The notes under the pieces: model-generated
What the model saw: only the letters and a program-made list of their open reading frames with translations
Told to the model about the DNA's origin: nothing
Databases searched by the model: none
Position numbers and translations under genes: made by a program
Shown here: positions 1-64,000 of the stretch, one piece after another
How the letters are laid out: each line of letters begins with the position of its first letter
Position numbering within the stretch: position 1 is the stretch's first letter
Origin: a bacterium
GTDB taxonomy: Bacteria > Krumholzibacteriota > Krumholzibacteriia > LZORAL124-64-63
Reading direction: 5' to 3'
Assembly (NCBI GenBank): GCA_018814885.1
Contig: JAHIYU010000177.1
Location: 40,025-104,024, forward strand
Length of the DNA stretch: 64,000 nt

Positions 1-753
<753 letters not shown>

Positions 754-767
<14 letters not shown>

Positions 768-1263
768 TAAGCTGAGTCACATCCTCTGTCTCCTGTTGCC
801 GTTGTTGAGCGGCTGCGGCGTGTATTCGTCATCTTCCGGACGCATCGACGAGTCGATCCGCAGGGTGACGGTGCCCTATCTGGAGAACCTTACCGCCGAG
901 CCCAACATCGAGGTGGAGTTGACAGAGAACATCATCTCGGCGCTGCAGGACGACAACACGCTGCGCGTGGTGGAATTCCCCGACGCAGCCACGGAACTGA
1001 CGGGCAAGGTGGTACGCTACAACCTGCGTGAAGCCTTCACCTCCAGCAATCTCCAGGTGGACGAGTACCAGGTTCAGATCATGGTGGAACTGACCATGCG
1101 CGTGATCGAGACGGGACAAGCCTTGTTCGAGAAGAAGCGCATCACCGGCACGGGGAACTTCGCCGTCGACGAGGCCGGCGGCAGCGCCGAGGCCGACGCG
1201 CGGGCGTTGGCGGCGGCCGAGATCGTGCGCGAGGTTCTGGCTGCAGTCGTGGAGGACTGGTGA
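754..1263 (+). CDS. Small lipoprotein, LptE-like (LPS assembly) candidate
   Basis: GTG start overlaps the upstream stop. Signal peptide with lipobox LLSGC. About 170 aa, immediately upstream of holA with a 4-nt overlap, matching the conserved lptE-holA pairing. Sequence family not verifiable by eye. Confidence 0.45.
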
Positions 1264-2294
1264 TGGCGTACGGCCGCGGTAGCAGATCCGGCCCCGATTT
1301 CCAGCAGCTGCGCGACGAGCTGGCACGAGAGGCGTATCGCCCAGTTTACCTGCTGGCGGGCGAGGATGCGCATCGCATGGCCGGGGTGGTCACCTACCTG
1401 AAGAAGAAGCTGCTGGGGGAGACAGATGCGGCGTTCAACTTCCATGCGTATGACGGGGACGACGCCGAGGTGGGCAACGTCGTCCAGCAGGCCCTCAGCT
1501 ATCCAATGATGTGCAGCCACCAGGTGATCTGCGTGAAGCGCGCCGAGAAGCTGGTGACCGACGCCGGCGCCGAGGCGGGTCTGATCAAATACGTCAAGAA
1601 GCCGGCTGCCGAGACGGTATTGATACTCATGTCCGATAAAGTAGATGGCCGGCACAAATGGGTAAAAGCCTGCAAATCGGCAGGATGTTTCTTCGATTTC
1701 TCACCACCGCGCGGTCGTGATCTCGTTGGCTGGGTCATGCGCACTGCCAGCAGCCAGGGCCTGAACATGGGACAGGAACTGGCCGAACTCCTCACGGAAC
1801 TCATCGGCGACGACCTGAACGTTCTCAGCGGCGAGATCGAGAAGCTCGCGCTGATCACCGCCGATTCGAAAACGCAGCTCGATGACGGGAAATTGCTCGA
1901 GGTCATCCTGGAGCAGCGCGCCGTCGATCCTTTCGAACTGGTCAGGCTGCTGGGTCCCGGTCAAGGCGCGGCCGGATTGCGCGTGTACCATCGCTATCTC
2001 GCCGATGGACGGTCACCCTACGAGCTGGCGCCGTTGTTGATCTGGCGGGTCAAGCAGGTGGCACAGGTGGCGTCCCTGCGGCGGGAAGGAGTGGACCCAG
2101 GTCAGATGCCCGGTGTCATCGGCGCGTCGCCGTATGCAGTGAAGCAGGCCCGTGAGACTGCAGATCGGTGGGGTGACGCCGGGGTGAGAAAGGCCCTGCG
2201 GGCCTGCATGCAGTGCGAATCCGCTCTCAAGAGCAGCCCGTTGGGACCGGAGAAGGTGTTGGAGAGGGCGATTCTGGATATCTGTACGAAATGA
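1260..2294 (+). CDS. holA: DNA polymerase III delta subunit
   Basis: 344 aa with typical HolA N-terminal layout (PVYLLAGED...; LILMSDKVDGRHKWVKA). Start overlaps the upstream stop (gtgATGa). Confidence 0.8.
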   Translation: MMAYGRGSRSGPDFQQLRDELAREAYRPVYLLAGEDAHRMAGVVTYLKKKLLGETDAAFNFHAYDGDDAEVGNVVQQALSYPMMCSHQVICVKRAEKLVTDAGAEAGLIKYVKKPAAETVLILMSDKVDGRHKWVKACKSAGCFFDFSPPRGRDLVGWVMRTASSQGLNMGQELAELLTELIGDDLNVLSGEIEKLALITADSKTQLDDGKLLEVILEQRAVDPFELVRLLGPGQGAAGLRVYHRYLADGRSPYELAPLLIWRVKQVAQVASLRREGVDPGQMPGVIGASPYAVKQARETADRWGDAGVRKALRACMQCESALKSSPLGPEKVLERAILDICTK

Positions 2295-2448
2295 AACGCT
2301 GACGCAATTACCCCGTAAAGGATAATGTAAAAATGAATTAAGAAAAATGTAGAATCTCGACCGGCAATGACTTAACATAATATACATTATGCGCAATACT
2401 TTAAGTCTGTGACCCTATCGATTCCGGCACAACAGCTTGCTCCTTCTC

Positions 2449-2841
2449 TCAGGTAATGGGAACGCGATCCGCGAATTCATCGATGATCGGCAGACGGCAC
2501 ACCTCACCCGACAGCGCCTTGACGAAACCGATCACCGACAGCGTCAGGCAGACGATCATGGCGACCAGATGCAGGACGATGGTCAACAGCAGTCCGATCA
2601 GGGGCAATCGCCCCAGTGTGGCGTCGATGATGTTCAGCACGACATACAGCACGACCTCGGCGAAGAAGAGCGCGAAGCCCTGGCGGCAGTGGCCGGCCAG
2701 GAACGCACCCTTCTCCTTGACGGCCAGGATGGGGACGAAGACGAAGAAGCTGAGGTAGCACACGGCACCCAGCCAACGGTCGTTGTTCGTGGTCTCGGGC
2801 ATGATCCTCTCCCCCGCATTCCGGTTTGTTGCCGCCATCAT
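2449..2841 (-). CDS. DUF4870-family small integral membrane protein
   Basis: 130 aa with three or four TM helices. Characteristic WLGAVCYLSFF...PILAV...GHCRQGFALFF pattern of DUF4870 proteins. Confidence 0.6.
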   Translation of the reverse strand: MMAATNRNAGERIMPETTNNDRWLGAVCYLSFFVFVPILAVKEKGAFLAGHCRQGFALFFAEVVLYVVLNIIDATLGRLPLIGLLLTIVLHLVAMIVCLTLSVIGFVKALSGEVCRLPIIDEFADRVPIT

Positions 2842-2955
2842 ATGCCACCCGCCCGCATAAATCCACTACGTCCGACCGGACTTGTCCGGTCGCTGCGAAG
2901 CTGCTACGGTGCGCCCATCGAGCATGTACGCGGATGGACAGGAAGGTGGCCGCCT

Positions 2956-3345
2956 TTGTTCGGGTTCAAGAAAACGCCGAAGCCGGACCGCTGGAAGGGG
3001 CGGAATGTCCTGGAACTGGTACCCGTGCAACTGGTCGCCCACGAGGCCTCCGGCACGGATGGGCTTGTCCGGTTGCTGGAGCCGCGCTTCAGGGATCGTC
3101 TGCTGGGTAGGATCCTGCAGCCGCGGTTGCCTCGGGAGCGCGCCCACGTGAAGGTGGAGCTGGACGCGCGGGGCAGCGACATCTGGCGCGCCATCGACGG
3201 CCGGACCAGCGTCGCGGAGTTGGTCGGGCTCTTCGTCGCACGCCATCCAGACGATTCGCAGCAGGCGCCGGAAAGGGTCTGGCGCTTCCTCGCGGTCATG
3301 GAGCACCACGGCTTCATCGAGCTCGAGCCTACCACCGAGGCCTGA
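2956..3345 (+). CDS. PqqD-like (RiPP-recognition-element type) small protein
   Basis: C-terminal 90 aa match the PqqD pattern (ELDARGSDIWRAIDGRTSVAELVGLFVARHP...ERVWRFLAVMEHHGFIEL). Proposed TTG start at 2956 is preceded by GGAAGGTGG. The ATG at 2842 is in frame but abuts the divergent gene start. Confidence 0.45.
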   Translation: MFGFKKTPKPDRWKGRNVLELVPVQLVAHEASGTDGLVRLLEPRFRDRLLGRILQPRLPRERAHVKVELDARGSDIWRAIDGRTSVAELVGLFVARHPDDSQQAPERVWRFLAVMEHHGFIELEPTTEA

Positions 3346-3360
3346 GCCGTGTTCCCCCCG

Positions 3361-3390
3361 AAGACAAAGCCGCGTTCCTGAGAACGCGGC
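3361..3390 (-). terminator. Intrinsic terminator downstream of tRNA-Arg
   Basis: Perfect 9-bp stem GCCGCGTTC / GAACGCGGC with a 4-nt loop, followed on the minus strand by CUUUGUCUU. Confidence 0.5.
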
Positions 3391-3412
3391 CGTATCCAGG
3401 CGAGTCTCTGGA

Positions 3413-3489
3413 TGGTACCCCAGACAGGGCTCGAACCTGCGACCCCTGGTTTAGGAAACCAGTGCTCTATCCAGCTGAGCTACTGGGGC
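3413..3489 (-). tRNA. tRNA-Arg (anticodon CCT)
   Basis: Reverse complement is GCCCCAGTAGCTCAGCTGGATAGAGCACTGGTTTCCTAAACCAGGGGTCGCAGGTTCGAGCCCTGTCTGGGGTACCA. Cloverleaf fits, anticodon loop is TTCCTAA, CCA is encoded. Confidence 0.9.
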
Positions 3490-3575
3490 CCTGAACTCTC
3501 TGCCTCGCGTGACATCATAGCCACGCGGTGCGGACTCCGCAGCCCGCGGCACCGGTGAAGGCCGGGAATCGGAAG

Positions 3576-4100
3576 CTAGCCGTCTCCGGAATATTTGACA
3601 AGTGAAAATACTGGTGTGCCCGCCAGGCGCGATCTGCCCTCCAGATCCTCCAGTTCGACCAGGAAGAGCTGCGCGGCGACCGTGGCGCCGAGTCGCGTCA
3701 CGAGTAGCTGCGCGGCGGCGGCCGTCCCGCCGGTGGCGAGCAAGTCGTCCACGATCAACACCTTGTCGCCGGCGGACAGGGAATCGTCGTGAGCCTCGAG
3801 GGCGGCCGAGCCGTATTCCAGATCGTACGCGACAGAGACCGTCCGGCCCGGCAGCTTGCCCGGCTTGCGCAGGATGATCAGCGGCTTGCCCAGCTGGCGG
3901 GCCAGGGGTGCGGCGAAGATGAAGCCGCGCGATTCCAGCGCGGCGATCTTGTCGAAGGCCGTGGCAGAGATCAGGTCCGCGAGGCCGTCCAGGGCGGCGC
4001 GAAAGGCGTCGGGTCTCTCCAGCACGGGTGTGATGTCCCGGAACAGGATGCCCGGCTGCGGGAAGTCGGGCACGTCGCGGATCACGGTCTTCAGGTCCAT
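3576..4100 (-). CDS. apt: Adenine phosphoribosyltransferase
   Basis: MDLKTVIRDVPDFPQPGILFRDITPVL...VLIVDDLLATGGTA PRPP-binding motif. ATG at 4100 preferred over the upstream GTG. Confidence 0.9.
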   Translation of the reverse strand: MDLKTVIRDVPDFPQPGILFRDITPVLERPDAFRAALDGLADLISATAFDKIAALESRGFIFAAPLARQLGKPLIILRKPGKLPGRTVSVAYDLEYGSAALEAHDDSLSAGDKVLIVDDLLATGGTAAAAQLLVTRLGATVAAQLFLVELEDLEGRSRLAGTPVFSLVKYSGDG

Positions 4101-4117
4101 GGTGGCTCCTCGCACGG

Positions 4118-4897
4118 TCAGCGCAGCAAACGAGCCGGATCGACGGCCTCGTTGTCCCGGCGCAGCTCGATGTGCAGATAGGGCTGGTTCCCCTCCGCCG
4201 GCGCGCCGGTCAGGCCCAGGCCGTCGCCGCGCAGCACGATCCGGCCGGTCTCGACGTAGACGTCATCGGAGGAGAAGGGTCCGAGTACCGTGGCGAATCC
4301 TCCCCCGTGCTCGATGATCATCAGCCGGCCGTAGCCGTCCTGCTCGCCCACGTAGCGGACGACGCCGTGGGCGGGAGCGACCACGTGTGCGCCCCGAGCA
4401 TAGGCCATGTCCACCCCGGTGTGGCGGGTGGTGATCCGGCCCTGGCGCTGGTCGCCGAAGGAACGCAGCTCGGCGCCCGCGGTCCCGGCGAAGGGGCGGC
4501 GCCAGCGGGTGCCGGCGGCGCGCGTGAGTCCGAACGGGCGGGTCACGCGCAGCCTCTGCGCCGGGTGGATGAGATCGCTCCTGAGGCCGTTGTCCCGCTT
4601 GAGTGCGGAAACGGTGGTGCCCGTCAGCTCGGCGATGCGGCCCAGGTAGTCGCCCGGGCGCACCACGTACCAGCCGTCCTCGGAGGCGGCGAGAACCGGC
4701 GCACCGGCCATGGCCAGCACGAGCGTGATCAGCGAGGCGGCGAGAAATACGACGCGGTCATTCGCGAATCCTGGCAGACCGCGAATGCGTTTGCCCGACG
4801 GTGATCCAGGACGGTTGTCGATCATGGTGATCATGGCGTCACTATTCCCGTTCGCGGCTGATGCGAGCTCGGAGATGGCTTCTTGCGAGCCAGGCAC
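4118..4897 (-). CDS. LysM domain / M23 family metallopeptidase (NlpD-like)
   Basis: N-terminal signal-anchor, LysM motif (YVVRPGDYLGRIAELTGTTVSALKRDNGL) and M23 core (HTGVDMAYARGAHVVAPAHGVV...GRLMIIEHGGGFATV). Start codon uncertain. Confidence 0.8.
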   Translation of the reverse strand: MPGSQEAISELASAANGNSDAMITMIDNRPGSPSGKRIRGLPGFANDRVVFLAASLITLVLAMAGAPVLAASEDGWYVVRPGDYLGRIAELTGTTVSALKRDNGLRSDLIHPAQRLRVTRPFGLTRAAGTRWRRPFAGTAGAELRSFGDQRQGRITTRHTGVDMAYARGAHVVAPAHGVVRYVGEQDGYGRLMIIEHGGGFATVLGPFSSDDVYVETGRIVLRGDGLGLTGAPAEGNQPYLHIELRRDNEAVDPARLLR

Positions 4898-5161
4898 GAG
4901 AGATAGCGACTACCTCGGGACCTGTCAAGGCCTCTCCTGTGCGATTGCCGGGTTTGCCAAGGGATGCCCGCCGGAAGTGCGACTGACTGGCTGTCGGCAG
5001 GTTTGCACGTGAAACCGTCCACCAAGTGGCACGCTCCCTTCGGGACGCTTCGGTGAACGCGGCCGTCCCTTGCGCCGTCTACCTTTTCCGGTCTGACGGC
5101 CATGGTGGCAAAGAGAAACGGGCCGCTTCATCGGCAACCCGTTCCCCATCTATAAGTTCTG

Positions 5162-5239
<78 letters not shown>

Positions 5240-5283
5240 ACCGATTACCAGACCGTGGAGGGCTCTCCAGCGAAGCCCAATAT

Positions 5284-5793
5284 CTACACGTTGGACCAGA
5301 GGTGCAAGACCCCCATCGAAACGAGCGTCACCAGGATTCCGGCGACGCAGATGCCAAGGATGATACACGGGATCGAAAAACGCAAGGGCAGCCTGAAGAG
5401 GTAGGCGGCCACCGAGCCGGTCCAGGCGCCGGTCATGGGCAGAGGGATGGCTACGAACAGGATCAGGCCGATGGCCTGGTAGCGGCGTATGAGTCCGCTG
5501 CGGCGTTCGGTGCGCGCGAAGAGCCAGGTGAAGAAGCGGTCGGCGCGGGCGAAGCGGCGCAGACGGCGCTCGGCCGGGCCCAGCAGGGTCAGGATCGGCA
5601 GCACCGGCACGAAGTTGCCCGCCGCCGCGATCAGGAACGTGAGCACCGGATGCGCGCTGCCGAAGCTGGCGGCCAGGGGCGTATAGGCGTAGGGGATGGC
5701 GCCGCGCAGCTCGAAGATCGGCAGCGTGGCGATCGCGAAGATCGCCAACGGCGGCGGCAGGTGCTCGGCCCATTCGAGTATCTGTTCACGCAT
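5284..5793 (-). CDS. Small polytopic membrane protein (small multidrug export-like, PF06695-type)
   Basis: 169 aa with 4 TM helices and an ELRGAIPYA motif near the N-terminus. Overlaps the pcm stop by 8 nt. Confidence 0.5.
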   Translation of the reverse strand: MREQILEWAEHLPPPLAIFAIATLPIFELRGAIPYAYTPLAASFGSAHPVLTFLIAAAGNFVPVLPILTLLGPAERRLRRFARADRFFTWLFARTERRSGLIRRYQAIGLILFVAIPLPMTGAWTGSVAAYLFRLPLRFSIPCIILGICVAGILVTLVSMGVLHLWSNV

Positions 5794-6457
5794 CGGCTGC
5801 GCTCCCCGTCAAACCCGACAGCATCGGCACGAACCGGCAGGGAACCGAACGTTCGACCCGCGCCTCTCCCCCGTGCTTGCGGTAGCGGTATAGGGTCTGC
5901 TCCTCGCCCGCGCCGATGGGCAGGACCAGCGTGCCGCCTTCGCGCAGCTGGTGGAAAAGCAGGGACGGCAGGCGGGCCGGACAGGCCGTGACGACGACCG
6001 CGTCGTAGGGACCGCGTTCGGGCACCCCGTCGCCGCCGTCGGCGGCGTAGATCTCCACGTTGTCGTAGCCCAGCTCGTCGAGCCTGCGCGCCGAACGCAG
6101 CGCCAGGGGTTCGATGCGCTCCACGCTCACCACCGAGCGGCACAGGTGCGAGAGCACGGCCGCCTGGTAGCCCGATCCCGTGCCGACCTCCAGCACGTGC
6201 GCGTCGCCGCGCAGTTCCAGCAGGGCGGTCATCAGGCCCACGATGAAGGGCTGGCTGATGGTCTGACCGTAGCCGATGGGCAGGGCGCAGCCGTGATAGG
6301 CGCGGTGGCGCAGCAGGGTGGGCACGAACAGGTGGCGCGGCACCTTGTACATGGCCGCCAGCACCTGCGGGTCGGCGACGCCTGCGCCTGCGAGCTGGTC
6401 GGAGACCATGCGTCGGCGGGCCACGGCGTAGTCGGTCGCTGCGGCGCGGCTCCTCAT
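5786..6457 (-). CDS. pcm: Protein-L-isoaspartate O-methyltransferase
   Basis: GYGQTISQPFIVGLM and VLEVGTGSGYQAAVL SAM motifs. 4-nt overlap with surE. Confidence 0.9.
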   Translation of the reverse strand: MRSRAAATDYAVARRRMVSDQLAGAGVADPQVLAAMYKVPRHLFVPTLLRHRAYHGCALPIGYGQTISQPFIVGLMTALLELRGDAHVLEVGTGSGYQAAVLSHLCRSVVSVERIEPLALRSARRLDELGYDNVEIYAADGGDGVPERGPYDAVVVTACPARLPSLLFHQLREGGTLVLPIGAGEEQTLYRYRKHGGEARVERSVPCRFVPMLSGLTGSAADA

Positions 6458-7227
6458 GGTTTCAACGGTCCCTCGTGGTTGAGCCCGGACAGCCGGGCGA
6501 GCATGATCTCGTGGGTCAGGTCCACGCGCAGGGGCGTGACGACCACGTAGCCCGCCTGGCTGAGGGTGGCGTCCGTGTCGGGCACTTCATCCCAGGTGGG
6601 GCCGTTGCCGCCGATCCACAGGTACGGCTTGCCGCGGGGATCGAGCTGCTCGGTGATGACGTCGCTGTATTGCCGGCTGCCCAGGGGGGCGACGCGCACG
6701 CCGCGGATCTCGTCCGCCGGCAGGTCGGGTATGTTGACGTTGAGCAGGGTGTTGCGGGGCAGCTCCTGGTCGAGCAGCGCGTCGAGGTGGCCGCGCAGAT
6801 AAGCCTCCACGGTATCCCAGTGTTCGGGCCGCCAGCTGGTGCAGGAGACGGCGTAGCTGGGCAGGCCCAGGATGGCTCCCTCCAGCGCCGCCGCCACGGT
6901 GCCGGAATAGGTGACGTCCTCCCCCATGTTCGAGCCGTGGTTGACGCCGCTGATCACCGCGTCGGGGGGGTCGTCCTTGAGGATGTGCTCCACGCCCACC
7001 AGCACGCTGTCGGTCGGCGTGCCGGTGACGGCGAAACGGCCGTCGCCGTAGTCGATCACACGCAACGGGACGCGCAGGGTGAGGCTGTGACTCGAGGCGC
7101 TCTGCTGGTCGGCCGGCGCCACGGTGGTCACCCGGATGTCGTCGCGTTCGGACAGCACCCGGGCCAGCAGGTTCAGGCCGTGGGCGTCGATGCCGTCGTC
7201 GTTGCTCAGCAGGATGTGCCGGATCAT
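6454..7227 (-). CDS. surE: 5'/3'-nucleotidase SurE
   Basis: N-terminal MIRHILLSNDDGIDAHGL signature. surE-pcm adjacency. Confidence 0.9.
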   Translation of the reverse strand: MIRHILLSNDDGIDAHGLNLLARVLSERDDIRVTTVAPADQQSASSHSLTLRVPLRVIDYGDGRFAVTGTPTDSVLVGVEHILKDDPPDAVISGVNHGSNMGEDVTYSGTVAAALEGAILGLPSYAVSCTSWRPEHWDTVEAYLRGHLDALLDQELPRNTLLNVNIPDLPADEIRGVRVAPLGSRQYSDVITEQLDPRGKPYLWIGGNGPTWDEVPDTDATLSQAGYVVVTPLRVDLTHEIMLARLSGLNHEGPLKP

Positions 7228-7913
7228 CGTCGATCTCCTCGTCTGGCCTCGCGGCGCAGGCGGTAAACGAGCCTGAAGAAGCGCACCGTGTCGCGCAGGG
7301 GCCTGATGGAGCTGCCCTGTTCGCCGTACACCGCCGCCGTCGGCACAGAGCCGATGCGGGCGCCGCGCCGCGCCAGTCGGACCAGCACCTCCGACTCGAA
7401 GTCGTAGTTGGCGGTGGTCGTCTCCAGGCCGTCCAGGACAGCTACGCGCAGCAGGCGGTAGCCGTTCTGCGAGTCCGGGATGGGACAGCCCGCCAGGCGG
7501 CTCACGACCCGGCTGGTGAAAACATTGGTTGCCTTGCGGATCCAGGGCATGTCCGCGGTCGCGTCCATGCGCGTCCCGACGACGATATCAAAGCTAGCAG
7601 ATAACGCGGCGTCCAGGAAGGACTGCATCTCAGCCGGCAGGTGCTGGCCGTCGGCGTCCATGGTGAAGGTCCAGTCCCAGCCCGCGGCCAGGGCGTGCTG
7701 GAAACCGGTCAGCAGGGCCGCACCCTTGCCGCGGTTCTGCGCGTGGGTGGCGATTTCGGCACCGTGGGCGCGGGCGACGTCGCCGGTGCCGTCGGTGCTG
7801 CCGTCGTCCACGACCAGCGCACGGATATCGGGCTGACGCTCGCGGATCTCGTCCAGCAGCGGCCCCACAAACGAGGCCGCGTTCAGGGCCGGGAGGATGA
7901 CGCCGACGTGCAT
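7224..7913 (-). CDS. Family 2 glycosyltransferase (polyprenyl-phosphate sugar transferase-like)
   Basis: VGVILPALNAASF...LVVDDGSTDGTGDVA...DADGQH GT-A/DxD motifs. Start taken at internal ATG (MHVGVIL). Overlaps the surE start by 4 nt. Confidence 0.8.
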   Translation of the reverse strand: MHVGVILPALNAASFVGPLLDEIRERQPDIRALVVDDGSTDGTGDVARAHGAEIATHAQNRGKGAALLTGFQHALAAGWDWTFTMDADGQHLPAEMQSFLDAALSASFDIVVGTRMDATADMPWIRKATNVFTSRVVSRLAGCPIPDSQNGYRLLRVAVLDGLETTTANYDFESEVLVRLARRGARIGSVPTAAVYGEQGSSIRPLRDTVRFFRLVYRLRREARRGDRR

Positions 7914-8039
7914 GGTGGGAGCACTCCGATAATCAATGATCACCCTACAAAGGGGCTGGTACTGGCGAGAAACCGACTGGAAGTCACAGTTCGAAGCATA
8001 GGCGCGAACGAGACCAGATCCAGATTCATCAATAGCCTG

Positions 8040-8492
8040 CTAGTCCCCGATCAGTTGGCGCACCCGACCCATGAAGGCTTCCGGATCGATCGGCTTGTCG
8101 ACGAACATCTCCGGCTTGACCAGCCCCTCCTCGCGCATGGCCGCGATCATATGGCGCAACGATTCGCGCAGGCAGTCAAATGGCCGCTCCTCGGTGTTGG
8201 CGGCGGCGGAGTCTAACTCTTCAAGGGAGGCGGCGACACCGGTCAGCATAAGCACCGGAATGTCCTTCAGTTTCTCGTCCCTTTTCAGCTGTTTGAAGAG
8301 GGTGAAGCCGGTCTTTTTTGGCATCATCACATCCAGGACGATCAGGTCGACTGCGTTCTCCTGGATTATTTGCCAGCCCTCACTGCCGTCATTGGCGGTC
8401 AGGGTCTCGATCCCCCCCTCCTCTAGCACCACCGAGAGGAACTTCACGGCGTTCACATCATCGTCGATGATCAGAACCTTCTTGTCGCTCAT
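8040..8492 (-). CDS. Response regulator, receiver domain only (CheY-like)
   Basis: KVLIIDDD...LIVLDVMMPKKTGF...PVLMLTG. 150 aa, no output domain. ATGA overlap with the upstream kinase. Confidence 0.85.
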   Translation of the reverse strand: MSDKKVLIIDDDVNAVKFLSVVLEEGGIETLTANDGSEGWQIIQENAVDLIVLDVMMPKKTGFTLFKQLKRDEKLKDIPVLMLTGVAASLEELDSAAANTEERPFDCLRESLRHMIAAMREEGLVKPEMFVDKPIDPEAFMGRVRQLIGD

Positions 8493-10393
8493 GTTCCACT
8501 CCTCGAATTGGGATGGGATAACGGCAGGATAACCCTGAAGAGGGCGCCCCTGTCCGGTTTGGACAAAATGATGATTTCACCGGCGTGTAACCGGATGATC
8601 CGGCTGGTGAGGGCAAGGCCGAGGCCGGTGCCCCACTTCTTCTTGGTGCTGAAGAATGGAGTGAGCACGTTCTTACGGACCTCCTCGGTCATCCCCACAC
8701 CGTTGTCCTGGATCTCGACCAGGACTTGACAACCCTGGCCGCAGGCTGTGCGGCAGACTATTTCCGGTGTTTCCCCCTCTTTGTACTCCTTCATGTCACA
8801 GGCGTCCAGTGCGTTCGTCAACAGGTCCATGAAAGTCATGTGGATGAGGCCGGGATCGCAGTGGATCGTCGGCAGGTCAGGGTCCAATTCGACCCGCAGC
8901 GCCACACCATTCTCGGCAGCCACCTGGCGAATGGCCCCGGCGGTTTCGTTGACCATGGCGTTCAGGTCGGTCGGCTCCGTTTCGATCTGCCAGTTCCGTG
9001 CGTACTTCAACATCTTCCGGGAGAGGTCGCTGATCCTCTGGAAGCCGTCTTCGATCATCTCGCACCCCTCGCGGATACGATCCCGCCGGTCCCTCTTCAG
9101 CCCGACCTGGACGATGTACAGCCCTCCCCGCAACGTGTTGAGCATGTTCTTGATCGCATGCTGGATGGCGGTGACGGCGCGCCCTATAGCGACGGCCTGT
9201 TCCGACTCGAACAGCTGCTGTTGCAGTTCCCTCTCGGTGGTGACGTCCTTGCTGATGCCGAGGGTGCCGATGGCCCGCCCCTCCTGGTCCCGCAATCGCG
9301 AGAGGGTCAACAGCACGTGGCGCTCAGCGCCGTCGCTTGTCTTGAACCGGGTCTCGATGTTGGCCACGTAGCCCTGCCCGGCCAACCGGCTGATGGCCTT
9401 GGCCCGTTCCTGTGGATCGGCGAAGAGGGTCTCCATCGGCAAGCCGATGACCTCGTCACGCCTGAATCCGAGCGCCTGCTCGGCCCCTCGGTTGAAGGTC
9501 TCGATTTGCCCGGCTGGGTTAACGGTGATGATCAGATCGGCGGAGTTCTCGACGATGCCCTCGAGGTATTTGAGGGTGCGACGCAGCTCGGTCTGATGGG
9601 CCTGCAGCTTGGTGGCCATCGAGTTGAAGGATTCCTGCACCAAGCCGATCTCGTCGTCTCGTCGCGAGTCGAACCGGTAATCGAGGTGGCCGGCCCCGAG
9701 AGCGCCGATGCCGTCGACCAGGCTCCGCAACGGCGCGACCAGCAGTCGGCGGAAGGCGATCAGCAGGCCGCCGATTCCCAACACCATGCCCAGTACGGCG
9801 GCCAGGGCCAGGAGTCCGTTCAGCTCCGCGATCTGGCGGTCGATGTCGGCAAGGGAGTACTCGGTGTGCAGAAAACCGAGCAGCGGACCTGAGTTCAGGT
9901 GGGCATGGCAGCCCGCGGTTCGACACCCGGGCTCGTTCAGGATCGGCGTGACCACCTGCAATACCCGGCCGCCGTCCACTCCAGGCAAGATCTGCTGGTG
10001 CTGGTCCAGGCTGGCGGTTGGCAGAGAATCGTCGGCGTGACACTGGGCGCAGGTCCGATCCTCGCGTGCCATTATGGTGCCGGGTTCCATCAGACGGGAG
10101 ACGGCCACCAGTCCATCCGGGTGAGACACGAGGCAGATCTCGCAATAGGTAGGACTCCAGCCGGCGATATCCTCGATGTATTCGCGGACCCCGCTGTTGT
10201 TGCGGCTCATCATCATCTCTTGGATGCCGCTGCGAATCGAGGTGGAGTTGAACTGCAGGACGTCGTAAGCCACTTCGTTGGCCGCCCGACGGCCGATGTA
10301 GCTGCCGAGAAAGCCAGTACCGAGTAGGATGACGAGAACCGCAATGACCACCACCGCGCTCATCCGCCAGGCCAGCTTGCTGCGTCGTTTCAT
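8489..10393 (-). CDS. Sensor histidine kinase with periplasmic c-type-haem-motif domain, HAMP, PAS, HisKA and HATPase_c
   Basis: Two TM helices flank an ~160-aa periplasmic domain carrying CAQCH and CRTAGCH. PAS domain (ENSADLIITVNPAGQIETFN), phospho-acceptor H box and ATPase G boxes (DNGVGM, GTGLGL). ATG at 10393 overlaps the SDR stop (ATGA). Confidence 0.85.
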   Translation of the reverse strand: MKRRSKLAWRMSAVVVIAVLVILLGTGFLGSYIGRRAANEVAYDVLQFNSTSIRSGIQEMMMSRNNSGVREYIEDIAGWSPTYCEICLVSHPDGLVAVSRLMEPGTIMAREDRTCAQCHADDSLPTASLDQHQQILPGVDGGRVLQVVTPILNEPGCRTAGCHAHLNSGPLLGFLHTEYSLADIDRQIAELNGLLALAAVLGMVLGIGGLLIAFRRLLVAPLRSLVDGIGALGAGHLDYRFDSRRDDEIGLVQESFNSMATKLQAHQTELRRTLKYLEGIVENSADLIITVNPAGQIETFNRGAEQALGFRRDEVIGLPMETLFADPQERAKAISRLAGQGYVANIETRFKTSDGAERHVLLTLSRLRDQEGRAIGTLGISKDVTTERELQQQLFESEQAVAIGRAVTAIQHAIKNMLNTLRGGLYIVQVGLKRDRRDRIREGCEMIEDGFQRISDLSRKMLKYARNWQIETEPTDLNAMVNETAGAIRQVAAENGVALRVELDPDLPTIHCDPGLIHMTFMDLLTNALDACDMKEYKEGETPEIVCRTACGQGCQVLVEIQDNGVGMTEEVRKNVLTPFFSTKKKWGTGLGLALTSRIIRLHAGEIIILSKPDRGALFRVILPLSHPNSRSGT

Positions 10394-12120
10394 GTTGCCG
10401 AGCTCGCCTTCCGGGGCAGGGGCCCGCAACGATTCTCGATCTGGCGGAGCAGGTTCTCGAAGATAACCCCGTGGAAAGGCAAGAGCACTAGCCAGTATAA
10501 CCGGCCGAAGAGCGACCGGGTGTCGAAGTAAGCAACGATGACCACGCGGCGCTCTTTCCCTACACGCCGCACGAGGAACTCGAGCCAGGCCCGGCCGGGC
10601 AATTTCATCTCCGACCGCAACAGGAGGCGGCGCCCCGGCCGCAGGTCCTCCACCCGCCAGAAATCGATGACGTCGTTGATCTGCAGGCTGCGCCGCGCCC
10701 GCCGGCCACGGGCCGTGCCGACCCCGAAGAACACGCGATCAATCATTCCCCTCAATCTCCACATCCAGTTGTTGTGGAACCAACCCTCCTGGCCGCCGAC
10801 CTGGCAGAAGGATTGGAACAGGTCGGCGGGCGATTGCTGCGTGGGCAATGAATACACTGCCCTGTAGCGCGGCCGCGGCGTTACCTCGTACAGCTTGAGC
10901 GCGAGCTCGTGCGCCGGCGGGTAGGCATCGGACCAGCGGGTGGCGACGTTGTCCTGCTCCTCGCGGCTGAATGCGAGCAGCAGCGCCTCGCGGTACCCGA
11001 GCGGGCAGAATTCGAGATGCTGCCGTATGTGGTCGTTCTCGCAAACGGTGTCGCTCTTCAATCCGTCCATCAGGCAGAACACGATCGGCCCGGGCACCGG
11101 GGTGATCAGGCTGAGGAAGTACGAATGCAACCGCAACGCGGACAGGGGGCTGCGAATGAACGAGCGCCGCACCCGCAGGAGATCGGCCAGGTTCCGCACC
11201 ATTTGCTCGTACGTGAGGATATCCCGCCCGCCGATGTCGAACGACCGACCGGCCGTTTCCGGTTTTTCGAGCACGCCGACCAGGTATTTGACCACGTCCC
11301 GGATACCGATCGGCTGGCACAGCCGATTCGACCACCGGGGAAACAGGATGATCGGCAGGTTCTGTACCAGGTGCTTGAGGATCTCGAAGGAGGCGCTGCC
11401 CGAGCCGATGATGATGGAGGCCCGCAGGATCGTCACCGGTACACGACCCTGCTGAAGGGCGCAGGCCACCGCCTGCCGGCTACGCAGATGTTCCGAGGGG
11501 GCGGTCTCGGCACAACCGACACCGCCGAGGTAGATGATGCGCTGGACGCCGGCTTTTTCGGCCGCCTGGCGGATGTTCACGGCCGCCTCCAGATCGGCTG
11601 CAGCGAAACGCGCCTGCCCCATCACCATCGAGTGGATCAGGTAGTAGAGGGTATGCACCCCTTGCAGTGCCGGCCCGAGTGTTCCCGGGCACATCGCATC
11701 GGCCGCCACGATCTCGGCCCGGGGCCACCGTTCCGCGAACCGCATGGCGTCGGCCCGGACCATGGCACGCACGCAATAGCCACGGGCGAGCAGTTCGGGG
11801 ACCAGCCGGCCCCCGATGTACCCGGAGGCGCCGGTGACGGCCACGAGCCCGTCGTCAGGCCGGGGTGTAGTGTCGAGATCGTGGCAGAAGAGTGGGTCGG
11901 GACAACCGGGACAGGCAGGCGATCCGGCCAGTTCGGGATCCCGCAGGATCCCAGCCTGTCCCCAGTTGGGAAGCCGGTCGGAGCTGAAACCCCTGTCCAG
12001 TCGGTGGGTGAAGTTCCGGATCTCCGTGCGGACGGCGGCCATGCCGGCCCCGGACTGGAGGCTGGCTTCCCCTGCGGCCAGTCCCGCCGTGGAGACGGCC
12101 TTGTCCGACGAATCCACCAT
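10390..12120 (-). CDS. NAD(P)-binding SDR-family protein fused to C-terminal DUF2867 domain
   Basis: Rossmann motif VAVTGASGYIGGRLV. C-terminal GWFHNNWMWRLRGMIDRVFFGVG...DFWRVE pattern of DUF2867. Preferred ATG at 12120 is preceded by GGAGCAGA. The ORF can extend to 12180. Confidence 0.7.
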   Translation of the reverse strand: MVDSSDKAVSTAGLAAGEASLQSGAGMAAVRTEIRNFTHRLDRGFSSDRLPNWGQAGILRDPELAGSPACPGCPDPLFCHDLDTTPRPDDGLVAVTGASGYIGGRLVPELLARGYCVRAMVRADAMRFAERWPRAEIVAADAMCPGTLGPALQGVHTLYYLIHSMVMGQARFAAADLEAAVNIRQAAEKAGVQRIIYLGGVGCAETAPSEHLRSRQAVACALQQGRVPVTILRASIIIGSGSASFEILKHLVQNLPIILFPRWSNRLCQPIGIRDVVKYLVGVLEKPETAGRSFDIGGRDILTYEQMVRNLADLLRVRRSFIRSPLSALRLHSYFLSLITPVPGPIVFCLMDGLKSDTVCENDHIRQHLEFCPLGYREALLLAFSREEQDNVATRWSDAYPPAHELALKLYEVTPRPRYRAVYSLPTQQSPADLFQSFCQVGGQEGWFHNNWMWRLRGMIDRVFFGVGTARGRRARRSLQINDVIDFWRVEDLRPGRRLLLRSEMKLPGRAWLEFLVRRVGKERRVVIVAYFDTRSLFGRLYWLVLLPFHGVIFENLLRQIENRCGPLPRKASSAT

Positions 12121-12180
12121 TCTGCTCCATTCACGGAATCTAGGCGAGGGAAGGTCAATCGAAGCGGGGTAAATCACCAC

Positions 12181-12491
12181 CGTCCAGGAATGGTTCCCCG
12201 CATCCGGATTATAGACCCATATATCCCACTGAACTAGTATATAATCTTAGCAACCGCCCATTCCTCGCCCTGTTGCCGGTCGGCGATAGATATCCGGCGA
12301 TGTGGGCATTCGTCGGTCACCCGGCGACCGGGCGGGCAATAGGAGGTTGATATTTCCAATAGCGGGCCTACGGTCTGGTCGGGCATCAGGTGCGCGAGCT
12401 TTCGAACGTATCTTTCCCGGCAGGATGGCATGTGGCAGTATAGAATGGACGGGGTTCTGAGGGTCAGGCATTTGATATCGGTTGATTTCAA
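12181..12491. promoter_or_regulatory. AT-rich divergent control region
   Basis: GC content drops sharply. A perfect TATAAT (plus-strand ATTATA near 12208-12213) lies upstream of the minus-strand SDR-HK-RR operon. A GGAAGGAG Shine-Dalgarno near 12525 lies in front of the plus-strand membrane-protein genes. Confidence 0.45.
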
Positions 12492-14984
12492 TTGTTACTC
12501 GATCGCGAGTATGATTGGCTCTATGGAAGGAGCGTAAGTACTAACGCCGCTTGCAAAGGTATTGCGTACCAAGTGACGAGGGGGGCTGCCATCAAATTCA
12601 TCACCTATTTCCTGATCCTGCTGGCGCTGGGACTCGGCGAACGTAGCCTAGGGCCCCACGGCACGCGACTGACCACGCTGCTGGCCCTCTGTGCTGTGCT
12701 TCCGCTCCTGTTGCGCGGTCTCTGGCTGATCGACTGGCGCATGTGGCGGGCCTCGCTCCCCGGTCTCGCCGCGATCGCGACTGCCGTCTGCTGGTACACG
12801 ACCGCGGACGCCGCGCAGTACTTCGCCCTGGGGGCGTCGCTGGCCTGCCTGTCTATCGCGGTGCGGCGCACCGTCCCCCGGGACGTCCTGGCCGACGCCT
12901 CACCGGCATCTACGGTCATCGCCTTCGCCCTTTTCGTGGCCGTCCGGGACCATCTCGACCTCTGGACCCAGCTGATCACTGCCTCCATACGGACAACGTT
13001 CTGGTTCTCGAATCTATGGGGGCAGTCGTTGCGTCTGGGGCCGACCTATTCCGGCCTCTGGCTGTTGGTCGCCTGCCTGCTGGCGCTGGTGATGATCGCC
13101 ACCGGAACGCGCCACCGGCCCTGGCGGCTGATCGCCGCCTTCGTGCTGCTGCCGCTGCTGGCCTTGGCCGCCATCCCCTTGCGCGGCCTGGTGCCGACCC
13201 ACTATCACGGCGCGCCGGCGACCGCCGTCCTCGCCTGGCGCCTGGTCCAGTTCATCCTGCTGCTGGCGCCGGTAGCTCTGCTGACCGCGACCCGCGGCCG
13301 GGACGAAGTGTTGGCGGCACAAGCCCCGCCGCACGCCGCCCCTTGGCGCGGGATCGCCACGGTTGCGTGTGCGGCCGCGGCTCTGGGCGGTCTCGTGCTG
13401 TTGAGCTGGAGCCGGCCCGTTCCTTGGCATCCCGGGCGGGTCTTGATCGACACCCGCGGGTCGTTCAACATGGAACCCTTCCGCTGGGGCGCCTACGCCC
13501 GCGATGTAGCCCAGGGCGCTTCTCTGGCCACGCTGCCACATGTGCTGGGCGCGTACGGTTTCGCGACGGCGGCATCTGACACCATGATCGACGCTGCCGC
13601 GCTGGCCGAGACAGACGTCCTGGTGGTCATGAATCCCGACACCTTCTACACCGAAGCCGAGCACGCGGCCGTCTGGGAGTTCGTCGACCGCGGAGGCGGC
13701 CTGCTGGTCCTGGGTGATCACACCAATATCATGGGTGTGATGGAGCCCTTCAACGCCCTGCTGCAGCCGGTGGGCATCGGACTGAATTTCGATTCAGTCA
13801 TTCCCAGGGTCGACCGCTGGTCTTGGTACGGCTGCATGCGTTTCCACCCCCATCCGCTGACACGGGGCCTGCGCGACGAGGCCGAGATCAAGCTCAGCGT
13901 GGGCGCCAGCCTGACGCTGGCAGCCGGGGCGATTACCTTGTTGAGCGGACGGGACGCCTACGCCGACGCCGGCAACTGGGACAACGCGCAGGGTGCCTAC
14001 CTGGGCAACATGGCCTTCGACCGGTCCGAGATCGAGGGTGATCTGCTCCTGGCTGCCGAGGCGCCCTACGGCCGGGGAAAGGTGATCGCCTTCGGGGATA
14101 CCTCGCCCTTCCAGCGCACCACCGTCAGCCTGTCGCACGAGCTGATGGCCAGGATCTTCAACTATCTCGGCACGCCCGGCGGCGCAGTGGCCGGGCGGCA
14201 GGTGCGCGGCGCCGGCGCGATACTGCTGGTCGTCGCCGGGACTCTGCTGCTGGCGCTCGGCAGGCGCCGCCCCATGGCGCCGGCGGTGTTCGCCATCCTG
14301 GCCTCGATCTGGCTGCTGGCGCTGGCAGGGCACGCGACATTCGCCCTGCCGCCGGCGCCGGTCGGCGAGAACGTGGCGTGGCTGGACCTGTCCCACGGCA
14401 ATCGTGTGGACCTGCATGCCGGCCGGGATGACGGTCTCGGCGGTCTGCAGAACCATCTGTGGCGCCACGGCTACGTGCCGCTGGCGATGCGCGCGTTCGA
14501 CCGCGACCGGCTGCTGGCCTCGGAGCTCTTCGTCACGGTGGCGCCGGCCTTCCCCTATTCTCGGCACGAGTGCGCCGCCCTGCGCGCCTTCGTCGAGAAC
14601 GGGGGCCTGCTGATCGTGTCCGCCGGCTACGAGGAGCGCAACGGTGCCGCGGACCTGCTGGCTGAATTCGGCTATGCTGTCGGTTCCACGCCCCTGGGCT
14701 CGGCGCACGTCGCCGAGACGCTGCTCACGGGACAGCGTGTCTACATGCACGAATCCTGGCCGGTGCTCCAGCCGGCCGGCCAGGGCGAGATCTGGGTCCG
14801 GTGCTGGGGGTACCCCATCGTGGTCTTCGAGACGTTCGGGGCGGGCGGTCTGCTGGTGATCGCCGATTCGATGTTCCTCAGCGAGAAGAGGCTGGAGAGC
14901 CCCGACGAATTCGTCGAGGAGAATATCGATTTCCTCCGCGCGGCGATCGAGACCGCACGGCAGCGGATGGGAGGTGAAAAGTGA
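12492..14984 (+). CDS. Large polytopic membrane protein, paralogue A (N-terminal multi-TM domain plus two repeated extracytoplasmic domains)
   Basis: 830 aa. Hydrophobic N-terminal ~300 aa, then two ~200-aa domains each with VLVV..P....E..AV..FV..GGGLLVLGDH-type motifs, separated by a TM hairpin. Clear paralogue of the next gene. Confidence 0.6.
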   Translation: MLLDREYDWLYGRSVSTNAACKGIAYQVTRGAAIKFITYFLILLALGLGERSLGPHGTRLTTLLALCAVLPLLLRGLWLIDWRMWRASLPGLAAIATAVCWYTTADAAQYFALGASLACLSIAVRRTVPRDVLADASPASTVIAFALFVAVRDHLDLWTQLITASIRTTFWFSNLWGQSLRLGPTYSGLWLLVACLLALVMIATGTRHRPWRLIAAFVLLPLLALAAIPLRGLVPTHYHGAPATAVLAWRLVQFILLLAPVALLTATRGRDEVLAAQAPPHAAPWRGIATVACAAAALGGLVLLSWSRPVPWHPGRVLIDTRGSFNMEPFRWGAYARDVAQGASLATLPHVLGAYGFATAASDTMIDAAALAETDVLVVMNPDTFYTEAEHAAVWEFVDRGGGLLVLGDHTNIMGVMEPFNALLQPVGIGLNFDSVIPRVDRWSWYGCMRFHPHPLTRGLRDEAEIKLSVGASLTLAAGAITLLSGRDAYADAGNWDNAQGAYLGNMAFDRSEIEGDLLLAAEAPYGRGKVIAFGDTSPFQRTTVSLSHELMARIFNYLGTPGGAVAGRQVRGAGAILLVVAGTLLLALGRRRPMAPAVFAILASIWLLALAGHATFALPPAPVGENVAWLDLSHGNRVDLHAGRDDGLGGLQNHLWRHGYVPLAMRAFDRDRLLASELFVTVAPAFPYSRHECAALRAFVENGGLLIVSAGYEERNGAADLLAEFGYAVGSTPLGSAHVAETLLTGQRVYMHESWPVLQPAGQGEIWVRCWGYPIVVFETFGAGGLLVIADSMFLSEKRLESPDEFVEENIDFLRAAIETARQRMGGEK

Positions 14985-17527
14985 TGCGCCGTTTCTGGCT
15001 CGCCCTCTGGCTGGCCGTTCTGGCTTGGGACGGTTTCTCCCCGCATATCGAATCCGCGGCGGCTCCCCCGCTGGCCTGGGCGGCCCTGATCGCCTGCGGC
15101 CTGCTGTTGATCTCGCGCCGGCGCGGCGACCAGCCCCTCTTCACCCGGTGGCCGTCCGTGGTGTGCGCGCTCGCCGCGTGCGGCGCCGGCTGCCTGCTGC
15201 CCTGGCCAGAAAGGGTGGGACCGCTGCTGGTCGCCGGTGGGCTGATACTCGGGCTGGTCCCCGTGCTGAACCGGTTGACCCGGGGCAACAACTGGCGGAT
15301 ACCGTCGGCCGCCGGCGGCCTGTTGTGGCTCAGCGCCGGCGTGTCACACGCTTACCGGGTATGGGAGGCGTCGTATCACGACCTGGACTTCATGGCCGGA
15401 CCGCTGGCTGCGTTTTACCGTCTGTTAGGCCTGCCGGCGGCCGCTGATCCGCCGCTGGTGCATCTGCAGGTGGTCGGCAACCTGCAGACGATCGATTGCA
15501 CCCTCGAGAAGCTGGTGGGCCATCCCCTGCCGGTGATCGTTGTGGCCGGCCTGGTCGCGATCTTCCTGCTGAACGGCCGGCGCGCCGGTTGGCGCCTGCC
15601 GTTGCTGCTGCTGTTGCTGGCGGCCGTCTACGCCTTCTTCAGGTCGGCGGCCCTGGGCCTGGCTCTCGAGCAGATGAACGAGGCCGGCATCTACTACCGG
15701 CGCATCTGGGTCTTTGGCAGCCTGCTGCCGCTGATCCTGTTGCTGACGTGGGTTGTGCCGCCGCTGCGGCATGAACGGGGCGCCGACCTTGCACCGGCAG
15801 GGCGCGTGTCGGTCGCCGCCACCGGACGCGGATGGACGGATCCGCTGCTGGCGGTCCTGCTGGGTGTCGGCCTGGCCGGTGCCCTCGGCTTCTACGATCC
15901 TGGCGATCCCAAGCCCGGCCGTGTGATGATCGACGAGAACCATTCCAACTGGGAGTGGTCGACCGTCGCGTTGAACACCGAGAGCTACGGCGTGCAGACC
16001 GTCTACAACTACTCCGAACTGGTGCGCTACCTGCGCCACTTTTACGCGGTGGACCAGAACTTCGCGGTGCTCGGCGACAGCCTGCTCGCGGCTGTGGACG
16101 TGTTGATTCTCAAGACGCCGACCAAACCCTATGCGGACGCGGAAGTGGACGCCGTCGTGCGCTTCGTCGAGCGGGGCGGCGGCCTCTGGCTGGTGGGCGA
16201 TCACACCAACGTCTTCGGCATGAGCACGAACCTGAACAGGGTGGGCCGGCATTTCGGCATGACCTACAACTACGACGCGGTCATAGACCTGCTGACCTAC
16301 GGTCGGCAGTACTACCGGCACCCGCGTCTGTTCGCCCACCCCTCGCTGCGCCACCTGCCGCCACTCTTGCTGGCCACTTCCTCCAGCATGGTCGGCCCGC
16401 TGCTCAGCCAGCCGGTCATGATCGGCCGTACCCTGCTCTCGGACCAGCTTGACTACTCCGTCAACGCGTTCTTCGGGGATTTCCGGCCGAGCGCCGGCGA
16501 ATCCTTCGGCGCGATGCTGCAATCCGTGGCCGTGCCCCGCGGCCGCGGTCGCGTGCTGGGCTTCAGCGACAGCACCATCTTCTCGAACTTCTTCATGTTC
16601 ATCCGCGGCAAGCCGGAGCTGGCCCTGGGCAGCGTGGCCTGGCTGATGTCGACCAACCGGTTCGGCTGGGTGCGTCACGCCCTGCTGGCGATGGCGGGGA
16701 TCGGCGCGCTGCTGCTTCTGGTGCGGTTGCCGCGACAGCACGGCGCGGCGCCCTTCGTCCTGCAGATGATCCTGGCCACTCTCTTCTTTGCCCTGACCGC
16801 GCGGGCGCTCGATCGCTGGACCGCGGCATGGTCCACGCTGCCGCGGCCGCACACTCCCCTGCCCACGGTGGCCTTCGACCGCGGCAAGACCGACTACGAC
16901 ATCCCGGACATCCGGGAGGTCGCCGATGAATCGCCCGCCAGCTTCCACACCTTCTACGTGTGGACCCAGCGTACGGGCTGGATCCCGACCACCGGGCTCT
17001 TCGAGGACTGCCTGGCCGCTGCGCGGGCGACCGTGCTGATCAGGCCCAGCGGCCACTACCATGCCACCGAACTGGCGGAACTGGAGGACCACGTGAGGCA
17101 GGGTGGCGGTCTGCTGGTGCTGGACTCGCCGCACAGCCGCCACTCGGCGGCGCAGTCGATCCTGCAGGCGTTCGGCATGGGCTTCAGCCCCGCGGAGATG
17201 GAGAGCGTCACGGTCAGCCCCGCCGCCGGCGGCCTCGAGACGACCGAACTGCACCACGTGCGCGGCGTGACCGGCGGCCGGCCGGTCCTGGTCGCGTCCG
17301 ACGGCACCGCCGTGCTCGCGTACACGGACTTCGGCCGCGGCAGGGTAGTGGCGATGTGCGCCGCGGACAACTTCACCGACGCGGTGATGGGTACCACCTC
17401 GGCCGTCCCCACGCCGGAGCAGCTGGCGCTCTATCGGATCGAGTACCTTATCTTCGAGGAACTGCTGGATACCGCTGGGGCCTGGCCCGCCCGCGACGGG
17501 GAACCGCCGGCAGGAGGTGGCGGCTAG
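14981..17527 (+). CDS. Large polytopic membrane protein, paralogue B (same architecture as 12492-14984)
   Basis: 848 aa, GTG/ATG start overlapping the upstream stop (GTGATG). Motifs VDVLILKTP...AEVDAVVRFVERGGGLWLVGDHTN and ATVLIRPSGHYHATELAELEDHVRQGGGLLVLDSP. Confidence 0.6.
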   Translation: MMRRFWLALWLAVLAWDGFSPHIESAAAPPLAWAALIACGLLLISRRRGDQPLFTRWPSVVCALAACGAGCLLPWPERVGPLLVAGGLILGLVPVLNRLTRGNNWRIPSAAGGLLWLSAGVSHAYRVWEASYHDLDFMAGPLAAFYRLLGLPAAADPPLVHLQVVGNLQTIDCTLEKLVGHPLPVIVVAGLVAIFLLNGRRAGWRLPLLLLLLAAVYAFFRSAALGLALEQMNEAGIYYRRIWVFGSLLPLILLLTWVVPPLRHERGADLAPAGRVSVAATGRGWTDPLLAVLLGVGLAGALGFYDPGDPKPGRVMIDENHSNWEWSTVALNTESYGVQTVYNYSELVRYLRHFYAVDQNFAVLGDSLLAAVDVLILKTPTKPYADAEVDAVVRFVERGGGLWLVGDHTNVFGMSTNLNRVGRHFGMTYNYDAVIDLLTYGRQYYRHPRLFAHPSLRHLPPLLLATSSSMVGPLLSQPVMIGRTLLSDQLDYSVNAFFGDFRPSAGESFGAMLQSVAVPRGRGRVLGFSDSTIFSNFFMFIRGKPELALGSVAWLMSTNRFGWVRHALLAMAGIGALLLLVRLPRQHGAAPFVLQMILATLFFALTARALDRWTAAWSTLPRPHTPLPTVAFDRGKTDYDIPDIREVADESPASFHTFYVWTQRTGWIPTTGLFEDCLAAARATVLIRPSGHYHATELAELEDHVRQGGGLLVLDSPHSRHSAAQSILQAFGMGFSPAEMESVTVSPAAGGLETTELHHVRGVTGGRPVLVASDGTAVLAYTDFGRGRVVAMCAADNFTDAVMGTTSAVPTPEQLALYRIEYLIFEELLDTAGAWPARDGEPPAGGGG

Positions 17528-18552
17528 TCTGCGTCGTGGCTCCGCAGCCAATCCCGCCACAGGACGAGTACGCTGTCCGGCACCTCCGGCAGGGGATCCC
17601 CGCGCCAGAGGCGCGCCCCCGCCTGCGCTTCCTCTTCCGGAAGCAGATGCTGCCCCTCGCGATCTAGGAACCGCGGCCGGCGGCGGATGTTGCCGTCGGT
17701 CCCCACGTAATCGGAGCAGACGCCGCCGGCGGCCCCGCCCTCGTTCTCCCAGACCTGGTTGCCGCGGAAGGTGGCGGGCGCGTCGTCGTCCAGCTGGAAG
17801 ACGGCGCTCTCGCCGCGGTTGTAGGCCAGGACGTTCTCCACGATCAGGGCCGGCGAGGAATCGCAGTAGATGCCGCCGCCCCCGCTGCTGGCGGCGTTGC
17901 CGACGATCGTGTTGGCGTAGATGACCGGGCAGGAGTTGAGGGCCAGGATCCCGCCGCCGCTGACGGCGCTGTTGTCGAAGATCAGGTTGTTGTAGACCAG
18001 CGGCGCACAGTCCTGGTAGGCGGAGATCGCCCCCCCCAGATAGCCTTCGTTGTCGCGGAAGACGTTGAAGGCGATCACCGGGCGGCAATCGTAGTTCGTG
18101 TAGACGCCCGGACCCAGGTAGCCCAGGTGGTCGCGGAAGACGTTGTTGATGATCAGCGGGCTGCTGCGGTGCAGGTAGATGCCGCCGCCGCCCGAGTTGG
18201 CATGGGGCCGGCGGCCGTTCTGGAGGGTGAGGCCGGCGATCGTGGTCGTGGAATCGATGCCGCGGCCGAAGAGGCAATAGCGATCGCCGGCGGCGTCGAT
18301 GATCGTCGAATCGGGCCCCGCGATACCGATCAGCGAGACGCCTGAACGCAGGGTGAAGCTGCCCCGGTAGGTGCCCGGGTTCAGCAGCAGGGTATCTCCC
18401 GGTGCGGCGGACTGCAGCCGTGCGGCCAGACCCTGGACGGAATCGGCCGGAGACGGGAACGTGTCGATCCGGGCGGCGGCGGCGGGACCGCCTGTCAGTC
18501 CGCAGGCGAGGCCCACGGCGAGAAACATCAGGATCGCGGCGCGGCGCGGCAT
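17524..18552 (-). CDS. Secreted right-handed parallel beta-helix (PbH1 / NosD-like) repeat protein
   Basis: Signal peptide (MPRRAAILMFLAVGLACGLTGGPAAAA). Repeated PbH1-like units (GGGGIYLHRSSPLIINNVF, GGAISAYQDCAPLVYNNLIF, GGGILALNSCPVIYANTIV, GGGGIYCDSSPALIVENVL). Start at 18552 (ATG). Confidence 0.7.
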   Translation of the reverse strand: MPRRAAILMFLAVGLACGLTGGPAAAARIDTFPSPADSVQGLAARLQSAAPGDTLLLNPGTYRGSFTLRSGVSLIGIAGPDSTIIDAAGDRYCLFGRGIDSTTTIAGLTLQNGRRPHANSGGGGIYLHRSSPLIINNVFRDHLGYLGPGVYTNYDCRPVIAFNVFRDNEGYLGGAISAYQDCAPLVYNNLIFDNSAVSGGGILALNSCPVIYANTIVGNAASSGGGGIYCDSSPALIVENVLAYNRGESAVFQLDDDAPATFRGNQVWENEGGAAGGVCSDYVGTDGNIRRRPRFLDREGQHLLPEEEAQAGARLWRGDPLPEVPDSVLVLWRDWLRSHDAD

Positions 18553-18637
18553 GCGACTCCCTCGCTGCTCGCGAAGGTGCCGGGGACCGGAGCCCCCGGC
18601 ACCTCGTGTTTGATCCGTTCTCCGCGGGGAGAGCGGA

Positions 18638-19609
18638 CTACTTGCGGTACTGGGTCTTGACTTCACCCCAGCTGCAATCGTCGTTGCTGACCTCGCAGGT
18701 CGGACCGATCGTACATGCGATACCATCGGTACAACCCGTAGTGCCGCTCGTGCACACGGTCGCTGCGGTGCAAGCGCCGGCTGCCGACGTACAGCTCTGG
18801 CCACCCGTACAGGTCGGACCGAACGTACAGGCATTGGCTGCGGAGGTGCAGTTGATGCCGGCCGTACAGCCGGTCGCGTCGAAGGTGCAGGCGTTGCCTC
18901 CGGTACAGCCGGGACCCGCGGTGCAGGTGCCGTCGGCGGAGGTACACGCCGTACCCAGAGTACAGGCGTCGGGACCGGTCGTGCAGTTCAGGCCACCGGT
19001 ACACTGCGTGCCGATGGTACAGGCGTTCGACCCGAAGGTGCAGTTCTCACCGAGCGTACAGTTGGTACAGTCGGTGCAGACATCCCACGTGCAACGCACG
19101 CCGGCCGTGCATGCGGCAGGCCCGAACGTACAGTTGGCACCCAGCGTGCACCAGGCGCCGGACGTACAGGTCTCGCCGGCCGTGCACCCGGAGATGCTGG
19201 TGCAGGTTCCACCGACCGTGCAACCGGAGCCCTGGGTACAGGATTCCGCGCCGGTGCACAGAGGCGTCTGTGTGCAGTCGAGTGCCGCCGTACATGTCTG
19301 GGCCGTACAGAGAGAACCCTGCGTACACCCTTCCTCTTGTGTGCAGAGTGCTGTCCCCCCACTGGTTGTTTCGTCGAACTTGTCGGGGTTGCCGGCGACG
19401 GTTTCCGCGGCGATGGCCGCGTCACCCACCCGCCAGACTTTCTGCTGCATCCCGTTTGCAGACAGGTCGGAGATGTGCTTGTACAAGGGCGATTCAACAT
19501 CAACCTCTCCTGCGATCCCCCGGGCGAATGCCGGCGTCGATCCCAGGACGACGGCGAGCACCAGCACGGTGCAAGCCATCAATAGCATTTTCTTCATCAT
19601 GATTATCAC
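18638..19609 (-). CDS. Secreted Cys-Thr hexapeptide-repeat protein (about 38 tandem CTxGxx units)
   Basis: Sec signal peptide. Good Shine-Dalgarno (AAGGGGGTG) 8 nt upstream of the ATG. Residues ~89-312 are built from C-T-x-[GAS]-x-x repeats. Ends ...CEVSNDDCSWGEVKTQYRK. Confidence 0.7.
   Translation of the reverse strand: MIIMMKKMLLMACTVLVLAVVLGSTPAFARGIAGEVDVESPLYKHISDLSANGMQQKVWRVGDAAIAAETVAGNPDKFDETTSGGTALCTQEEGCTQGSLCTAQTCTAALDCTQTPLCTGAESCTQGSGCTVGGTCTSISGCTAGETCTSGAWCTLGANCTFGPAACTAGVRCTWDVCTDCTNCTLGENCTFGSNACTIGTQCTGGLNCTTGPDACTLGTACTSADGTCTAGPGCTGGNACTFDATGCTAGINCTSAANACTFGPTCTGGQSCTSAAGACTAATVCTSGTTGCTDGIACTIGPTCEVSNDDCSWGEVKTQYRK
18676..19345. repeat. Coding tandem repeat, 18-nt (6-codon) period, about 37 copies
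   Basis: tgc-acN-NNN-ggN/gcN-NNN-NNN periodicity visible on the minus strand. The complementary strand yields the artefactual VQ-rich ORF 18402..19622. Confidence 0.8.
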
Positions 19610-19994
19610 CCCCCTTCAATAGATGCTGTTGTGGCGATCGCCCGCGAAGAGCGCCGCTGAGGCGGACCACAACATTCGTGCAGGGGAAAAGCCTAGCATA
19701 TCGGCGCACAGAATTTTCAAGAATCATGTGGGCAGTGGCTCTGCTTCTGTATGTAAATTCACCGGGGGTAAAAAATGACTTCTGCCTTCTGGAATTTGAC
19801 AGTCGCAATACCGATCTTCTTAACCTAACTTGTCGCGTGTTCAACCACTTGAGGACTCTTGACCAAGGGAGAATGACAGATCAACGTGGAACGGGGATAC
19901 GGATCGATCGAGCCGGAATCACCGCGAATCCCACCGGGAAGTTGAGGGGATGCCACGTAGGAGGGTGACCCGGAGGTGAATCGAGAAACTGCGG
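19610..19994 (-). promoter_or_regulatory. AT-rich upstream/leader region of the CT-repeat operon
   Basis: About 385 nt non-coding, with GC well below local average. Candidate -35/-10 (TTGAAA...TATGCT) about 60 nt upstream of the ATG. The remainder may be a leader or small RNA. Confidence 0.35.
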
Positions 19995-20028
19995 CGGGAA
20001 AAAGGAATCGGGCCACCGTCGGGCAACC
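19995..20028 (-). terminator. Intrinsic terminator downstream of tRNA-Pro(GGG)
   Basis: Minus-strand RNA folds GGGUUGCC-CGA-GGUGGCCC (G-C and G-U pairs), followed by GAUUCCUUUUUCCC. Confidence 0.4.
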
Positions 20029-20050
20029 CGTTTCAAGACTTGTGGTTCTC

Positions 20051-20127
<77 letters not shown>

Positions 20128-20214
20128 ACCGAGATGTCCCAGCACGGGCGATAACCCGCGCGGTTCGACAATCTAATACGCTCCCGTCGGCATCACAAGC
20201 GCGGAATGGTCTGG

Positions 20215-20601
20215 TCACTCCCCCTTGGCCTTCATCTCCTTGAGGAGATCCATGACCTCCTTCAGCTCGCGTCTGAGGTGGGCGATCCGCTTGCCGCGGT
20301 TCTGACCCTCGAAGAGCGATTCCTGCGGTTGTTCCTGTTCCTTGGCCGCGGCGCCGCGCTTGTGTTCGCGCAGGTGCTTGCGGGCGCCCTCGATGCGGTA
20401 GCCTTCCTCCTGCAACAGACTGCGGATCGTCAGGATCTCGTCGATATCCTTCTTGCGGTAGTTGCGCGCGCCGGAGCGGGCCCGCTTGGGCTTCAGGGTG
20501 GGGAACTCGCTCTCCCAGTAGCGTAGGACGTGCGGTTCCACGCCGGTATGCTCGGCGACTTCGCGTATGGAGTAGTAGAGCTTGTCGGGTAGTTCCGCCA
20601 C
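20215..20601 (-). CDS. MerR-family transcriptional regulator
   Basis: N-terminal MerR HTH (YSIREVAEHTGVEPHVLRYWESEF) plus C-terminal coiled-coil/basic tail. 128 aa. Confidence 0.75.
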   Translation of the reverse strand: MAELPDKLYYSIREVAEHTGVEPHVLRYWESEFPTLKPKRARSGARNYRKKDIDEILTIRSLLQEEGYRIEGARKHLREHKRGAAAKEQEQPQESLFEGQNRGKRIAHLRRELKEVMDLLKEMKAKGE

Positions 20602-20628
20602 GGGTCCTCTCCCATCAATCGACGATTC

Positions 20629-21642
20629 TCATTCGTGCTCCGAACGCAGGGCCCGTTCCATGAGATCCTGCATCGCCTTGGACGGAGCCTTGCCGGAGAA
20701 TAGCACATCGTGAACTTCTTGGGTAATGGGAAGTTCGATCGAGTGCTTCGCACTCAACTTCAAGGCTGCCTGCGTCATGACGGCTCCCTCGACCACCTGG
20801 CAGGCCTGTTTCAGGATGGATTGGGGGTCCTGCGCCGCACGCGCGACTGCCTCTCCGTAGTTGCGGTTGCGCGAATGGCGGCTCGTGCAGGTCGTGATCA
20901 TGTCGCCGATGCCCGACAAGCCGTAGAAGGTCTCGAACTGGCCGCCCAGGGCGATGCCCAGCCGGGCCAGTTCCTTCAGTCCCCTGGTCATGACGGCGCC
21001 GCGTGTGTTGTCGCCGTAACCCAGCCCGTCGGCCATGCCGACCGCGATGGCGATGACGTTCTTGAAGGCGGCGGCGATCTCGACCCCGACCAGATCGCGG
21101 TTGGTGTAGACCCGCACCGTCGGACCGCTCAGGTGCTGTTGCCAGTCGTGCCAGCTCTCGCCGCGTCCCGACAGGACCAGGGCCGTCGGCAGGCGCAGGA
21201 CGACCTCCTCGGCGTGGCTGGGGCCCAGCAGCACGCCTATGCGATGGGGATGGCCCGCGGCGTCGTGGAGCAGCTCCTCCTCCATCACCGTGCTCAGGCG
21301 CTTCAGAGTGCTCAGTTCCAGCCCCTTGCTCAGACAGATGACCGGCACTTCGGCCTTGAGGCGGCAGTCGCGCAGGGCGTGGGCCACGCCGCGCACGGTC
21401 TGACTCGGCAGGATGAAGAAGACGGCGTCGGCCCCGCCGACGGCTTCCTGCAGGTCCAGGGTGGCTGTCATGTTGGCGGGCAGGATCAGATCGGGAAAGA
21501 AGGCCGGATTGGTGTGCGTGTCCCGGATGGCCGAGATCTGGTCGGCCTCGATGCCCCAGAGCACCACGTCCCGCCACGACTCGGCGAGATGGCGACCGAA
21601 GGCCGTGCCCCAGCTGCCGGATCCCAGGATCGCTGCGCGCAT
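20629..21642 (-). CDS. gpsA: NAD(P)H-dependent glycerol-3-phosphate dehydrogenase
   Basis: MRAAILGSGSWGTAF Rossmann start. GpsA core conserved through ...TTCTSRHSRNRNYG. Start taken at internal ATG (21642). The upstream in-frame extension looks spurious. Confidence 0.9.
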   Translation of the reverse strand: MRAAILGSGSWGTAFGRHLAESWRDVVLWGIEADQISAIRDTHTNPAFFPDLILPANMTATLDLQEAVGGADAVFFILPSQTVRGVAHALRDCRLKAEVPVICLSKGLELSTLKRLSTVMEEELLHDAAGHPHRIGVLLGPSHAEEVVLRLPTALVLSGRGESWHDWQQHLSGPTVRVYTNRDLVGVEIAAAFKNVIAIAVGMADGLGYGDNTRGAVMTRGLKELARLGIALGGQFETFYGLSGIGDMITTCTSRHSRNRNYGEAVARAAQDPQSILKQACQVVEGAVMTQAALKLSAKHSIELPITQEVHDVLFSGKAPSKAMQDLMERALRSEHE

Positions 21643-21659
21643 TGTCCAGCCTTTCGCCG

Positions 21660-22334
21660 CTAGCCGGTCGTCCTGTCGTCCAGGCCGTTGGACTCGAGGG
21701 GTTTCTCCGTCCCCGCCTGCAGGCGCTTGATGTTGGTGCGGTGCTTGACCAGGACCCAGAGGCAGATGACAAGCGTGAACACGAAGATGGTCTTGGAGAA
21801 CTGCTCCGAACGCAACTCGAAATAGCCCACGGCGATGGGCAGCACGATGGCGGCGACGATGCTGCCCAGGGATACGATCCGGGTGATCGCCATCATGATC
21901 GCGAAGGCGCCCAGGGCGACGAGCGTGGGGTAAGGCGCCAGCACGAAGAAGGCGCCGCTGGTGGTCGCCACGCCCTTGCCGCCGTGGAAGCCCACGAACG
22001 GCGACAAGGTGTGGCCCAGGGCCGCCACGAAACCGGCGAAGATGCGCCACAGGTCGGGCGGCAGGTGCAAAGGTGTGGGCTGTCCCCCGGGCCAGGTCGC
22101 GGTCACCGCCGTCATGGCCAGCACGGCGACGGCGCCCTTGGCCATGTCCAGCAGCAGCACCAGCAGGCCCCACCAGGGGCCCAGGGTGCGGAAGACGTTG
22201 GTGGCGCCGAGATTGCCGCTACCATGCTCGCGCAGGTCGATGCCCCGCAGACGCTTGGCGACTATGAAGCTGAACGGTATGGCGCCGAGCAGGTAGGAGA
22301 GCAGAAGAACGAGTATCAGCAGCATGTGATGCAC
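21660..22334 (-). CDS. plsY: Glycerol-3-phosphate acyltransferase PlsY
   Basis: GSGNLGATNVFR and FHGGKGVAT motifs. About 5 TM helices. gpsA-plsY adjacency. Confidence 0.85.
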   Translation of the reverse strand: MHHMLLILVLLLSYLLGAIPFSFIVAKRLRGIDLREHGSGNLGATNVFRTLGPWWGLLVLLLDMAKGAVAVLAMTAVTATWPGGQPTPLHLPPDLWRIFAGFVAALGHTLSPFVGFHGGKGVATTSGAFFVLAPYPTLVALGAFAIMMAITRIVSLGSIVAAIVLPIAVGYFELRSEQFSKTIFVFTLVICLWVLVKHRTNIKRLQAGTEKPLESNGLDDRTTG

Positions 22335-22337
22335 CTC

Positions 22338-23648
22338 TCAATGCTTCTTGAGCTTCACGAAGATGCGACTTCCCTCGAAACCGAATCGCGCGCGTATCTT
22401 GTTGTTGATGAACCTCACGAAGCTGCGGTCGAACCACTGGGGATTGTTGACCGAGAGCATGAACACCGGTGGTGCCGTGTCGATCTGCGTCGCGTAGTAG
22501 ACCTTGCCCGTGCCGCCGCCGTGGAAGCGCGGGGGCTGCTTGTGGATCACGCCCTCCAGGTAGGCGTTGAGCACGCTGGTCTCGACCCTGCGCAGGCGCG
22601 CCTCGTGCACGGCCCAGACCGTTTCCAGGACACGCCCGCTGCGCTGGTGCGTGTGCGCCGACAGGGTGAACCACGGAGCGTAGGTCAGGAACGGGACCTC
22701 GCGGCAGAACGTCTCCCAGACCCCAAGATGCGTATTGTGGTCCTTCTCCACCAGGTCCCACTTGTTGAAGGCCACCACCACGCCCTTGCCGCTGTCGTGT
22801 ATCAGGCCGGCGATCTTGGCGTCCTGGCTGACGGTCCCGTCGCTGGCGTCCACCATCAGCACGGCCACGTCGCACTGTTCCAGGGCGAGAAATGTGCGCA
22901 TGTTGCTGAAGGCCTCGACGGCTTCCTGGACGCGCGACTTGCGGCGAAGGCCCGCCGTGTCGATCAAGCGCAGGGTGCGGCCATGCCAGCGCAGGTCGGT
23001 GTGGATGGCGTCGCGGGTAGTGCCCGCTATTTCGCTGACCAGGGCGTCCTGTCGGCCGGTGAGCAGGTTGAGCAGGCTCGACTTGCCCACGTTCGGACGG
23101 CCGAGGATCGCCACGCGAGAGTCGCAGGGGGCCTCGACGGTCTGCTTGGGGAAGTCCGCCGCGACCCGGTCGAGAAGGTCGCCGATGCCGTGGCCATGCA
23201 GGGCGCTGATGACGTGGGGCTCCCCCAGGCCGAGGGAGTAGAACTCCGCCGCGCTGAGACGCTGATGCTCCTTCTCCACCTTGTTCACGCAGAGGACCAC
23301 GGGCTTGCCGCTGCGTCGAAGATGCTGGGCGATGGCGTCGTCCCAGCTGGAAAGGCCGCCCGAGCCGTCGACCATGAAGAGCACCACGTCGGCCTCTTCG
23401 ATGGCGTCGTGGGCCACCTCTGTCACCAGGGCGTCGAAGCGCGAGACCTCGTCGCCGAAGGGAACGATGCCGCCGGTGTCCAGCAGCAGGAAGGCATGGC
23501 CGGCCCAGTCGGTCAACTCGGCGATGCGGTCGCGCGTCACGCCCGGTGTCTCGTGGACGACCGAGCGGCGCTGACCGATGATGCGGTTGAACAGCGTCGA
23601 CTTGCCCACGTTGGGGCGGCCGACGATCACCACCGTCCTGGTCGACAC
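22338..23648 (-). CDS. der: Ribosome-biogenesis GTPase Der (EngA), tandem GTP-binding domains
   Basis: Two G domains (GRPNVGKSTLFN and GRPNVGKSSLLN) plus a KH-like C-terminus. Confidence 0.9.
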   Translation of the reverse strand: MSTRTVVIVGRPNVGKSTLFNRIIGQRRSVVHETPGVTRDRIAELTDWAGHAFLLLDTGGIVPFGDEVSRFDALVTEVAHDAIEEADVVLFMVDGSGGLSSWDDAIAQHLRRSGKPVVLCVNKVEKEHQRLSAAEFYSLGLGEPHVISALHGHGIGDLLDRVAADFPKQTVEAPCDSRVAILGRPNVGKSSLLNLLTGRQDALVSEIAGTTRDAIHTDLRWHGRTLRLIDTAGLRRKSRVQEAVEAFSNMRTFLALEQCDVAVLMVDASDGTVSQDAKIAGLIHDSGKGVVVAFNKWDLVEKDHNTHLGVWETFCREVPFLTYAPWFTLSAHTHQRSGRVLETVWAVHEARLRRVETSVLNAYLEGVIHKQPPRFHGGGTGKVYYATQIDTAPPVFMLSVNNPQWFDRSFVRFINNKIRARFGFEGSRIFVKLKKH

Positions 23649-23741
23649 GTACCCTCCCGGCGACTTTAAGCGATAGCCGCAACTGGTTGATATTTAAGAT
23701 CATTAAGAGTCACGCGGTCGCTCACGCAAAGTCAGGAGACG

Positions 23742-25043
23742 TTAGCCCAAAACGGCCCAGAAGTCAATCAGGCCTTCTTCGTCCGGCACGTGGAGGCGGT
23801 GCGGCTGCCCGGCGGCGATGGCGTCCAGCGTCAGGTCGTCGAGTGCCAGGTCGTCGCTGTTGAACATGCGGGGCGGCAGCAGGACGTCGCGGATCGGAGC
23901 GACAGGCAGTGCGTCCAATGCGCGGCGCACGTCCCCCCCCGAGAGCAGGCCGGCCACGGTCACGCTGGCGCCATAGAAAAAGTTGTCCACACCGACCACC
24001 TCTATCTGCGGCAGATCCGGGCCGCTCAGCACGGGCGTCAGGCGCTGGTCGAAGGCGGACTTGCCCAGCCGACCGGTCAGGATGGTCAGCGGGCGACGCG
24101 GCAGCGCACCGGTCGCGCGGCGGCGGGTCAGGCCCGCGGACCAGCAATGTTCGAGGTTGCGGGTGATGCCGATGCCGTTGTCGAGCTGCGCGAGGTCGTC
24201 GTACTGGCCCAGCGGCGGGAAAGGACGGCCTGCCAGCAGGTAGAACTCGTCGCTGAGGTGCACGAAGGCCGGACCGCCGCCGGCGCGCAGCCGATCCTGC
24301 CAGGCGTGCACCTGATCGATCGTGGCCGCGGCCAGACCGGGGGGCACGGATTCCAGCTTCGTCAAGCCCTCGCGATGCGCAGACAGGCCCACCGGCACCA
24401 CGGCGAGCGTCTCGACGCCGGGCCGCAGGGCCGCCAGGTCGGCGATGGAGCGGTCGAGGATCCCGCCGTCGTTCCAGCCGGGGCAGAGCACGATCTGGGT
24501 GTGGACGGTGATGCCGCCGTCGGTCAGCCGCCGCAGGAGCGCCAGCACGTCGATGCGCCTCTTGATGCCCAGCATGCGGGTGCGGACGTCGATGTCGGTG
24601 GCGTGCACCGACACGTACAGCGGCGTCATCCTCTGCTCGATGATCCGCTCGATGCCGCGCCGTCCCATCGACGTGAGCGTGATGTAGTTGCCGTACAGGA
24701 AGCTGAGCCGGTAGTCCTCGTCCTTGACGTAGATGCTCGAGCGCATACCCGCGGGGTTCTGGTCGATGAAGCAGAAGACGCAGTCGCAGGCGCAGGTCTT
24801 GAACTCCATGGCGGCGAAGCATGACGTGACCTGGTCCAGGGCGTGGGGTGCCAGGCTCACCCGGGTCTCGTCGCCGTCGGCACGACGGATGGTCAGGACC
24901 ATCTCGTCGCCGCGCGGCATGTAGTAGTACAGGTCCAGCATGTCCTCGACCGGCCGGCCGTCGACCGCGGTCACGGCGTCGCCCTCGCGCCAGTCGTGCA
25001 GCTTGCTCAGCGGCGACGGGAAGGGCTGGATCAACCGGATCAT
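23742..25043 (-). CDS. PDZ-domain / radical-SAM-like DUF512 family protein
   Basis: N-terminal PDZ-like segment followed by a Cys cluster (CACDCVFC) and DUF512-type core. Start at internal ATG (MIRLIQPF). Confidence 0.7.
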   Translation of the reverse strand: MIRLIQPFPSPLSKLHDWREGDAVTAVDGRPVEDMLDLYYYMPRGDEMVLTIRRADGDETRVSLAPHALDQVTSCFAAMEFKTCACDCVFCFIDQNPAGMRSSIYVKDEDYRLSFLYGNYITLTSMGRRGIERIIEQRMTPLYVSVHATDIDVRTRMLGIKRRIDVLALLRRLTDGGITVHTQIVLCPGWNDGGILDRSIADLAALRPGVETLAVVPVGLSAHREGLTKLESVPPGLAAATIDQVHAWQDRLRAGGGPAFVHLSDEFYLLAGRPFPPLGQYDDLAQLDNGIGITRNLEHCWSAGLTRRRATGALPRRPLTILTGRLGKSAFDQRLTPVLSGPDLPQIEVVGVDNFFYGASVTVAGLLSGGDVRRALDALPVAPIRDVLLPPRMFNSDDLALDDLTLDAIAAGQPHRLHVPDEEGLIDFWAVLG

Positions 25044-25304
25044 CGTCAACCTCGGTGGCGAAGTGCACGGATGCCCGTCCGCGCACGGCGGGGGAGCTTC
25101 CCCCATGATAGAAAGACGGGTCGCGCCTGCGCAACCCGTGAGGACGCCGCGAGGCTGGCCCGGTCCCGCAGGGTTCGTGCCGAGGAAGACCTCGATGCGG
25201 GCTGAGAAAAATCGGCCAGACCTGGACCAGACCTGGACCGAACAGAGTTACACGAAACGCGGGGAGTCACCGATCTGGTAACTCCCCGCGCTGCTTAAGG
25301 TTGC

Positions 25305-25380
25305 TGGAGCGGGCTACGGGGCTCGAACCCGCGACCACCAGCTTGGGAAGCTGGTGCTCTACCAACTGAGCTAAGCCCGC
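25305..25380 (-). tRNA. tRNA-Gly (anticodon CCC)
   Basis: Reverse complement is GCGGGCTTAGCTCAGTTGGTAGAGCACCAGCTTCCCAAGCTGGTGGTCGCGGGTTCGAGCCCCGTAGCCCGCTCCA. Anticodon loop is TTCCCAA. Confidence 0.9.
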
Positions 25381-25435
25381 ACCGCAACCGAGAAGTTAAG
25401 CCGAGGCGGCGGGTCGTGTCAAGCCGCCGCGGCCG

Positions 25436-26380
25436 TCAACCCTTCGCGACGGCCCGACGCAGCAACGCCTCGATCGCCTCCAGGAGGCGGGGGTCGTCGG
25501 GATCGCCGTAGGCCTCCCGCGTCTGGGCCCTGAACCAGGTCCGCTGCCGCTTGGCGTAGCGCGCGGTGCTGGCGACGATGCGTTCCCGCGTGTCGGGCAG
25601 GGAGCGGTCCCCGACCAGGTGCAGGACCAGATCGTGGTAGCCTAGGGTTCTCAGCCCGGGGGCGTCTGGGCCGAACTCGCCCAGCAGCTCGCGCGTCTCC
25701 TCGAGCCAGCCCGCGGACAGCATCCCGGCGGTGCGCGCGGCGATGCGCGAGCGTAGCGCGCTGCGTTCGCGGTCCAGCAGGACCAGGGGGAAGGACAGGC
25801 CGAGTGCCGGATCGGCTTCGCGCGCGCTCATGATCTCGGTCATCGTCCGTCCTGTGAGCCGGTGGATCTCCAGCGCGCGCTGGCTGCGGTAGCGGTCGTG
25901 AGGATGGATGCGCGCGAAACTGGCCGCGTCCACCCTGCGCAGGCGCTCGCGCACGGCCGCGTCGTCCAGGGCGTCCAGGTCGGCCCGGACCCCGGTCAGA
26001 TGCGGCGCGGTCCGGGGCACGGCGAAGAAACCGTCCCGCACCGCCGTCAGGTACAGGCCGGCCCCCCCCACCAGGAGGGGCAGGCGGCCGCGGGAGCGGA
26101 TGTCGTCCACCGCGCGGCAGAAATCCTCGCGAAAGAGCTGCGCCGAATAGAGCTCGCGGGGAGACAGGAAGTCGACCAGGTGGTGCGGGCAGGCCGCTCT
26201 CTCCTCGGCAGTGGGCTGGGCCGTGCCGATGCGCAGGCCGCGGTAGATCTGCCGGCTGTCCAGGGAAACGATCTCGATGGGGTGGCGCCGCGCCAGCGAC
26301 ACGGTCAAGGCGGTCTTGCCCACGGCCGTGGGCCCCGCGATCACGGGACAGACGCCGCACGTGCCCGCCCGCGCGCCCAC
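25436..26380 (-). CDS. miaA: tRNA dimethylallyltransferase
   Basis: P-loop IAGPTAVGKT...SLDSRQIYRGL..IGTA MiaA signature. Directly downstream of mutL. Confidence 0.9.
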   Translation of the reverse strand: MGARAGTCGVCPVIAGPTAVGKTALTVSLARRHPIEIVSLDSRQIYRGLRIGTAQPTAEERAACPHHLVDFLSPRELYSAQLFREDFCRAVDDIRSRGRLPLLVGGAGLYLTAVRDGFFAVPRTAPHLTGVRADLDALDDAAVRERLRRVDAASFARIHPHDRYRSQRALEIHRLTGRTMTEIMSAREADPALGLSFPLVLLDRERSALRSRIAARTAGMLSAGWLEETRELLGEFGPDAPGLRTLGYHDLVLHLVGDRSLPDTRERIVASTARYAKRQRTWFRAQTREAYGDPDDPRLLEAIEALLRRAVAKG

Positions 26381-28183
26381 TCAACGTCTCCCGAATCTCT
26401 TCTCGAGCTCTTCACGCGTGAACTGGATGAGGGTCGGGCGCCCGTGAGGGCAAGAAAGGGGCTTGTCGGTGGCGAAGAGCCGGTCCAGCAGGTTCTGCAT
26501 CTCCGGTTGCGTCATCAGGGCACCGGCGCGCACCGCGCCGTGACAGGCATAGCTGGCGAGCAGATCGTCGTGGGAGGCGTTGTCGGCCCGGCCCGTCTCG
26601 GACAGGTCGTCAAGCACGTCGAGCAGGAGCTGACCCTCGCGCCAGTTCTTGAGTGACGAGGGGATGCCCTGGACCAGGATCGAGTGCCCCCCGAAGGGCT
26701 GGATGGCGAAGCCCAGCTTTCCCAGTTCGGCGGCGTGAGACTGGTAGGTCTGCACCTGCATGGGCGTGAGGTCGAGGTTGACGGGGAACAGGAGCTGCTG
26801 CACGGGCACGCGGGGGGATGTCTCGCCCAGGGTCTTGCGGGCCTCGTTGTAGAGGATCCGCTCGTGGCTGTTGTGCTGGTCGATGATCAGCAGCCCGCCC
26901 CGGGTCTGGGTGCAGATGTAGGTCCGGTGCAGTTGCCAGAACGGAGCCTGCCGCCCCGGCTCTCCCCCGCCGGTGCCCGGGAACGGGTCGGCAGCGATAA
27001 TCCGGGCCTCACGGCCGTCGGCGCCGTCGAAGAGCGACGGTTGCCCGTCGGCGGGCGCGCCGCCCGGAGACGTGAAATGCCTGCGCAGATAATCCTCCTG
27101 AGCTTCCGCGAGGCTCTGCAGGGGGCCGCGGTTGGACGATGGCGCATCGACGGGCGCCGTCCCGTCGTCCGGCGCGAAGGCGGGGTCGGCTCTCAGATCG
27201 AGACCTTCGCGCAGCGCGGTCATGACCATGCCGAAGATGTGGCGCTCCAGCACCAGGCGCACCTCGCTCTTGGTCGGATGTACGTTCACGTCCACGTCCC
27301 CGTGGGGGATGTCCAGAAAAAGCAGGACGACTGGATGCCGTCCCGGCGGGATGACGTCCTTGTATGCCAGCCGCACGGCCTGCGCCAGCGCGTTGCTCTC
27401 GACCGGCCGCCGGTTCACGTAGAAGAACTGCTGCGCGCGGCTGATCCGGGTCAGGGTGGGGCGCGAGGCGAGGCCTCCCACACCGATTCCCCCCTCCACG
27501 CGCTCGAAGCGGCCCAGGTGCTCCAGAATCTGGGCGCCGAGGAGATCGCGCACGCGCGACGGCAGCGAATCGGCGGGCAGGAGATCCAGCAGCGTCGTGC
27601 CGTCGGCCGTCAGGCGCCAGCGCACTTCGGGATAGGCCAGAGCGATGGTGGTGACGGTGTTCAGGACGGCTTTCTTCTCGGCCTGGGGCGTCTTGAGATA
27701 CTTGCGCCGGGCCGGCGTGTTGTAGAAGAGATCCTCGATGGTGACAGTGGTGCCGCGGTTGCGCGGAGACGGTTCGCGCCGTTCGACGACGCTGCCCGCC
27801 ACGCGGATCATGCCACCCACATCCTCGTCGGCGGTCCGGCTGACCACAGTGCACCGACTCACCGACGCGATGCTGGCGAGGGCCTCGCCGCGGAAGCCGA
27901 ATGATGCCACCTGCGTTATGTCGGCGGCCGAGATGATCTTCGAGGTGGCGTGGCGTTCGAGGGCCAGCGGGAGCTCGCGGTAGGGTATGCCTTCCCCGTC
28001 GTCTTCCACCACGATGGCGGCAGCGCCGCCGTCCGTGATGGAAATCCCGATGTTGCCGGCCCCGGCATCCAGCGCGTTCTCGGCCAGTTCCTTGACCACC
28101 GAGGCCGGACGCTCGATGACCTCGCCGGCGGCGATGCGGTCGACCGAGGCGCTGTCCAGTATCCTGATGGGATGGCGAGGCAT
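26381..28183 (-). CDS. mutL: DNA mismatch repair protein MutL
   Basis: GHKL ATPase motifs (VVKELAENALDAGA, VVEDDGEGI) plus C-terminal dimerisation domain. Start at ATG 28183 (MPRHPIRILD). Confidence 0.9.
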   Translation of the reverse strand: MPRHPIRILDSASVDRIAAGEVIERPASVVKELAENALDAGAGNIGISITDGGAAAIVVEDDGEGIPYRELPLALERHATSKIISAADITQVASFGFRGEALASIASVSRCTVVSRTADEDVGGMIRVAGSVVERREPSPRNRGTTVTIEDLFYNTPARRKYLKTPQAEKKAVLNTVTTIALAYPEVRWRLTADGTTLLDLLPADSLPSRVRDLLGAQILEHLGRFERVEGGIGVGGLASRPTLTRISRAQQFFYVNRRPVESNALAQAVRLAYKDVIPPGRHPVVLLFLDIPHGDVDVNVHPTKSEVRLVLERHIFGMVMTALREGLDLRADPAFAPDDGTAPVDAPSSNRGPLQSLAEAQEDYLRRHFTSPGGAPADGQPSLFDGADGREARIIAADPFPGTGGGEPGRQAPFWQLHRTYICTQTRGGLLIIDQHNSHERILYNEARKTLGETSPRVPVQQLLFPVNLDLTPMQVQTYQSHAAELGKLGFAIQPFGGHSILVQGIPSSLKNWREGQLLLDVLDDLSETGRADNASHDDLLASYACHGAVRAGALMTQPEMQNLLDRLFATDKPLSCPHGRPTLIQFTREELEKRFGRR

Positions 28184-28278
28184 CGCGTCGTCGGCTCCCG
28201 TGATCCGTGGTTTCGATGGGACGGCAGGCCGGATGCTGCCGAGCAGGAGCCTAAGATAACGGCAGGCTGCGAGAATCG

Positions 28279-30546
28279 TCAATCATCGTCGCGCGACCGG
28301 TTGGTCAACCTGTGCAGGGCGGTGTCCACGAGTTCCTCCGGGGAGGTATCACGGCCGGGATAGAGGGCGCGGCCGACGCGCACGACCAGCTCGGGGTCTC
28401 CCGCCACCTCGCGCAGCGCCAGGACGGCGCGTTGTTCGAGGTGGGCCACGGCGTGGGTCTCCTCCGGGGCGACGACGAACAGCTGTCCTTCGTCCCCGGC
28501 GAAGAGCAGGTCAGAGGTCCGCAAGCGGGCGGCCAGGGGTTCCAGGTGCGCGGCGGCGGATATGTCCTGTCGATCACAGACGAAAGCGGAGAGGGAAAAG
28601 GCCACGTGGTAGCGATCCGCCCGGTCGATCTCGCGCGCCAGCGTCAGCAGCAAGGTGCCGGGGACGGCGGTGGCGGGTGCCGCGTCCCGCACGGTGCTTC
28701 TCTGGGAGCGGGGCTCGCCGGCAACGGCCGGCAGATTGGCCAGGTGGCGCGCCAGGACGCCGTCGAAGGCCGTGAAGGACGAACTGTCGCCGGGGTGCAG
28801 CCGATCCTTGTCGATCAGGATGAAGCCGGAGACGGCGGCGTTGCCGGGACCGCGCACCGCCAGGCAGGACCGCGACGGGCCGTCCATGAAACCGGGCGCG
28901 GTGACGGTGATCAGCCACCCAGCGTCGCCGACACGATCGATCAGCTCGCGGGCCGCGGCCCGCCGGGGATCGATCCCGGGTGCGGGATCCCCGGGGAACA
29001 CCACGTCCCTGGCGCCGGTCAGCCTCCGCAGGAACTGGTCGAGCGTGGCCCGGCGCTGTGCCGTGTCGCCGTAGTCGCGACGGGATTCATCGCCGAGAAA
29101 GGCGGTCAGGGCGCGCAGCCGTTCACAGTGATCACGTTCCTCGCAGCGGCGCAGAAGGTCCGTCAGCCGGTGGTCGAGAAAAGCCGCCACGGAACCGGCG
29201 CGCGCCTGGAAACGATGGGCGTCGGCGGCGGCCCCGAAACGGATGGCCAGCACCGCCCGGACCGGGGCAGGGCCGATGGGCAGGAAGAAGATGGACAGAC
29301 CGTCGCCATCGCCGGCTGCGTCTGCATCAGCCTGACGGACCACCACCGGCTTTGCGCTCTGGAGGACGTCGTCCCAGGCGGGGTGCTGCTGCGGGATGGC
29401 GCCGGTGTGGGTCTCGCCGGCGGCGGTGCCCTCGGCAAGCAGCAGGGCGCCGTCATCGAGCACGATCCCCAGCGATGCATGATCGGCACCCAGGGCCATG
29501 GCGAGGGCCGCGGACCAGCCGGCCAGGACCGTCTCCAGCTTCTCCTCTCCGCCGGCCAGTTCACGGAATTCACGGCTCAGGTGCTTGCGCATGTGGCCGG
29601 TCCACATGTGGCGATCCCCGGTCGTGATGTGCAGGATGCCGGCGATGGCGTCGCCGACGGTGCCGAGATCGGCAAGATGCGAGGCGTCGAACACAGGTTC
29701 CCCATGCCCGACGTTCACGTTCAGAACGCCGAGCAGGTCGCCGTCGTGGACCAGTGGCACGCACAGGGCGGCGGCGAGCTGTCCACGCTCGGGGCGCGTG
29801 TCTCCGTGCTGCGGCTCGCGCACGAGCTCGGGGAGACGCGACCGGGCCACGCGACCCGCCACGCCCGTGTCCAGGGGCTGCCGCGTGTGGTACAGGGTGC
29901 GTGCGCTCAATCCCCTGGCCGCGGCGATGAACAAGGCCTCCGCACGCGAATCGTACAGCATGAGGGATCCGGAGGTACCGCCCACGGCGGCCATGGCCAA
30001 CGACAGCAGCCAGGGCAGCAATGCCTCCCGGTCGTGGGCGTCCCCGATGCGGCCCAGCGTCTTGAGGGCTGCGTCGAGATTGCCTGTCGCGTGGACGGGG
30101 CCGGGCGTGTCCGGCTCCTCTGTGTTGGCGGTGGGCAATGGAGCGCCGCCGCCGGCGAGCAACATCTCGAATTCCTCGGCGCCCACCGCGAGCAGGGATC
30201 CGGTCTCGGCCGCCCTGCGGAGGGCGTCTTCGGAGCGCCGCTCAGGCGGCGTCACGACGTGCGTCTTGGACGGGGGTGAGAAGCCGGAGAAATCCGGTCG
30301 GACAGGCAGCCCCATGATCTCGGCCAGGGGCGTGCCGAGTGCGGTACCGGGTGGATCGACCACGCCGAGCAGGCGCACGTCCGCGCGCCGCCGGCAAACA
30401 GCCAACAGCGGTATCTCCCCCTCGCCCGGCCTGTAGAAGATCACGTGCCACATGGCGGACCGATCCGTTGCAGGGTTCGACCCTCTCGCATCCAGTATAG
30501 CATCGGCGGCTGGAGGGACACCTGTAGATTCGAGGGCCGCGGCCAT
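28279..30546 (-). CDS. Multidomain signalling protein: GAF domain(s) plus degenerate GGDEF-like C-terminal domain
   Basis: 755 aa. GAF-like block (SLMLYDSRAEALFIAAARG...CVPLVHDGDLLGVLNV). C-terminal DLLFAGDEGQLFVVAPEET...VRVGRALYP...VDTALHRLTNRS resembles a GGDEF domain with the GG[DE]EF motif changed to AGDEG. Confidence 0.6.
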   Translation of the reverse strand: MAAALESTGVPPAADAILDARGSNPATDRSAMWHVIFYRPGEGEIPLLAVCRRRADVRLLGVVDPPGTALGTPLAEIMGLPVRPDFSGFSPPSKTHVVTPPERRSEDALRRAAETGSLLAVGAEEFEMLLAGGGAPLPTANTEEPDTPGPVHATGNLDAALKTLGRIGDAHDREALLPWLLSLAMAAVGGTSGSLMLYDSRAEALFIAAARGLSARTLYHTRQPLDTGVAGRVARSRLPELVREPQHGDTRPERGQLAAALCVPLVHDGDLLGVLNVNVGHGEPVFDASHLADLGTVGDAIAGILHITTGDRHMWTGHMRKHLSREFRELAGGEEKLETVLAGWSAALAMALGADHASLGIVLDDGALLLAEGTAAGETHTGAIPQQHPAWDDVLQSAKPVVVRQADADAAGDGDGLSIFFLPIGPAPVRAVLAIRFGAAADAHRFQARAGSVAAFLDHRLTDLLRRCEERDHCERLRALTAFLGDESRRDYGDTAQRRATLDQFLRRLTGARDVVFPGDPAPGIDPRRAAARELIDRVGDAGWLITVTAPGFMDGPSRSCLAVRGPGNAAVSGFILIDKDRLHPGDSSSFTAFDGVLARHLANLPAVAGEPRSQRSTVRDAAPATAVPGTLLLTLAREIDRADRYHVAFSLSAFVCDRQDISAAAHLEPLAARLRTSDLLFAGDEGQLFVVAPEETHAVAHLEQRAVLALREVAGDPELVVRVGRALYPGRDTSPEELVDTALHRLTNRSRDDD

Positions 30547-33201
30547 TTACCCGAGTTGCTTCTTGATGCGCGCGAGCCAGAGGAAGGCGTCGAGAGGGCT
30601 GAGGGACTCGAGATCCAGTTCGCGCAGGCCGTCCAGGGCGTCCCGTTCACCGTCGGTGAACAGCGAGAGCTGTCGGTCGGGAGCGGCGAAGCTGTCGGCC
30701 GCCACGGAGAAGGCGGCGCCGTCCGGCAGACGATCCGGCGCCAGGGCGCGGGCGTCCTCGGCCGTCATGGTCGCCAGCAAGGTCTCGGCGCGCCGCAGCA
30801 CCGGTTCAGGCACGCCGGCCAGGCGCGCCACGTGGATGCCGTAGCTCTTGTCGCTGCAGCCGGGTTTGACGGCGTGCAGGAAGATGATCCTGCCCTCCCA
30901 CTCCTTCACGTCCATGCGCAGGTTCACCAGGCGCGGCAGCCGTGATTCCAGCTCGGTGAGTTCGTGATAGTGGGTGGCGAAGATGGTGCGGGGACGGGGG
31001 CCGTCGTCGTGATGCAGGAACTCGGTGATGGCCCAGGCCAGGGACAGGCCGTCGTAGGTGGACGTGCCGCGGCCGACCTCGTCCAGGATCACCAGACTGC
31101 GCCGGGACATCTGGTGGAGGATGCGCGCCGACTCGCTCATCTCCGCGAAGAAGGTGGATTGGCCGCGGGCCAGGTTGTCGCTGGCGCCCACGCGCGTGAA
31201 GATGCGGTCCGCGAGGCCGATGACCGCGCGGGCGGCGGGCACGAAGCCGCCGGCCTGTGCCATGATCGTCAACAGCGCCACCTGGCGCAGGTAGGTGGAC
31301 TTGCCGCCCATGTTGGGGCCCGTCAACAGGAGCACCTGGCGCGAGCCGCTGTCCAGCAGGGTGTCGTTGGGTATGAAGTCGTGATCGAGCAGGCGCTCGA
31401 CCACGGGGTGGCGGCCGCCGTTGATGTCCAGCACGAGCGAGTCGTCGCAGACGGGGCGGCAGTAGCCGCGCTGCTCGGCGATCTCGGCGTAGGCGAACAT
31501 CAGGTCCACGGCGGCGAGCAGGCGCGAGCTGCGGCGGATCTCGTCCAGGCGCCCGGCGACGGCGCGGACCAGGCGGCCGAAGATCTCGCTCTCCCGGGCC
31601 TGGATGCGGTCCTCCGCTTCCAGGATGGTCTGCTCGGCCCGCTTGAGGTCCTCGGTATGGAAACGCGCCGAGTTGACCAGGGTCTGTTTCTGCTGGTAGT
31701 CGGGCGGCACCTTGTCGCGGTGCTTGTTGGTCACCTCGAAAAAATAGCCGAACACCTTGTTGAAGCCGACCTTCAGCGTGGGGATGCCCGTGCGTTCCCT
31801 CTCCCGGGTCTGGAGCGAGGCGAGATATCCCTTGGTGTCGCTGGCGACGGACTTGGCGGCGTCCAGTTCCGCATCCACGCCGGAGCGTATGATGTCGCCG
31901 GGTTTCAGCTGGGCCGGCGGCTGGTCGGAGAGGGTGGACATGATCTCGACCGACAGAGCGGCCAGATCGGGCATCGCCAAGGCCCACTCCCCCGCCGGGT
32001 GGCTCCCGTGGCCGAAGGCCAGCACCTGGACTGCCACCTCGTGCGCAGCCTGCAGTGAGTTGCCGAGTTGCCGCAAGCGAGCGGGGCCGATGCGGCCGGA
32101 AGCCGCGTGCACGGCCCAGCGGTCCAGATCGCCCACGTCGCGCAGCGCGCCGCGCACGTCGCGACGCCAGTCCCTGTCCGATACAGCGCCGTCCACGCCG
32201 GCGTGCCAGCGCGCCAGCTCCTGCAGATCGGTCCAGGGTTCGGCCAGCCGTCGTTCGAGCAGGCGTCTACCCATGGGTGTGAGGGTGGCGTCCAGGTGGT
32301 GGACGAGCGTGCCTTCGCCCCGTTCACCCCGGAACGTGCGAAACACCTCCAGATTGCGCAAGGTCTCCTCGTCGAGCAGCAGCCGGTCTGCGCGCGCTGT
32401 GAAGACCAGCGACGTGATCTGCTCTGGCTTGCGCAGGGCGAGCGAGGTCAGGTAACGCAGCAGCGCGCCGGCTGCGCCGACGGCGGGGGCGCGCGACTCG
32501 TCCTCCAGGCCGAAGGGATCCAGGCTCAGCACGCCGAAATGATCGAGCAGCGTCTCGCGGGCGAAGGACGGATGGTACCAGGCGGCGCTCACGGTGTTGA
32601 TCACGGTGCCCGGCATGGCGCGCCGCCAGGTCCGGCAGAGCTCGGCGTCGACTCCTTCGGAGAGGATCACCTCGCGGGCGTCGTAACGCTCGCACAGGGA
32701 CGCCAGGCTGGCGTCCTCCTGGCCGCAACGGAACTCGCCCGTGCTCGCGTCGAGAACCGCCCAGCCGGCATCGCCGCCGGTGCCGGGCGCATACGACAGG
32801 CAGAACACGCCGCCGGCACCCTCGACCAATTCGGGGGCCGTGGCGGTCCCGGGGCTGACCACCTTGACCACCGCGCGCTTGACCAGACCCTTGGCCTGCG
32901 CCGGATCCTCCACCTGGTCGCAGATGGCCACGGTCAGACCGGCGGCGAGCAGCCGCGCGAGATAGGTGTCCAGGGCATGGTGGGGTACGCCGGCCAGGGG
33001 TACCGGGTTTTCGCTGTTCTTGTCGCGCGTGGTGAGGGTGACGTTGCAGGTCTCGGACAGCACGCGGGCGTCGTCGAAGAAGGTCTCGTAGAAGTCACCC
33101 ATGCGGAACAGCAGCAGCGCGTCGGGATGCGCTCGCTTTATCTCCAGGTACTGGGCGAGCATGGGCGTCAACTTGGGAGACGAGGCCTGCCGGGAGCTCA
33201 T
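30547..33201 (-). CDS. mutS: DNA mismatch repair protein MutS
   Basis: 884 aa. Mismatch-binding N-terminus (TPMLAQYLEIKRAHPDALLLFRMGDFYETFFDDA) and Walker A (GPNMGGKST). Confidence 0.9.
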   Translation of the reverse strand: MSSRQASSPKLTPMLAQYLEIKRAHPDALLLFRMGDFYETFFDDARVLSETCNVTLTTRDKNSENPVPLAGVPHHALDTYLARLLAAGLTVAICDQVEDPAQAKGLVKRAVVKVVSPGTATAPELVEGAGGVFCLSYAPGTGGDAGWAVLDASTGEFRCGQEDASLASLCERYDAREVILSEGVDAELCRTWRRAMPGTVINTVSAAWYHPSFARETLLDHFGVLSLDPFGLEDESRAPAVGAAGALLRYLTSLALRKPEQITSLVFTARADRLLLDEETLRNLEVFRTFRGERGEGTLVHHLDATLTPMGRRLLERRLAEPWTDLQELARWHAGVDGAVSDRDWRRDVRGALRDVGDLDRWAVHAASGRIGPARLRQLGNSLQAAHEVAVQVLAFGHGSHPAGEWALAMPDLAALSVEIMSTLSDQPPAQLKPGDIIRSGVDAELDAAKSVASDTKGYLASLQTRERERTGIPTLKVGFNKVFGYFFEVTNKHRDKVPPDYQQKQTLVNSARFHTEDLKRAEQTILEAEDRIQARESEIFGRLVRAVAGRLDEIRRSSRLLAAVDLMFAYAEIAEQRGYCRPVCDDSLVLDINGGRHPVVERLLDHDFIPNDTLLDSGSRQVLLLTGPNMGGKSTYLRQVALLTIMAQAGGFVPAARAVIGLADRIFTRVGASDNLARGQSTFFAEMSESARILHQMSRRSLVILDEVGRGTSTYDGLSLAWAITEFLHHDDGPRPRTIFATHYHELTELESRLPRLVNLRMDVKEWEGRIIFLHAVKPGCSDKSYGIHVARLAGVPEPVLRRAETLLATMTAEDARALAPDRLPDGAAFSVAADSFAAPDRQLSLFTDGERDALDGLRELDLESLSPLDAFLWLARIKKQLG

Positions 33202-34271
33202 GGGGAATCGTCTGCCTTGACCGGCAACGGGTCGAGATCGTAGCTGGCGCGCAGGAGGGCGGCCTGGTCGCGCGCCTGGGACATGCCGGGGTACGAGCCG
33301 GCGCGCAGCTTGTAGAGGGTCAGCCCGCGCTCGTCGGTCACCTCGCTGATCAGCAGCCCGGGAAGGCGCTCGCGCCAGTCATCCAGGAATTTCAACGCGC
33401 GGGCCCTGTCGGCGAAAGCGGCGAACTGGAGGGCGTAGCGTCCGGAAGCCGTTGCCGGCGCCGGAGATTCTTCCCCGAACGGCGTGGAATCGTGCGCGCT
33501 CGCCGACGGAGCTTCGAGACTCCGCTGCAACTCCTCCAGACGCAGCTCCTGCTCGGCGACGAGGGCGGCGGGCAGGGAGCGCGAGAAGCGGTGTTCCAGT
33601 TCGCGGCGAAGGCGGATGGCGTACTGGGGGTCCGTCTCGGCCGCCAGCATCCAGTCCACCAGCAGGATCTCGGCGCGACACGGCGTATCCTCGGTCCGGC
33701 CTGCCATCTCGAGGTAGCGCCGGGCCAGCGCCGGCTCGCCGTCGGCCAGCGCGAGTCGGGCCAGCAGATAACGGGCCCGGTCGTAATCGGGATCGCCCGG
33801 GGGCACGGCGGCCAGGGCGCCCCGGCTGCGCGCGACATCTCCCCGGGCGCGCCAGGCCAGTCCGCCCAGCAGGGTCGTGGAGGCCGCGGTCTCGCCGTTC
33901 CCCAGGGCTATTTCCTCCAGCGAGGCGATCGCCGCCGCGTAATCGCCAGCTCCGAAAGCCTGCCAGGCGGCGTCTGCGAGGAGCAGGTTGCGCGCCGGGG
34001 AGCCGAGATCGGGGGCGTCGAGCAACTCGCGTCGCAGTTCAGCGGCCTCCGCCGGGGATTCCGCGAGACGGAAGCGCCAGTAGAGAGACTGCGGGGTGGC
34101 GGCGTCGTTGGCCGTTAGTGCGGCGGTGAGTTCGCGGGCGTCCGTGAAGCGGCCCACGGCGAACAGGGAGCGTACGTCGTGCCAGTCGCCGCTGGGCGGA
34201 TCCGTGCCGCTGGCGACGGTTGCCGAGGCAACGGCGACGAGCAGGGCCGACCTCAGCACCGCTCGCCTCAT
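33198..34271 (-). CDS. Periplasmic TPR-like repeat protein with C-terminal SPOR domain
   Basis: Signal peptide MRRAVLRSALLVAVASA. C-terminal SPOR-like YALQFAAFADRARALKFL...YKLRAGSY. ATGA overlap with lapB. Confidence 0.65.
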   Translation of the reverse strand: MRRAVLRSALLVAVASATVASGTDPPSGDWHDVRSLFAVGRFTDARELTAALTANDAATPQSLYWRFRLAESPAEAAELRRELLDAPDLGSPARNLLLADAAWQAFGAGDYAAAIASLEEIALGNGETAASTTLLGGLAWRARGDVARSRGALAAVPPGDPDYDRARYLLARLALADGEPALARRYLEMAGRTEDTPCRAEILLVDWMLAAETDPQYAIRLRRELEHRFSRSLPAALVAEQELRLEELQRSLEAPSASAHDSTPFGEESPAPATASGRYALQFAAFADRARALKFLDDWRERLPGLLISEVTDERGLTLYKLRAGSYPGMSQARDQAALLRASYDLDPLPVKADDSP

Positions 34272-35440
34272 GCCGGCTCCCCGTAGGACGCAGGAGGAGC
34301 GAACGACGCGAAACTGCCGCAGTCGCGGCAATACCAGCGCACGCCCCGGGACTGCGCCGCACAGACGCGGCAGGTCCAGCTCCGGGGGCCCTCGGGGATG
34401 AACAGGGTGGACCAGACGCGGGTGAAGTCGCTGTCGGGCAGATCGTTGACCAGGATGCGCAGATACCCCGCCGCCACGGCCGGGGTCAGGCGCGGATCGC
34501 CTCGCTTGCTCTCGAGCATGCTGACCGCCTGTTCGCGGTCGCCGATCTTCTCCTGCAGCAGGGCCAGGGCCAGCCACAGGGAGGGCGGGGCGTCATCGTC
34601 CTGGCAGGCGGACTCGAGGATCGGGATGGATCTCTCGAAGCGACCTGCCGCCAGAAGGGCTTTCCGCAGGACCGGCAGCAGCAAATCGGCGGCGGCGGGA
34701 GCCAGGAGCAAACCCTCGGTGGCCAGCTCGGCGGCGCGTTCGTGGTTCTGCTCGCCGAGATGCGAATAGGCGCGCACGTAGAGCGCGAGGTGTCCGCGAG
34801 ATCCCGTCTTGTCCACGGTCCTGGCCAGGCGGCGTGCTTCGCCGTGATGCCCCGCCTGAGCGGCGCGCACTGCGCGGTCCAGCTGGAACAGTTCGTACTG
34901 GTCGGCGAATTCGGCGGCCGCTTCCGCCGGGGCGCGCTTGGCGCCTTCCTTGAGGGCGCGCGCTGCACCGTCCTCCTGCCCCTGTCCCAGGAACTGCCGG
35001 AAGCGCGCCCGCCAGAAACGGGGAGCCGAAAGATTGTGACGCAAAAGGGAGTCCAGCAGATCGCCGGCCTCGTCCCACAGCTCCAGGGACAGGAGGTCCT
35101 CGGTGAGCGCCAGGGTCACGGAGATCCTCTTGTGGGGCGGCAGCCCCGGGCGGGCGTTCAACCCGCGGTGCAGGGCGGCGGCCCGGCGCGGATCCCCGGT
35201 CAGGCGCAGCAGGTTGCCGAGCTGCAGGTAGGGATCGACGGCTTGCGGTTCCTGGTCGATGGCTTCCCGCAGAGCCTCGATCGCGCCGGCGGTATCGCCG
35301 GCCAGCCAGAGTTCCAGGCCGTGCGTGTAGGCGTCCTCGGCCACGCCGTGGCCGACGCGCCGGCGTAGGAGCAGGAACAGTGCCGCCGCCGCCAGCAGCA
35401 CGGCCAGGGCGATGAACCACGCGGAAGAGAATGCCGCCAT
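34268..35440 (-). CDS. lapB: Lipopolysaccharide assembly protein B (LapB/YciM): TPR repeats plus C-terminal rubredoxin-like zinc ribbon
   Basis: N-terminal TM helix, TPR repeats and C-terminal CRVCAAQ...WYCRDCG metal-binding motif. Located next to lapA. Confidence 0.8.
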   Translation of the reverse strand: MAAFSSAWFIALAVLLAAAALFLLLRRRVGHGVAEDAYTHGLELWLAGDTAGAIEALREAIDQEPQAVDPYLQLGNLLRLTGDPRRAAALHRGLNARPGLPPHKRISVTLALTEDLLSLELWDEAGDLLDSLLRHNLSAPRFWRARFRQFLGQGQEDGAARALKEGAKRAPAEAAAEFADQYELFQLDRAVRAAQAGHHGEARRLARTVDKTGSRGHLALYVRAYSHLGEQNHERAAELATEGLLLAPAAADLLLPVLRKALLAAGRFERSIPILESACQDDDAPPSLWLALALLQEKIGDREQAVSMLESKRGDPRLTPAVAAGYLRILVNDLPDSDFTRVWSTLFIPEGPRSWTCRVCAAQSRGVRWYCRDCGSFASFAPPASYGEPA

Positions 35441-35458
35441 CTGCTTGTCCTCCGTGGC

Positions 35459-35755
35459 TTAGTCCAGTTCGCGCAACGGCAGCGAACGCAACTCGGCGAT
35501 CTCGTTGTCACGGTCCCTCAGATCGCGCCCCAGGGCGCGGAGTCGGTTGCGCAGCTTGACTTCGCGAATGCCGCCGACGACCAGGCTGACGAATATGCCG
35601 GCGAGGAACCCGCCCAGCATCACGTAGTAGAGGGGGATGGCCAGGAACTTCCACCACAACAGGTCCAGGTCAACGGATTGATCGCTGTTCTGGGTGAAGA
35701 ACATGGCCATGGCGATCAAGACGAGCAGATAGAAGATTCCCTTGATGACCCACAC
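35459..35755 (-). CDS. lapA: Lipopolysaccharide assembly protein A (LapA/YciS, DUF1049)
   Basis: 98 aa with two TM helices and a C-terminal charged coiled segment. Immediately upstream of lapB. Confidence 0.7.
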   Translation of the reverse strand: MWVIKGIFYLLVLIAMAMFFTQNSDQSVDLDLLWWKFLAIPLYYVMLGGFLAGIFVSLVVGGIREVKLRNRLRALGRDLRDRDNEIAELRSLPLRELD

Positions 35756-35785
35756 GATTACACCTCGCGGCTGGTTCGAGTCGAT

Positions 35786-37120
35786 TCAAGCCAATTCGGC
35801 GAAAAAGGTCGTCGCCTCGCAACCGGTGATGCGGATGTCGAGCACGTCGCCGACGGCGGCGTTGCAGTCCTTCAACAGTACCTTGCGGTTGTTCGGCGTT
35901 CGTGCCTTCAGCGCCCCCTCCGGCCGGCGGGCTCTCCCCTCCACGGCTGCTCTTCTGCAGTGCCCGATCTCCTGCGCGGCGAGTTCCTGCCAGATCTCGT
36001 CCTGGAGACGCATCACCTCGGCCAGGCGTTCCTTCTTGACCGCGATGTCGACATCGTCATCCAGCCTGGCCGCGGGGGTCCCCGGCCGCGCCGAGTACTT
36101 GAAGTTGAAGGTCTGATCGTAGCGGACCTCCCTCACCAACTCAAGCGTCAGTCGGAAATCGTCGTCGGTTTCCCCCGGGAAGCCCACGATGAAATCGCCC
36201 GAAAAGGTCGCGTCCCGGACCAGACGTCGCGCCGTCTCGATCAGGGAGAGGTACTGGTCGCGGGTGTAGAAGCGCTTCATGCGCCGCAGGATGCGGTCGC
36301 TGCCGCTCTGCGCCGGCAGGTGCAGCCAGGGGCAGACCTTGTCCAGCGAGCCGATCGTGCCGATCAACCGCTCGTCCATGTCGCAGGGGTGCCCCGTCAG
36401 GAATCGGATGCGCGCCAGGCCGTCGATCCCGGCCACCTGGCGCAGCAGGCCGGCGAAATCCAGACCGGGCGCCCGATAGGCGGTGACGTTCTGGCCGAGC
36501 AGGGTGACCTCGTCCCCTCCCGCCGCGACGATGCCGCGGATCTCGTCCAGGATGGCGGATGGAGCCTTCTCGCGCTGGGGACCGCGCGTGGCCGGGACGA
36601 TGCAGTAGGTGCAGCGGTAGTCGCAGCCCTTGTGGATGGTCACCAGGTGAGAGTTGTTGGCGGGATAGGCCGCCGGCGGAGCCACGTAGTGCATTTCCGC
36701 GAGATGGCCCGTGGCCAGCGGCGGGGTGCGGGCGGCGCCCGACAGGAGCCGCGCCAGCATCCGGGGCAGCTGGGCGTACTGGTCGACGCCCGCCACGAGA
36801 TCCGCGTGCCCCTCTCCCGTGGCCAGCGCGCCGGAGAGACGCTCGGCCATGCAACCGCAGACGCCGATGATGTCGGCCCGGATCTGCCCACGGCGCCGCA
36901 GGCTGCGCAGCTCGCCGATGCGGCTGAAGACCTTGTGCTCGGCCAGTTCCCGGACCGAGCAGGTATTGAGAAGGATGATGTCGGCCGCGGCCGGGTCGCT
37001 GGCCAAGGCATAGCCGCTGCGCGTCAGGATGCCGCCGATGGCGGACGAGTCGTAGGTGTTCATCTGACACCCGTAGGTCTCGATGTAGACCCTGCGGCTC
37101 GCGGCTTCCGAAGAGGACAT
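35786..37120 (-). CDS. miaB: tRNA-i6A37 methylthiotransferase MiaB
   Basis: MTTase N-terminal Cys triad (YGCQMN, NTCSVRE, GCMAE), radical SAM CDYRCTYC and TRAM domain. Confidence 0.9.
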   Translation of the reverse strand: MSSSEAASRRVYIETYGCQMNTYDSSAIGGILTRSGYALASDPAAADIILLNTCSVRELAEHKVFSRIGELRSLRRRGQIRADIIGVCGCMAERLSGALATGEGHADLVAGVDQYAQLPRMLARLLSGAARTPPLATGHLAEMHYVAPPAAYPANNSHLVTIHKGCDYRCTYCIVPATRGPQREKAPSAILDEIRGIVAAGGDEVTLLGQNVTAYRAPGLDFAGLLRQVAGIDGLARIRFLTGHPCDMDERLIGTIGSLDKVCPWLHLPAQSGSDRILRRMKRFYTRDQYLSLIETARRLVRDATFSGDFIVGFPGETDDDFRLTLELVREVRYDQTFNFKYSARPGTPAARLDDDVDIAVKKERLAEVMRLQDEIWQELAAQEIGHCRRAAVEGRARRPEGALKARTPNNRKVLLKDCNAAVGDVLDIRITGCEATTFFAELA

Positions 37121-37135
37121 GTCTGCTCCGTGTAC

Positions 37136-38473
37136 TCAGTCGCCGGGCGCCGGCGCCACCTCGTCGGCGTACAGGGTGTCGTCGCGGAAGCCGGCCGGTT
37201 TCAGGACGACCATGGCGCCTGGCTCCCAGGTGTCGGGAACCGACACGGCAGCGTAGTTGCCGGTGGTGGCCTGACGCCGATCCGGCGCCGGTCGGTCGGT
37301 CTCCACCGTGGCTTCGTGCCAGTGGCCGATCAATCGCGTCTCGAACGCGCGGCGCTTGCGGCGGCTCAAGCCCCTCAGGACACGCGAGCGCTCGGTGACG
37401 GTCTCCGTGTGGACGGGCCGCATCTCGGCCGCCGGCGTGCCCGGACGCGGCGAAAAGCGGAACACGTGCAGATAAGATAGGGCCGACCGTTCGATAAAGC
37501 TGCGCGTGGCGGCGAATTCGTCGTCCGTTTCGCCCGGGAAGCCCACGATCACGTCCGCGCCGATGCCGAAATGGGGCGAAAGCCCCGCGGCCGCCTCGAT
37601 CGCCCGGCCGGCGCTGGCCACGTCGTACGGCCGACGCATCCGGCGCAGAACCGTGTCTGAGCCACTCTGGAGCGAGATATGAAGATACGGTCTCAGGTTC
37701 GTGCATGTCTCGAAGAGTTCCAGCAGGGGCGGGCGAATCTCCGTCGGGTGGATGCTGCTCAGGCGGAAACGCATGGACGGAAAGCGCTGCAGAACCTGCG
37801 CGAGCATCGTCACGAGCGCCTTGCCCAGTTCCAGATCCTGGCCGTAGCCGCCGAGATGCACGCCCGCCAGGACGATTTCGCCGAAGCCGCTGCCGCGCAG
37901 CACCTCGATCTGGCGGCAGATTTCGGCGACGGGCCGGGACCGGTTCGGCCCCCGGGCCCGCTGGATCAGGCAATAGCTGCAGTTCAGATCGCAGCCGTCC
38001 TGGACCTTGACGAAGGCGCGGGTGCGGCCGTCGAAGTCGGTGATGTCGTGGGACCGGAAGACGGCGTGAGGCTGGAAGTCCGCCACCTCGATCAGGCGCG
38101 CGTCGGCCGCGAGCAGACGCGGCAGCCATTCGGCGATGTCCTCGCGTTCGTCGAGCCCGAATACGCCGTCGAGCTCGGGCATGGCGGCCAGGGCGGCGTG
38201 CTGGGTCTGGGCGTAGCAGCCGGTCACGACCACCTTGGCGTCGGGCCGGCGCCGTTTCACGGCGCGCGAGAGCTGACGGCACTTCTGATCGGCCTTGAGG
38301 GTGACCGTGCAGCTGTTCAGCACGTAGACATCAGCGTCCGCGTCCCAGGGCACGGTTACGTAGTGCAGCCCGGATGGCAAGCGCGCCTTCATGACCTCCG
38401 TGTCGTACTGGTTCAGACGACAGCCCAGGGTCTGGAAGGCTATGCGCACGGTTCGTGTGTTCTCGTTCGTCAT
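37136..38473 (-). CDS. mtaB: Radical-SAM methylthiotransferase, MtaB-like (second MTTase paralogue)
   Basis: LGCRLNQYDTE...NSCTV...TGCYAQ N-terminal Cys triad plus CDLNCSYC radical SAM motif. Start at internal ATG (MTNENTRT). Confidence 0.75.
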   Translation of the reverse strand: MTNENTRTVRIAFQTLGCRLNQYDTEVMKARLPSGLHYVTVPWDADADVYVLNSCTVTLKADQKCRQLSRAVKRRRPDAKVVVTGCYAQTQHAALAAMPELDGVFGLDEREDIAEWLPRLLAADARLIEVADFQPHAVFRSHDITDFDGRTRAFVKVQDGCDLNCSYCLIQRARGPNRSRPVAEICRQIEVLRGSGFGEIVLAGVHLGGYGQDLELGKALVTMLAQVLQRFPSMRFRLSSIHPTEIRPPLLELFETCTNLRPYLHISLQSGSDTVLRRMRRPYDVASAGRAIEAAAGLSPHFGIGADVIVGFPGETDDEFAATRSFIERSALSYLHVFRFSPRPGTPAAEMRPVHTETVTERSRVLRGLSRRKRRAFETRLIGHWHEATVETDRPAPDRRQATTGNYAAVSVPDTWEPGAMVVLKPAGFRDDTLYADEVAPAPGD

Positions 38474-38555
38474 CACATCCGGTCCGGGACACACGGCGGG
38501 GGTGGAATCGGCTTCCACCCCCGCAGTTCAGGGACGACCCGGTTCCGCGAGGGAA

Positions 38556-40769
38556 CTAGGAATCCTGTTTCTCGTCCTCGGTGGTCGCGTTTTCCTCTGC
38601 CGCCACCTCGACGGGCCGATCGGTCGGCGTCTCCTCGGCCGCTACCGCCTCGATCGACATCTCCTCGGCCGGCGCGGCCGCGGTCGATGCTTCCTCGGTC
38701 TCCGTCTCCTCGGTCGGAGCGGTCTCCGTCTCCTCGGTCGGAGCGACCGCGGCCGATGCTTCCTCGGTCTCCGTCTCCTCGGTCGCTTGCGCCTCGAGTG
38801 CGAGGGCCGCCACCTCGGGCACGTCGTCCACGGACAGGTAGTCGTCGTCGATAGACGCGGGGTAATCGTCGTCACCATGCTCGGCGTTGGCGCGGGCTGC
38901 GGCGTTGTCTTCCTTCTCGGCCGCGCGTTCGGCCGCCACGACGTCCTCGAGCAGCGGATGTTCGGCGACGAACTTGTCCAGCTCCTCGCGCGGCTGGTCC
39001 TTGAAGTACTCGGCCACCGACAGGACGATACGGCGGTTCTCCGCGTCCATCTTGATCACGTGCAAGGGCAGGGCCTCCCCCTCCTTGAAGTGATACTGCG
39101 GCTTCTGGATCTTGGGGATCACCAGGTGGCCGACGGGCACGAAGCCTTCCAGCTCGTTGGAGATCTCCACGACCATGCCATGGTCCAGCATGCGGATGAC
39201 CTTGCCCTCGACCTGGCGCCCCACGGGGTAGTCCTCGGCGAGCGTCGGCCAGGGGTTCTCCTGGAGCTGCTTGATGCCGAGGCTGATGCGCCGCTTGTCG
39301 GCGTCGATGTCCAGGATCTGGACGTGTACCGAATCGCCCTTGCGTACGATCTCCTTGGGATGGCGTACGCGCTTGGTCCACGACATGTCCGAGATGTGCA
39401 CCAGGCCGTCGATGCCCTCCTCCACCTCGACGAAGGCGCCGAAGTCCGTGAGGTTGCGCACGCGGCCCTCGATGATGGTGCCGACGGGGAAGCGGTCGCT
39501 CAGGGACAGCCAGGGATCCGACTCGGTCTGCTTGAGTCCGAGCGAGATCTTCTCGTTGTCCTTGTCTATCTTCAGGACCATGACCTCGACGACGTCGCCG
39601 ATGGACAGGATCTTGCTCGGATGCTTGATATGGCGCGTCCAGGACATCTCGCTGATGTGGATGAGCCCCTCGATGCCCTCTTCCAGCTCCACGAAGGCGC
39701 CGTAATTGGTGATCGAGACGACCTTGCCCTGCACGACGGACTTCTCCGGATACTTCGCCTCGACGTTCTCCCAGGGGTAGGACTGGAGCTGTTTCAGACC
39801 CAGGGAGATCCGTTCGCGTTCGCGGTCGAAGTCAAGGATCTTGACCTCGATCTCGTCGCCGATGTTGACGACCTCGCTCGGATGCTTCACGCGGCCCCAG
39901 GAAAGGTCCGTGATGTGCAGCAGCCCGTCGATGCCGCCCAGGTCCACGAAGGCGCCGAAGTCGGTGATGTTCTTCACCACGCCGGTGCGCACCTGGTCCT
40001 TGTCGAGATCCCGCATCAGCGTCTTCTTCTTCTCCTCGCGCTCGCGCTCGAGCACGATGCGGCGGCTGACCACCACGTTGCGGCGGCGCTTGTTCTTCTT
40101 GATGATCTGGCACTCGATCTCCTGGCCGATCATCTGGTCCAGATCGGGGACCTGGCGCAGCGCGACCTGCGAGCCGGGCAGGAAAGTGTCGACTTCCCAG
40201 AGCTTTACGACCAGGCCGCCCTTGATGCGGCGGTCGACGATGCCCTTGACCACGTCGCCGGCCTCGTGGGCTATCTTGATCTTGTCCCAGACCTTCAGGA
40301 AGTCGGCGCGTTCCTTGGACAGGACCACCAGACCGTCCTGGTCCTCCAGATGCTCCAGGAAGACGTCGAACTCGTCGCCCTCGTTGATCTCCGTCGCGCC
40401 GAATTCGTCGAGAGCGATGATGCCCTCGCTCTTGAAGCCGATGTTGAGCAGGACCTCGTTCTCGCGGACCTCCACCACGATACCCTTGAGGATCTGCCCC
40501 TCCTGGATCTCGTTGAGAGTCTCCTCGTACTGGTTCAGCAGCGCCAGCATGGCGTCGTCGTCCAGCATCTCGTCCTCGGCGTAGTCGCGGTTGACGATCG
40601 CGGTCTCGTCGAAGGTGGTGGTCAGCTTGGGCGCGACAGGACCGGTCGCTTCATAACCGTCGTTGTCGTAGGTATCCCGCGCAGACTTGGCGTGATGCAG
40701 TCGGTTCTCGGGGACTGAAGGAGTCCGCTCCAGCGGAGCTTCATCCCCCGTGTTGGGGTTGGGATTCAT
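38556..40769 (-). CDS. rpsA: 30S ribosomal protein S1 with N-terminal extension and acidic Glu/Thr-rich C-terminal tail
   Basis: Six S1 repeats (e.g. GQILKGIVVEV, GDVVKGIVDRRIKGGLVV, VRTGVVKNITDFGAFVDL). 737 aa, against a typical ~560. Confidence 0.9.
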   Translation of the reverse strand: MNPNPNTGDEAPLERTPSVPENRLHHAKSARDTYDNDGYEATGPVAPKLTTTFDETAIVNRDYAEDEMLDDDAMLALLNQYEETLNEIQEGQILKGIVVEVRENEVLLNIGFKSEGIIALDEFGATEINEGDEFDVFLEHLEDQDGLVVLSKERADFLKVWDKIKIAHEAGDVVKGIVDRRIKGGLVVKLWEVDTFLPGSQVALRQVPDLDQMIGQEIECQIIKKNKRRRNVVVSRRIVLEREREEKKKTLMRDLDKDQVRTGVVKNITDFGAFVDLGGIDGLLHITDLSWGRVKHPSEVVNIGDEIEVKILDFDRERERISLGLKQLQSYPWENVEAKYPEKSVVQGKVVSITNYGAFVELEEGIEGLIHISEMSWTRHIKHPSKILSIGDVVEVMVLKIDKDNEKISLGLKQTESDPWLSLSDRFPVGTIIEGRVRNLTDFGAFVEVEEGIDGLVHISDMSWTKRVRHPKEIVRKGDSVHVQILDIDADKRRISLGIKQLQENPWPTLAEDYPVGRQVEGKVIRMLDHGMVVEISNELEGFVPVGHLVIPKIQKPQYHFKEGEALPLHVIKMDAENRRIVLSVAEYFKDQPREELDKFVAEHPLLEDVVAAERAAEKEDNAAARANAEHGDDDYPASIDDDYLSVDDVPEVAALALEAQATEETETEEASAAVAPTEETETAPTEETETEEASTAAAPAEEMSIEAVAAEETPTDRPVEVAAEENATTEDEKQDS

Positions 40770-40886
40770 TTGTGGTTCCTCCTAAAAGACGTATTTACCC
40801 GACTGGGCAGCCGGGCATCGACAGAATATACACCAGCCTCCCGGCGCATGCAAGCATTTAAGGGAGTGGAGCGGAAGGACGTGCCG

Positions 40887-42335
40887 TCACGCGCGGGACG
40901 CCGGCGACGACTTGCCGAAAACGCGCAGCTCCTTGCGGCGGACGGTGTCCTGCTGGCGGTTGGCGGCTTCGCGCTCCCAGGCCGAGACGGGGACGCGGGC
41001 GCTGGAGCGCGACAGCATCTCCCGGTAGATGTTTTCGAAGAGACGGGCCACGGCGCGGTTGACGTCCTTCTCTGACATGCGCGTCCGCAGAACCCCCAGG
41101 GCATAGAGCCGCACCGGCGGTGCGATCCAGATCTCGAGGGGCGACCTGGGCGAGCCGCCGGGTTCGGGGGACAGTGTGCCGCGGCAGAAGATAGGCAAGG
41201 CGGGCGCGCCGGTCCGCTGCATGATCATGCCCAGCCCGTTGCGCACCGGCCCCGGCTGACCGAAGACGCGACGCGTGCCCTCGGGGAAGAACAGGATGTT
41301 CGCGCCCTGCGCGAGGAACGAGGCCGCCAGGTCGAAGGCCGAGGCGTCGTAGATGGATCTCTTGATGGGCACGGCATCGATGAAGCGGTACACCAGGCGC
41401 GAGGGCCAGAAGCGGAAGAGCTCCGCCTTGGCGATCGCGCGCAGGGGATAGACGTCTTCCACCGCAGCCCCCAGGAACGGAGGGTCCCAGCTGCTGATGT
41501 GGTTGGGAGCCAGGATGGAACCCTGCACGCCTCTGACGTGCTCGCGGCCGTATACGCGCAGGCCGAAGAATCTGCCCAGCGCGCCGAAGATGGCGTAGGC
41601 CAGGCGGTACTTCCAGTGCACCCGGGACCGTCTCGGCATGACGTCGTCGGGCAGGGGCCGCTTTTCGGCGAGTATGTGCAGAACGGCCTCGGTCGTGACC
41701 TCCAGCTGTTCGTGGAGCAACATGTCGCTGTTGTCGATCAACATGGCGTCCGGTGAAACGGCCAGCGGGCTCTCATCCCGCTGGCTATCGAGGCGGTCGC
41801 GCTCCGCCAATTCGCGCAGCACCTCTTGTCGGTCGATCGAGACGCCCCGGCGATGATGCTGCCGCAGACGACGGTCGGCGCGCGCCTCGAGCGTCGCCTC
41901 CAGGAAGATCTTGGCCGACGCCAGGGGGAAGACGACCGAGCCTATGTCGCGACCCTCCATGACCACGCCCCGGGCGCGCCCCAGCGCCCGCTGCCGTTCG
42001 ACCATGCACCGGCGGACCTCGGCATGAGCGGAGACGGCGGAGACGCGGGATTCCACGGCGGGAGTGCGGATCGCCGTGGAGATGTCGCGCCCGTTCCAGG
42101 TGACCTGGGTATCGCCGCGCGCGGTCTCGAGGCGCAGATCGGCGGCGTCGAGCAGCGCGGCGAGACCTGTCGCGTCGCCGGCGGCGATACCGCGCTCGGC
42201 AGAGGCCCAGGTCAGCGCCCGGTACATGGCGCCGCTGTCGACGTAGAGCAGATCTAGTTTGTCCGCGAGCGCACGCGCGGTCGTGGACTTGCCCGATCCG
42301 GCCGGACCGTCGATGGCGATGACGGTGTCCGGCGG
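40887..42335 (-). CDS. cmk: Apparent in-frame fusion: cytidylate kinase (N-terminal) plus 1-acyl-sn-glycerol-3-phosphate acyltransferase PlsC (C-terminal)
   Basis: Cmk P-loop VIAIDGPAGSGKST and lid region, continuing without a stop into an LPLAT domain (ILAPNHISSWDPPFL ... FFPEGTR). Proposed GTG start at 42335, just downstream of the hisC stop. Confidence 0.7.
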   Translation of the reverse strand, partial: PPDTVIAIDGPAGSGKSTTARALADKLDLLYVDSGAMYRALTWASAERGIAAGDATGLAALLDAADLRLETARGDTQVTWNGRDISTAIRTPAVESRVSAVSAHAEVRRCMVERQRALGRARGVVMEGRDIGSVVFPLASAKIFLEATLEARADRRLRQHHRRGVSIDRQEVLRELAERDRLDSQRDESPLAVSPDAMLIDNSDMLLHEQLEVTTEAVLHILAEKRPLPDDVMPRRSRVHWKYRLAYAIFGALGRFFGLRVYGREHVRGVQGSILAPNHISSWDPPFLGAAVEDVYPLRAIAKAELFRFWPSRLVYRFIDAVPIKRSIYDASAFDLAASFLAQGANILFFPEGTRRVFGQPGPVRNGLGMIMQRTGAPALPIFCRGTLSPEPGGSPRSPLEIWIAPPVRLYALGVLRTRMSEKDVNRAVARLFENIYREMLSRSSARVPVSAWEREAANRQQDTVRRKELRVFGKSSPASRA

Positions 42336-42385
42336 CACCAGCCGCGCCGACGCGCCACGAGGGGGACGTCTGAGTGGTTCGCCGC

Positions 42386-43486
42386 TCAAGCCAGTATCTC
42401 CCTCAGCGCCCCGATGCAGCGCCGGTTCTCCTCGGGCAGCCCCACGCTGATGCGAATGGCTCCGTCGCCCAGCCCGAAGGCGTTCATGGGTCGCACGATC
42501 ACGCCACGGGCCAGGAGCTTTCGCGTGAGCGCGTCGGCGTTGCCGGGACAGCGCACGAGGATGAAGTTGGTCTGCGACGGCGTGATCCCCAGCCCCAGTC
42601 CCGTCAGCTCGCGCGCGAGATCCTCCAGCCATAAGCGGTTGTGGGCGGCGCGCGCCCGGGTCGCCTCCTTCTCCTTCAGGACCGCCAGCGCGGCCGCCTG
42701 CGACAGGGCGTTGACGTTGAAAGGCTCGCGTGTCTTTTGCAGCTCGGTGATGAGATCGCGATGGGCCACCGCATAGCCGACCCGCAGTCCCGCCAGGGAG
42801 TGTATCTTGGAGAACGTGCGGGTGACCACCAGGTTGGGGTGCTCCCCCAGCAGGGACAGCGTCTGGGGGTAGTCCGCGGCGGCGACGTACTCGTAGTAGG
42901 CCTCGTCCACCAGGACGATCACGCGCTCGGGCACGTCGTTCAGGAAGGCGTCGAACTCCGCGGCCGTGTTGTAGGTGCCGGTGGGATTGTTGGGATTGCA
43001 GACGATCGCCAGCTTGGTGGCGTCGTCCATGGCCGCCGCCATCGCGTGCAGGTCGTGGCGATCCCCCGCGTCCAGGGGAACGGCCCGGCCGCATTCGAAA
43101 TGCACGCCGCAGGTCAGCGGATAGACGATGAAGCTGGGATGGCCGAACACCACGTTCTCCCCCGGCGAGACGAGGGCCCGGATGAACATGTCGATGACCT
43201 CGTTCGAGCCGTTGCCAAAGATGAGGTTTCCGGGAGCGACTCCCAGATCGTCGGCCACGGCGTGCGTCAGCTCGTAGCACGCCGCATCGGGGTAGCGGTT
43301 CAGGTCGAGGGCGGCACGGCTCACGGCTTCCAGCACGGACGGCAGCGGTCCTTCCGGATTCTCGTTGCTGGCCAGTTTCACGACGCTGTCCAGCCCCAGT
43401 TCGCGCTGCACTTCGCTGATGGGCTTGCCCGGAGAGTAGGGGCGGGTGGCGACGATCCCCGGCCGGAAGAGTTGCTTGAAGTCCAT
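42386..43486 (-). CDS. hisC: Histidinol-phosphate aminotransferase
   Basis: Class-II aminotransferase with PLP-lysine region (TFSKIHSLAGLRVGYAV). Confidence 0.85.
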   Translation of the reverse strand: MDFKQLFRPGIVATRPYSPGKPISEVQRELGLDSVVKLASNENPEGPLPSVLEAVSRAALDLNRYPDAACYELTHAVADDLGVAPGNLIFGNGSNEVIDMFIRALVSPGENVVFGHPSFIVYPLTCGVHFECGRAVPLDAGDRHDLHAMAAAMDDATKLAIVCNPNNPTGTYNTAAEFDAFLNDVPERVIVLVDEAYYEYVAAADYPQTLSLLGEHPNLVVTRTFSKIHSLAGLRVGYAVAHRDLITELQKTREPFNVNALSQAAALAVLKEKEATRARAAHNRLWLEDLARELTGLGLGITPSQTNFILVRCPGNADALTRKLLARGVIVRPMNAFGLGDGAIRISVGLPEENRRCIGALREILA

Positions 43487-43516
43487 GAGGCCTCCTTGCT
43501 GTTTAACTGGCTGCGC

Positions 43517-44269
43517 TCAGTCCCGCAAACCGGCGCAGATCATGAGGGAAGCCGTTTCGTCCCGGTCCAGTTCGCGGAATTCGCCCACCGGCAGGTCGGC
43601 CAATTCGATATCGCCGACGCCCGTGCGGTGCAGGGCTTCGACCTCGGCGCCCACGGCCCTGAACATGCGCCTCACCTGGCGGTTGCGCCCCTCGCGCAGG
43701 AACATGCGCCAGCGACGGCCGTCGTGCCCCACGGGCGTCAATCTCGCCGGCAGGCAGGGCCGTCCGTCCAGGCAGACGCCGCCTTCGCGCAGCAGGGGCA
43801 ACGCCCTTTCGTCGAGCGGTCCGGCCAGCACGATCTCGTAGGTCTTCCAGACCTCGCTGCGGGGACGGCAGAGCGCCTGGTGCAGATCCCCGTCGTCCGT
43901 CCAAATGAGCAAGCCGCTGGTGTCCGCGTCAAGGCGCCCCACGGGGACCGCGCCGTCCGGCAGGCCGTGGCGGGCCGCGTAGACGTCGAGGCACGGCTGG
44001 CGCCCCTGCGGGCGCAGCGAGGAGATCACGCCGACGGGCTTGTGGAAGGCGAAGACCCGCCACCGCGCGGGCCATGACACCGGGCGGCCGTCCACCGTTA
44101 CCGCGTCGCTTGTCGGATCGATGCGCCGGCCCAGCTCTGCAATCACCACGCCGTCCACGCAGACGCGCCCCGCGCGTATCAAGCTCTCGACTGCGCGCCG
44201 GGAGCCGAGGCCGGCGCGCGCCAGGAATCTGTTGAGGCGCGGCAATGCGGGCTCAGACCGCCGGTTCAT
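43517..44269 (-). CDS. RsuA/RluB-family rRNA pseudouridine synthase
   Basis: S4 domain (LNRFLARAGLGSRRAVESLI) and catalytic VGRLDADTSGLLIWT motif. Start at ATG 44269. Confidence 0.8.
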   Translation of the reverse strand: MNRRSEPALPRLNRFLARAGLGSRRAVESLIRAGRVCVDGVVIAELGRRIDPTSDAVTVDGRPVSWPARWRVFAFHKPVGVISSLRPQGRQPCLDVYAARHGLPDGAVPVGRLDADTSGLLIWTDDGDLHQALCRPRSEVWKTYEIVLAGPLDERALPLLREGGVCLDGRPCLPARLTPVGHDGRRWRMFLREGRNRQVRRMFRAVGAEVEALHRTGVGDIELADLPVGEFRELDRDETASLMICAGLRD

Positions 44270-44969
44270 CCGACAGCTCGTCGTCGCGGGCAACCTGGCC
44301 GGTGTCCACCGCCGGGTCAGTCTCCGACTCGCCCGCCGCGGCTTCCTCGTGGCGCACGACCACGATCTCGTCGCCATGAACGGCCACCGTCTCGAAATCC
44401 TCGTCCGAAACGTCCTCGCCCATTTGCGCGGCGAACCTCTTGATCTCCTCGCGGTCGTTGATGATGCCCTCCAGCTCGGGCAGAGCGGGCAACTGGTGGA
44501 GACCCTTCAGACCCATGTAGTTGAGAAACTCGCGGGTGGTCCCGTAGAGGATGGGATTGCCGACGGTCTCGCTGCGGCCGGCGACGGTGATCAGGCTGCG
44601 CTCGGTCAGGGTCGAGAGCACACCGCTGACCTGCACGCCCCGGATGTCCTCGATCTCCATGCGCGTGACCGGCTGCCGATAGGCGATGATGGCCAGCACC
44701 TCGAGGGCCGCCTGGGACAGGCGGACGTAGCGGCGGCCGCGGTAGAGCTTCTGGATCAGAGGGGCGTACTCCGGCCGCGAGGCGAGTTGCCAGCCGCCGC
44801 CGAACTCGACAATGGTGAAGGCGCGGCCCTGCGCCTCGTAGTCGGCGTTGAGCTCGTCTACGGCCTCGCGGAGGATCTTGGCGTCGCCGTCGCCGAAGAT
44901 GGCCCGGAGGCGGATCGGGGTGAGCGGCGTGTCGGTCGCGAACAAGAGGGCTTCGAGGTCCTGCTTCAC
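44253..44969 (-). CDS. scpB: Segregation and condensation protein B
   Basis: LEALLFATDTPL...ILREAVDELNADY winged-helix ScpB pattern. GTG start at 44969, overlapping the scpA stop. Confidence 0.8.
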   Translation of the reverse strand: MKQDLEALLFATDTPLTPIRLRAIFGDGDAKILREAVDELNADYEAQGRAFTIVEFGGGWQLASRPEYAPLIQKLYRGRRYVRLSQAALEVLAIIAYRQPVTRMEIEDIRGVQVSGVLSTLTERSLITVAGRSETVGNPILYGTTREFLNYMGLKGLHQLPALPELEGIINDREEIKRFAAQMGEDVSDEDFETVAVHGDEIVVVRHEEAAAGESETDPAVDTGQVARDDELSDEPAV

Positions 44970-45817
44970 GAGTCCACCCCCCCCCCGGACGCGGCGGCGG
45001 CCTGCTTGCCGGCGCCGCTCACCCAGATGGGTCCGTTGGTCTCGGTCTGGAGGATGCGCAGCACGCCGCGCTTGGCCAGCTCGAGGATGGCCATGAAGGT
45101 GACGACGACTTCCATCTTGATGTGATCGTCCTTGAAGAGCTCGTCGAAGCGGAGCGTGGCCCCGCCGGCCAGGCGCGACCGGATGAGCTTGACCTTCTCG
45201 GTGACGGTGTAGACTTCGCGCGTGACGTTGTGCACCGCCTCCTTGGTCACCCGTTCGAATACCTGCGAGAGCGCGAGCAGCAGCTCGTACATGTTCAAGC
45301 GAAGTGCCGGCGGTTCGGTGTTCTCCCCGAGGAAGGGGTAGCGCTGCTCGCGCACGTGGAGGCGGCCGCGCTCCCGTTCCCGTTCCTGCAGGTGCCGGGA
45401 CATCTCCTTGAATCGTTTGTACTCGAGCAGACGGCGCACCAGCTCGGCGCGCGGATCCTCGTCGTCGAGCTCCTCGTCGTGGGGCTGGGACGGGAGCAGC
45501 AGGCGCGACTTGATGCGCACCAGAGTGGCGGCCATGACGATGAAATCGCCGGCCAGGTCCAACGACAGCGCCGTGATGACCTCGAGATAGCCGAGGTACT
45601 GCGCGGTGATGTCGGCTATCGGTATGTCGTAGATGTCGATCTCGTCCTTCTGGATCAGAAAGAGCAGCAGATCGAGCGGTCCCTGGAAATCGGGCAGGGC
45701 GATGTCGTAGGCCTCGCTGGTGTGGAAGTACTCCAGCTCGGGCGGCAGTTCCCAGGAAATGACGCGTTCGCCGTCGGCAGCGGGTGCGGGCGTGTTGTCT
45801 CTCGCGGACTCGTTCAA
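44966..45817 (-). CDS. scpA: Segregation and condensation protein A
   Basis: FQGPLDLLLFLIQKDEIDIYDIPIADIT kleisin motif. scpA-scpB-pseudouridine synthase order. Confidence 0.85.
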   Translation of the reverse strand: MNESARDNTPAPAADGERVISWELPPELEYFHTSEAYDIALPDFQGPLDLLLFLIQKDEIDIYDIPIADITAQYLGYLEVITALSLDLAGDFIVMAATLVRIKSRLLLPSQPHDEELDDEDPRAELVRRLLEYKRFKEMSRHLQERERERGRLHVREQRYPFLGENTEPPALRLNMYELLLALSQVFERVTKEAVHNVTREVYTVTEKVKLIRSRLAGGATLRFDELFKDDHIKMEVVVTFMAILELAKRGVLRILQTETNGPIWVSGAGKQAAAASGGGVDS

Positions 45818-45829
45818 GACGGCTCCTTG

Positions 45830-46813
45830 TCAACCGACCTGCATGGTGTCGTGTATCCGGGCCATGGTGTCGCGGGCCTTGGCGCGGGCTCGCTCGCAGC
45901 CGGAGGCGATGATCTCGTCGACGTGCGCGCTGTCGGCGGCGAAGGCGGCGCGGCGCTCCCGCAGGGGCGCGAAATAGGTGATGACGCCCTCGGCCAGCTT
46001 CGACTTGCAGTCCACGCAGCCGCGAGCGGCGCTGCGGCATTCACGCGCGGTCACGTCGGCCTGCTCGGGCAGGAACTTCGTGTAATAGGTGTAGATGGCG
46101 CATACGTCGGGGTTGCCGGGATCGCTGCGGCGCAGGCGCTGCGGATCGGTGAAGGCCGTCTTGAGGGAGGTGCGGATCTCGTCCGCCGAGGCGGCCAGCT
46201 CCACCGTGTTGCCCAGGGACTTGCTCATGCGCTTGCCGTCGGTGCCGGGGAAGCGCCCGAACCTGGTGACGAGCGCTGCGGGCTCGGGGAAGAAGTCGCC
46301 GAAGTGGTGGTTGAATCGCCGGGCGATCTCGCGCGTCAGCTCCAGATGCGGCAGCTGGTCCTCGCCCACCGGCACGGCGTCGGCCCGGTAGGCCAGGATG
46401 TCTGCGGCCTGCAGCACCGGATAGCCCAGGTGTCCGAAGCTGATCTCCCCCGAGAGGTTCAGGTCGCGCACCTGCTCCTTGAAGGTGGGGTTGCGCTCCA
46501 GCCGGCCCAGGGAGATGAGCATGCAGAACAGCAGGTAGAGCTCGGCGTGCTCCTTCACGGCGGACTGGACGAAGATGACCGAGCGTTCCGGATCCAGGCC
46601 GGCGGCCAGCCAGTCCAGCACCATCTCGCGCGTGTTCGAGCGGATCTCCCCCGCCTTGTCCAGGGCTGTGGTCAGCACGTGCCAGTCGGCGACCATGAAA
46701 TGGCAGTCGTACTGGTCCTGGAGCCCGATCCAGTTCTCCAGGGCGCCGGTGTAGTTGCCCCAGTGCAGGCGGCCGGTCGGACGGTTTCCGCTGAGGATGA
46801 TCTTCTTGGCCAA
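45830..46813 (-). CDS. trpS: Tryptophan--tRNA ligase
   Basis: Class I motifs GNRPTGRLHWGNY (HIGH-like) and KMSKS (GKRMSKSLGN). TTG start at ~46813 is preceded by AGGAAC. The ORF can extend to 46909. Confidence 0.85.
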   Translation of the reverse strand: MAKKIILSGNRPTGRLHWGNYTGALENWIGLQDQYDCHFMVADWHVLTTALDKAGEIRSNTREMVLDWLAAGLDPERSVIFVQSAVKEHAELYLLFCMLISLGRLERNPTFKEQVRDLNLSGEISFGHLGYPVLQAADILAYRADAVPVGEDQLPHLELTREIARRFNHHFGDFFPEPAALVTRFGRFPGTDGKRMSKSLGNTVELAASADEIRTSLKTAFTDPQRLRRSDPGNPDVCAIYTYYTKFLPEQADVTARECRSAARGCVDCKSKLAEGVITYFAPLRERRAAFAADSAHVDEIIASGCERARAKARDTMARIHDTMQVG

Positions 46814-46912
46814 GTGAGACGTTCCTTTGCAAGTCGTGAGAGGCCTCGAGCCGAGTCCAGGGCGTGCGCGACGAGCGCCAACGTTACCATCGGTGCCGAC
46901 ATCTGTCAAAGC

Positions 46913-47818
46913 TCAGCGACGGCGGGCCCGGGGATGGGCGTTGCGATAGGCCTCGGCCAGGAAGGCGCGGTCCACGTGGGTGTAGATCTCCGTGGTGGTG
47001 ATGGCCGCGTGCCCCAGCAGCTCCTGCACGACGCGCAGATCGGCGCCGCCCTCGAGCAGATGCGTGGCGTAGGTATGGCGCATGGTGTGCGGCGTCACCT
47101 CGACGGCCACGCCGGCGGCGAGGGACGCCTTCCTGACGATGGACCACACCGAGACACGGGAAAGACGGCCGCCGCGCCGGTTCACGAAGAGAGCCGGAGA
47201 GGTACGCCTGCCCAGGAGCCGGGGGCGCCCCGCGGCCAGGTAGTCGCCCACCGCGCGGAGAGCCGGCGCACCCACGGGGATGATGCGCTCCTTGCCGCCC
47301 TTGCCGCGCACGCGCAGTGATGCGTCACGCTGATCTAGATCCGGCGGATCCACGCCGCACAGTTCGCTCACGCGCAGGCCGCATCCATACAGCACCTCGA
47401 GAATCGCCCGGTCGCGCGAGCCCGCCGGCCGGGCGGGGTCGGGAACGCCGAGCAGGCGTCCGATCTGGTCAGTGGACAGCACTACCGGAAGTTTTCGCCC
47501 GATCCGAGGCGAGAGCAGGGTGAGGGTCGGGTCGTGCTCGGACAGTCCCTCCACGGTGAGGAAACGATGGAAGGAGCGCAGCGTGGAGACGAGCCTGGCC
47601 CGCGAGCGCGATCCCAGGCGGTCGGCGCTGGAGAGCAGGTAGGCACGCAATTCCTGCGGCCCGGTGGACGCCGGATCCGTCAGGGCGTGCGATTCCGCCC
47701 AGCCGCGCCAGCCCTGGAGGTCATGGGCGTAGGCCTCCAGACTGTTGGCGGCCAGCCCCTTCTCGGCGGCGGCGTGCGACAGGTAGGCGCCGATGGCCTC
47801 GTCCCAGCCCCCGCTCAT
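46913..47818 (-). CDS. xerD: Tyrosine recombinase XerD-like
   Basis: R..HxxR..Y catalytic residues (HTMRHTYATHLLEGGADLRVVQELLGHAAITTTEIYTHV). ATGA overlap with uvrC. Confidence 0.8.
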   Translation of the reverse strand: MSGGWDEAIGAYLSHAAAEKGLAANSLEAYAHDLQGWRGWAESHALTDPASTGPQELRAYLLSSADRLGSRSRARLVSTLRSFHRFLTVEGLSEHDPTLTLLSPRIGRKLPVVLSTDQIGRLLGVPDPARPAGSRDRAILEVLYGCGLRVSELCGVDPPDLDQRDASLRVRGKGGKERIIPVGAPALRAVGDYLAAGRPRLLGRRTSPALFVNRRGGRLSRVSVWSIVRKASLAAGVAVEVTPHTMRHTYATHLLEGGADLRVVQELLGHAAITTTEIYTHVDRAFLAEAYRNAHPRARRR

Positions 47819-49677
47819 CGATGGTGCTCCTGCTCGAGGGCGAAGAAGGCGATGATGCGCTCCACGTCGCCGCGGTGAAGACCCCGGACGGCGCCGAGTT
47901 CCTCGGCTCCGGCGGCGCGAATGGCGTCCAGCGAATCGAAATGATGCAGGAGCGACAGCTTCTTGACCCGGCCGATGCCTGGGATACGGTCCAGGGCCGA
48001 GTCCGTCACGGCGCGGGAACGCAACAGGCGGTGGTAGGTTATGGCGAAGCGGTGCGCCTCGTCGCGAATCCGCTGCAGCAGATGCAGGGCGGGGCTGGAG
48101 CGGGGCAGGCGGACCGGCGGCAGTCCCCGCTCCCGGTGGATGACCTCTTCCCGTTTCGCCAGTCCCACCAGCTCCACTTCGTGCAGGCCGAGGGCGGCCA
48201 GCGCTTCACGCGCGGCCGAAAGCTGACCGGCGCCCCCGTCGACCACGACCAGGTCGGCCGGCGCGCGTTTCTTGTCCAGCAGCCGGCGGTAATAACGCGT
48301 CAGGACCTCGCGCATGGAAGCGAAGTCGTCGCCGCCCCGGACCGTGCGGATCCGGAAGCGCCGGTAACGCGACTTGAGAGGGCGCCCCCCCCTGAAGAAC
48401 ACGAGGGAAGCCACCGTTTCCCGTCCCTGCAGGTTGGAGATGTCGAAGCACTCGATGGTTTCCGGCACCTTGCGCAGGTCGAGCGCGTCCTGCAGGGCCA
48501 GGGCGCGGCCGGGGGCGACGCGCCGGACCCGCGTCTGGTCCCGGAGCCTGTGCTCGTTCAACTTGTGGGCCGCGTTGGCCAGCGCCATGTCCACGGACTC
48601 CTTGCGCGGCCCGCGTCGCGGCCTCACGATCGCCACGCGCCGCCCGCACAGACCGCTCAGCCTCTCGCGCCACTGCTCCTTGTCGGGCAGGACGTGCGAT
48701 ACCAGCACGACGGACGGCAGATCGCCGGCGCGCGGATAGTATTCGCGGCACAGCTGCGCCAGGAAGGCGGGGGTGTCGCTGGCGAGCCGATCCTCGAGCA
48801 GGAAGTGGTGGCTCGTCATGATCTTCCCCCCCCGGATGCGCAACACCACGCCACAACCGGTGGTCCCGTCACGGACGACTCCGCACGCGTCCAGATCTCC
48901 GGTCAGCCCGTAGACGCGGCCGACGCCGTCGAGGGCGGCTTCCAGCAGGGCGAGCCGGTCGCGGACCTTGGCCGCCTCCTCGTAGCGTCGTGCGCTGGAC
49001 AGGGCGGACATCTCGGCGCGCAGTTCGTCCAGCAGGCCCCGCTCCTGGCCTGCGAGATAACGGATCAGCGCGAGGACCCTGCGTCCGTAGGCGACCTGCG
49101 TGTCGTAGTCGACGCAGGGGGCGCTGCACCGCCCGATCTGCCAGTCGAGGCAGGGGCGCGGGACGGTCTGCTCGGGCAGATCGAGGTGACAGGTGCGAAC
49201 CTGGAAGACGCGCGAGACGTGCTTGAGAGTCTCGCGCATGGCGCGGACATTGGTGTAGGGTCCGAAGTAGCGGGCGCCGTCGTCGACGATCCGTCGCACC
49301 ACCTCCACGCGGGGATAGGGTTCCTGCAAGGTCACGCGCAGGTACGGATAGCGCTTGTCGTCCTTGAGCCTGATGTTGTAGCGGGGGCGGTACTCCTTGA
49401 TCAGCTGGTCTTCCAGGACCAGCGCCTCCGCCTCGTTGGCCGTCGCGATGTAATCCACGTCGGCGATGTTCCCGACGAGTTGCTCGGTCTTGGGATCGTG
49501 TTCGCCGGAGCGCTGGAAGTAGGAGGCGACGCGCGGGCGCAGCCGCGCCGCCTTGCCCACGTATATGACCTTGCCGCGCTTGTCCTTGTGCAGGTAGACG
49601 CCCGGTGCGTTCGGGAGCAGGCGCAGCTTGCGCTCCAGGGCGGAACGGCCGTTTTTCTGCCGGTTGCGACTTGACAT
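47815..49677 (-). CDS. uvrC: Excinuclease ABC subunit C
   Basis: GIY-YIG N-terminus (PGVYLHKDKRGKVIYVGKA), UvrBC-interaction region, RNase H-like and HhH C-terminus. Confidence 0.9.
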   Translation of the reverse strand: MSSRNRQKNGRSALERKLRLLPNAPGVYLHKDKRGKVIYVGKAARLRPRVASYFQRSGEHDPKTEQLVGNIADVDYIATANEAEALVLEDQLIKEYRPRYNIRLKDDKRYPYLRVTLQEPYPRVEVVRRIVDDGARYFGPYTNVRAMRETLKHVSRVFQVRTCHLDLPEQTVPRPCLDWQIGRCSAPCVDYDTQVAYGRRVLALIRYLAGQERGLLDELRAEMSALSSARRYEEAAKVRDRLALLEAALDGVGRVYGLTGDLDACGVVRDGTTGCGVVLRIRGGKIMTSHHFLLEDRLASDTPAFLAQLCREYYPRAGDLPSVVLVSHVLPDKEQWRERLSGLCGRRVAIVRPRRGPRKESVDMALANAAHKLNEHRLRDQTRVRRVAPGRALALQDALDLRKVPETIECFDISNLQGRETVASLVFFRGGRPLKSRYRRFRIRTVRGGDDFASMREVLTRYYRRLLDKKRAPADLVVVDGGAGQLSAAREALAALGLHEVELVGLAKREEVIHRERGLPPVRLPRSSPALHLLQRIRDEAHRFAITYHRLLRSRAVTDSALDRIPGIGRVKKLSLLHHFDSLDAIRAAGAEELGAVRGLHRGDVERIIAFFALEQEHHR

Positions 49678-49728
49678 CCCGATGTACCCCTGCTAGTTTG
49701 CCTCGGTTGCACTGAAGGAGGTCACGAC

Positions 49729-49980
49729 GTGCCGCACCACAAGAGTTGTAAGAAACGCATGAAGACCAGCGGCGAGCGTCGCCTGTCCAACCGCGAGAAC
49801 CGCACCGAGATGCGCACCGCCCTCAAGCGATTCAAGGTTCTCGCCGGGACCGAGGAGAGAACGCCAGAGGCGTTGAGCGGCATATACCGTATGCTCGACA
49901 CCCAGGCGCGCAAGGGGGTCATCCCCAAGTCGCGCGCGGCCCGCCTCAAGTCGCGCATGGCAGCGCTCTACACCAAGTAG
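49729..49980 (+). CDS. rpsT: 30S ribosomal protein S20
   Basis: 83 aa. GTG start preceded by GAAGGAGG. Basic helical protein with bS20 pattern (KSCKKRMKTSGERRLSNR). Confidence 0.9.
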   Translation: MPHHKSCKKRMKTSGERRLSNRENRTEMRTALKRFKVLAGTEERTPEALSGIYRMLDTQARKGVIPKSRAARLKSRMAALYTK

Positions 49981-50025
49981 GGCGCCGCAGGCCGGATCGA
50001 TCGCGGCTTCCGACAAGCCCAGGCA

Positions 50026-50062
50026 CCAGGGGTCGCCCACGAGGCGACCCTTCTGTTTGTTC
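50026..50062 (+). terminator. Intrinsic terminator after rpsT
   Basis: GGGGTCGCC-cacgag-GGCGACCC hairpin followed by TTCTGTTTGTT. Confidence 0.55.
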
Positions 50063-50063
50063 C

Positions 50064-50798
50064 TCAGGCGCCACCCGCCAGGATGTCCTCCAAGGTGTAC
50101 AGCCCGGGTGTCCCCCGGGCGGCGAAGCGCACGGCCGGGACGATGCCGCGCAGGAAGGCCCGACGCGAATGCGCGCGGTGGGTCACCACCAAGGTCTCCT
50201 CGTCGTCGCTGATGATCCAGCTGTGCTCCCCGGTCACGCCGCCCACCCGCACGCTGTGCGTGGGCACCTTGCCTCCCCCGCGCTTCGCCTCCCAGGCCAG
50301 GGCGAGACTCCGGGCCGTACCGCTGGGCCTGTCGATCTTGTGGCGATGATGCGTTTCGATCTGCTCGGGCATGAAGCCCTCGGGCAAAAGGGTGGCGAGC
50401 TGTTCCAGCACCAGTTTCAGGACGGGGATGCCGATGCTGAAGTTGGTGACGAGCACCACCACCCGCTCGTCGGCGTAGCGGCGCAGCATCTCCATCTGCG
50501 ACTCGTCGTGGCCGGTGGTGCCGATCACCAGCGGGGCGTCGGCGGCCGCGCCCCCCGCCAGCAGTCCCGCCAGGGCCGTCGGCAGGGAGAAGTCGACGAT
50601 CACGCCTCCCCGCGGATGGATTTCGGGCAGCCGGTCCTGGGGCGTCAGGGGCAGGCGGGGATGGAAGTCGCCCGCGGGACTGTCGTGGCCCACCTCCGTC
50701 ACCAGGCCGCACAGCGCGAGATCGCCGGTCGCCTCGATCAGCTCGGTGACCAGTCGGCCCATGCGTCCTTCGGCGCCGTGTACGGTGACCGCGATCAT
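50064..50798 (-). CDS. dapB: 4-hydroxy-tetrahydrodipicolinate reductase
   Basis: MIAVTVHGAEGRMGR...GTTG...ETHHRHKIDRPSGTA signature. Start at internal ATG 50798. Confidence 0.9.
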   Translation of the reverse strand: MIAVTVHGAEGRMGRLVTELIEATGDLALCGLVTEVGHDSPAGDFHPRLPLTPQDRLPEIHPRGGVIVDFSLPTALAGLLAGGAAADAPLVIGTTGHDESQMEMLRRYADERVVVLVTNFSIGIPVLKLVLEQLATLLPEGFMPEQIETHHRHKIDRPSGTARSLALAWEAKRGGGKVPTHSVRVGGVTGEHSWIISDDEETLVVTHRAHSRRAFLRGIVPAVRFAARGTPGLYTLEDILAGGA

Positions 50799-50799
50799 C

Positions 50800-51705
50800 T
50801 CACGCCTCCGCCTGCAGCAGGCCGGCCAGGGGGCCGTCGTGGAAATCACGCAGCCAGGCGCGGCTCTCCGCGGTGGCCGTCGCCAGGGGCAGCCGGGGAT
50901 CGGGCCGGCAGTAGCCCATGAGGCTGAGCAGCTCCTTCGCGGGAACGGGATTGGTCTCGCGGAAACAGGCCTCGACCGCCGGGGCCACCGCAGCGGCGAT
51001 TGCCGCGGCCCGCGCCTCGTCCCCCGCGCACCAGGCTTTCCACATGTCCACCAGGGTGCGCGGCAAAAGGTTGCCCAGCACCGAAACGGCACCCTGGCCG
51101 CCGAGTCGGAAGATCTCGAGGTTGAGGCCGTCGTCGCCGGAGAACACCTGCAGGCCGGAGGTCCGACAGATGGCGTCGATCTGACGGAGATCGCCGCTGG
51201 CCTCCTTGACCGCGACCACGTTGGGGTACCCGGCAATGGCGCGCACGGTCTCGGGCAGGATGTTGACGGCGGTGCGTCCGGGCACGTTGTAGATCACCAG
51301 CGGTATGTCCACAGCGTCCGCGACGCTCGCGTAATGGGCGATCAGGCCGTGCTGCTGGGGCTTGTTGTAGTACGGCGCGATGAGCATCGCCGCGTCGATG
51401 CCCCAGCCGGCCGCCTCCCGCGTCAACTCGAGCGTGCTCGCGGTCGCGTTGGTCCCCGTGCCGGCGACGACCGCACAGCGGCCGGCGGCCAGCTCGACGC
51501 ACTTGCGCACCAGCCATTCCCTCTCCGCGACCGACAGCGTAGCGGCTTCCCCCGTGCAACCGACGGGCACCAGCCCGGCCACACCGGAGCGCACCTGCCG
51601 GTCCACCAGCCGCTCCCAGGCCGCCCGGTCGATCGCGCCGTCCGCGAAGGGCGTCACGAGCGCCGTGTAGATGCCCGGCGGCAACGTGTAGCGCGACTCA
51701 GTCAT
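50800..51705 (-). CDS. dapA: 4-hydroxy-tetrahydrodipicolinate synthase
   Basis: TALVTPF...GLVPVGCTGE...active-site lysine region NVVAVKEASGD. Confidence 0.9.
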   Translation of the reverse strand: MTESRYTLPPGIYTALVTPFADGAIDRAAWERLVDRQVRSGVAGLVPVGCTGEAATLSVAEREWLVRKCVELAAGRCAVVAGTGTNATASTLELTREAAGWGIDAAMLIAPYYNKPQQHGLIAHYASVADAVDIPLVIYNVPGRTAVNILPETVRAIAGYPNVVAVKEASGDLRQIDAICRTSGLQVFSGDDGLNLEIFRLGGQGAVSVLGNLLPRTLVDMWKAWCAGDEARAAAIAAAVAPAVEACFRETNPVPAKELLSLMGYCRPDPRLPLATATAESRAWLRDFHDGPLAGLLQAEA

Positions 51706-52525
51706 GGATGATCACTTCCCCGCTGAAGACGGCGACCGCAGGTCCGATCAGTCGCAGGCGCGTCTCGCCCCGCACCCTCTGGATTTCGATCGTCAACCTA
51801 TCGCCACCGCGTGTCAATAGATCGACGGGGGATGCGGCCAGGCCGAGCGTCGCGAGAACCAGGGCGACGGCCGAGGCGCCCGTGCCGCAGGCGAGGGTCT
51901 CGGCTTCCACCCCGCGCTCGTAGGTGCGGACCAGCCAGGCTTCCCCGTGCGCCTCCCTGGCGACCCAGTCGACATTCGTCCCGGCCGGCGCGAAGGCCGG
52001 ATCCTCCCGGAGTATCCGCCCCCAGTGCGATACCGCGACGGCTTCGAGATCGTCGACCGGAATGACCAGGTGGGGCACGCCGGTGTTCACGCTGTGCAGC
52101 CTGTCGAAGGGATGGGCGGCCGCGACCGAGGCGTCGAGGACCAGGTCGCGGGGCGGCGGCAGAGCCACGGCGACCGCGTCGCCTGGGAAGCCGCCGCCAA
52201 CGGGGCCGGAGGCCGTGGCGCAGACGCCGCCGCCCTCCCCTACCAGTCCCAGCTCCCTGGCGAACGCGAAGGCGCAGCGGGCGCCGTTGCCGCACATCTC
52301 GGCCTCGCCCCCGTCGCGGTTGTAGTAGCTCATGGCGAAGTCGGCGGTCCCGTGCGGGCCGATCACGATCAGGCCGTCGGCCCCGACACCCCGGCGCCTG
52401 TCGCAGAGACGCGCCACCAGCGGGGCGTCCACCGCGAGTGCGCAACGATCCAGGTCGTCCCGCGCGACCATCAGGAAATCGTTGCCGGCGCCGTGCATCT
52501 TCACGAAGGGCAAGGCTCGGGTCAT
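51698..52525 (-). CDS. dapF: Diaminopimelate epimerase
   Basis: FVKMHGAGNDF N-terminal motif plus second catalytic Cys region (ACGTGASA). Start at ATG 52525. Confidence 0.85.
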   Translation of the reverse strand: MTRALPFVKMHGAGNDFLMVARDDLDRCALAVDAPLVARLCDRRRGVGADGLIVIGPHGTADFAMSYYNRDGGEAEMCGNGARCAFAFARELGLVGEGGGVCATASGPVGGGFPGDAVAVALPPPRDLVLDASVAAAHPFDRLHSVNTGVPHLVIPVDDLEAVAVSHWGRILREDPAFAPAGTNVDWVAREAHGEAWLVRTYERGVEAETLACGTGASAVALVLATLGLAASPVDLLTRGGDRLTIEIQRVRGETRLRLIGPAVAVFSGEVIIHD

Positions 52526-53754
52526 TCGTCGGCCCCTTCCGCCGGTCGGGTCGTATCGGGCGGCGCCGGCGCCGGCGACAGGGTATCGGTCGCCACGGGC
52601 GAGGGCGTCGGCGGCGTAAGGCAAGGTCGCAGCGAATCGGACACGGCCGGCAGCCGGAGGAAGAGGTCGAGGCCGGGCTCGATCTCCAGCGGTTCGGCCG
52701 TGACATAGGGTTCCCACCGCCAGAGCACCGTGTCGGGCGTGGCCACCGAATCGGGCAGGGCGCTCAACAGGCTGTCGCCGTCCAGGTCCGCGAACAGGAT
52801 CGCGCGCACCGGCCCCGGTCCCGCCGGCGTGAAGACCGTGGTGTCGCCCGGAAGCACCGCCGTCCGGCCCGGGGGCGGCGACTGCGCCGGAAGGGGCACG
52901 AAACCCGTGTCGCTGTCGGCGATCTTGTGTGTCCAGCCGAAGAGAGCCCGATCGCCCGCGGCTAGGCTGTCCATGATACCCAGCAGCCGGCCCGGCGTCC
53001 GCTGGTCGAAGAGCGTGTGGGCGCCCGCCTCGGCCGCCGGCACCTTGGCCGAGAGGCTGATCTCGACGGGCAGCAGGCGCTGGGGCTCGTTGTCGGACGG
53101 GCGCTGGTCGCCGTTGTGGTCGAGGAAAGCGCGCAGGAGGTACGGTCCGCCGGGAACGGCCAGCCAGGGCAGGACGAAGCGCCCGGTGCTGTCGGCCTCG
53201 GTCCGCCGCAGGATGTCCTGCCGGAAGTACTCGAGCGTGTCCGGGGGCACCGCGTACAGCTCGACCACGGCGCCGACGGCCGGCCCGTCCTCGAAAGACA
53301 AACGGCCGCTGATCGTACCCGAAGGCACACTGTCGGCGGTGGCCAGGGGATAGCGGCGCGACCGTGCGCTCTTGACGCGGTGGACGTCGGCGAAGCCCCG
53401 CGGTATCTCGACGACGATCACCGTGTCGGGCGGCAGCGGATCCCTGAATTCGATGGTGGCGCGGCGGCGGCCGCGCCACTTGGTGCCCTTGATCTCCAGG
53501 GGCGGGTAGAAATGGACGAAGCGCGGCGCGGGCAATGGATCCACCTTCTCGGAGAAGGAGATCTCGATCTCGTGCAGGCCGGCCAGGCCAACCGTTCCCG
53601 AATCGGGATGCACGCGCACGACCGCGGGGGGTGTCAGGTCGGCTGGTCCGCCGCCCGGCGGTTCGATGGTCGCGCAGGCGGCCGCCAGGCAGATCGCCAG
53701 GGCGAGAGCCGCGGCGGCGGCCCTGTCCCTGCGGATGCGGCGGCCGGCAGCCAC
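52522..53754 (-). CDS. Lipoprotein with Ig-like / carboxypeptidase-regulatory-like beta-sandwich domains (hypothetical)
   Basis: Signal peptide with lipobox LAAAC. GRLSFEDGPAVGAVVELY segment resembles CarboxypepD_reg. Pro/Thr-rich C-terminus. Confidence 0.5.
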   Translation of the reverse strand: MAAGRRIRRDRAAAAALALAICLAAACATIEPPGGGPADLTPPAVVRVHPDSGTVGLAGLHEIEISFSEKVDPLPAPRFVHFYPPLEIKGTKWRGRRRATIEFRDPLPPDTVIVVEIPRGFADVHRVKSARSRRYPLATADSVPSGTISGRLSFEDGPAVGAVVELYAVPPDTLEYFRQDILRRTEADSTGRFVLPWLAVPGGPYLLRAFLDHNGDQRPSDNEPQRLLPVEISLSAKVPAAEAGAHTLFDQRTPGRLLGIMDSLAAGDRALFGWTHKIADSDTGFVPLPAQSPPPGRTAVLPGDTTVFTPAGPGPVRAILFADLDGDSLLSALPDSVATPDTVLWRWEPYVTAEPLEIEPGLDLFLRLPAVSDSLRPCLTPPTPSPVATDTLSPAPAPPDTTRPAEGADE

Positions 53755-53757
53755 GGC

Positions 53758-54675
53758 CTATGGCACCAGCAGGGCGATGATGGCCCGCTGGATGTGCAAG
53801 CGGTTCTCGGCCTCGTCGAAGACCGCCGAATGGGGGCCGTCCATGACCTCGTCCGTGATCTCCTCGCCCCGGTGGGCAGGCAGGCAGTGCAGGACGATAT
53901 GGTCGTCGCCGGCCGCCGCGAGCAGGCCGGAGGTGATCTGGAAGGGCGCGAAGTCCCGGCGACGCTGCACGGCCTCGTCCTCCTGGCCCATGCTGTAGAA
54001 GGCGTCGCTGTAGATGACATCGGCCCCCGCCACGGCGGCCTGTGGATCGTGCATGATGCAGTAGGAAGCGCCATCGCGCTCGGCCGCGTCCATGATCGCC
54101 GGGTCGGGATCGTAGCCCTCGGGGCAGGCCAGCACGAAGTTGAAGGGGAAGCGGCGCGCGGCGTTGAGCCAGCTGTTGGCCAGGTTGTTGCCGTCGCCCA
54201 GCATCACCACCGTCTTGTTCTCGATGGTACCCAGATGCTCCTCGATGGTCAGGATGTCGCCCATGACCTGGCAGGGATGGAGCAGATCGGTCAGCCCGTT
54301 GATCACCGGCACCGTGGCGTGCGCCGCCAGCGCATCGACTTCGGCCTGGTCGAACCAGCGGATCATGATGCCGTCGACGAAGCGGCTGAGCACCTTGGCC
54401 ACGTCGTACACGGATTCGCGCGTGCCCATGCCGATCTCCTTGTCCGTGATGAACAGGGAGCTGCCGCCGAGCTGGCGCATGGCCAGCTCGAAGCTGACGC
54501 GCGTGCGCAGGCTAGGCTTGGCGAAGACGCAGGCCAGGGACCGGTTGGGATGGGTGTGCGGCAGTTCGTGCCGGCGGGCCAACGGCTTCTGCTCCTTGGC
54601 CAGGTCGAGAATAGCGCGCAACTCCTCCGACGTGAACCTGTCGATCGACAGGAAGTCCTTCTGACCCAGCTTCAT
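53758..54675 (-). CDS. argF: Ornithine carbamoyltransferase
   Basis: STRTR carbamoyl-phosphate motif (KPSLRTRVSFE) and HCLPA ornithine-binding motif. Confidence 0.85.
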   Translation of the reverse strand: MKLGQKDFLSIDRFTSEELRAILDLAKEQKPLARRHELPHTHPNRSLACVFAKPSLRTRVSFELAMRQLGGSSLFITDKEIGMGTRESVYDVAKVLSRFVDGIMIRWFDQAEVDALAAHATVPVINGLTDLLHPCQVMGDILTIEEHLGTIENKTVVMLGDGNNLANSWLNAARRFPFNFVLACPEGYDPDPAIMDAAERDGASYCIMHDPQAAVAGADVIYSDAFYSMGQEDEAVQRRRDFAPFQITSGLLAAAGDDHIVLHCLPAHRGEEITDEVMDGPHSAVFDEAENRLHIQRAIIALLVP

Positions 54676-54721
54676 CTTGCCTCCTCGCGGGACTCCGTCC
54701 CGCCGCCGCCCCGGGGGCGGA

Positions 54722-56065
<1,344 letters not shown>

Positions 56066-56070
56066 GATGC

Positions 56071-56625
56071 TCAATTTGGTTTCTCCTCGCCGCCGAGCGT
56101 CAGCAGGGTAACATGGTCGTTGGTGTAGATGCATATCTCGCCGGCCAACCCCATGGCTTCGCGGCACACGGCATCGGCCGCGAGGTCCGTATGGCGCAGG
56201 AGTGCGCGCGAAGCCGCGAGGGCGTAGGGCGCTCCCGACCCGACGGCCGCTGAACCCTCTTCCCCTTCGATGACGTCGCCGTTGCCCGAAACGGTGAAGA
56301 TCGCCTCGCTGTCCATCACGAGCAGCATGGCCTCGAGACGGCGCAGGATGCGGTCGCTGCGCCACTCGCGCGCCATCTCCACCGTAGCCCGGCGCAGGTT
56401 GCCGCGGTACCGCTCCAGGTGGCCTTCGAACTTCTCGAAGAGGGTCAGGGCGTCGGCGGCGCCGCCCGCGAAGCCGACCAGCACCTTCCCCGCGAAGAGG
56501 GTGCGCACCTTTACCGCGCCGCGTTTGGCCACGGTGTTGCCCATGGTCACCTGGCCGTCGCTGGCCATGGCGCCCTTGCCGTCCCGCAGGATGGCCAGGA
56601 CCGTCGTGGATCGGAGTCTCTTCAT
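56071..56625 (-). CDS. hslV: ATP-dependent protease subunit HslV (CodW-like with short N-terminal propeptide)
   Basis: MKRLRS-TTVLAILRDGKGAMASDGQVT...GSGAPYA. The catalytic Thr is preceded by a 6-aa extension, as in Bacillus CodW. Confidence 0.85.
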   Translation of the reverse strand: MKRLRSTTVLAILRDGKGAMASDGQVTMGNTVAKRGAVKVRTLFAGKVLVGFAGGAADALTLFEKFEGHLERYRGNLRRATVEMAREWRSDRILRRLEAMLLVMDSEAIFTVSGNGDVIEGEEGSAAVGSGAPYALAASRALLRHTDLAADAVCREAMGLAGEICIYTNDHVTLLTLGGEEKPN

Positions 56626-56653
56626 CTCGCTCCTTCTGCGGATCCTTGCGCGC

Positions 56654-57604
56654 TCACTCCGCGCGTGGATGGGCCTTGCGGAATTCCTCCCGCAGTCTGG
56701 CCCGGGAGAGATGCGTGTAGATCTGGGTCGTGGACAGGTGCTCGTGCCCGAGCAGTTCCTGCACGACCCGGATGCCGGCGCCGCCGTCGAGCAGATGCGT
56801 GGCGAAACTGTGTCGCAGCGCATGGGGCGAGATGCCTCTCAGCCCGGCCAGCTTCCCGGCGTGATGAGCGACCCGCTGCTGCACCGTGCGGGGAGCGATG
56901 CGCCGTCCCCGCCGGCCCTCGAAGACCGGCCTTCGGGCGGCCGCGGCCGTCAGGGTGCCGTCCAGCAGGGACAGGGTGACGCCGGGGTCGAGCAGGCCCT
57001 CGAGATGTTCGCGCAACCGGCGCGCCGTGATGCCGAGCAGGGGCAGGATGCGCTCCTTGTCGCCCTTGCCAAGCACGCGTATGCGTTCGCACGGAAAATC
57101 GAGATCCGACAGATCGAGTCCCACGACTTCGGCCAGGCGCAGGCCGAGTCCGTAGAGTACCTCCAAGATGGCGCGGTCGCGGCGGCCGCGGGGCGTCGAC
57201 GCGTCGGGCTGCTCGAGCAGGGCTTCGATCATCTCCTCCGTCAGGTCGCGCGGAAGTCTACGCGCTCGGCCCGCGGAGGTTCCCCGGGCGAGGCTCTCGG
57301 GCACGGCCGCCAGGACACCGGCCAGGTGGAGGTAACGGGCGAAGGCCCGGATCGCGGCGATCTGTCGGGCGACCGTGGCCTGGGCGCGGCCGCGGCGGTG
57401 CAACATGGCCAGGTGATCGCGCACGGCGGTCCGCTCGGTGAAAAGGACACGCCAGTCGTCGTCCCCGGCGGCGGCGGGCAGGTGGCCGCAAGCGCGGCAG
57501 GTGGCCATGAACTGGGAAAGATCGCGCAGGTAGGCCTCGACCGTGCGTGCGCTCGCTCCCCGCTCGATATCGATGTGCCGAGCAAATGCCGCGACGTGAT
57601 CCAT
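56654..57604 (-). CDS. xerC: Tyrosine recombinase XerC-like (CodV-type position upstream of hslVU)
   Basis: Phage-integrase catalytic motifs (HALRHSFATHLLDGGAGIRVVQELLGHEHLSTTQIYTHL). Confidence 0.8.
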   Translation of the reverse strand: MDHVAAFARHIDIERGASARTVEAYLRDLSQFMATCRACGHLPAAAGDDDWRVLFTERTAVRDHLAMLHRRGRAQATVARQIAAIRAFARYLHLAGVLAAVPESLARGTSAGRARRLPRDLTEEMIEALLEQPDASTPRGRRDRAILEVLYGLGLRLAEVVGLDLSDLDFPCERIRVLGKGDKERILPLLGITARRLREHLEGLLDPGVTLSLLDGTLTAAAARRPVFEGRRGRRIAPRTVQQRVAHHAGKLAGLRGISPHALRHSFATHLLDGGAGIRVVQELLGHEHLSTTQIYTHLSRARLREEFRKAHPRAE

Positions 57605-57628
57605 GCGCTTCCTCCCGGCGAGAATCTA

Positions 57629-58993
57629 TCACCGGGTCGAGTCGGCGGCAAGCAGACGCTGCAGCGACGGCGAACGCAGGTGGCGCGTCAGGCTCTCCCG
57701 GCTGCGCGCGGACAGGGCTTCCCGGCGTTGCCGCCTCGCGCCGCGTCCGCGTGGCGGCTGAGCCAGCGGCGGCAAGAGGCCGAAGTTGACGTTCATGGGG
57801 GTCAGCCTACCGCCGGTTCCGTCGAAGAGGAAGCCGTGCAAGAGTGCGCCGAGCAACGTGTCCGACGGCCAGGGCGGGAGCCGCATGCCGCGCAGTTCCG
57901 CCGCGAGGCTCCAGGCGGTCGTCAAGCCCGAAGCGATGGATTCCACGTACCCCTCAACCCCGGTTATCTGTCCCGCGAAACGCAGGCGGGGCCGTGCGGC
58001 CAGCGCGAAGGCGCGGTCCAGGACGCGGGGCGTGTCCAGGTAGAAATTGCGGTGCAACTGGCCGTAGCGGACGAATTCCGCCCGCCCGAGACCGGGGATC
58101 ATGCGAAAGACGCGCCGCTGCTCCGCGCGTTTCAGCCGCGTCTGGAAACCGACCAGGCCGTACAGGGTGCCAGCCCTGTTCTCCTGGCGCAGCTGCACCA
58201 CGGCATGGGGCCGCTTCCCGGTGCGGGGGTCCGCGAGACCGACCGGACGGAGGGGGCCGAAAGCCATGGTCTCGAGCCCGCTGTCCGCGATCTCCTCGAT
58301 GGGTTGGCAGCCGGCGAACAGGTGCGACCTGTCGAAGTCGCGGACTCCGGCCCGCGCGGCCCCCGTCAGTGCGGCGTGGAATGCCTCGTATTCCGGCCGC
58401 GTCAGCGGTGCGTTCAGGTAGTCGGCCTCCCCCTTGCCGTAGCGGGCCGCGCGGAAGAGCGCGTCCAGGTCGAGGGAGTCCAGGGTGACGGTGGGAGCGA
58501 TGGCGTCGAAGAAATACAGGCCCGCCCCACCTGTAAGCGCCTCGAGGCGGAGCCGCAGGTCCGCCGAGGTCAGGGGCCCGGTGGCGATGATCCAGAACGC
58601 GTCCCCGGCAACGTCCGGCGCGGTCACCTCGTCGCGCACGATCTCGATCAGGGGATCGCCGGCGAGCAGGGCTTCGATTCGAGACGAGAACAGCTCCTTG
58701 TCCACCGCCAAGGCGGCGCCCGCGGGCACCGCGCATGCGCGCGCGACCGCGAGCAGGCGGCACCCCGCCGACGCCAGCTCCGCCTTGAAAAGACCGGATG
58801 CGGCAGTGGGGTCGACGCTCTTGAGGGAGTTGCTGCAGACGATCTGGGCCAGCGCCTCGCCCTGGTGGGCGGGCGTCTCGCGCGCGGGGCGCATCTCGTG
58901 CAGGACGACCGGGATCCCGAAGCGCGCGAGCTGCAGGGCCGCCTCGCAACCGGCCAGACCGCCGCCGGCGACGTGCACGGGGCGGATCGACAT
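57629..58993 (-). CDS. trmFO: Methylenetetrahydrofolate--tRNA-(uracil54-C5)-methyltransferase TrmFO (Gid)
   Basis: FAD-binding VAGGGLAGCEAA N-terminus plus TrmFO core (QITGVEGYVESIASG). Confidence 0.85.
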   Translation of the reverse strand: MSIRPVHVAGGGLAGCEAALQLARFGIPVVLHEMRPARETPAHQGEALAQIVCSNSLKSVDPTAASGLFKAELASAGCRLLAVARACAVPAGAALAVDKELFSSRIEALLAGDPLIEIVRDEVTAPDVAGDAFWIIATGPLTSADLRLRLEALTGGAGLYFFDAIAPTVTLDSLDLDALFRAARYGKGEADYLNAPLTRPEYEAFHAALTGAARAGVRDFDRSHLFAGCQPIEEIADSGLETMAFGPLRPVGLADPRTGKRPHAVVQLRQENRAGTLYGLVGFQTRLKRAEQRRVFRMIPGLGRAEFVRYGQLHRNFYLDTPRVLDRAFALAARPRLRFAGQITGVEGYVESIASGLTTAWSLAAELRGMRLPPWPSDTLLGALLHGFLFDGTGGRLTPMNVNFGLLPPLAQPPRGRGARRQRREALSARSRESLTRHLRSPSLQRLLAADSTR

Positions 58994-61689
58994 CAGGACG
59001 TCTTCTTCCGCGGCGCTTTCCTGGCCGTCTTCCTGGCCGTCATCTTCAAGGTTTTCTTCGCGGTCTTCTTGCGGGTCGTCTTCTTGCGCTTGGCCGCGGA
59101 AGCCAGCAGCGCGAGCGCCTCGTCCACCGTCAGATCCTCCGGATCATCTCCCTTCGGCAACGAGGCGTTGAGCTTGCCGTCGGTCACGTAGGGACCGTAC
59201 CGTCCCTTGAGGACCTGCAGGGCGACTCCGGTGGCGGGATGAGGACCGACTTCCTTGAGGACCGGGCGGCGGTTCTTGTTCCGGATGCGCTCGAGAGCCT
59301 CGTCGAGGGTGACGGTGAAGAGCGTCTCCATCGACTCGACGCTGGCGAAGACCCGGTCGCACTCCACGTAGGCCCCGTAGCGTCCGAGCCCGGCACGGAC
59401 GCGTTTTCCCGATTCCGGATCGACGCCGATCTCGCGCGGCAGGGACAGGAGCCGCAGGGCGAGTTCCAGATCTACCCGGGACGGGTCCGTGCCGCGGCCG
59501 AGACTGACGCGCTTCGGCTTGGGGCCGCCATCGACGACTTCGCCGAGCTGCAGGTAGGGGCCGTAGGGCCCGATCAACACGAAGATGGGCAGGCCGGATT
59601 CCGGATCGCTGCCGATGGGTACACGGGACCTGTCCCGGGCCTCCAGGAGGTCCGCCGCGCGTTCCGGCGTCAACTCGTCGATCAAGAGGTCCACGGGCAG
59701 GGTGGCACGCTGCGCCTCATCGCCATCGCCGCATTGCACGTAGACGTAGTTGCGCCCGATGCGCACGCGCAGCTCCTTGCCGGTCCGGGAATCAACGCCC
59801 AGGGGGATGTCGGGATACTCGATGCCGGGCAGTTCACGCTCGATGGCCCGGCTGAGACCTTCTTCCCCCGCGTCGTCCCCCTTGTAGAAGCTGTCCAGGA
59901 ATGCGCGGCGGTCCAGCTTTCCGGCGGCTATGTCGTCGAGGCCCTCCTCCATGCGGGCGGTGAACTTCAGATCGATGTAATGCGAGAAATGCCGGCGCAG
60001 GAGATGGATCACTGCCATGCCGACGTACGTGGGCAGCAAGGCTCCCTTCTTCTTCACGGCGTATTCACGCTGCTGGATGGTGGAAATGGTCGGGGCATAC
60101 GTGGAGGGGCGACCGATCCCCTCCTCCTCCAGCCGCTTGATGAGGGAGGCCTCGGTGAAGCGCGCGGGCGGCGCGGTGACGTGGCGCTGGGGCTTCACGC
60201 CGGCCAGGGAGATCTCGCTGGCGTCGTCCCCGATCTCCTCGCCCTCGCCGATCTCGGGAAGCAGGCTGTCCTGTGCCGAAGAGCCGGCGACGCGATAGAA
60301 GCCGGGGAAGCGCACGACCGAGCCGGTGGCGCGGAAGACGAGGTCCCGTCCCCCCGTCGACGCCTGGAGATCTATCGTCGTGCGATCGAGGATCGCATCG
60401 GCCATCTGAGACGCGATGGCCCGCTGCCAGATGAGGCGGTAGAGCGCGAGTTCGTCCTTGCCGAGATACCGCGACATCGCGTCGGGCGTGCGCAGCATGT
60501 TGGTGGGCCTGATGGCCTCGTGGGCCTCCTGGGCCGACTTCGCCTGCGTGCGGTAGCGGCGCGGACCGGCGGTGTACTCGGTGCCGAACTCGGCCCGGAT
60601 GAACTCCGCCGCCGCCGCGAGCGACTCCTCGCTCATGTTCAGGGAGTCGGTGCGCATGTAGGTGATCAGACCCTCGCGGGAACCGCCCAGATCGACGCCC
60701 TCGTAGAGACGCTGAGCCACCTGCATGGCACGCCGCGGCGACATGCCCAGGCGGGAGCTTGCGGCCTGCTGCAGGGTGGAAGTGATGAAGGGCGGCGAAG
60801 GACGCTTGCGCGTCTCCTTGCGCGTGACGGAACCCACGCGCCAGGGGAGCGACGATGCGCTGTCGCGCGCGAGGGCGGTGGCCGTCGCCTCGTCCAGGTG
60901 AGCCAACGAGGCCTTGAGCAGCCGGCCGGTGTCGGGATCGAAATCCTTGCCCGCGGCCACGCGGTTGCCGTCGAGCTCGGTCAGGCGGGCGACGAAAGGA
61001 TTGCCGCCGGCGCTCAGCGTCGCCTCCAGGTCCCAGTACTCGGCCTCCCGGAAGCGCAGGCGCGCCTCCTCGAGTTCCACGATGAGCCGGAGAGCGACGC
61101 TCTGGACGCGTCCGGCGCTGAGCTTGGTCCGCACCTTCTTCCAGAGCACCGGCGAGAGTGAGTAGCCGAAGAGCCGGTCGAGGATGCGGCGCCCTTCCTG
61201 GGCGCTGACGACCGACAGGTTCACGTCGCGGGGCGTTTCGAGCGCCTTGGCGATGGCGGTGCGCGTGATCTCGTGGAAGGTGATGCGCTTGACCGGAACC
61301 TTGGGCTTGAGAACCTCGAGCACGTGCCAGCTGATGGCCTCGCCTTCGCGGTCCTCGTCGGTGGCGAGCAGAAGCTCGTCCGCAGCCCGCATCTGCTTGC
61401 GCAGGGACGCGACGTGCTGCTTGCTCTCGCGGCCGATCACGTAGATGGGGCCGTAGTCCTCGTCGACGTTGACGCCGAGCCGAGCCCAGCTGCGCTTGCG
61501 CAGCGCGGCCGGGATCTCCGCCGCCGAACTGGGCAGGTCGCGGATATGACCGTAACTCGCCTCAACGCTGTATTCGTCTCCCAGGAATTTCTCTATGGTG
61601 CGGGCCTTGGCCGGGGATTCGACGATGATCAGCTTCAAACCGGCTCCTCTTCCCGTCGGATTCAATGCGGACGCGGAACGTGGCTGCAA
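58993..61689 (-). CDS. topA: DNA topoisomerase I (type IA), zinc-ribbon-less with Lys-rich C-terminal tail
   Basis: Toprim start (LIIVESPAKARTIEKFLG), catalytic Tyr region, C-terminal GRYGPYV repeats and KRKKTTRKKTAKK tail. True start probably internal to the ORF (~61630-61665), because the ORF overlaps the smg stop. Confidence 0.85.
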   Translation of the reverse strand: MQPRSASALNPTGRGAGLKLIIVESPAKARTIEKFLGDEYSVEASYGHIRDLPSSAAEIPAALRKRSWARLGVNVDEDYGPIYVIGRESKQHVASLRKQMRAADELLLATDEDREGEAISWHVLEVLKPKVPVKRITFHEITRTAIAKALETPRDVNLSVVSAQEGRRILDRLFGYSLSPVLWKKVRTKLSAGRVQSVALRLIVELEEARLRFREAEYWDLEATLSAGGNPFVARLTELDGNRVAAGKDFDPDTGRLLKASLAHLDEATATALARDSASSLPWRVGSVTRKETRKRPSPPFITSTLQQAASSRLGMSPRRAMQVAQRLYEGVDLGGSREGLITYMRTDSLNMSEESLAAAAEFIRAEFGTEYTAGPRRYRTQAKSAQEAHEAIRPTNMLRTPDAMSRYLGKDELALYRLIWQRAIASQMADAILDRTTIDLQASTGGRDLVFRATGSVVRFPGFYRVAGSSAQDSLLPEIGEGEEIGDDASEISLAGVKPQRHVTAPPARFTEASLIKRLEEEGIGRPSTYAPTISTIQQREYAVKKKGALLPTYVGMAVIHLLRRHFSHYIDLKFTARMEEGLDDIAAGKLDRRAFLDSFYKGDDAGEEGLSRAIERELPGIEYPDIPLGVDSRTGKELRVRIGRNYVYVQCGDGDEAQRATLPVDLLIDELTPERAADLLEARDRSRVPIGSDPESGLPIFVLIGPYGPYLQLGEVVDGGPKPKRVSLGRGTDPSRVDLELALRLLSLPREIGVDPESGKRVRAGLGRYGAYVECDRVFASVESMETLFTVTLDEALERIRNKNRRPVLKEVGPHPATGVALQVLKGRYGPYVTDGKLNASLPKGDDPEDLTVDEALALLASAAKRKKTTRKKTAKKTLKMTARKTARKAPRKKTS

Positions 61690-62096
61690 CCCGGCGAATC
61701 TTCCTCGTCGGGGAAGGCGAAGATGAGATGGTCCAGGAGTTCCTCGACGTCCACCCGCTCGAGGGGCGCGCCGCCCAGCTGCGAGGCGTAGTGGATGATC
61801 AGCTCCCTCTGCTCGTTGGGTATCTCGCCGCGACGGCTCAATTCCAGCAGGTAGCCGCGCGCCTCCGAGGACAGCGCCTGCTGCTCCAAAGCGTCGAAGT
61901 GCCGAATGCCGCCGTTGCCGCCGTACAGGTGCATGGCCGGTTCGTCGTCATGGAGCATGTGGATCAACAGTTGTCGAACCTTGTCGCTGAATCTGTTCAA
62001 AGCGTCCTCCGCAACGTGGGCACACTCGCCGAGCAGGGCGGAAACGCTAGCACAGGGGAAGCCGCGCCGCAAGTATGGCGGATATTCAGAGGCCAC
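61662..62096 (-). CDS. smg: Smg-like protein (DUF494)
   Basis: [39 protein letters not shown]...[10 protein letters not shown] parallels the E. coli Smg pattern. Located between secA and topA. Confidence 0.55.
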
Positions 62097-64000
62097 AGCA
62101 CTTCTTGTACTTCTTGCCGCTTCCGCATGGGCAAGGTTCGTTGCGCGACACCTTGGGCTGCTTGCGCACCGTCTGTTGCGGTCGTCCCGGCACGGGAGCC
62201 GCGGCGCCGGCGGGCGGCGGGACTCCCGGCGTCTCCCCGGCGGGAGGTTGCCCGCCGAGGTAGCCCATCTCGGCCTTCTTGGCCTCCAGCTGCTGGGTAT
62301 GAGCGGCGGGCGGCTCGGGACGCTGGACGAGTTCGGCCCGCATCAACAGGCGCACGCTGTCGTGCTCGATGGTGTCCATCAGATCCTGGAACATGTGGAA
62401 CGACTCCGCCTTGTATTCCACCAGCGGATCCTTCTGTGCGTAGGAACGCAGACCGATGCCGCTGCGGAGCATCACGAGCTGGTTGAGGTGGTCCTTCCAG
62501 TGCTCGTCGATGACCTGCAGCTTGACGAAACGCTCCAGCTGGCGCATCACGTCGGGAGTGAGGCGGGTCTCCTTCTCGCGGTACTTGTCGAGGGCGGCTT
62601 CCGACAGACTCTCCCGCAGCGCCGTGTGCCCGATGTGCAGGCGCTCCTCGCCGGTGATGGGCAGGGGCGTGAGGAAGAGGCTCTGGAATTCCTGCGCGAG
62701 CTCGTCGAATTCCCAGTAATCGTTGGCCTGGTTCGGATCGGCGCGTTTTTCCGCCAGGGCGTGCACGACGCTCAGGACATCCTCCTGCACCAGATCGGAA
62801 ATGTCGTCGCCGAGCAGGATCTCGCGCCGCAGGGCGTAGATGACTTCGCGTTGCTTGTTGACGACGTCGTCGTATTCGATGAGGTGCTTGCGGATGCCGA
62901 AGTTGTGGCCCTCGACGCGCTGGGCGGCGCGCTCGATGGCCTTGGTGACCATCGGGTGCGTGATGACTTCGCCCTCCCCGACGCCCAGGCGGTCCATGAT
63001 CTTGATCAGCTGCTCCGAGTTGAACAGCCGCATCAGGTCGTCCTCGAGCGACAGGAAGAAGACGGAAGCGCCGGGATCGCCCTGGCGGCCCGCGCGGCCG
63101 CGCAGCTGGCGGTCGATGCGACGGCTCTCGTGCCTCTCGGTGCCGATGATGTGCAGGCCGGCGGGCTCTCCCGCCACCTCCGCGGTCTCCTTGTCGTAGC
63201 CGCTGCCGGGTGGCAAGCCGAGCAGGCTGGCCATGGCGATCTTGATGTCGGTGCCGCGGCCCGCCATGTTGGTGGCGATGGTCACGGCGCCCTTGCGTCC
63301 CGCTTCGGCGACCACCTCTGCCTCGCTCTTGTGGTGCTTGGCGTTCAGGACGTTGTGGTTGATGCCGCGTCGCTTGAGCAGGCGGCTGATCAGCTCGCTG
63401 ACCTCCACCGTGGTGGTTCCCACCAGCACCGGCAGCCCCAGCGCGTGCAGCCGCTCGACCTCCTCCACGATGGCGTTGTACTTCTCCTTCTTGGAGCGGA
63501 ACACCACGTCTTCCTGGTCCTGGCGGCGCACGGGTTCGTTGGTGGGGATCTCCACGACCTCCAGGTCGTAGATCTGTCCGAACTCGGCCTCCTCGGTGAC
63601 GGCCGTGCCTGTCATGCCGGCCAGCTTCTCGTACATGCGGAAGAAGTTCTGCAGCGTGACGGTGGCCAGCGTCTGGGTCTCCTTCTCGACCTTGACGCCC
63701 TCCTTGGCCTCCAGGGCCTGGTGCAGGCCCTCGCTGAAGCGCCGTCCCGGCATCAGGCGGCCGGTGAACTCGTCGACGATCTGGATCTTGCCGTCCATGA
63801 CGACGTACTCGTCGTCCTTCTCGTACAGGGTGTAGGCGCGCAGGAGCTGGTCCACGTTGCTGATCAACTCGTTCTTGGTCGCGTAGGCCCGCTCCACCTT
63901 CTCGATGGCCTCCGTCTTCTCCGCTGCGGACAGGCTGTTGTTCTCCTGGATCTCCCCCACGTTCACGGCCAGGTCGGGCAGGACGAAGAAATCTGGTTCT
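62086..64000 (-). CDS. secA: Preprotein translocase ATPase SecA, C-terminal ~640 aa (N-terminus beyond window end)
   Basis: Helical scaffold and wing domains. C-terminal zinc-binding tail [21 protein letters not shown]. Reading frame open to position 64000. Confidence 0.9.

Follow-up and report, generated by a model that had tools for sequence, protein, structure and literature searches.

The window, meaning the whole 64-kb stretch of DNA that was analyzed, contains a minus-strand row of seven co-directional open reading frames (ORFs) that begins with an SDR–DUF2867 oxidoreductase gene and ends with the gene for a small Sm_multidrug_ex membrane protein. In reading order, the row encodes the YbjT-like oxidoreductase (10390–12180 for the longest ORF), a 634-residue transmembrane histidine kinase (8489–10393), a 150-residue receiver-only response regulator (8040–8492), a GT2 glycosyltransferase (7224–7943), SurE (6454–7227), Pcm (5786–6457), and the Sm_multidrug_ex protein (5284–5793). 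A tRNA-Pro gene (5162–5239) and a LysM/M23 nlpD-like gene (4118–4897) follow downstream. Every domain label in the initial annotation is backed by Pfam, with matches to NAD_binding_10 and DUF2867 in the oxidoreductase; HAMP, PAS, and HATPase_c in the kinase; Response_reg alone in the regulator; and Glycos_transf_2, SurE, and PCMT in the three genes that come after it, in the order originally described.

Read directly from the sequence, ATGA start/stop overlaps occur at the oxidoreductase–kinase (10390–10393) and kinase–regulator (8489–8492) junctions. Two more join GT2 to surE (7224–7227) and surE to pcm (6454–6457), and pcm also overlaps the Sm_multidrug_ex gene. The initial annotation counted three consecutive ATGA overlaps linking the oxidoreductase, kinase, and regulator genes; only two do so, and the row as a whole holds two runs of two. 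The regulator and GT2 genes are separated by 96 nt, or by 126 nt (7914–8039) when GT2 begins at its likely start, ATG 7913 (229 residues). This noncoding spacer contains no terminator and no significant structure (folding z-score of 0.31). Four-nucleotide NTGA overlaps are present at about 13 of the 41 same-strand junctions in the window, an approximate count based on longest-ORF starts; at ~30% of junctions, they represent ordinary packing. The GC content of the regulator (58%) and kinase (62%) genes contrasts with 69–71% for GT2, surE, and pcm. Among the 44 genes in the window, the regulator gene ranks lowest and the kinase gene fifth from the bottom; the oxidoreductase, GT2, surE, and pcm genes fall within ~1.2 standard deviations of the window mean. 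The low GC content of the regulator gene stems in part from its amino acid composition.

The row had been placed under a perfect TATAAT promoter. The hexamer is present upstream of the oxidoreductase gene (12208–12213, minus strand) as a candidate −10 element, albeit with no convincing −35. The promoter scan reported no −35 partner for it, and by inspection the hexamer at 17-nt spacing, TAGTTC, matches the sigma-70 consensus, which may not be the rule followed by this host, at two of six positions; no extended −10 was seen. A second TATAAT (12240–12245, plus strand) faces a divergent gene at 12492. Two copies in 64 kb compare with 0.96 expected, and 26 of 100 shuffled sequences reach two. Each strand carries one of the two copies, and both fall within the divergent intergenic region at 12181–12491; this placement is compatible with a promoter region without constituting proof of one. 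A scan of the minus strand found no terminator-like site between the seven genes, so all of them could be read as one transcript that starts in the TATAAT region.

The oxidoreductase combines an N-terminal NAD(P)-binding Rossmann domain (NAD_binding_10, 57.7 bits) containing a TGASGYIGG motif with a C-terminal DUF2867 domain (107.9 bits), both above cut-off. Proteins of the Escherichia coli YbjT type share this architecture, including the TGxxGxxG motif. Homologs number more than 7,500, are typically ~496 residues long, and align over 82% of the ORF. Identity to thousands of these homologs is 54–65%, with the nearest relative at 65%, and several are labeled “YbjT (DUF2867 family)” by JGI. A search of the literature on DUF2867 returned nothing informative on function. 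Compared with the E. coli YbjT type, the window protein adds a lineage-specific N-terminal extension of ~40–65 residues with a CPGC motif and a C-terminal tail of ~11 residues. The extension was earlier put at ~100 residues, a length overestimated in light of both in-frame GC3, which is 0.55 over codons 1–20 of the ORF and climbs to 0.85 from ATG 12120, and a deposited assembly (GCA_018822565.1) that starts the protein at ATG 12042 (550 residues). The likely start is one of these two codons. The CPGCPDPLFCH segment (11881–11913, minus strand), previously ascribed in full to the extension, is composite: CPGCP occurs in none of the homologs inspected (P0002–P0033) and its CPGC part is lineage-specific, whereas LFCHDL is conserved family-wide at the N-termini of those homologs. 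The C-terminal tail is nonconserved and runs into the kinase ATG, and the kinase N-terminus stays typical of its family. Given that no N-terminal signal peptide is evident by eye, the enzyme is probably cytoplasmic.

The kinase is identical to MBU1073170.1 and consists of a transmembrane segment, a periplasmic sensor, a second transmembrane segment, HAMP, PAS, DHp, and HATPase_c. Inspection places the hydrophobic stretches at residues ~14–35 and 192–214, with HAMP beginning at 214. The HATPase_c match (64 bits) and a conserved histidine in a helical DHp region identify a two-component histidine kinase; this residue, His412, lies within AIQHAIKNMLN and is invariant in the 28 sequences of the family alignment. 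The Pfam HisKA model gave no match. The sensor (residues 36–192; 9818–10288, minus strand) adopts a Cache/PAS-like fold in an AlphaFold2 model (pLDDT 82). Foldseek returned GSU0935 as the best match (3b42_B, E = 1.4e-5), followed by KinD, PscC, and other Cache/PDC domains, and a profile search of the PDB retrieved 3B47/3B42 at E ≈ 0.009. The closest known proteins are periplasmic heme-c sensors of the sCache_haem (DUF3365–Tll0287-like) type, namely GSU0582 and GSU0935 of Geobacter sulfurreducens (PDB: 3B47 and 3B42) and D. vulgaris DcrA. With GSU0582 and GSU0935, its best sequence-profile and structure matches, the sensor shares a Cache/PAS-like fold flanked by membrane segments on both sides, a Cys…Cys-His motif in a loop or helix ahead of the last β-strand, and an N-terminal helix with an “ELMM”-type motif. 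The two solved proteins are chemoreceptors, whereas the output of the window protein is a histidine kinase.

Known sCache_haem domains are fused to HAMP and signaling outputs, and redox potential or gases have been put forward as what they sense (PMC8396549, PMC12889525); conservation of CXXCH across the described family is 99% (PMC12889525). At this canonical site before the last β-strand, the window kinase instead carries a Cx4CH motif, CRTAGCH (C157–H163; 9905–9925, minus strand), which has two extra residues and aligns with the CQSCH heme site of 3B47/3B42. A canonical CxxCH, CAQCH (C115–H119; 10037–10051, minus strand), is found in a short helix modeled between strands 2 and 3 as an additional putative c-type heme motif. 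Both motifs, together with H91, are invariant in all 28 relatives. As this second invariant CxxCH occupies an extra helix, two hemes are predicted rather than the one of sCache_haem. The invariant motifs and the modeled fold bear out the initial description of a heme-sensor kinase and predict a two-heme variant of the known sensor type, which would extend the recently defined heme-c Cache sensors to a form with a Cx4CH site.

The regulator, correctly described at the outset as receiver-only, has no output domain, retains D10, D11, D54, T84, and K133 as invariant residues, and is preceded by AGGAG 6 nt upstream of its ATG. It resembles stand-alone receivers such as CheY, DivK, and T. maritima RR468, the closest structures by Foldseek, in consisting of one REC domain with a complete set of phospho-acceptor residues, encoded beside its kinase. 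What sets it apart is an insert of ~30 residues between β4 and β5 (within residues ~87–128; 8109–8234, minus strand). In the AlphaFold2 model, this region comprises a short α4, then a loop and a long additional helix (residues 104–122); the solved receivers retrieved lack the added helix between α4 and β5, and PDB receivers align to only ~120 residues of the protein. The insert is family-wide and gap-free across 66 orthologs. The family comprises at least 913 clusters, and the 120 listed span 144–160 residues, nearly all of them 148–151. Single-domain receivers often work through direct protein binding, and the surface next to the α4–β5 insert is one they commonly use for that purpose. The previous suggestion that the absence of an output domain implies a phosphorelay partner encoded elsewhere is possible but does not follow, as direct binding is common among such receivers.

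The GT2 enzyme is DPM1/PpgS-like. Its best NCBIfam matches, PpgS (97 bits, cut-off 370) and AglJ (84.5 bits, cut-off 325), agree with the polyprenyl-phosphate type originally proposed, but both are below cut-off and only the generic Glycos_transf_2 model passes, making the resemblance a lead rather than an assignment. As in the E. coli surE–pcm–nlpD stationary-phase row, surE overlaps the adjacent pcm, and a LysM/M23 gene lies downstream; the window differs in having GT2 coupled upstream and the small membrane protein and tRNA-Pro genes between pcm and the nlpD-like gene. Rows of the surE–pcm–nlpD type are housekeeping clusters in other bacteria, including E. coli.

Comparison of related loci revealed which of these genes travel together. 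In 70 of 82 related loci, the gene immediately after the kinase encodes a regulator 51–70% identical to that of the window, and in at least some of the other 12 the contig ends first. These loci span Latescibacterota, Planctomycetota, Gemmatimonadota, Acidobacteriota, Zixibacteria, and others, and the protein collection searched holds ~500 kinase and >900 regulator clusters. The pair defines a large uncharacterized family, mostly from uncultivated phyla. Conversely, the SDR, GT2, surE, and pcm genes were found near kinase relatives in none of 80 genome loci, and this kinase follows the closest oxidoreductase relatives in none of the 63 loci with enough downstream sequence. In three sister lineages with kinases 75–76% identical, REC–REC–PAS-kinase–(Fer4/CCG+REC) genes lie upstream, and there is no SDR gene. 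The arrangement in the window was recovered, from four samples, exclusively on contigs encoding proteins 100% identical to the window proteins. The lineage is poorly sampled (nearest oxidoreductase 65% and nearest kinase 76% identical), so the oxidoreductase–kinase junction could also occur in unsampled close relatives. The conserved unit is the kinase and regulator only.

From the genes present, the invariant motifs, the predicted fold, and the finding that the kinase–regulator pair is conserved while its SDR and GT2 neighbors are not, we consider the region to be a species-specific juxtaposition of three units rather than one functional module, with a probability of about 75%. These would be a YbjT-family SDR–DUF2867 oxidoreductase, a kinase–regulator cassette, and a housekeeping GT2–surE–pcm row. 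The oxidoreductase, kinase, and regulator genes may well be co-transcribed in this species, which would reflect packing and not shared function.

An alternative is that all seven genes belong to a single stress or envelope operon transcribed from the TATAAT, in which the two-component pair regulates its own expression and controls surE, pcm, and GT2. The shared orientation, the unstructured spacer with no terminator-like site on the minus strand, and the location of the only two TATAAT copies of the window in the upstream intergenic region are in keeping with such an operon. We nevertheless judge it unlikely: a receiver-only regulator cannot itself bind DNA, GT2, surE, and pcm are missing from the neighborhood of the kinase pair at all 80 loci elsewhere, and rows of their kind serve housekeeping roles in other bacteria. 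The 96–126-nt gap also leaves room for an internal promoter, and it separates genes of different GC content.

The initial annotation proposed that the oxidoreductase, kinase, and regulator constitute a functional module in which the kinase senses the product of the enzyme, or the redox state that it sets. In such a model, translational coupling would fix their stoichiometry. Lack of conservation of the pairing in related genomes was named as grounds for refutation, and this is what the 80 kinase-side loci, the 63 oxidoreductase-side loci, and all three sister lineages display, with receiver genes upstream of the nearest kinase relatives. ATGA overlaps at both junctions, recurrence of the arrangement in four independent samples of this species, and a heme-bearing sensor at least compatible with redox sensing speak for the module. 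Yet such overlaps are routine in the window, and the one between oxidoreductase and kinase arises from the nonconserved oxidoreductase tail. Direct sensing of the product would also be awkward, since the sensor is periplasmic and the enzyme probably cytoplasmic. Taken together, a functional module is very unlikely, and the enzyme–kinase coupling, which raises no new question, appears to result from chance in the local gene arrangement of a compact genome. Hardly credible is a thiol or metal sensor whose cysteines form disulfides or bind metal instead of heme, as the noncanonical Cx4CH and the subthreshold Pfam heme-sensor models (PF11845, no match at E ≤ 0.01; PF21563, 17.8 bits against a cut-off of 27) are outweighed by the invariant histidine after each cysteine pair, the alignment of Cx4CH with the heme site of two solved heme-c sensors, the use of Cx4CH to bind heme in cytochromes c3, and the position of the domain between two hydrophobic segments, where c-type heme is attached.

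Within the juxtaposition of three units, the kinase–regulator cassette suggests a signaling route of its own. The periplasmic domain most likely carries two covalent c-type hemes, at CxxCH and Cx4CH. A change in heme redox state or ligation would pass through HAMP and the cytoplasmic PAS domain to trigger autophosphorylation of His412, from which the phosphoryl group would be transferred to Asp54 of the adjacent receiver. The receiver would then bind another protein, with the conserved extra helix adjoining its α4–β5–α5 surface.

A QmoABC/DsrJOP-like gene cluster for transmembrane electron transfer adjoins the cassette in other phyla, which makes the periplasmic or quinone-pool redox state the likely signal. 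At least three of five protein families of this cluster are present in 33 of the 58 loci whose upstream flank reaches ≥3 kb. The cluster occurs in Latescibacterota, Gemmatimonadota, Acidobacteriota, Zixibacteria, and Planctomycetota; it was not found within the 64-kb window. The NCBIfam equivalog thresholds are exceeded at related loci by QmoC (396 bits against a cut-off of 300) and DsrO (270 bits against 200). Encoded alongside them are HdrA-like flavoproteins and two proteins that score below cut-off, a DsrJ-like cytochrome with three hemes and a membrane protein of the NrfD/DsrP-like kind. A tentative extension, which we regard as possible though doubtful, is that the two-heme kinase and insert-bearing receiver serve an undescribed QmoABC–DsrJOP-type transmembrane electron-transfer complex as its dedicated sensor and regulator. 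The periplasmic hemes would gauge redox state through electron exchange with the triheme DsrJ-like cytochrome, and the phosphorylated receiver would act on a protein, not DNA, to tune electron flow; the window copy would represent a displaced cassette that continues to control a redox module elsewhere in the genome. This recurrent neighbor provides a lead on how periplasm-to-cytoplasm electron transfer is sensed and regulated outside classical sulfate reducers. Apr, Sat, DsrMK, and DsrAB are not listed beside the redox row in the full gene table of one locus (L087). Compared with the QmoABC and DsrMKJOP systems of sulfate reducers, the related loci combine Qmo and JOP parts in one row, and the small cytochrome encoded there has three CXXCH motifs in all 36 members.

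The minus-strand genes between window positions 12180 and 5162 form a single co-directional row. It begins with the YbjT-like SDR–DUF2867 gene (10390–12180 as the longest ORF), in which domain searches placed NAD_binding_10 and DUF2867. A 634-aa transmembrane histidine kinase (8489–10393; HAMP, PAS and HATPase_c) and a 150-aa regulator with a receiver as its only domain (8040–8492) follow. Beyond a non-coding spacer lie a GT2 glycosyltransferase (7224–7943, or 7224–7913 with an ATG start), surE (6454–7227), pcm (5786–6457), an Sm_multidrug_ex membrane protein (5284–5793) and tRNA-Pro(CGG) (5162–5239). The row is surrounded by housekeeping genes, among them those for LptE, PlsY, Der and the DNA polymerase III delta subunit. 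An nlpD-like gene (LysM/Peptidase_M23; 4118–4897, minus strand) lies downstream of surE–pcm, an order also seen in E. coli (surE–pcm–nlpD); here it is separated from pcm by the gene for the small membrane protein and the tRNA.

The initial annotation, whose content proved largely correct but whose detail was overstated, had linked the SDR, kinase and regulator genes by three consecutive ATGA overlaps. Direct reading of the sequence located such overlaps at four junctions (SDR/kinase, kinase/regulator, GT2/surE and surE/pcm). However, the regulator stops at TAG and GT2 starts 96 nt on (GTG) or 126 nt on (ATG, preceded by GGAG), so the overlaps form two runs of two. Among the 45 window ORFs with coding-type GC3, NTGA start/stop overlaps occur at ~13 of 41 same-strand junctions, and such packing is routine for this genome. 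The scan for terminators returned no minus-strand site within the row, and shuffled versions of the regulator–GT2 spacer fold as well as the spacer itself (z = 0.31). Rfam retrieved only four tRNAs from the whole window at the gathering threshold and nothing from 7800–12600 in E-value mode; neither the spacer nor the long 5′ region is accounted for by a riboswitch or leader.

Gene order in relatives separates the kinase and regulator from the rest of the row. We searched 80 genome loci from species representatives with the window proteins and found no match to SDR, GT2, SurE or Pcm in any of these kinase-side loci. With two metagenome loci added for ORF clustering, 70 of the 82 loci had the regulator gene directly after the kinase gene; in at least some of the others, the contig end comes first. 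The closest relatives of the kinase belong to three sister lineages, in which the kinase is 75–76% and the regulator 83–84% identical to its window counterpart. All three have a different set of genes upstream of the kinase, encoding two receivers, a PAS kinase and a Fer4/CCG+REC fusion. When these REC and PAS-kinase genes were searched for in the window, the sole matches were the kinase and regulator already described (27–30% identity). On the SDR side, 83 loci carry the closest relatives (54–65% identical); none of the 63 that extend 700 nt or more downstream of the SDR gene encodes an orthologous kinase, and they yielded only scattered generic kinase or receiver matches (22–32% identity, several on the opposite strand). 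The window arrangement recurs solely on contigs, from four samples, whose proteins are 100% identical to those of the window. Confined to these contigs and absent from the kinase-side loci, the SDR-side loci and the sister lineages, the SDR–kinase pairing shows no conservation in related genomes, the outcome that the initial annotation had named as refuting it, and functional coupling of the enzyme to the kinase is not supported.

The sister-lineage fusion is itself unusual as a redox enzyme module with its own phospho-acceptor domain. It is a 609–613-aa HdrD-like Fer4/CCG module joined to a receiver (loci L085:3374-5215 and L175:2638-4467), encoded upstream of the PAS kinase, the two single-domain receivers and the two-haem kinase.

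The kinase is a membrane protein whose periplasmic Cache-like domain has two haem-attachment motifs that do not vary among relatives. When 28 full-length relatives (48–76% identical) were aligned, H91, C115-x2-C118-H119 and C157-x4-C162-H163 proved invariant between the two hydrophobic stretches, with H165 nearly so; H412, in the dimerisation helix, likewise never varies. A PDB search with a profile built from the sensor segment gave no matches other than 3B47 and 3B42, the haem-c sensor domains from Geobacter (E ≈ 0.009); the Cx4CH aligns to their CxxCH, and the alignment takes in the N-terminal "ELMM" helix. The AlphaFold2 model of the sensor (pLDDT 82) had 3b42_B (GSU0935) as its top Foldseek match (E = 1.4e-5), followed by Cache/PDC domains. 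"Haem-sensor kinase" is a fair label. Each Geobacter domain binds a single c-type haem and has been put forward as a redox sensor (PMC8396549). In a 2026 preprint these domains are classed together with DUF3365/Tll0287 as "sCache_haem," in which CXXCH is 99% conserved (PMC12889525). The window kinase differs: its canonical site is a Cx4CH, an inserted helix holds a second motif, CxxCH, and its scores against the Pfam haem-sensor models fall below threshold. These features mark it as an outlying relative of the sCache_haem sensors, and its sensor is predicted from the motifs to carry two haems. Our literature search found no description of a two-haem Cache kinase.

The regulator is more conserved than the kinase, and its phospho-acceptor residues are all invariant in the family. 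PDB receivers align to only about its first 105–120 residues. A ~30-aa segment between β4 and β5 is collinear and gap-free in 66 orthologues from the fetched loci, and the predicted model places within it a long extra helix (residues 104–122). The top structural matches (RR468, the RpaA receiver, DivK and CheY) differ in lacking this helix. The family comprises at least 913 clusters at 90% identity; among the 120 clusters listed, lengths range from 144 to 160 aa, with almost all between 148 and 151, and identities from 63 to 84%, the window's own protein aside. The window starts within a gene for a sigma-54-dependent activator (21-767, plus strand) and includes its AAA+ lid and Fis-type HTH; the N-terminal part beyond the edge may be a receiver.

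Clustering of all ORFs from the 82 loci revealed a recurrent six-gene row adjoining the kinase pair, either co-directional upstream or divergent. It encodes a pair of HdrA-like flavoproteins, of which the second has an MvhD/VhuD-like tail; QmoC (NCBIfam, 396 bits; cut-off, 300); a membrane-anchored DsrJ-like cytochrome of ~150 aa (64 bits; cut-off, 100), whose 36 members each have exactly three CXXCH motifs; DsrO with a Tat signal (270 bits; cut-off, 200); and an NrfD/DsrP-like membrane protein. At least three of the row's five protein families were present in 33 of the 58 loci with ≥3 kb of upstream sequence; the kinase pair is frequently linked to a periplasm-spanning redox gene cluster. The 64-kb window encodes no Qmo/DsrJOP-like proteins.

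The row, exemplified by L087:549-7966 and found in about 33 other loci (e.g., L007, L009–L011, L023, L032, L041, L045 and L071), unites Qmo and DsrJOP parts and occurs in several phyla. No apr, sat, dsrMK or dsrAB adjoins it in L087, the sole locus with a full gene table. A literature search on QmoABC with DsrJOP led to papers on sulfate reducers.

The kinase pair represents a variant of a known sensor type, in a family that is widespread and uncharacterised. In the proposed mechanism, the redox or ligand state of the haems would control kinase autophosphorylation via HAMP and PAS; the phosphoryl group would pass to receiver Asp54, and the receiver would act through protein–protein contact. 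On a bolder reading, this kinase family may serve a Qmo/DsrJOP-type complex of uncultivated phyla as its dedicated redox sensor. In the window species, the cassette of kinase and regulator has come to sit downstream of an unrelated SDR gene, and the GT2–surE–pcm housekeeping row follows it.

Base composition lends weak support to viewing the cassette as a unit of its own. At 58.1% GC (z = −2.8), the regulator gene ranks lowest among the 44 window genes, and the kinase gene, at 62.2%, is fifth from the bottom. Values for the SDR gene (65.9%) and for GT2, surE and pcm (69–71%) depart by no more than about 1.2 sd from the window mean (67.4%). The low values offer a faint hint of horizontal transfer of the cassette, and they stem in part from amino-acid composition.

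The SDR belongs to a family of >7,500 matches with a typical length of ~496 aa, whose homologues JGI labels "YbjT (DUF2867 family)." Its best match is 65% identical, and alignments span 82% of the longest ORF. Of the CPGCP...C..H motif initially annotated, the C..H part is a family feature, falling in the LFCHDL that is conserved in homologues' N-termini and directly precedes the Rossmann strand, whereas the CPGC just upstream is not common to the homologues inspected. CPGCP as a metal or redox knuckle was rejected, the motif being missing from every one of them. In-frame GC3 is 0.55 over codons 1–20, a non-coding level that led us to reject the GTG at 12180 as the start, and 0.85 from the ATG at 12120; the deposited assembly takes the ATG at 12042. 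These starts reduce the supposed ~100-aa N-terminal extension to about 40–65 aa. At the other end, the protein runs ~11 residues beyond most relatives, and this non-conserved tail reads into the kinase start codon. A literature search on DUF2867 gave nothing relevant. SDR, kinase, regulator and GT2 reached no NCBIfam equivalog, their best matches (HpnA, AtoS, DVU0259-type and PpgS) all scoring far below cut-off. One homologue, P0001 (828 aa), is a tandem-fusion form in which a duplicated SDR module precedes a single DUF2867.

Upstream of the SDR gene, the hexamer of the claimed perfect promoter is present (TATAAT at 12213..12208, minus strand), but the promoter scan omits it for want of an acceptable −35 at 16–18 nt upstream; by eye, the hexamer at 17-nt spacing reads TAGTTC. 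TATAAT occurs twice in the 64 kb against 0.96 expected, a count of at least two arising in 26 of 100 shuffles. Both copies fall within one 311-nt divergent intergenic region, one on each strand, a pairing suggestive of promoters without being proof. The second copy (12240–12245) faces two genes divergent from the SDR gene (12492-14984 and 14981-17527, plus strand), which are joined by a GTGA overlap and encode ~840-aa membrane proteins with DUF4350/GIFT/ABC_transp_aux (GldG-like) domains.

Follow-up and report, generated by a model that had tools for sequence, protein, structure and literature searches.

A histidine kinase with a probable two-haem, single-Cache-like periplasmic sensor domain of the Geobacter haem-c type

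Haem-c sensor domains with one or two attachment motifs were reportedly first described as a family by Londer et al. in 2006. Members with crystallographically defined covalent haem c include the Geobacter chemoreceptors GSU0935 and GSU0582 (structures 3B42 and 3B47; Pfam family PF21563, Mcp40H-20_sensor). The sensor domains of both proteins have a Cache/PAS-like fold, are flanked by transmembrane (TM) segments and followed by a HAMP domain, and carry a single canonical CxxCH motif towards the C-terminus of the fold. In GSU0935, the haem is ligated by His144 and Met60, with Met60 as the distal ligand, and undergoes a redox-linked switch of spin state and ligand (PMC8396549). Geobacter haem-c sensor domains bind NO and CO, and the Geobacter sensors carry a CX2-4CH signature as one or two motifs (PMC8396549). 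Two-motif homologues have also been reported from Anaeromyxobacter (PMC3831638). The proteins described as having an extra haem-binding motif, again of the CX2-4CH type, are GSU0599, which is a two-component sensor, GSU0591, Adeh_2011, and Adeh_3383 (PMC8396549, PMC3831638); we compare these proteins with our kinase by their published description only.

Two other groups of extracytoplasmic Cache domains are relevant to this comparison. DUF3365/Tll0287 domains (PF11845) likewise combine an extracytoplasmic Cache fold with a haem c that is covalently held by a short insertion, and have been proposed to act as NO or redox sensors (Deshpande et al. 2026 preprint, PMC12889525). GSU0582 and GSU0935 were retrieved in the DUF3365/Tll0287 datasets of that study and treated as sCache_heme (PMC12889525); we found no mention in the preprint of two-haem or CX4CH members. 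The second group comprises the single-Cache sensors of the kinases WalK, CitA, DcuS, KinD, and DctB. These share the membrane topology of our kinase but hold a small-molecule ligand in the Cache pocket, and they have neither a covalent cofactor nor a CxxCH motif. The kinase described here is a system of known type, not a new kind; the two-motif subtype has already been noted in GSU0599 and Adeh_2011/3383.

The sensor histidine kinase gene occupies positions 8489–10393 of the window, by which we mean the whole 64 kb stretch of DNA that was analysed. It lies on the minus strand, as do all features described below, starts with an ATG at 10393, and encodes 634 amino acids (aa) arranged as TM1, haem sensor domain, TM2, HAMP, PAS, DHp, and HATPase_c. 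Pfam places HAMP at residues 214–265, PAS at residues 277–389, and HATPase_c at residues 513–626. This minus-strand frame is a real gene: its GC3 is 0.82, it encodes the three Pfam domains, and four independent assemblies of the same organism call the identical 634-aa product. The plus-strand open reading frames (ORFs) across 9519–10327 are shadow artefacts of this high-GC gene. TM1, which may also serve as a signal anchor (residues ∼11–31; 10301–10363), was read from the sequence, and its hydrophobic stretch is kept among relatives. The N-terminus before TM1 is basic (MKRRSKLAWR), which suggests an N-in topology. The periplasmic sensor domain (residues ∼32–192; 9818–10300) was delimited using the profile match to 3B42/3B47, AlphaFold2, and Foldseek. 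TM2 (residues ∼193–215; 9749–9817), placed from the sequence and from the start of HAMP at residue 214, leads directly into the HAMP domain. The sensor domain is therefore found between TM1 and TM2 with a HAMP downstream, which is the location of PF21563-type domains.

Three cysteine motifs are present between TM1 and TM2: CEIC (residues 84–87), CAQCH (residues 115–119), and CRTAGCH (residues 157–163). Positions 9905–10144 of the minus strand translate to CEICLVSHPDGLVAVSRLMEPGTIMAREDRTCAQCHADDSLPTASLDQHQQILPGVDGGRVLQVVTPILNEPGCRTAGCH, so the interval to which the original prediction assigned these motifs, 9905–10145, comprises Cys84 to His163 and one extra base (10145). Translation confirms its claim that the kinase carries the c-type haem motifs CAQCH and CRTAGCH between TM1 and TM2. 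The claimed spacing of 40 residues is close for CAQCH and CRTAGCH, as C115 and C157 are 42 residues apart, but does not apply to CEIC and CAQCH, where C84 precedes C115 by 31 residues. We refer to CAQCH (C115–H119; 10037–10051), identified from conservation, alignment, and the structural model, as the putative haem 1 site. The putative haem 2 site is the Cx4CH motif, identified from conservation and the 3B42/3B47 alignment; together with His165 it forms the segment CRTAGCH-A-H (C157–H165; 9899–9925). Haem-type motifs of this kind are far above chance in the sensor domain. Using the amino-acid frequencies of the window itself (Cys 1.1%, His 2.7%), CxxCH is expected by chance ∼5e-4 times per 160 residues, and the two motifs together ∼3e-7 times in 160 residues. 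Elsewhere in the 64 kb window, ORFs of ≥50 aa contain no CxxCH, and none of the window genes scanned matched a cytochrome-c maturation family; both observations weigh against haem attachment.

Sequence comparison connects the kinase to the Geobacter sensors. A profile built from 35 family sensor domains matched 3B42 with E = 3.8e-9 and 3B47 with E = 1.1e-7 over two collinear stretches, one at the N-terminal helices and one around the haem site. Within the latter, the Cx4CH motif (CRTAGCH) aligns with the CQSCH of 3B42/3B47, and this part of the alignment is reproduced when the query is used by itself. Met61 (10211–10213) is matched to the first of the two Met residues in the ‘YMMKGD’ of 3B42; this residue corresponds to Met60 of GSU0935 because the chain index and the published numbering differ by a constant offset of 34. 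PF21563 matches residues 138–165 of the query alone with 17.8 bits (E = 0.0041), below its 27-bit gathering score; at E ≤ 0.01 it matches 42 of the 81 full-length relatives, with a best E value of 1.3e-7. The proposed match to Geobacter haem-c sensor domains is thus upheld by both structures and by the Pfam family. Membership in DUF3365/PF11845 was rejected, as the query had no match to it in the Pfam scan (E ≤ 0.01); nor is PF11845 among the 25 families most matched by the 81 relatives. Similarly, we found no Pfam family or fold match to a classical multihaem cytochrome (c3/c7, NapC/NirT, NapB, or NrfA).

Several features are common to the kinase and GSU0935/GSU0582. Their sensor domains are TM-flanked and followed by HAMP, they carry a haem motif in the same position towards the C-terminus and a conserved Met in the N-terminal helix, and their fold is Cache/PAS-like, as predicted in the case of the kinase. 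The kinase and the Geobacter proteins differ in several respects. GSU0935/GSU0582 have one haem motif, whereas the kinase has two. The shared site is a canonical CxxCH in the former and Cx4CH in the latter, and GSU0935/GSU0582 lack a His at +2 after the motif, where the kinase family encodes CH-x-H. The segment before strand β3 is ∼16 residues longer in the kinase and bears the extra CxxCH; this first-motif region is left unaligned, with profile positions 101–140 set against only 23 residues of 3B42. Finally, the Geobacter proteins are chemoreceptors, whereas the output of the kinase is a HAMP-PAS histidine kinase. The original prediction had treated CRTAGCH as a mere variant of the canonical motif. 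Instead, Cx4CH occupies the haem site that is ancestral to the family, and it is the canonical CAQCH that was added. In having a second motif within one periplasmic domain, with CAQCH upstream of Cx4CH, the kinase resembles the two-motif subgroup, and it is a two-component sensor like GSU0599. However, GSU0599-type proteins come from Desulfuromonadales or Myxococcota, and the lineage of the kinase is outside both.

An AlphaFold2 model of the sensor domain (pLDDT 73.4, pTM 0.69) has only moderate confidence because it was built from an alignment of 15 rows, and it is poorest at the Cx4CH loop, where pLDDT falls below 50. The order of elements in the model is a long helix, a helix, two strands, an insert, two strands, a second insert, a strand, and a helix. 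Both haem motifs are in loop or short-helix insertions, and a predicted short helix at domain residues 83–89 bears CAQCH. Foldseek matched the model with probability 1.00 to WalK, KinD, CitA, DctB, and 3B42, with a TM score of 0.72 to the WalK model and E values of 1e-6 to 8e-4 for the WalK/CitA-type matches. Single-Cache kinase sensors (WalK, CitA, DcuS, KinD, and DctB) are the best structural matches, and the family profile also gives weak sequence matches to WalK. The sensor domain is therefore predicted to adopt a single-Cache/PAS-like fold. We consider it likely that the periplasmic domain is a two-haem variant of the single-Cache/PAS-like haem-c sensors represented by GSU0582 and GSU0935. 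This outward-facing sensor domain very probably carries two covalently bound haems.

To describe conservation across the family we used the best 150 of 478 remote relatives from an exhaustive HMMER search, each of which represents a cluster at 50% identity. A word-indexed protein search gave one match for the sensor domain, 13 for the 35-sequence family alignment, and two for the 21-orthologue alignment, and for this reason the family-wide statistics rest on the HMMER search. In the best 150 of 478 relatives, C115 is present in 141/143, C118 in 142/143, and H119 in 142/143, and the spacer of this first motif is exactly two residues in 142/142. C157, C162, and H163 are found in 139/139 of the same set, with a second-motif spacer of four residues in 130, two in six, three in three, and five in one. 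Met61 is near-invariant (142/145; best 150 of 478). The resulting family pattern is CxxCH, ∼38 residues, and Cx4CH-x-H, together with this Met. Both motifs also occur in all full-length sensor-bearing orthologues from metagenome-assembled genomes (MAGs), which are ∼41–55% identical to the query (20 aligned). Conservation of the Cys and His residues among orthologues, proposed as a check on the haem assignment, is almost universal for CAQCH and CRTAGCH in the best 150 of 478 relatives.

The CEIC pair (C84–C87; 10133–10144), in predicted strand β1, behaves differently from this conserved pattern. Among the relatives listed (best 150 of 478), it is seen only in the query and in one other sequence, P0001. 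The family encodes Glu or another residue at position 84 and Arg at position 87 in 121/145 (best 150 of 478), and the nearest orthologues vary at both Cys positions. Judged from the alignment of relatives, CEIC belongs to this lineage only, is outside the conserved design, and is no haem site. A third, His-less haem or metal site at CEIC was ruled out because the pair is not conserved, and its inclusion in the haem design by the original prediction fails for the same reason.

CxxC pairs can make zinc ribbons or redox-active disulfides, and the kinase has six Cys in the periplasm, two of them in a CxxC that no His follows. These features would fit a metal or thiol sensor without haem, in which the Cys/His clusters form zinc sites, iron-sulfur sites, or disulfides. 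Nonetheless, we regard such a sensor as most improbable: conservation does not extend to CEIC, what is kept is strictly a Cys-Xn-Cys-His pattern with a Met aligned to a proven haem ligand, and the domain is homologous to proteins whose covalent haem c is crystallographically defined.

A further alternative concerns the number of haems. The domain may bind one haem only, at the ancestral Cx4CH, with the first CxxCH acting as a structural element, a metal site, or a thiol/disulfide switch. Solved family members do hold a single haem at the Cx4CH-aligned site, and the segment bearing the first motif lacks a solved counterpart. Moreover, none of the papers that we found reports a biochemical study of a two-motif member, and the detailed structural and spectroscopic work in them is on one-haem members. 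We nevertheless consider a single haem unlikely. H119 is as conserved as the Cys residues of its motif, which is expected of a proximal ligand but not of a disulfide, and the spacer of the first motif never departs from two residues. The profile around CxxCH gives weak local matches to the haem sites of NrfA and NapB (E = 0.006–0.25), His165 accompanies the two-motif state, and the literature calls the first motif an additional haem-binding motif (PMC8396549, PMC3831638). In the best 150 of 478 relatives, His165 is present in 123/139 and absent from 16/139. Neither the first CxxCH nor the His at +2 is present in the one-haem Geobacter domains, which fits a role for His165 in serving haem 1. 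His91 (10121–10123) is a candidate alternative axial ligand identified from the orthologue alignment, where it is found in 21/21 sequences of the clade. The wider family has Lys at this position in 72/145 (best 150 of 478). His91 is enriched in sequences without His165 (Fisher p = 0.005), an association that is confounded by phylogeny.

We propose the following mechanism for the two-haem sensor. TM1 would export the sensor domain, and a cytochrome-c maturation system would attach the haems covalently. At the ancestral site, C157xxxxC162-H163, His163 would be the proximal ligand of the haem and Met61 its labile distal (sixth) ligand, as predicted from conservation and the 3B42 alignment. Met61 would sit on an N-terminal helix that is continuous with TM1. 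The second haem would be attached at C115xxC118-H119 on the added short helix, with His165 as its probable sixth ligand or, within this clade, His91. If the Geobacter domains are a guide, haem coordination would be altered when the sensor haem is oxidised or reduced, or when a small molecule such as NO or CO displaces Met61; the candidate signals (redox potential, NO, CO, or other) derive from Geobacter one-haem domains and not from two-haem members. The altered coordination may shift the N-terminal helix and be relayed through TM1/TM2 and HAMP to the cytoplasmic PAS domain. The PAS output would in turn control autophosphorylation of the kinase and transfer of the phosphoryl group to the neighbouring single-domain response regulator. 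The extra haem, probably bis-His, would most likely admit or relay electrons, or tune the potential, and would link periplasmic redox carriers to the sensor haem. A covalent haem c in an extracytoplasmic sensor would allow periplasmic redox potential, NO, or CO to be read directly at the membrane.

The genes flanking the kinase differ in how widely they are shared. Immediately downstream is a cognate single-domain response regulator of 150 aa (8040–8492; Pfam Response_reg), whose gene shares its first 4 nt with the end of the kinase gene. It consists of a REC domain and a short tail of ∼45 residues, and scores 88.6 bits against the DVU0259/DivK-like NCBIfam model NF045717, below the cutoff of 160. 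At the large majority of orthologous loci a response regulator immediately follows the kinase gene, of which it is the conserved partner. Upstream, an NAD(P)-binding (SDR-type) and DUF2867 gene (10390–12180; Pfam) ends in a 4-nt overlap (ATGA) with the kinase start, and the four assemblies of this organism all have it directly before the kinase. The original prediction took this neighbour as pointing to a redox-sensing module. However, tblastn found no match to the gene beside the kinase at any of ∼26 orthologous loci, and such a module therefore has no conserved support. A functional SDR/DUF2867-kinase module was rejected on these grounds, and the proposed link should be dropped.

At 14 related loci, the kinase-regulator pair is beside a Qmo/DsrJOP-like redox cluster that encodes a periplasmic three-haem cytochrome (DsrJ-like). 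These lineages therefore make c-type cytochromes, and a periplasmic redox partner is available in them. No Qmo/DsrJOP-like complex adjoins the window's own copy of the kinase. In five orthologues the entire periplasmic domain is missing while the remainder of the system is kept, which indicates that the haem domain is dispensable in some lineages. The sensor-less orthologues also keep the same gene neighbourhood, so the cluster is independent of the haem domain.

The many loci with this cluster lend some weight to the idea that electron transfer is the main role of the two-haem domain. The domain would then be a small membrane-anchored dihaem cytochrome fused to a kinase, exchanging electrons with a respiratory complex, and would signal secondarily or not at all. 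Likewise, stand-alone haem-Cache proteins have been proposed to have a redox rather than a sensory role (PMC12889525). We judge this reading of the two-haem domain to be very unlikely, given the sensor architecture of the family: among 81 full-length relatives, HAMP follows the domain in 80 and a kinase ATPase domain is present in 72, while a few have chemoreceptor or GGDEF outputs instead of a kinase. The persistence of the neighbourhood around sensor-less orthologues and the lack of the complex beside the window's own kinase also argue against it.

Returning to the two-haem sensor, it is tempting to speculate that the two-haem Cache domain forms a distinct, widespread class of sensors coupled to the respiratory chain. 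Here, the bis-His haem would take electrons from periplasmic cytochromes (e.g., DsrJ-like) and pass them to the Met-ligated sensor haem, so that the kinase would report the redox poise of Qmo/DsrJOP-type complexes rather than a diffusible gas. We regard this extension as doubtful. The two-haem Cache family itself comprises at least 478 clusters at 50% identity. The two-motif version is thus a large and tightly conserved family, mostly of HAMP histidine kinases, that extends beyond a few Geobacter and Anaeromyxobacter genes. We found no dedicated Pfam or NCBIfam family model for the two-haem Cache domain, and the motif signature described above could seed one. The relatives go by generic names in their sources; examples are ‘ATP-binding protein’, ‘PAS domain S-box-containing protein’, and ‘sensor kinase’. 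A better annotation of the gene in the window would be a putative dihaem redox/gas-sensing kinase with a single-domain response regulator. The source lineage of the kinase is uncultured and GC-rich, and the MAGs most closely related to it are labelled Latescibacterota or Planctomycetota.

The kinase gene lies on the minus strand at 8489–10393 (634 aa, ATG at 10393), and four independent public assemblies, MAG GCA_018822565.1 among them, have the same product annotated. Pfam places a HAMP domain at residues 214–265, a PAS domain at 277–389 and a HATPase_c domain at 513–626. Hydrophobic segments (∼11–31 and ∼193–215) bracket the part that carries the motifs, and the protein begins with a basic N-terminus, from which we infer that residues ∼32–192 face the periplasm. 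Minus-strand translation of 9905–10144 reads CEICLVSH...CAQCH...CRTAGCH; this interval therefore runs from Cys84 to His163, confirming the Cys/His motifs of the sensor segment. Their occurrence is far above chance expectation: at the Cys (1.1%) and His (2.7%) frequencies of the window, CxxCH is expected ∼5 × 10−4 times per 160 residues, and both haem-type motifs ∼3 × 10−7 times. Elsewhere in the 64 kb window, no ORF of 50 aa or longer contains CxxCH.

A word-indexed protein search with the sensor gave almost no matches. Searched exhaustively with HMMER, a set of 1.84 billion cluster representatives yielded 478 relatives of the kinase's N-terminal 199 residues at E ≤ 1e-3, and for 76 of these the E-value was 1e-10 or lower. 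We aligned the best 150 of these 478 to the family HMM and counted only sequences covering a given column. In this set the first motif is nearly invariant (C115 in 141/143; C118 and H119 each in 142/143), and its spacer is two residues without exception. C157, C162 and H163 of the second motif are kept in 139/139, with a spacer of four residues in 130 sequences, two in six, three in three and five in one. Met61 is conserved in 142/145 and His165 in 123/139. Both haem motifs are also kept in orthologues at ∼41–55% identity, whose source MAGs carry the labels Latescibacterota, Planctomycetota, Phycisphaerales and ‘Fibrobacteraceae’, and His91 is invariant in the orthologue clade (21/21). CEIC, which the original prediction grouped with the haem motifs, is irrelevant to this conserved design. 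None of the ∼41–55%-identity MAG orthologues has it; among the best 150 relatives, position 87 is Arg in 121/145, position 84 usually holds Glu, Arg or Asp, and Cys occurs at 84/87 only in the query and in a relative's fragment (P0001, 74% identical). CEIC (10133–10144, minus strand) replaces family-consensus residues, placing two extra periplasmic Cys near the two putative haem-attachment sites. The pair, predicted from the structural model to lie on a β-strand, could form a disulfide or may be without function.

The query alone matches Geobacter haem-c sensor domains below threshold (PF21563 ‘Mcp40H-20_sensor’, 17.8 bits versus a cutoff of 27; 3B47, E = 0.59), in both cases at the Cx4CH site. 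A profile built from 35 family sensor domains is significant to 3B42 (GSU0935; E = 3.8e-9) and 3B47 (GSU0582; E = 1.1e-7) in two collinear stretches. Within the N-terminal helices the invariant family Met aligns with the first Met of ‘YMMKGD’, and in the C-terminal part ‘PIxNEPxC-xxxx-CH’ of the family aligns with ‘PFPNEQRC-QS-CH’. GSU0935 uses His144 as proximal and Met60 as distal haem ligand (PMC8396549). The published His144 corresponds to chain index 110, an offset of 34, from which we infer that the Met aligned with the family Met is Met60. Between the two stretches lie 39 profile positions versus just 23 residues of 3B42, and the first CxxCH sits in this longer, unaligned segment. Profile homology and motif conservation together support well the assignment of a Geobacter-type haem-c sensor domain. 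The original prediction, which took CAQCH as canonical and Cx4CH as a variant, needs correcting here: Cx4CH is the ancestral site and CAQCH the addition.

Among 81 full-length relatives, 42 match PF21563 at E ≤ 0.01, 12 match sCache_3_2 and six match Cache_WalK; their outputs comprise HAMP (80), HATPase_c (72), HisKA (64), chemoreceptor (2) and GGDEF (2) domains. An AlphaFold2 model of residues 31–195, built from an alignment of only 15 rows (mean pLDDT 73.4, pTM 0.69), runs from a long N-terminal helix through a second helix, a β-hairpin, a short helix bearing CAQCH, two strands, a low-confidence Cx4CH loop and another strand to a C-terminal helix. In Foldseek the model matches Cache sensor domains, both single and double (WalK, KinD, CitA, DctB), as well as 3B42. 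A 2026 preprint treats GSU0582/GSU0935 and DUF3365/Tll0287 as haem-containing Cache domains whose CxxCH lies on a short helix inserted between β3 and β4 (PMC12889525); neither two-haem forms nor CX4CH turned up in a term search of its text. The two-motif pattern itself has already been noticed (PMC8396549, PMC3831638), and our literature search turned up no member with two motifs that had been studied biochemically or structurally. The kinase belongs to a large subfamily, predicted from sequence to bind two haems, that has no dedicated Pfam or NCBIfam model. It offers a clean, testable target, though it would not surprise a specialist.

In the oxidised one-haem domains the haem is high-spin, and reduction turns it low-spin with His/Met ligation; Met60 is reversibly displaced by NO and CO, midpoint potentials are −156 and −251 mV, and the signal in the published model is a redox-linked change of axial ligation (PMC8396549). 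It is precisely with those Geobacter residues that Met61 and the Cx4CH site align; the most likely mechanism at haem 2 (putatively attached at C157/C162–H163) is therefore the same ligand switch, presumably with the same kind of signal, and with His163 and Met61 as proposed ligands. Because Met61 lies on the helix continuing from TM1, switching its ligation would shift the transmembrane helices, a change that HAMP and PAS would relay to the kinase core. GSU0582 and GSU0935 have a single haem motif and no His165 equivalent, whereas the kinase family has two motifs and keeps His165 in 88% of two-motif relatives; His165 is therefore the best candidate for the sixth ligand of haem 1, whose covalent attachment is predicted at C115/C118–H119. 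In this clade His91 may replace it: His91 occurs in 7/16 relatives without His165 versus 15/120 with it (Fisher p = 0.005, confounded by shared ancestry). A bis-His haem 1 would most plausibly serve in electron entry or relay, or in potential tuning.

The kinase is joined by 4-nt ATGA overlaps to an NAD(P)-binding/DUF2867 gene (10390–12180, minus strand) and a response regulator gene (8040–8492, minus strand; 150 aa, REC-only). The regulator directly follows the kinase in almost all orthologous loci. The NAD(P)-binding/DUF2867 gene was never found beside kinase orthologues across these loci, and its apparent translational coupling to the kinase is confined to this lineage. The proposal that it forms a redox module with the kinase was therefore not borne out; the gene is a lineage-specific juxtaposition outside the conserved module. 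Its 596-aa product has an SDR-type NAD(P)-binding domain (∼111–233) and a C-terminal DUF2867 (Pfam), preceded by a ∼110-residue N-terminal extension without a family match.

A six-gene cluster adjoins the kinase–regulator pair in 14 related loci, among them L010:398–7923 on a Latescibacterota MAG chromosome (CP070631.1). It lies upstream on the same strand in L001, L002, L004, L006, L007, L013, L015 and L019, is divergent in L017, L018, L022 and L024, and is downstream in L025. The cluster encodes two flavoproteins resembling HdrA/QmoA-B, a QmoC that scores 368 bits against an NCBIfam cutoff of 300, a small three-haem cytochrome anchored to the membrane (67.7 bits to the DsrJ model, below its cutoff of 100), DsrO (297 bits, cutoff 200) and an NrfD/DsrP-like membrane protein. 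Overall it resembles a Qmo module combined with a DsrJOP module but lacking DsrMK, an arrangement for which our literature search found no description. Given the three-haem cytochrome, lineages bearing the cluster make c-type cytochromes, and the association suggests that the kinase–regulator pair is linked to periplasmic electron transfer. Five orthologues (L013:8001–9404, L016:89–1990, L017:7515–9683, L022:7833–9692 and L024:6634–8382) have lost the whole periplasmic domain, so that TM1 runs almost straight into TM2, and retain HAMP-PAS-kinase; the cluster still adjoins four of them (L013, L017, L022 and L024). A PAS-like segment is duplicated in L017, L022 and L024. Because the window lacks a copy of the cluster, four sensor-less orthologues keep it, and the regulator has no DNA-binding domain, we regard the link as a lead rather than a demonstrated function.

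The Pfam-scanned genes of the window are mostly housekeeping (SurE, PCMT, MutS, MutL, MiaA, Der, UvrC, ribosomal protein S1 and others), and no cytochrome-maturation gene was found among them. A 302-aa protein (2437–3345, plus strand) has a C-terminal PqqD-like domain of the RiPP recognition element type as its sole Pfam match, with no obvious radical-SAM partner directly adjacent. For three predicted plus-strand ORFs (361, 732 and 208 aa; 44040–47320 and 33492–34118) Pfam gives no hit at E ≤ 1e-4, and codon-position GC is unusual (GC1 0.78–0.88, equal to or above GC3). These ORFs could encode proteins of low complexity, or their frames may be miscalled. Divergent from the kinase operon, 12492–17527 (plus strand) encodes a neighbouring pair of large, paralogous membrane proteins of 830 and 848 aa, both with DUF4350/GIFT-like domains (IFT52 GIFT, ABC_transp_aux), followed by a beta-helix/NosD-like protein (17524–18834, minus strand).

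Follow-up and report, generated by a model that had tools for sequence, protein, structure and literature searches.

ORF1 and ORF2, two adjacent genes in the 64-kb stretch of DNA analysed here (the window), encode paralogous membrane proteins that are conserved as an ordered pair and are statistically associated with a secreted cysteine-repeat protein encoded next door. The favoured reading, held with slightly less than even confidence, is that the two proteins are subunits of one ancient heteromeric membrane complex, a platform for docking, assembling or processing the cysteine-repeat partner. ORF1 and ORF2 would assemble in the cytoplasmic membrane, each subunit contributing a polytopic N-terminal domain and two GIFT (GldG/IFT52/OST48-like, non-catalytic GATase1-like) domains, G1 and G2, placed around a transmembrane (TM) hairpin. 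Feature coordinates are collected in Table 1.

Table 1. Positions in the window of the gene pair, its domains and its neighbours.
Feature	Positions	Strand	Details
Divergent intergenic region 5' of ORF1	12181..12572	.	53% GC
ORF1, putative subunit 1	12573..14984	+	803 aa from probable GTG start at 12573
ORF1 N-terminal polytopic membrane domain	12573..13427	+	Poorly conserved; 2 columns at least 85% conserved
ORF1 GIFT domain 1 (G1)	13428..14201	+	Pfam DUF4350, IFT52_GIFT, ABC_transp_aux; motifs GDHTN, FD, GASL, GDTS
ORF1 transmembrane hairpin	14202..14333	+	Hydropathy segments 571-589 and 595-613
ORF1 GIFT domain 2 (G2)	14334..14981	+	Second DUF4350 stretch and DUF4159 match
Coupling junction	14970..14986	+	SD GGAGG 14970-74; ORF1 stop TGA 14982-84; ORF2 GTG 14981 and ATG 14984
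ORF2, putative subunit 2	14984..17527	+	847 aa from ATG; GTG alternative at 14981
ORF2 N-terminal 9-TM domain	14984..15895	+	AF2 model, hydropathy, conservation
ORF2 GIFT domain 1 (G1)	15896..16666	+	Residues 306-562; 30% of columns at least 85% conserved
ORF2 transmembrane hairpin	16667..16831	+	Residues 563-617; AF2 helices 562-585 and 590-617; hydropathy
ORF2 GIFT domain 2 (G2)	16832..17524	+	DUF4350 stretch 674-799; hhalign
Secreted right-handed beta-helix (NosD/CASH-like) protein	17524..18552	-	342 aa; Pfam Beta_helix 1.8e-13
Sec-secreted Cys-repeat protein ('CT-repeat' gene)	18638..19609	-	Signal peptide, ESPLYKHISDLSANGM helix

The maximal ORF1 spans 12492-14984 and opens at TTG 12492; the GTG at 12573 is the probable start, to judge from the agreement of its 803-aa product with an 810-aa orthologue in locus L001. 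At the junction with ORF2 (GGAGGTGAAAAGTGATGCGC), the ORF1 stop codon overlaps both candidate ORF2 starts at 14981-14984, and the genes are therefore translationally coupled, as an earlier note on this DNA had proposed from a GTGATG overlap. The ORF1 promoter presumably lies within the divergent intergenic region; a search for a sigma-70 consensus site upstream of ORF1 found none. Purifying selection acts on both genes (dN/dS 0.28 for ORF1 and 0.29 for ORF2), and both are intact, contradicting the decay of one copy that the earlier note had considered.

The architecture first read from the open reading frames, in which each protein has an N-terminal polytopic domain and then two copies of a soluble domain on either side of a TM hairpin, was borne out, the soluble domains being GIFT domains. 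The N-terminal domain is indeed polytopic, although hydropathy and the AF2 model of ORF2 (pLDDT 88, pTM 0.89) place nine TM helices there in ORF2 rather than the eight or so originally counted; ORF1 begins with a comparable polytopic domain. In this domain, an external helix and a three-stranded sheet bear the motif ADPPxVH...TxEKLxG, an invariant R221 sits in mid-membrane, and H133 and E176 are conserved. ORF2 is the better-conserved paralogue: conservation of at least 85% is reached by 30% of columns in its G1 vs 19% in ORF1 G1, and by seven N-domain columns in ORF2 and two in ORF1. Its G1 carries the motifs DPGxxKxGR, DExHSxWE, YNY, KTPT, GGGLxLxGDHTNVFG, HP, TS, GRV, DSTxFSNF and GKxE. Positive-inside reasoning from the AF2 helices and positively charged loops predicts a cytoplasmic N-terminus with both soluble domains outside. 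The four GIFT domains, like the conserved polar face of the membrane domain in ORF2, would then look to the periplasm or exterior, and the pair would have neither a cytoplasmic domain nor an ATPase.

The N-terminal membrane domain is a new domain confined to the ORF1/ORF2 family. Pfam searches with the isolated N-domains of 19 family members (E up to 10) gave no recurrent family, only single chance-level matches; an N-domain profile HMM run against 1.84 billion proteins returned only its own family (622 clusters), with no fusions or relatives; and no relative of the ORF2 domain was found in Pfam or the PDB. An exosortase or archaeosortase identity was rejected, as Exosortase_EpsH had no match in the 19 N-domains at E up to 10. 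In the aligned N-domains, where an exosortase would show invariant Cys, Arg and His, position 174 varies (Cys, Val, Ala, Thr, Phe, Leu) and R221 alone is invariant.

The soluble domains belong to a recognizable fold. Both proteins exceed the Pfam cut-offs for DUF4350 (PF14258; 53.9 bits for ORF1 and 42.1 for ORF2 against 30.4, in two stretches each) and IFT52_GIFT (PF23355; 39.8 and 44.2 bits against 27.2), and Foldseek matches the AF2 model to the IFT52 GIFT domain, OST48/Wbp1, ThuA and GATase1-like proteins. The G1 profile aligns to IFT52 5fmr at E 5e-7 by sequence, and Foldseek recovers 5fmr_A at E 1.3e-6 with a TM-score of 0.69 on the target. The guess of a class-I GATase-like fold of ThuA/DUF4350/GldG-auxiliary type is thus supported, and the recurring motif from which it came is the core GIFT motif, which aligns to IFT52. 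None of this assigns the pair to a well-characterised family with a mundane role; the matches are to domains of unknown function. The nucleophile cysteine of catalytic class-I glutamine amidotransferases was sought among columns at least 85% conserved in G1 and G2 of either family, and no Cys occurs there; GDHTN, the conserved motif that follows the GGGL strand, contains none.

The database annotation raises another possibility, that the pair are GldG-type accessory subunits for an ABC-2 exporter encoded elsewhere. NCBI names an identical partial protein 'GldG family protein', and the ABC_transp_aux scores (PF09822) of 32.9 bits for ORF1 and 35.0 for ORF2 straddle the gathering cut-off of 34.7. 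GldG has one periplasmic region between two TM helices, an architecture unlike the 9-TM domain and two GIFT domains here. NCBIfam searches with ORF1 and ORF2 gave only sub-threshold GldG matches, and the GldG equivalog TIGR03521 scores 14.1 and 9.6 bits against a curated cut-off of 389.85. ORFs resembling ABC ATPases, with both Walker A and LSGGQ motifs, occur within 3 kb of the pair in 3/84 loci and nowhere in the window, and no ABC cluster appears among recurrent neighbours. The ABC, MoxR or exosortase context that had been suggested as worth surveying did not recur, MoxR and exosortase genes being absent from the recurrent clusters and the Pfam-annotated contexts examined. Far below the GldG cut-off and lacking an ABC partner, the pair is not GldG, and an accessory role of this type is very unlikely.

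Two levels of duplication, within and between genes, were claimed at the outset, and both hold. ORF1 and ORF2 align by BLASTP at 24% identity over 533 aa (E 2e-26), limited to the C-terminal two-thirds, and their N-domains show weak co-linear profile similarity (E 1.6e-3). Within each protein, hhalign of family profiles relates G1 to G2 (E 2e-15 in ORF1, 1e-19 in ORF2), confirming an internally duplicated soluble domain. Between the genes, G1 resembles G1 (E 1e-35) and G2 resembles G2 (E 1e-22) more closely than G1 resembles G2; the domain duplication therefore predates the gene duplication, which is itself old. ORF1 is followed by ORF2 in about 65 of the 86 fetched loci, and a lone ORF2-type gene is found in some genomes (e.g., L005, L028 and L033). 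In the species-genome collection 299 stretches matched; among those listed, nearly all are metagenome-assembled genomes, and Thermoplasmatota archaea are included. Two of the matched records bear the titles Desulfatirhabdium butyrativorans (a metagenome-assembled genome) and Clostridiales bacterium COT073. Sequence comparison thus indicates that the ordered pair is ancient and kept across many bacterial phyla and archaea. This conservation, which the earlier note had asked after, speaks against its picture of an unusual local double duplication in an AT-flanked accessory block.

The intergenic flanks of the pair are also ordinary. The flanking intergenic stretches, at 53% and 52% GC, are lower in GC than the genome (65-70%), as the description of AT-rich flanks implied, but they are ordinary intergenic stretches and not AT-rich. 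Nor does the pair diverge directly from a haem-sensor module; its immediate upstream neighbour is an NAD-binding/DUF2867 gene, and a HAMP-PAS kinase gene lies beyond it. The beta-helix gene is convergent with ORF2, the coding ends overlapping by 4 nt, and adjoins the pair only in the closest relatives (L001, L002, L004, L007 and L009). Its identification as NosD was rejected (TIGR04247, 41.9 bits against a cut-off of 300), and no nos genes (nosZ/nosFY) were seen near the pair in the window. A tRNA-Pro gene lies 0.45 kb past the CT-repeat gene. The low flanking GC and this tRNA would favour a recent tandem duplication in an accessory island, perhaps with one copy decaying. Such an origin is scarcely credible for proteins just 24% identical that are kept in order from bacteria to archaea at dN/dS 0.28-0.29 in both genes; gene GC is host-like, and the module adjoins MerR-GpsA-Der-DUF512 both in the window and in the 84%-identical relative L001. 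Pair conservation, dN/dS and host-like GC together rule out the genomic-island or pseudogene reading.

Adjacency to the CT-repeat gene, already reported in the earlier note, proved the most informative feature of the locus. The mature part of the window protein contains 37 CT dipeptides and 38 Cys that recur every 6 or 7 residues, a period that might fit a beta-solenoid Cys ladder; its composition includes 22% Thr and five N-C-T sequons. Its N-terminal peptide is RGIAGEVDVESPLYKHISDLSANGMQQKVW and its C-terminal peptide …DCSWGEVKTQYRK, the chain ending in SWGEVKTQYRK. A search for DNA-level tandem repeats in the gene found none. A homologue search with the protein returned only eight matches because of its low complexity, and the partner family was therefore defined by its termini. 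Cysteine-repeat partners, with 19-127 Cys each at fixed spacing, have a common N-terminal helix, S-P-[LA]-[FY]..L..[AST][VI]..[LM]E, and frequently a C-terminal [ST]WGx[IVL]Kxx[YF] motif, 16 of whose 19 matches in the fetched loci fall in partners. Variants in L010, L012 and L088 carry a C-terminal TM segment and basic tail in place of this motif.

Association with the pair was counted under a strict and a lax filter. Under the strict filter, a cysteine-repeat ORF lies within 3 kb of the pair in 31/81 loci, with a density of 0.082/kb near the pair vs 0.0055/kb farther away. The lax filter finds such an ORF near the pair in 52/84 loci, or 39 of the 55 with adequate flanks; here, ORFs that also bear the N-terminal motif occur at 0.073/kb near the pair and 0.0044/kb far from it. 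A motif search added five loci, four of them adequately flanked, so that a partner stands beside the pair in 43/55 adequately flanked loci overall. The same pair-partner pattern recurs in three distant loci. No cysteine-repeat neighbour was detected in about a quarter of the well-flanked loci, most Thermoplasmatota loci among them. Pfam and NCBIfam assign the partners to no family, some having accessory Ig, T9SS-CTD or PD40 domains only. The minus-strand repeat ORF of L004 is overlapped in the source annotation by short gene calls on the plus strand; these secreted Cys-ladder proteins are a family that current annotation leaves hypothetical or calls in the wrong frame.

The platform reading takes the complex to be genetically dedicated to the Sec-exported cysteine-repeat protein next door. 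The complex would recognize the partner's N-terminal helix and C-terminal [ST]WGx[IVL]Kxx[YF] motif, and might hold or mature the hypervariable cysteine-repeat rod at the outer face of the cytoplasmic membrane. Gene order suggests that ORF1 and ORF2 heterodimerise; direct contact with the partner is inferred, as is any chemistry. ORF2 may be the ligand-binding or catalytic subunit because of the invariant polar residues in its G1 and membrane domain, with ORF1 as the more degenerate partner. Lone ORF2-type genes and the well-flanked loci where no cysteine-repeat neighbour was detected weigh against this reading, which also leaves the beta-helix gene beside the pair in the window lineage unaccounted for.

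The dense invariant polar residues of G1, as read from the alignment, would suit the active site of an enzyme no less well than a site for docking. Enzyme-like density of this kind is expected if the pair is an extracytoplasmic ThuA-like enzyme whose substrate is a small molecule or a glycan, with the cysteine-repeat gene merely co-located or co-regulated. Weak ThuA and GLMA-type matches point the same way, as do the fold matches; ThuA itself (PF06283) was rejected, the scores of 18.4 and 16.6 bits falling short of its 33.4-bit cut-off and the likeness to 1t0b being at the level of fold only. The pair has no linked genes for sugar uptake or catabolism, and the partner association persists across phyla whose flanks are otherwise unrelated, making an independent enzyme improbable.

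A role in glycosylation is also doubtful, although several observations would suit it. In an OST-like machine, the membrane domain would bind a polyprenol-linked glycan, the GIFT domains would be OST48/Wbp1-like scaffolds and the Thr- and Asn-rich partner would be the acceptor. The glycan site might be formed by R221 in the membrane together with the E176/K177 and H133 face. Foldseek matches to OST48 (8b6l_N, 6s7t_G) and Wbp1 (6ezn_G) at E 5e-6 to 1e-4 agree with this idea, as do the Thr content and N-C-T sequons of the window partner, the CASH/NosD-type beta-helix gene that adjoins the pair there, and glycosyltransferase or sialic-acid genes near the pair in L005, L033 and L088. No STT3/AglB-like gene was found in the genomic contexts examined, and the window proteins have no Pfam match to OST48 at E up to 1.

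The regular cysteine spacing invites a further explanation, periplasmic metal or thiol handling, in which the spaced Cys are metal ligands or make up a ladder of disulfides or metal sites and the pair loads, oxidises or anchors the protein through invariant His, Asp and Glu. The cysteine content of the partners would fit, and G1 offers candidate residues in the invariant GDHTN with H408, as well as H453, D530 and E319. In L088, a DsbD_N protein is encoded close to the pair, and many hosts are apparently anaerobic sediment lineages, judged by record titles. By analogy, the adjoining NosD-family beta-helix might conceivably serve as a metal or sulfur chaperone, as in N2O-reductase assembly, although this is improbable. 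The pair itself lacks any conserved CxxC or Cys, no metal-transport genes are linked, and the beta-helix linkage is confined to the closest relatives, with a NosD score far under its cut-off; metal or thiol handling is accordingly improbable as a whole.

A broader form of the platform reading is more tentative. The pair and the cysteine-repeat protein might constitute an undescribed, ancient three-component extracytoplasmic system, spread over many uncultured bacterial phyla and some archaea, in which two proteins, each with a polytopic domain and two GIFT domains, recognize N- and C-terminal tags and anchor, polymerise or covalently modify the hypervariable Cys-ladder protein. Such a system would represent a new class of machinery dedicated to the maturation or anchoring of surface proteins, sortase- or exosortase-like in concept yet unrelated to them, and its membrane domain would have a fold lacking any solved or annotated relative. 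Full-text literature searches on DUF4350, the GIFT domain, GldG and the Pfam accessions returned nothing describing the architecture or the partner. GIFT/DUF4350/GldG-like domains are widespread; to our knowledge, a molecular function has not been defined for any bacterial member. A conserved pair with a linked client bearing terminal tags is an unusually clean handle on these domains, making the question of what bacterial GIFT domains bind or do a testable one. Since record titles place the carriers largely in uncultured lineages, the system may matter for the envelope or surface biology of those organisms.

Among known systems, the GldG (TIGR03521)/ABC_transp_aux accessory proteins of the GldAFG gliding-motility ABC transporter likewise have a membrane-anchored extracytoplasmic GIFT/GATase1-like domain, and we know of no function for GldG, as for the window pair. 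Unlike GldG, the window proteins have no ABC partner; each carries two GIFT domains and a family-specific polytopic domain, the two look like obligate paralogous partners, and a cysteine-repeat protein is linked to them. The N-terminal GIFT domain of IFT52 (PDB 5fmr, 5fms) is the best match to G1 in both sequence and fold and has the same core PxxxFxxxExxxlxxFVxxGG motif, yet IFT52 is a cytoplasmic eukaryotic transport subunit without the GDHTNVFG and DSTxFSNF that are invariant in this family. The oligosaccharyltransferase subunits OST48/DDOST and Wbp1 match the GIFT-like domains in fold alone (TM ~0.4 on target). They lie on the non-cytoplasmic side of a membrane, to which a TM helix tethers them, and serve as scaffolds in a multi-subunit membrane complex that works on secreted proteins; unlike them, the window pair has no STT3/AglB-type catalytic partner nearby and no Pfam OST48 assignment.

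DUF4350 (PF14258) proteins have a domain in common with the window pair, above cut-off. For archaeal arCOG01314 (DUF4350) proteins, Makarova et al. (2015, PMC5898192) predict an extracellular, membrane-anchored role in a complex for secretion or membrane remodelling. Proteins of the arCOG01314 type differ from the pair in having neither the 9-TM domain nor a paired paralogue. Exosortase, archaeosortase, rhombosortase and myxosortase, with their tagged substrates, offer an analogy at the system level only: a polytopic protein is linked to terminally tagged secreted proteins, and some partners here do end in a C-terminal TM segment and basic tail. There is no kinship to these enzymes in sequence or fold, and the N-domain is without a conserved Cys, Ser, His catalytic set. 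Unlike the substrates of sorting enzymes, the partners most commonly bear a tag that is not a tripartite TM signal, and they carry a conserved N-terminal helix as well.

The tandem pair of paralogous membrane-protein genes proposed in an earlier note is present as ORF1 and ORF2, whose products are 24% identical by BLASTP over 533 aa of their C-terminal two-thirds (E 2e-26). Their N-terminal membrane domains give no BLAST alignment, and family profiles of these domains align weakly but co-linearly (hhalign, E 1.6e-3). The most likely start of ORF1 is a GTG at 12573, because the resulting 803 aa fits the orthologue in the closest relative, L001 (84% identical), which is called at 810 aa. At the junction (GGAGGTGAAAAGTGATGCGC), the TGA stop of ORF1 (14982-84) overlaps both candidate ORF2 starts, GTG 14981 and ATG 14984, and a Shine-Dalgarno GGAGG lies ~10 nt upstream, bearing out the translational coupling claimed earlier. 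ATG is favoured since orthologues open with MRR.W.

Features of the locus around the gene pair
Feature	Position	Strand	Remarks
HAMP-PAS-HATPase histidine kinase	8489-10429	-	"haem-sensor" of the earlier note
NAD_binding_10/NmrA + DUF2867 gene	10390-12180	-	upstream of ORF1, divergent
ORF1	12492-14984	+	long ORF with high third-position GC; head to tail with ORF2
ORF2	14981-17527	+	long ORF with high third-position GC
beta-helix gene	17524-18552	-	secreted right-handed NosD/CASH-like protein; next after CT-repeat gene
CT-repeat partner gene	18638-19609	-	secreted cysteine-repeat protein; "CT-repeat operon" of the earlier note
tRNA-Pro (GGG)	20051-20127	-	0.45 kb beyond CT-repeat gene

The pair is widespread and old. 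Scanning one genome per GTDB species with a sequence pattern gave 299 stretches that code for a relative; nearly all of the 80 matches listed are MAGs, and they include bacteria (Gemmatimonadales, Krumholzibacteriia, Desulfobacterota, Planctomycetota, Verrucomicrobiota, Chloroflexota, Bacillota, Zixibacteria, KSB1, Nitrospirota) and archaea (Thermoplasmatota). In ~65 of 86 fetched loci, an ORF2-type gene is directly preceded on its own strand, usually with an overlap, by one of ORF1 type, and independently sourced gene calls agree on this arrangement. Each protein carries two GldG/IFT52/OST48-like (GIFT) domains, G1 and G2, of the non-catalytic GATase1-like kind. Because ORF1 and ORF2 profiles are closer in the G1-G1 (E 1e-35) and G2-G2 (E 1e-22) comparisons than in G1 against G2 (E 1e-15 to 1e-19), the domain duplication is older than the gene duplication, both being old. 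Comparison with L001 gives dN/dS values of 0.28 (ORF1) and 0.29 (ORF2), which show that neither is a decaying copy, the case that the earlier note named as a refutation; with the ordered pair found in both bacteria and archaea, a recent duplication or pseudogene is scarcely credible. The suggested accessory block is likewise rejected: the ordered pair crosses phyla, the genes match the genome in GC, which dips only in the intergenic regions on either side (53% and 52%), and the module adjoins MerR-GpsA-Der-DUF512 in the window and in L001. ORF2 is the more constrained subunit, with 30% of G1 columns at least 85% conserved versus 19% in ORF1.

In Pfam, both proteins exceed the gathering cut-offs of DUF4350 and IFT52_GIFT, score at that of ABC_transp_aux and fall short of that of ThuA. 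The G1 sequence profile matches IFT52 (E 5e-7), and Foldseek matches the soluble domains in the PDB to the IFT52 GIFT domain (5fmr, E 1e-6, TM 0.69 on target), OST48/DDOST, yeast Wbp1, ThuA-like 1t0b, GATase1-like 3rht and flavodoxin-like domains of GH42-type glycosidases. The GATase-like fold guessed earlier is thus correct at superfamily level. Column conservation finds no conserved cysteine in G1 or G2, which rules out a catalytic amidotransferase. Given the OST48 and Wbp1 matches, an OST-like role in glycosylation can be considered and is unlikely; an unrelated ThuA-like periplasmic enzyme, with its 1t0b match and sub-threshold Pfam score, is decidedly so. Set against the defining features of GldG, ThuA, catalytic amidotransferases (GATase), OST48 and exosortase, the pair proteins belong to none of these groups.

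A GldG-type ABC accessory is a very improbable identity for the pair: with the NCBIfam GldG equivalog the best score is 14 bits where 390 are required, and an ABC ATPase-like ORF occurs within 3 kb of the pair in only 3 of 84 loci (among them L007, with a 660-aa ORF). The 64-kb window contains no ABC ATPase-like ORF. All-against-all clustering of neighbouring ORFs yielded no recurrent ABC, MoxR or exosortase cluster, the companions for which the earlier note had advised a context survey.

An AlphaFold2 model of ORF2, with 37 family sequences as input, is confident (pLDDT 88, pTM 0.89) and consists of nine N-terminal TM helices, G1 (306-562), a TM hairpin (562-617) and G2, with an external insert (residues 132-181) of a helix and a three-stranded sheet. 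By the positive-inside rule, the Arg/Lys-rich loops (43-55, 198-206, 259-285, 586-589) would be cytoplasmic and the N-terminus inside, leaving both GIFT domains and the insert outside; the ORF2 membrane domain would then turn its conserved face outward, and all four GIFT domains of the pair would point the same way. Neither of these coupled, co-conserved proteins has a cytoplasmic domain or ATPase. The count of extracytoplasmic GIFT modules seems to vary among family members, since three homologues are longer (1127-1165 aa): P0077 and P0084 have three DUF4350 stretches each, and P0078 has two plus additional GATase1-like matches.

The N-terminal membrane domain is family-specific. For 19 isolated N-domains Pfam gave no match with the E limit relaxed to 10, and a profile HMM search of 1.84 billion representative proteins returned only 622 clusters; the 150 listed contain proteins of ~750-1,170 aa or shorter fragments, matched at or close to their N-terminus. 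In the ORF2 N-domain, R221 is invariant and is placed within TM7 by the predicted topology; H133 and E176 are conserved, and two motifs, LPWPE and ADPPxVH...TxEKLxG, are external. The ORF1 N-domain is hardly conserved, only 2 columns reaching 85%. G1 is densely set with invariant polar residues: E319, H321/S322/W324, Y342/N343, K378/T381, D407-H408-T409-N410, H453, R524, D530-S531-T532, S535-N536-F537 and K544/E546.

The CT-repeat gene is the key to the genomic context of the pair. In its product, a signal peptide ending in TPAFA (next residues RG) and a short conserved helix (ESPLYKHISDLSANGMQQKVW) precede ~230 residues that hold 38 Cys at a spacing of 6 residues (24 times) or 7 (9 times) and in which Thr makes up 22%, Cys 16% and Gly 15%. 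The whole protein counts 39 Cys, 38 of them in the mature part, and 37 CT dipeptides, and it ends in SWGEVKTQYRK. Pfam and NCBIfam searches with the protein returned no family, and a search of the gene for repeats at the DNA level found nothing. Period and composition suggest a Cys-ladder beta-solenoid, for which beetle antifreeze proteins are an analogue. Metal or thiol handling of the Cys ladder is decidedly improbable as the role of the pair.

Cys-repeat proteins flank the pair in many phyla. Their repeat units are very different (CTxGxx, xxTC, TCDGxx, TMNPMDxxC, DPxxPEC, ETRCPxx, TNPxYDPxC), each with one Cys, and totals range from 19 to 127. In a census built on six-frame ORFs and composition filters, so that fractions are approximate, a strict filter places a Cys-repeat ORF within 3 kb in 31 of 81 loci (0.082 per kb near the pair versus 0.0055 per kb farther away). 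A lax filter finds one in 52 of 84 loci and in 39 of the 55 whose flanks measure 1.5 kb or more on each side; five more loci, four of them well-flanked, have a lower-Cys member recognised by its N-terminal motif, bringing the well-flanked loci to 43 of 55. This motif, S-P-[LAIV]-[FY]-x-x-[SA]-L-x-x-[AST]-[VI]-x-x-[LM]-[ED]-G, lies just past the signal peptide (Ser 33/36, Pro 32/36 and Phe 31/36 in 36 aligned partners, the window and L002 rows being mis-registered on a signal-peptide match). Many partners finish in [ST]WGx[IVL]Kxx[YF][RK], an ending found in 19 ORFs across all loci, 16 of them Cys-repeat partners. It may be a more general tag in some genomes, since two overlapping non-Cys-repeat ORFs of L043, a Limnocylindria MAG, end in TWGSIKALYR (13300-14619, +) and TWGKLKALYR (13326-13802, +). 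Partners from Victivallales, Phycisphaerales and L088 have a C-terminal TM helix and basic tail instead.

Cys-repeat partners may be mis-annotated in high-GC genomes: in L004, a Krumholzibacteriia MAG, short plus-strand calls (5705-6595, +) lie across a 533-aa minus-strand ORF (5614-7215, -) encoding a 64-Cys CT-repeat protein. Most Thermoplasmatota loci have no detectable partner; neighbours there encode BPL_N (GATase1-like) and Big_7 domains, or CARDB. A convergent downstream BPL_N + Big_7 gene of ~500 aa (L046 8589-10052, -; L051 13164-14783, -; L081 6474-7964, -) may be an alternative archaeal partner.

Among other neighbours, the beta-helix gene accompanies the pair in none but the closest relatives; its stop overlaps that of ORF2 convergently by 4 nt, leaving no terminator space between the two transcription units. 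In the 85-nt gap from the CT-repeat gene stop to the beta-helix gene start, an 11-bp stem with 9 G-C pairs (18575-18604; AGGTGCCGGGG...CCCCGGCACCT) could be an intra-operon attenuator or mRNA-stability element setting the ratio of both products. A terminator-like hairpin (20009-20030) follows tRNA-Pro (GGG), and the lowest-GC segment of the region is 19700-19999 (52%). On the other side, the NAD_binding_10/NmrA + DUF2867 gene, with an N-terminal extension of ~110 aa without domain match, is not kept beside the pair in relatives, and the histidine kinase is probably unrelated because flanks on that side differ in relatives.

The protein to which the pair is tightly linked genetically is Sec-exported and has conserved termini on either side of a hypervariable Cys-repeat part. 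In a reading that we hold tentatively, at close to an even chance, ORF1 and ORF2 would form a heteromeric platform on the outer face of the cytoplasmic membrane, which would dock the partner by its conserved termini and then retain, assemble or process it; the conserved site for binding or catalysis would belong to ORF2, and ORF1 would be a degenerate scaffold. The alternation of a TM anchor with the short SWGxIK motif suggests that the partner C-terminus is the part held at the membrane.

Full-text literature searches found no description of the pair architecture or of the partner family, and databases name the pair proteins "GldG family", "DUF4350 domain-containing" or hypothetical. By their domains they belong to DUF4350 and the GIFT domain family; IFT52 lacks the GDHTNVFG that is invariant in the pair family (profile alignment). 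As a membrane protein of the GIFT-domain kind, the pair has an architecture that is new, a membrane domain that is likewise new, and a defined client; there is a substantial, though less than even, chance that the three-gene module is a system of a new kind for anchoring or maturing surface proteins.
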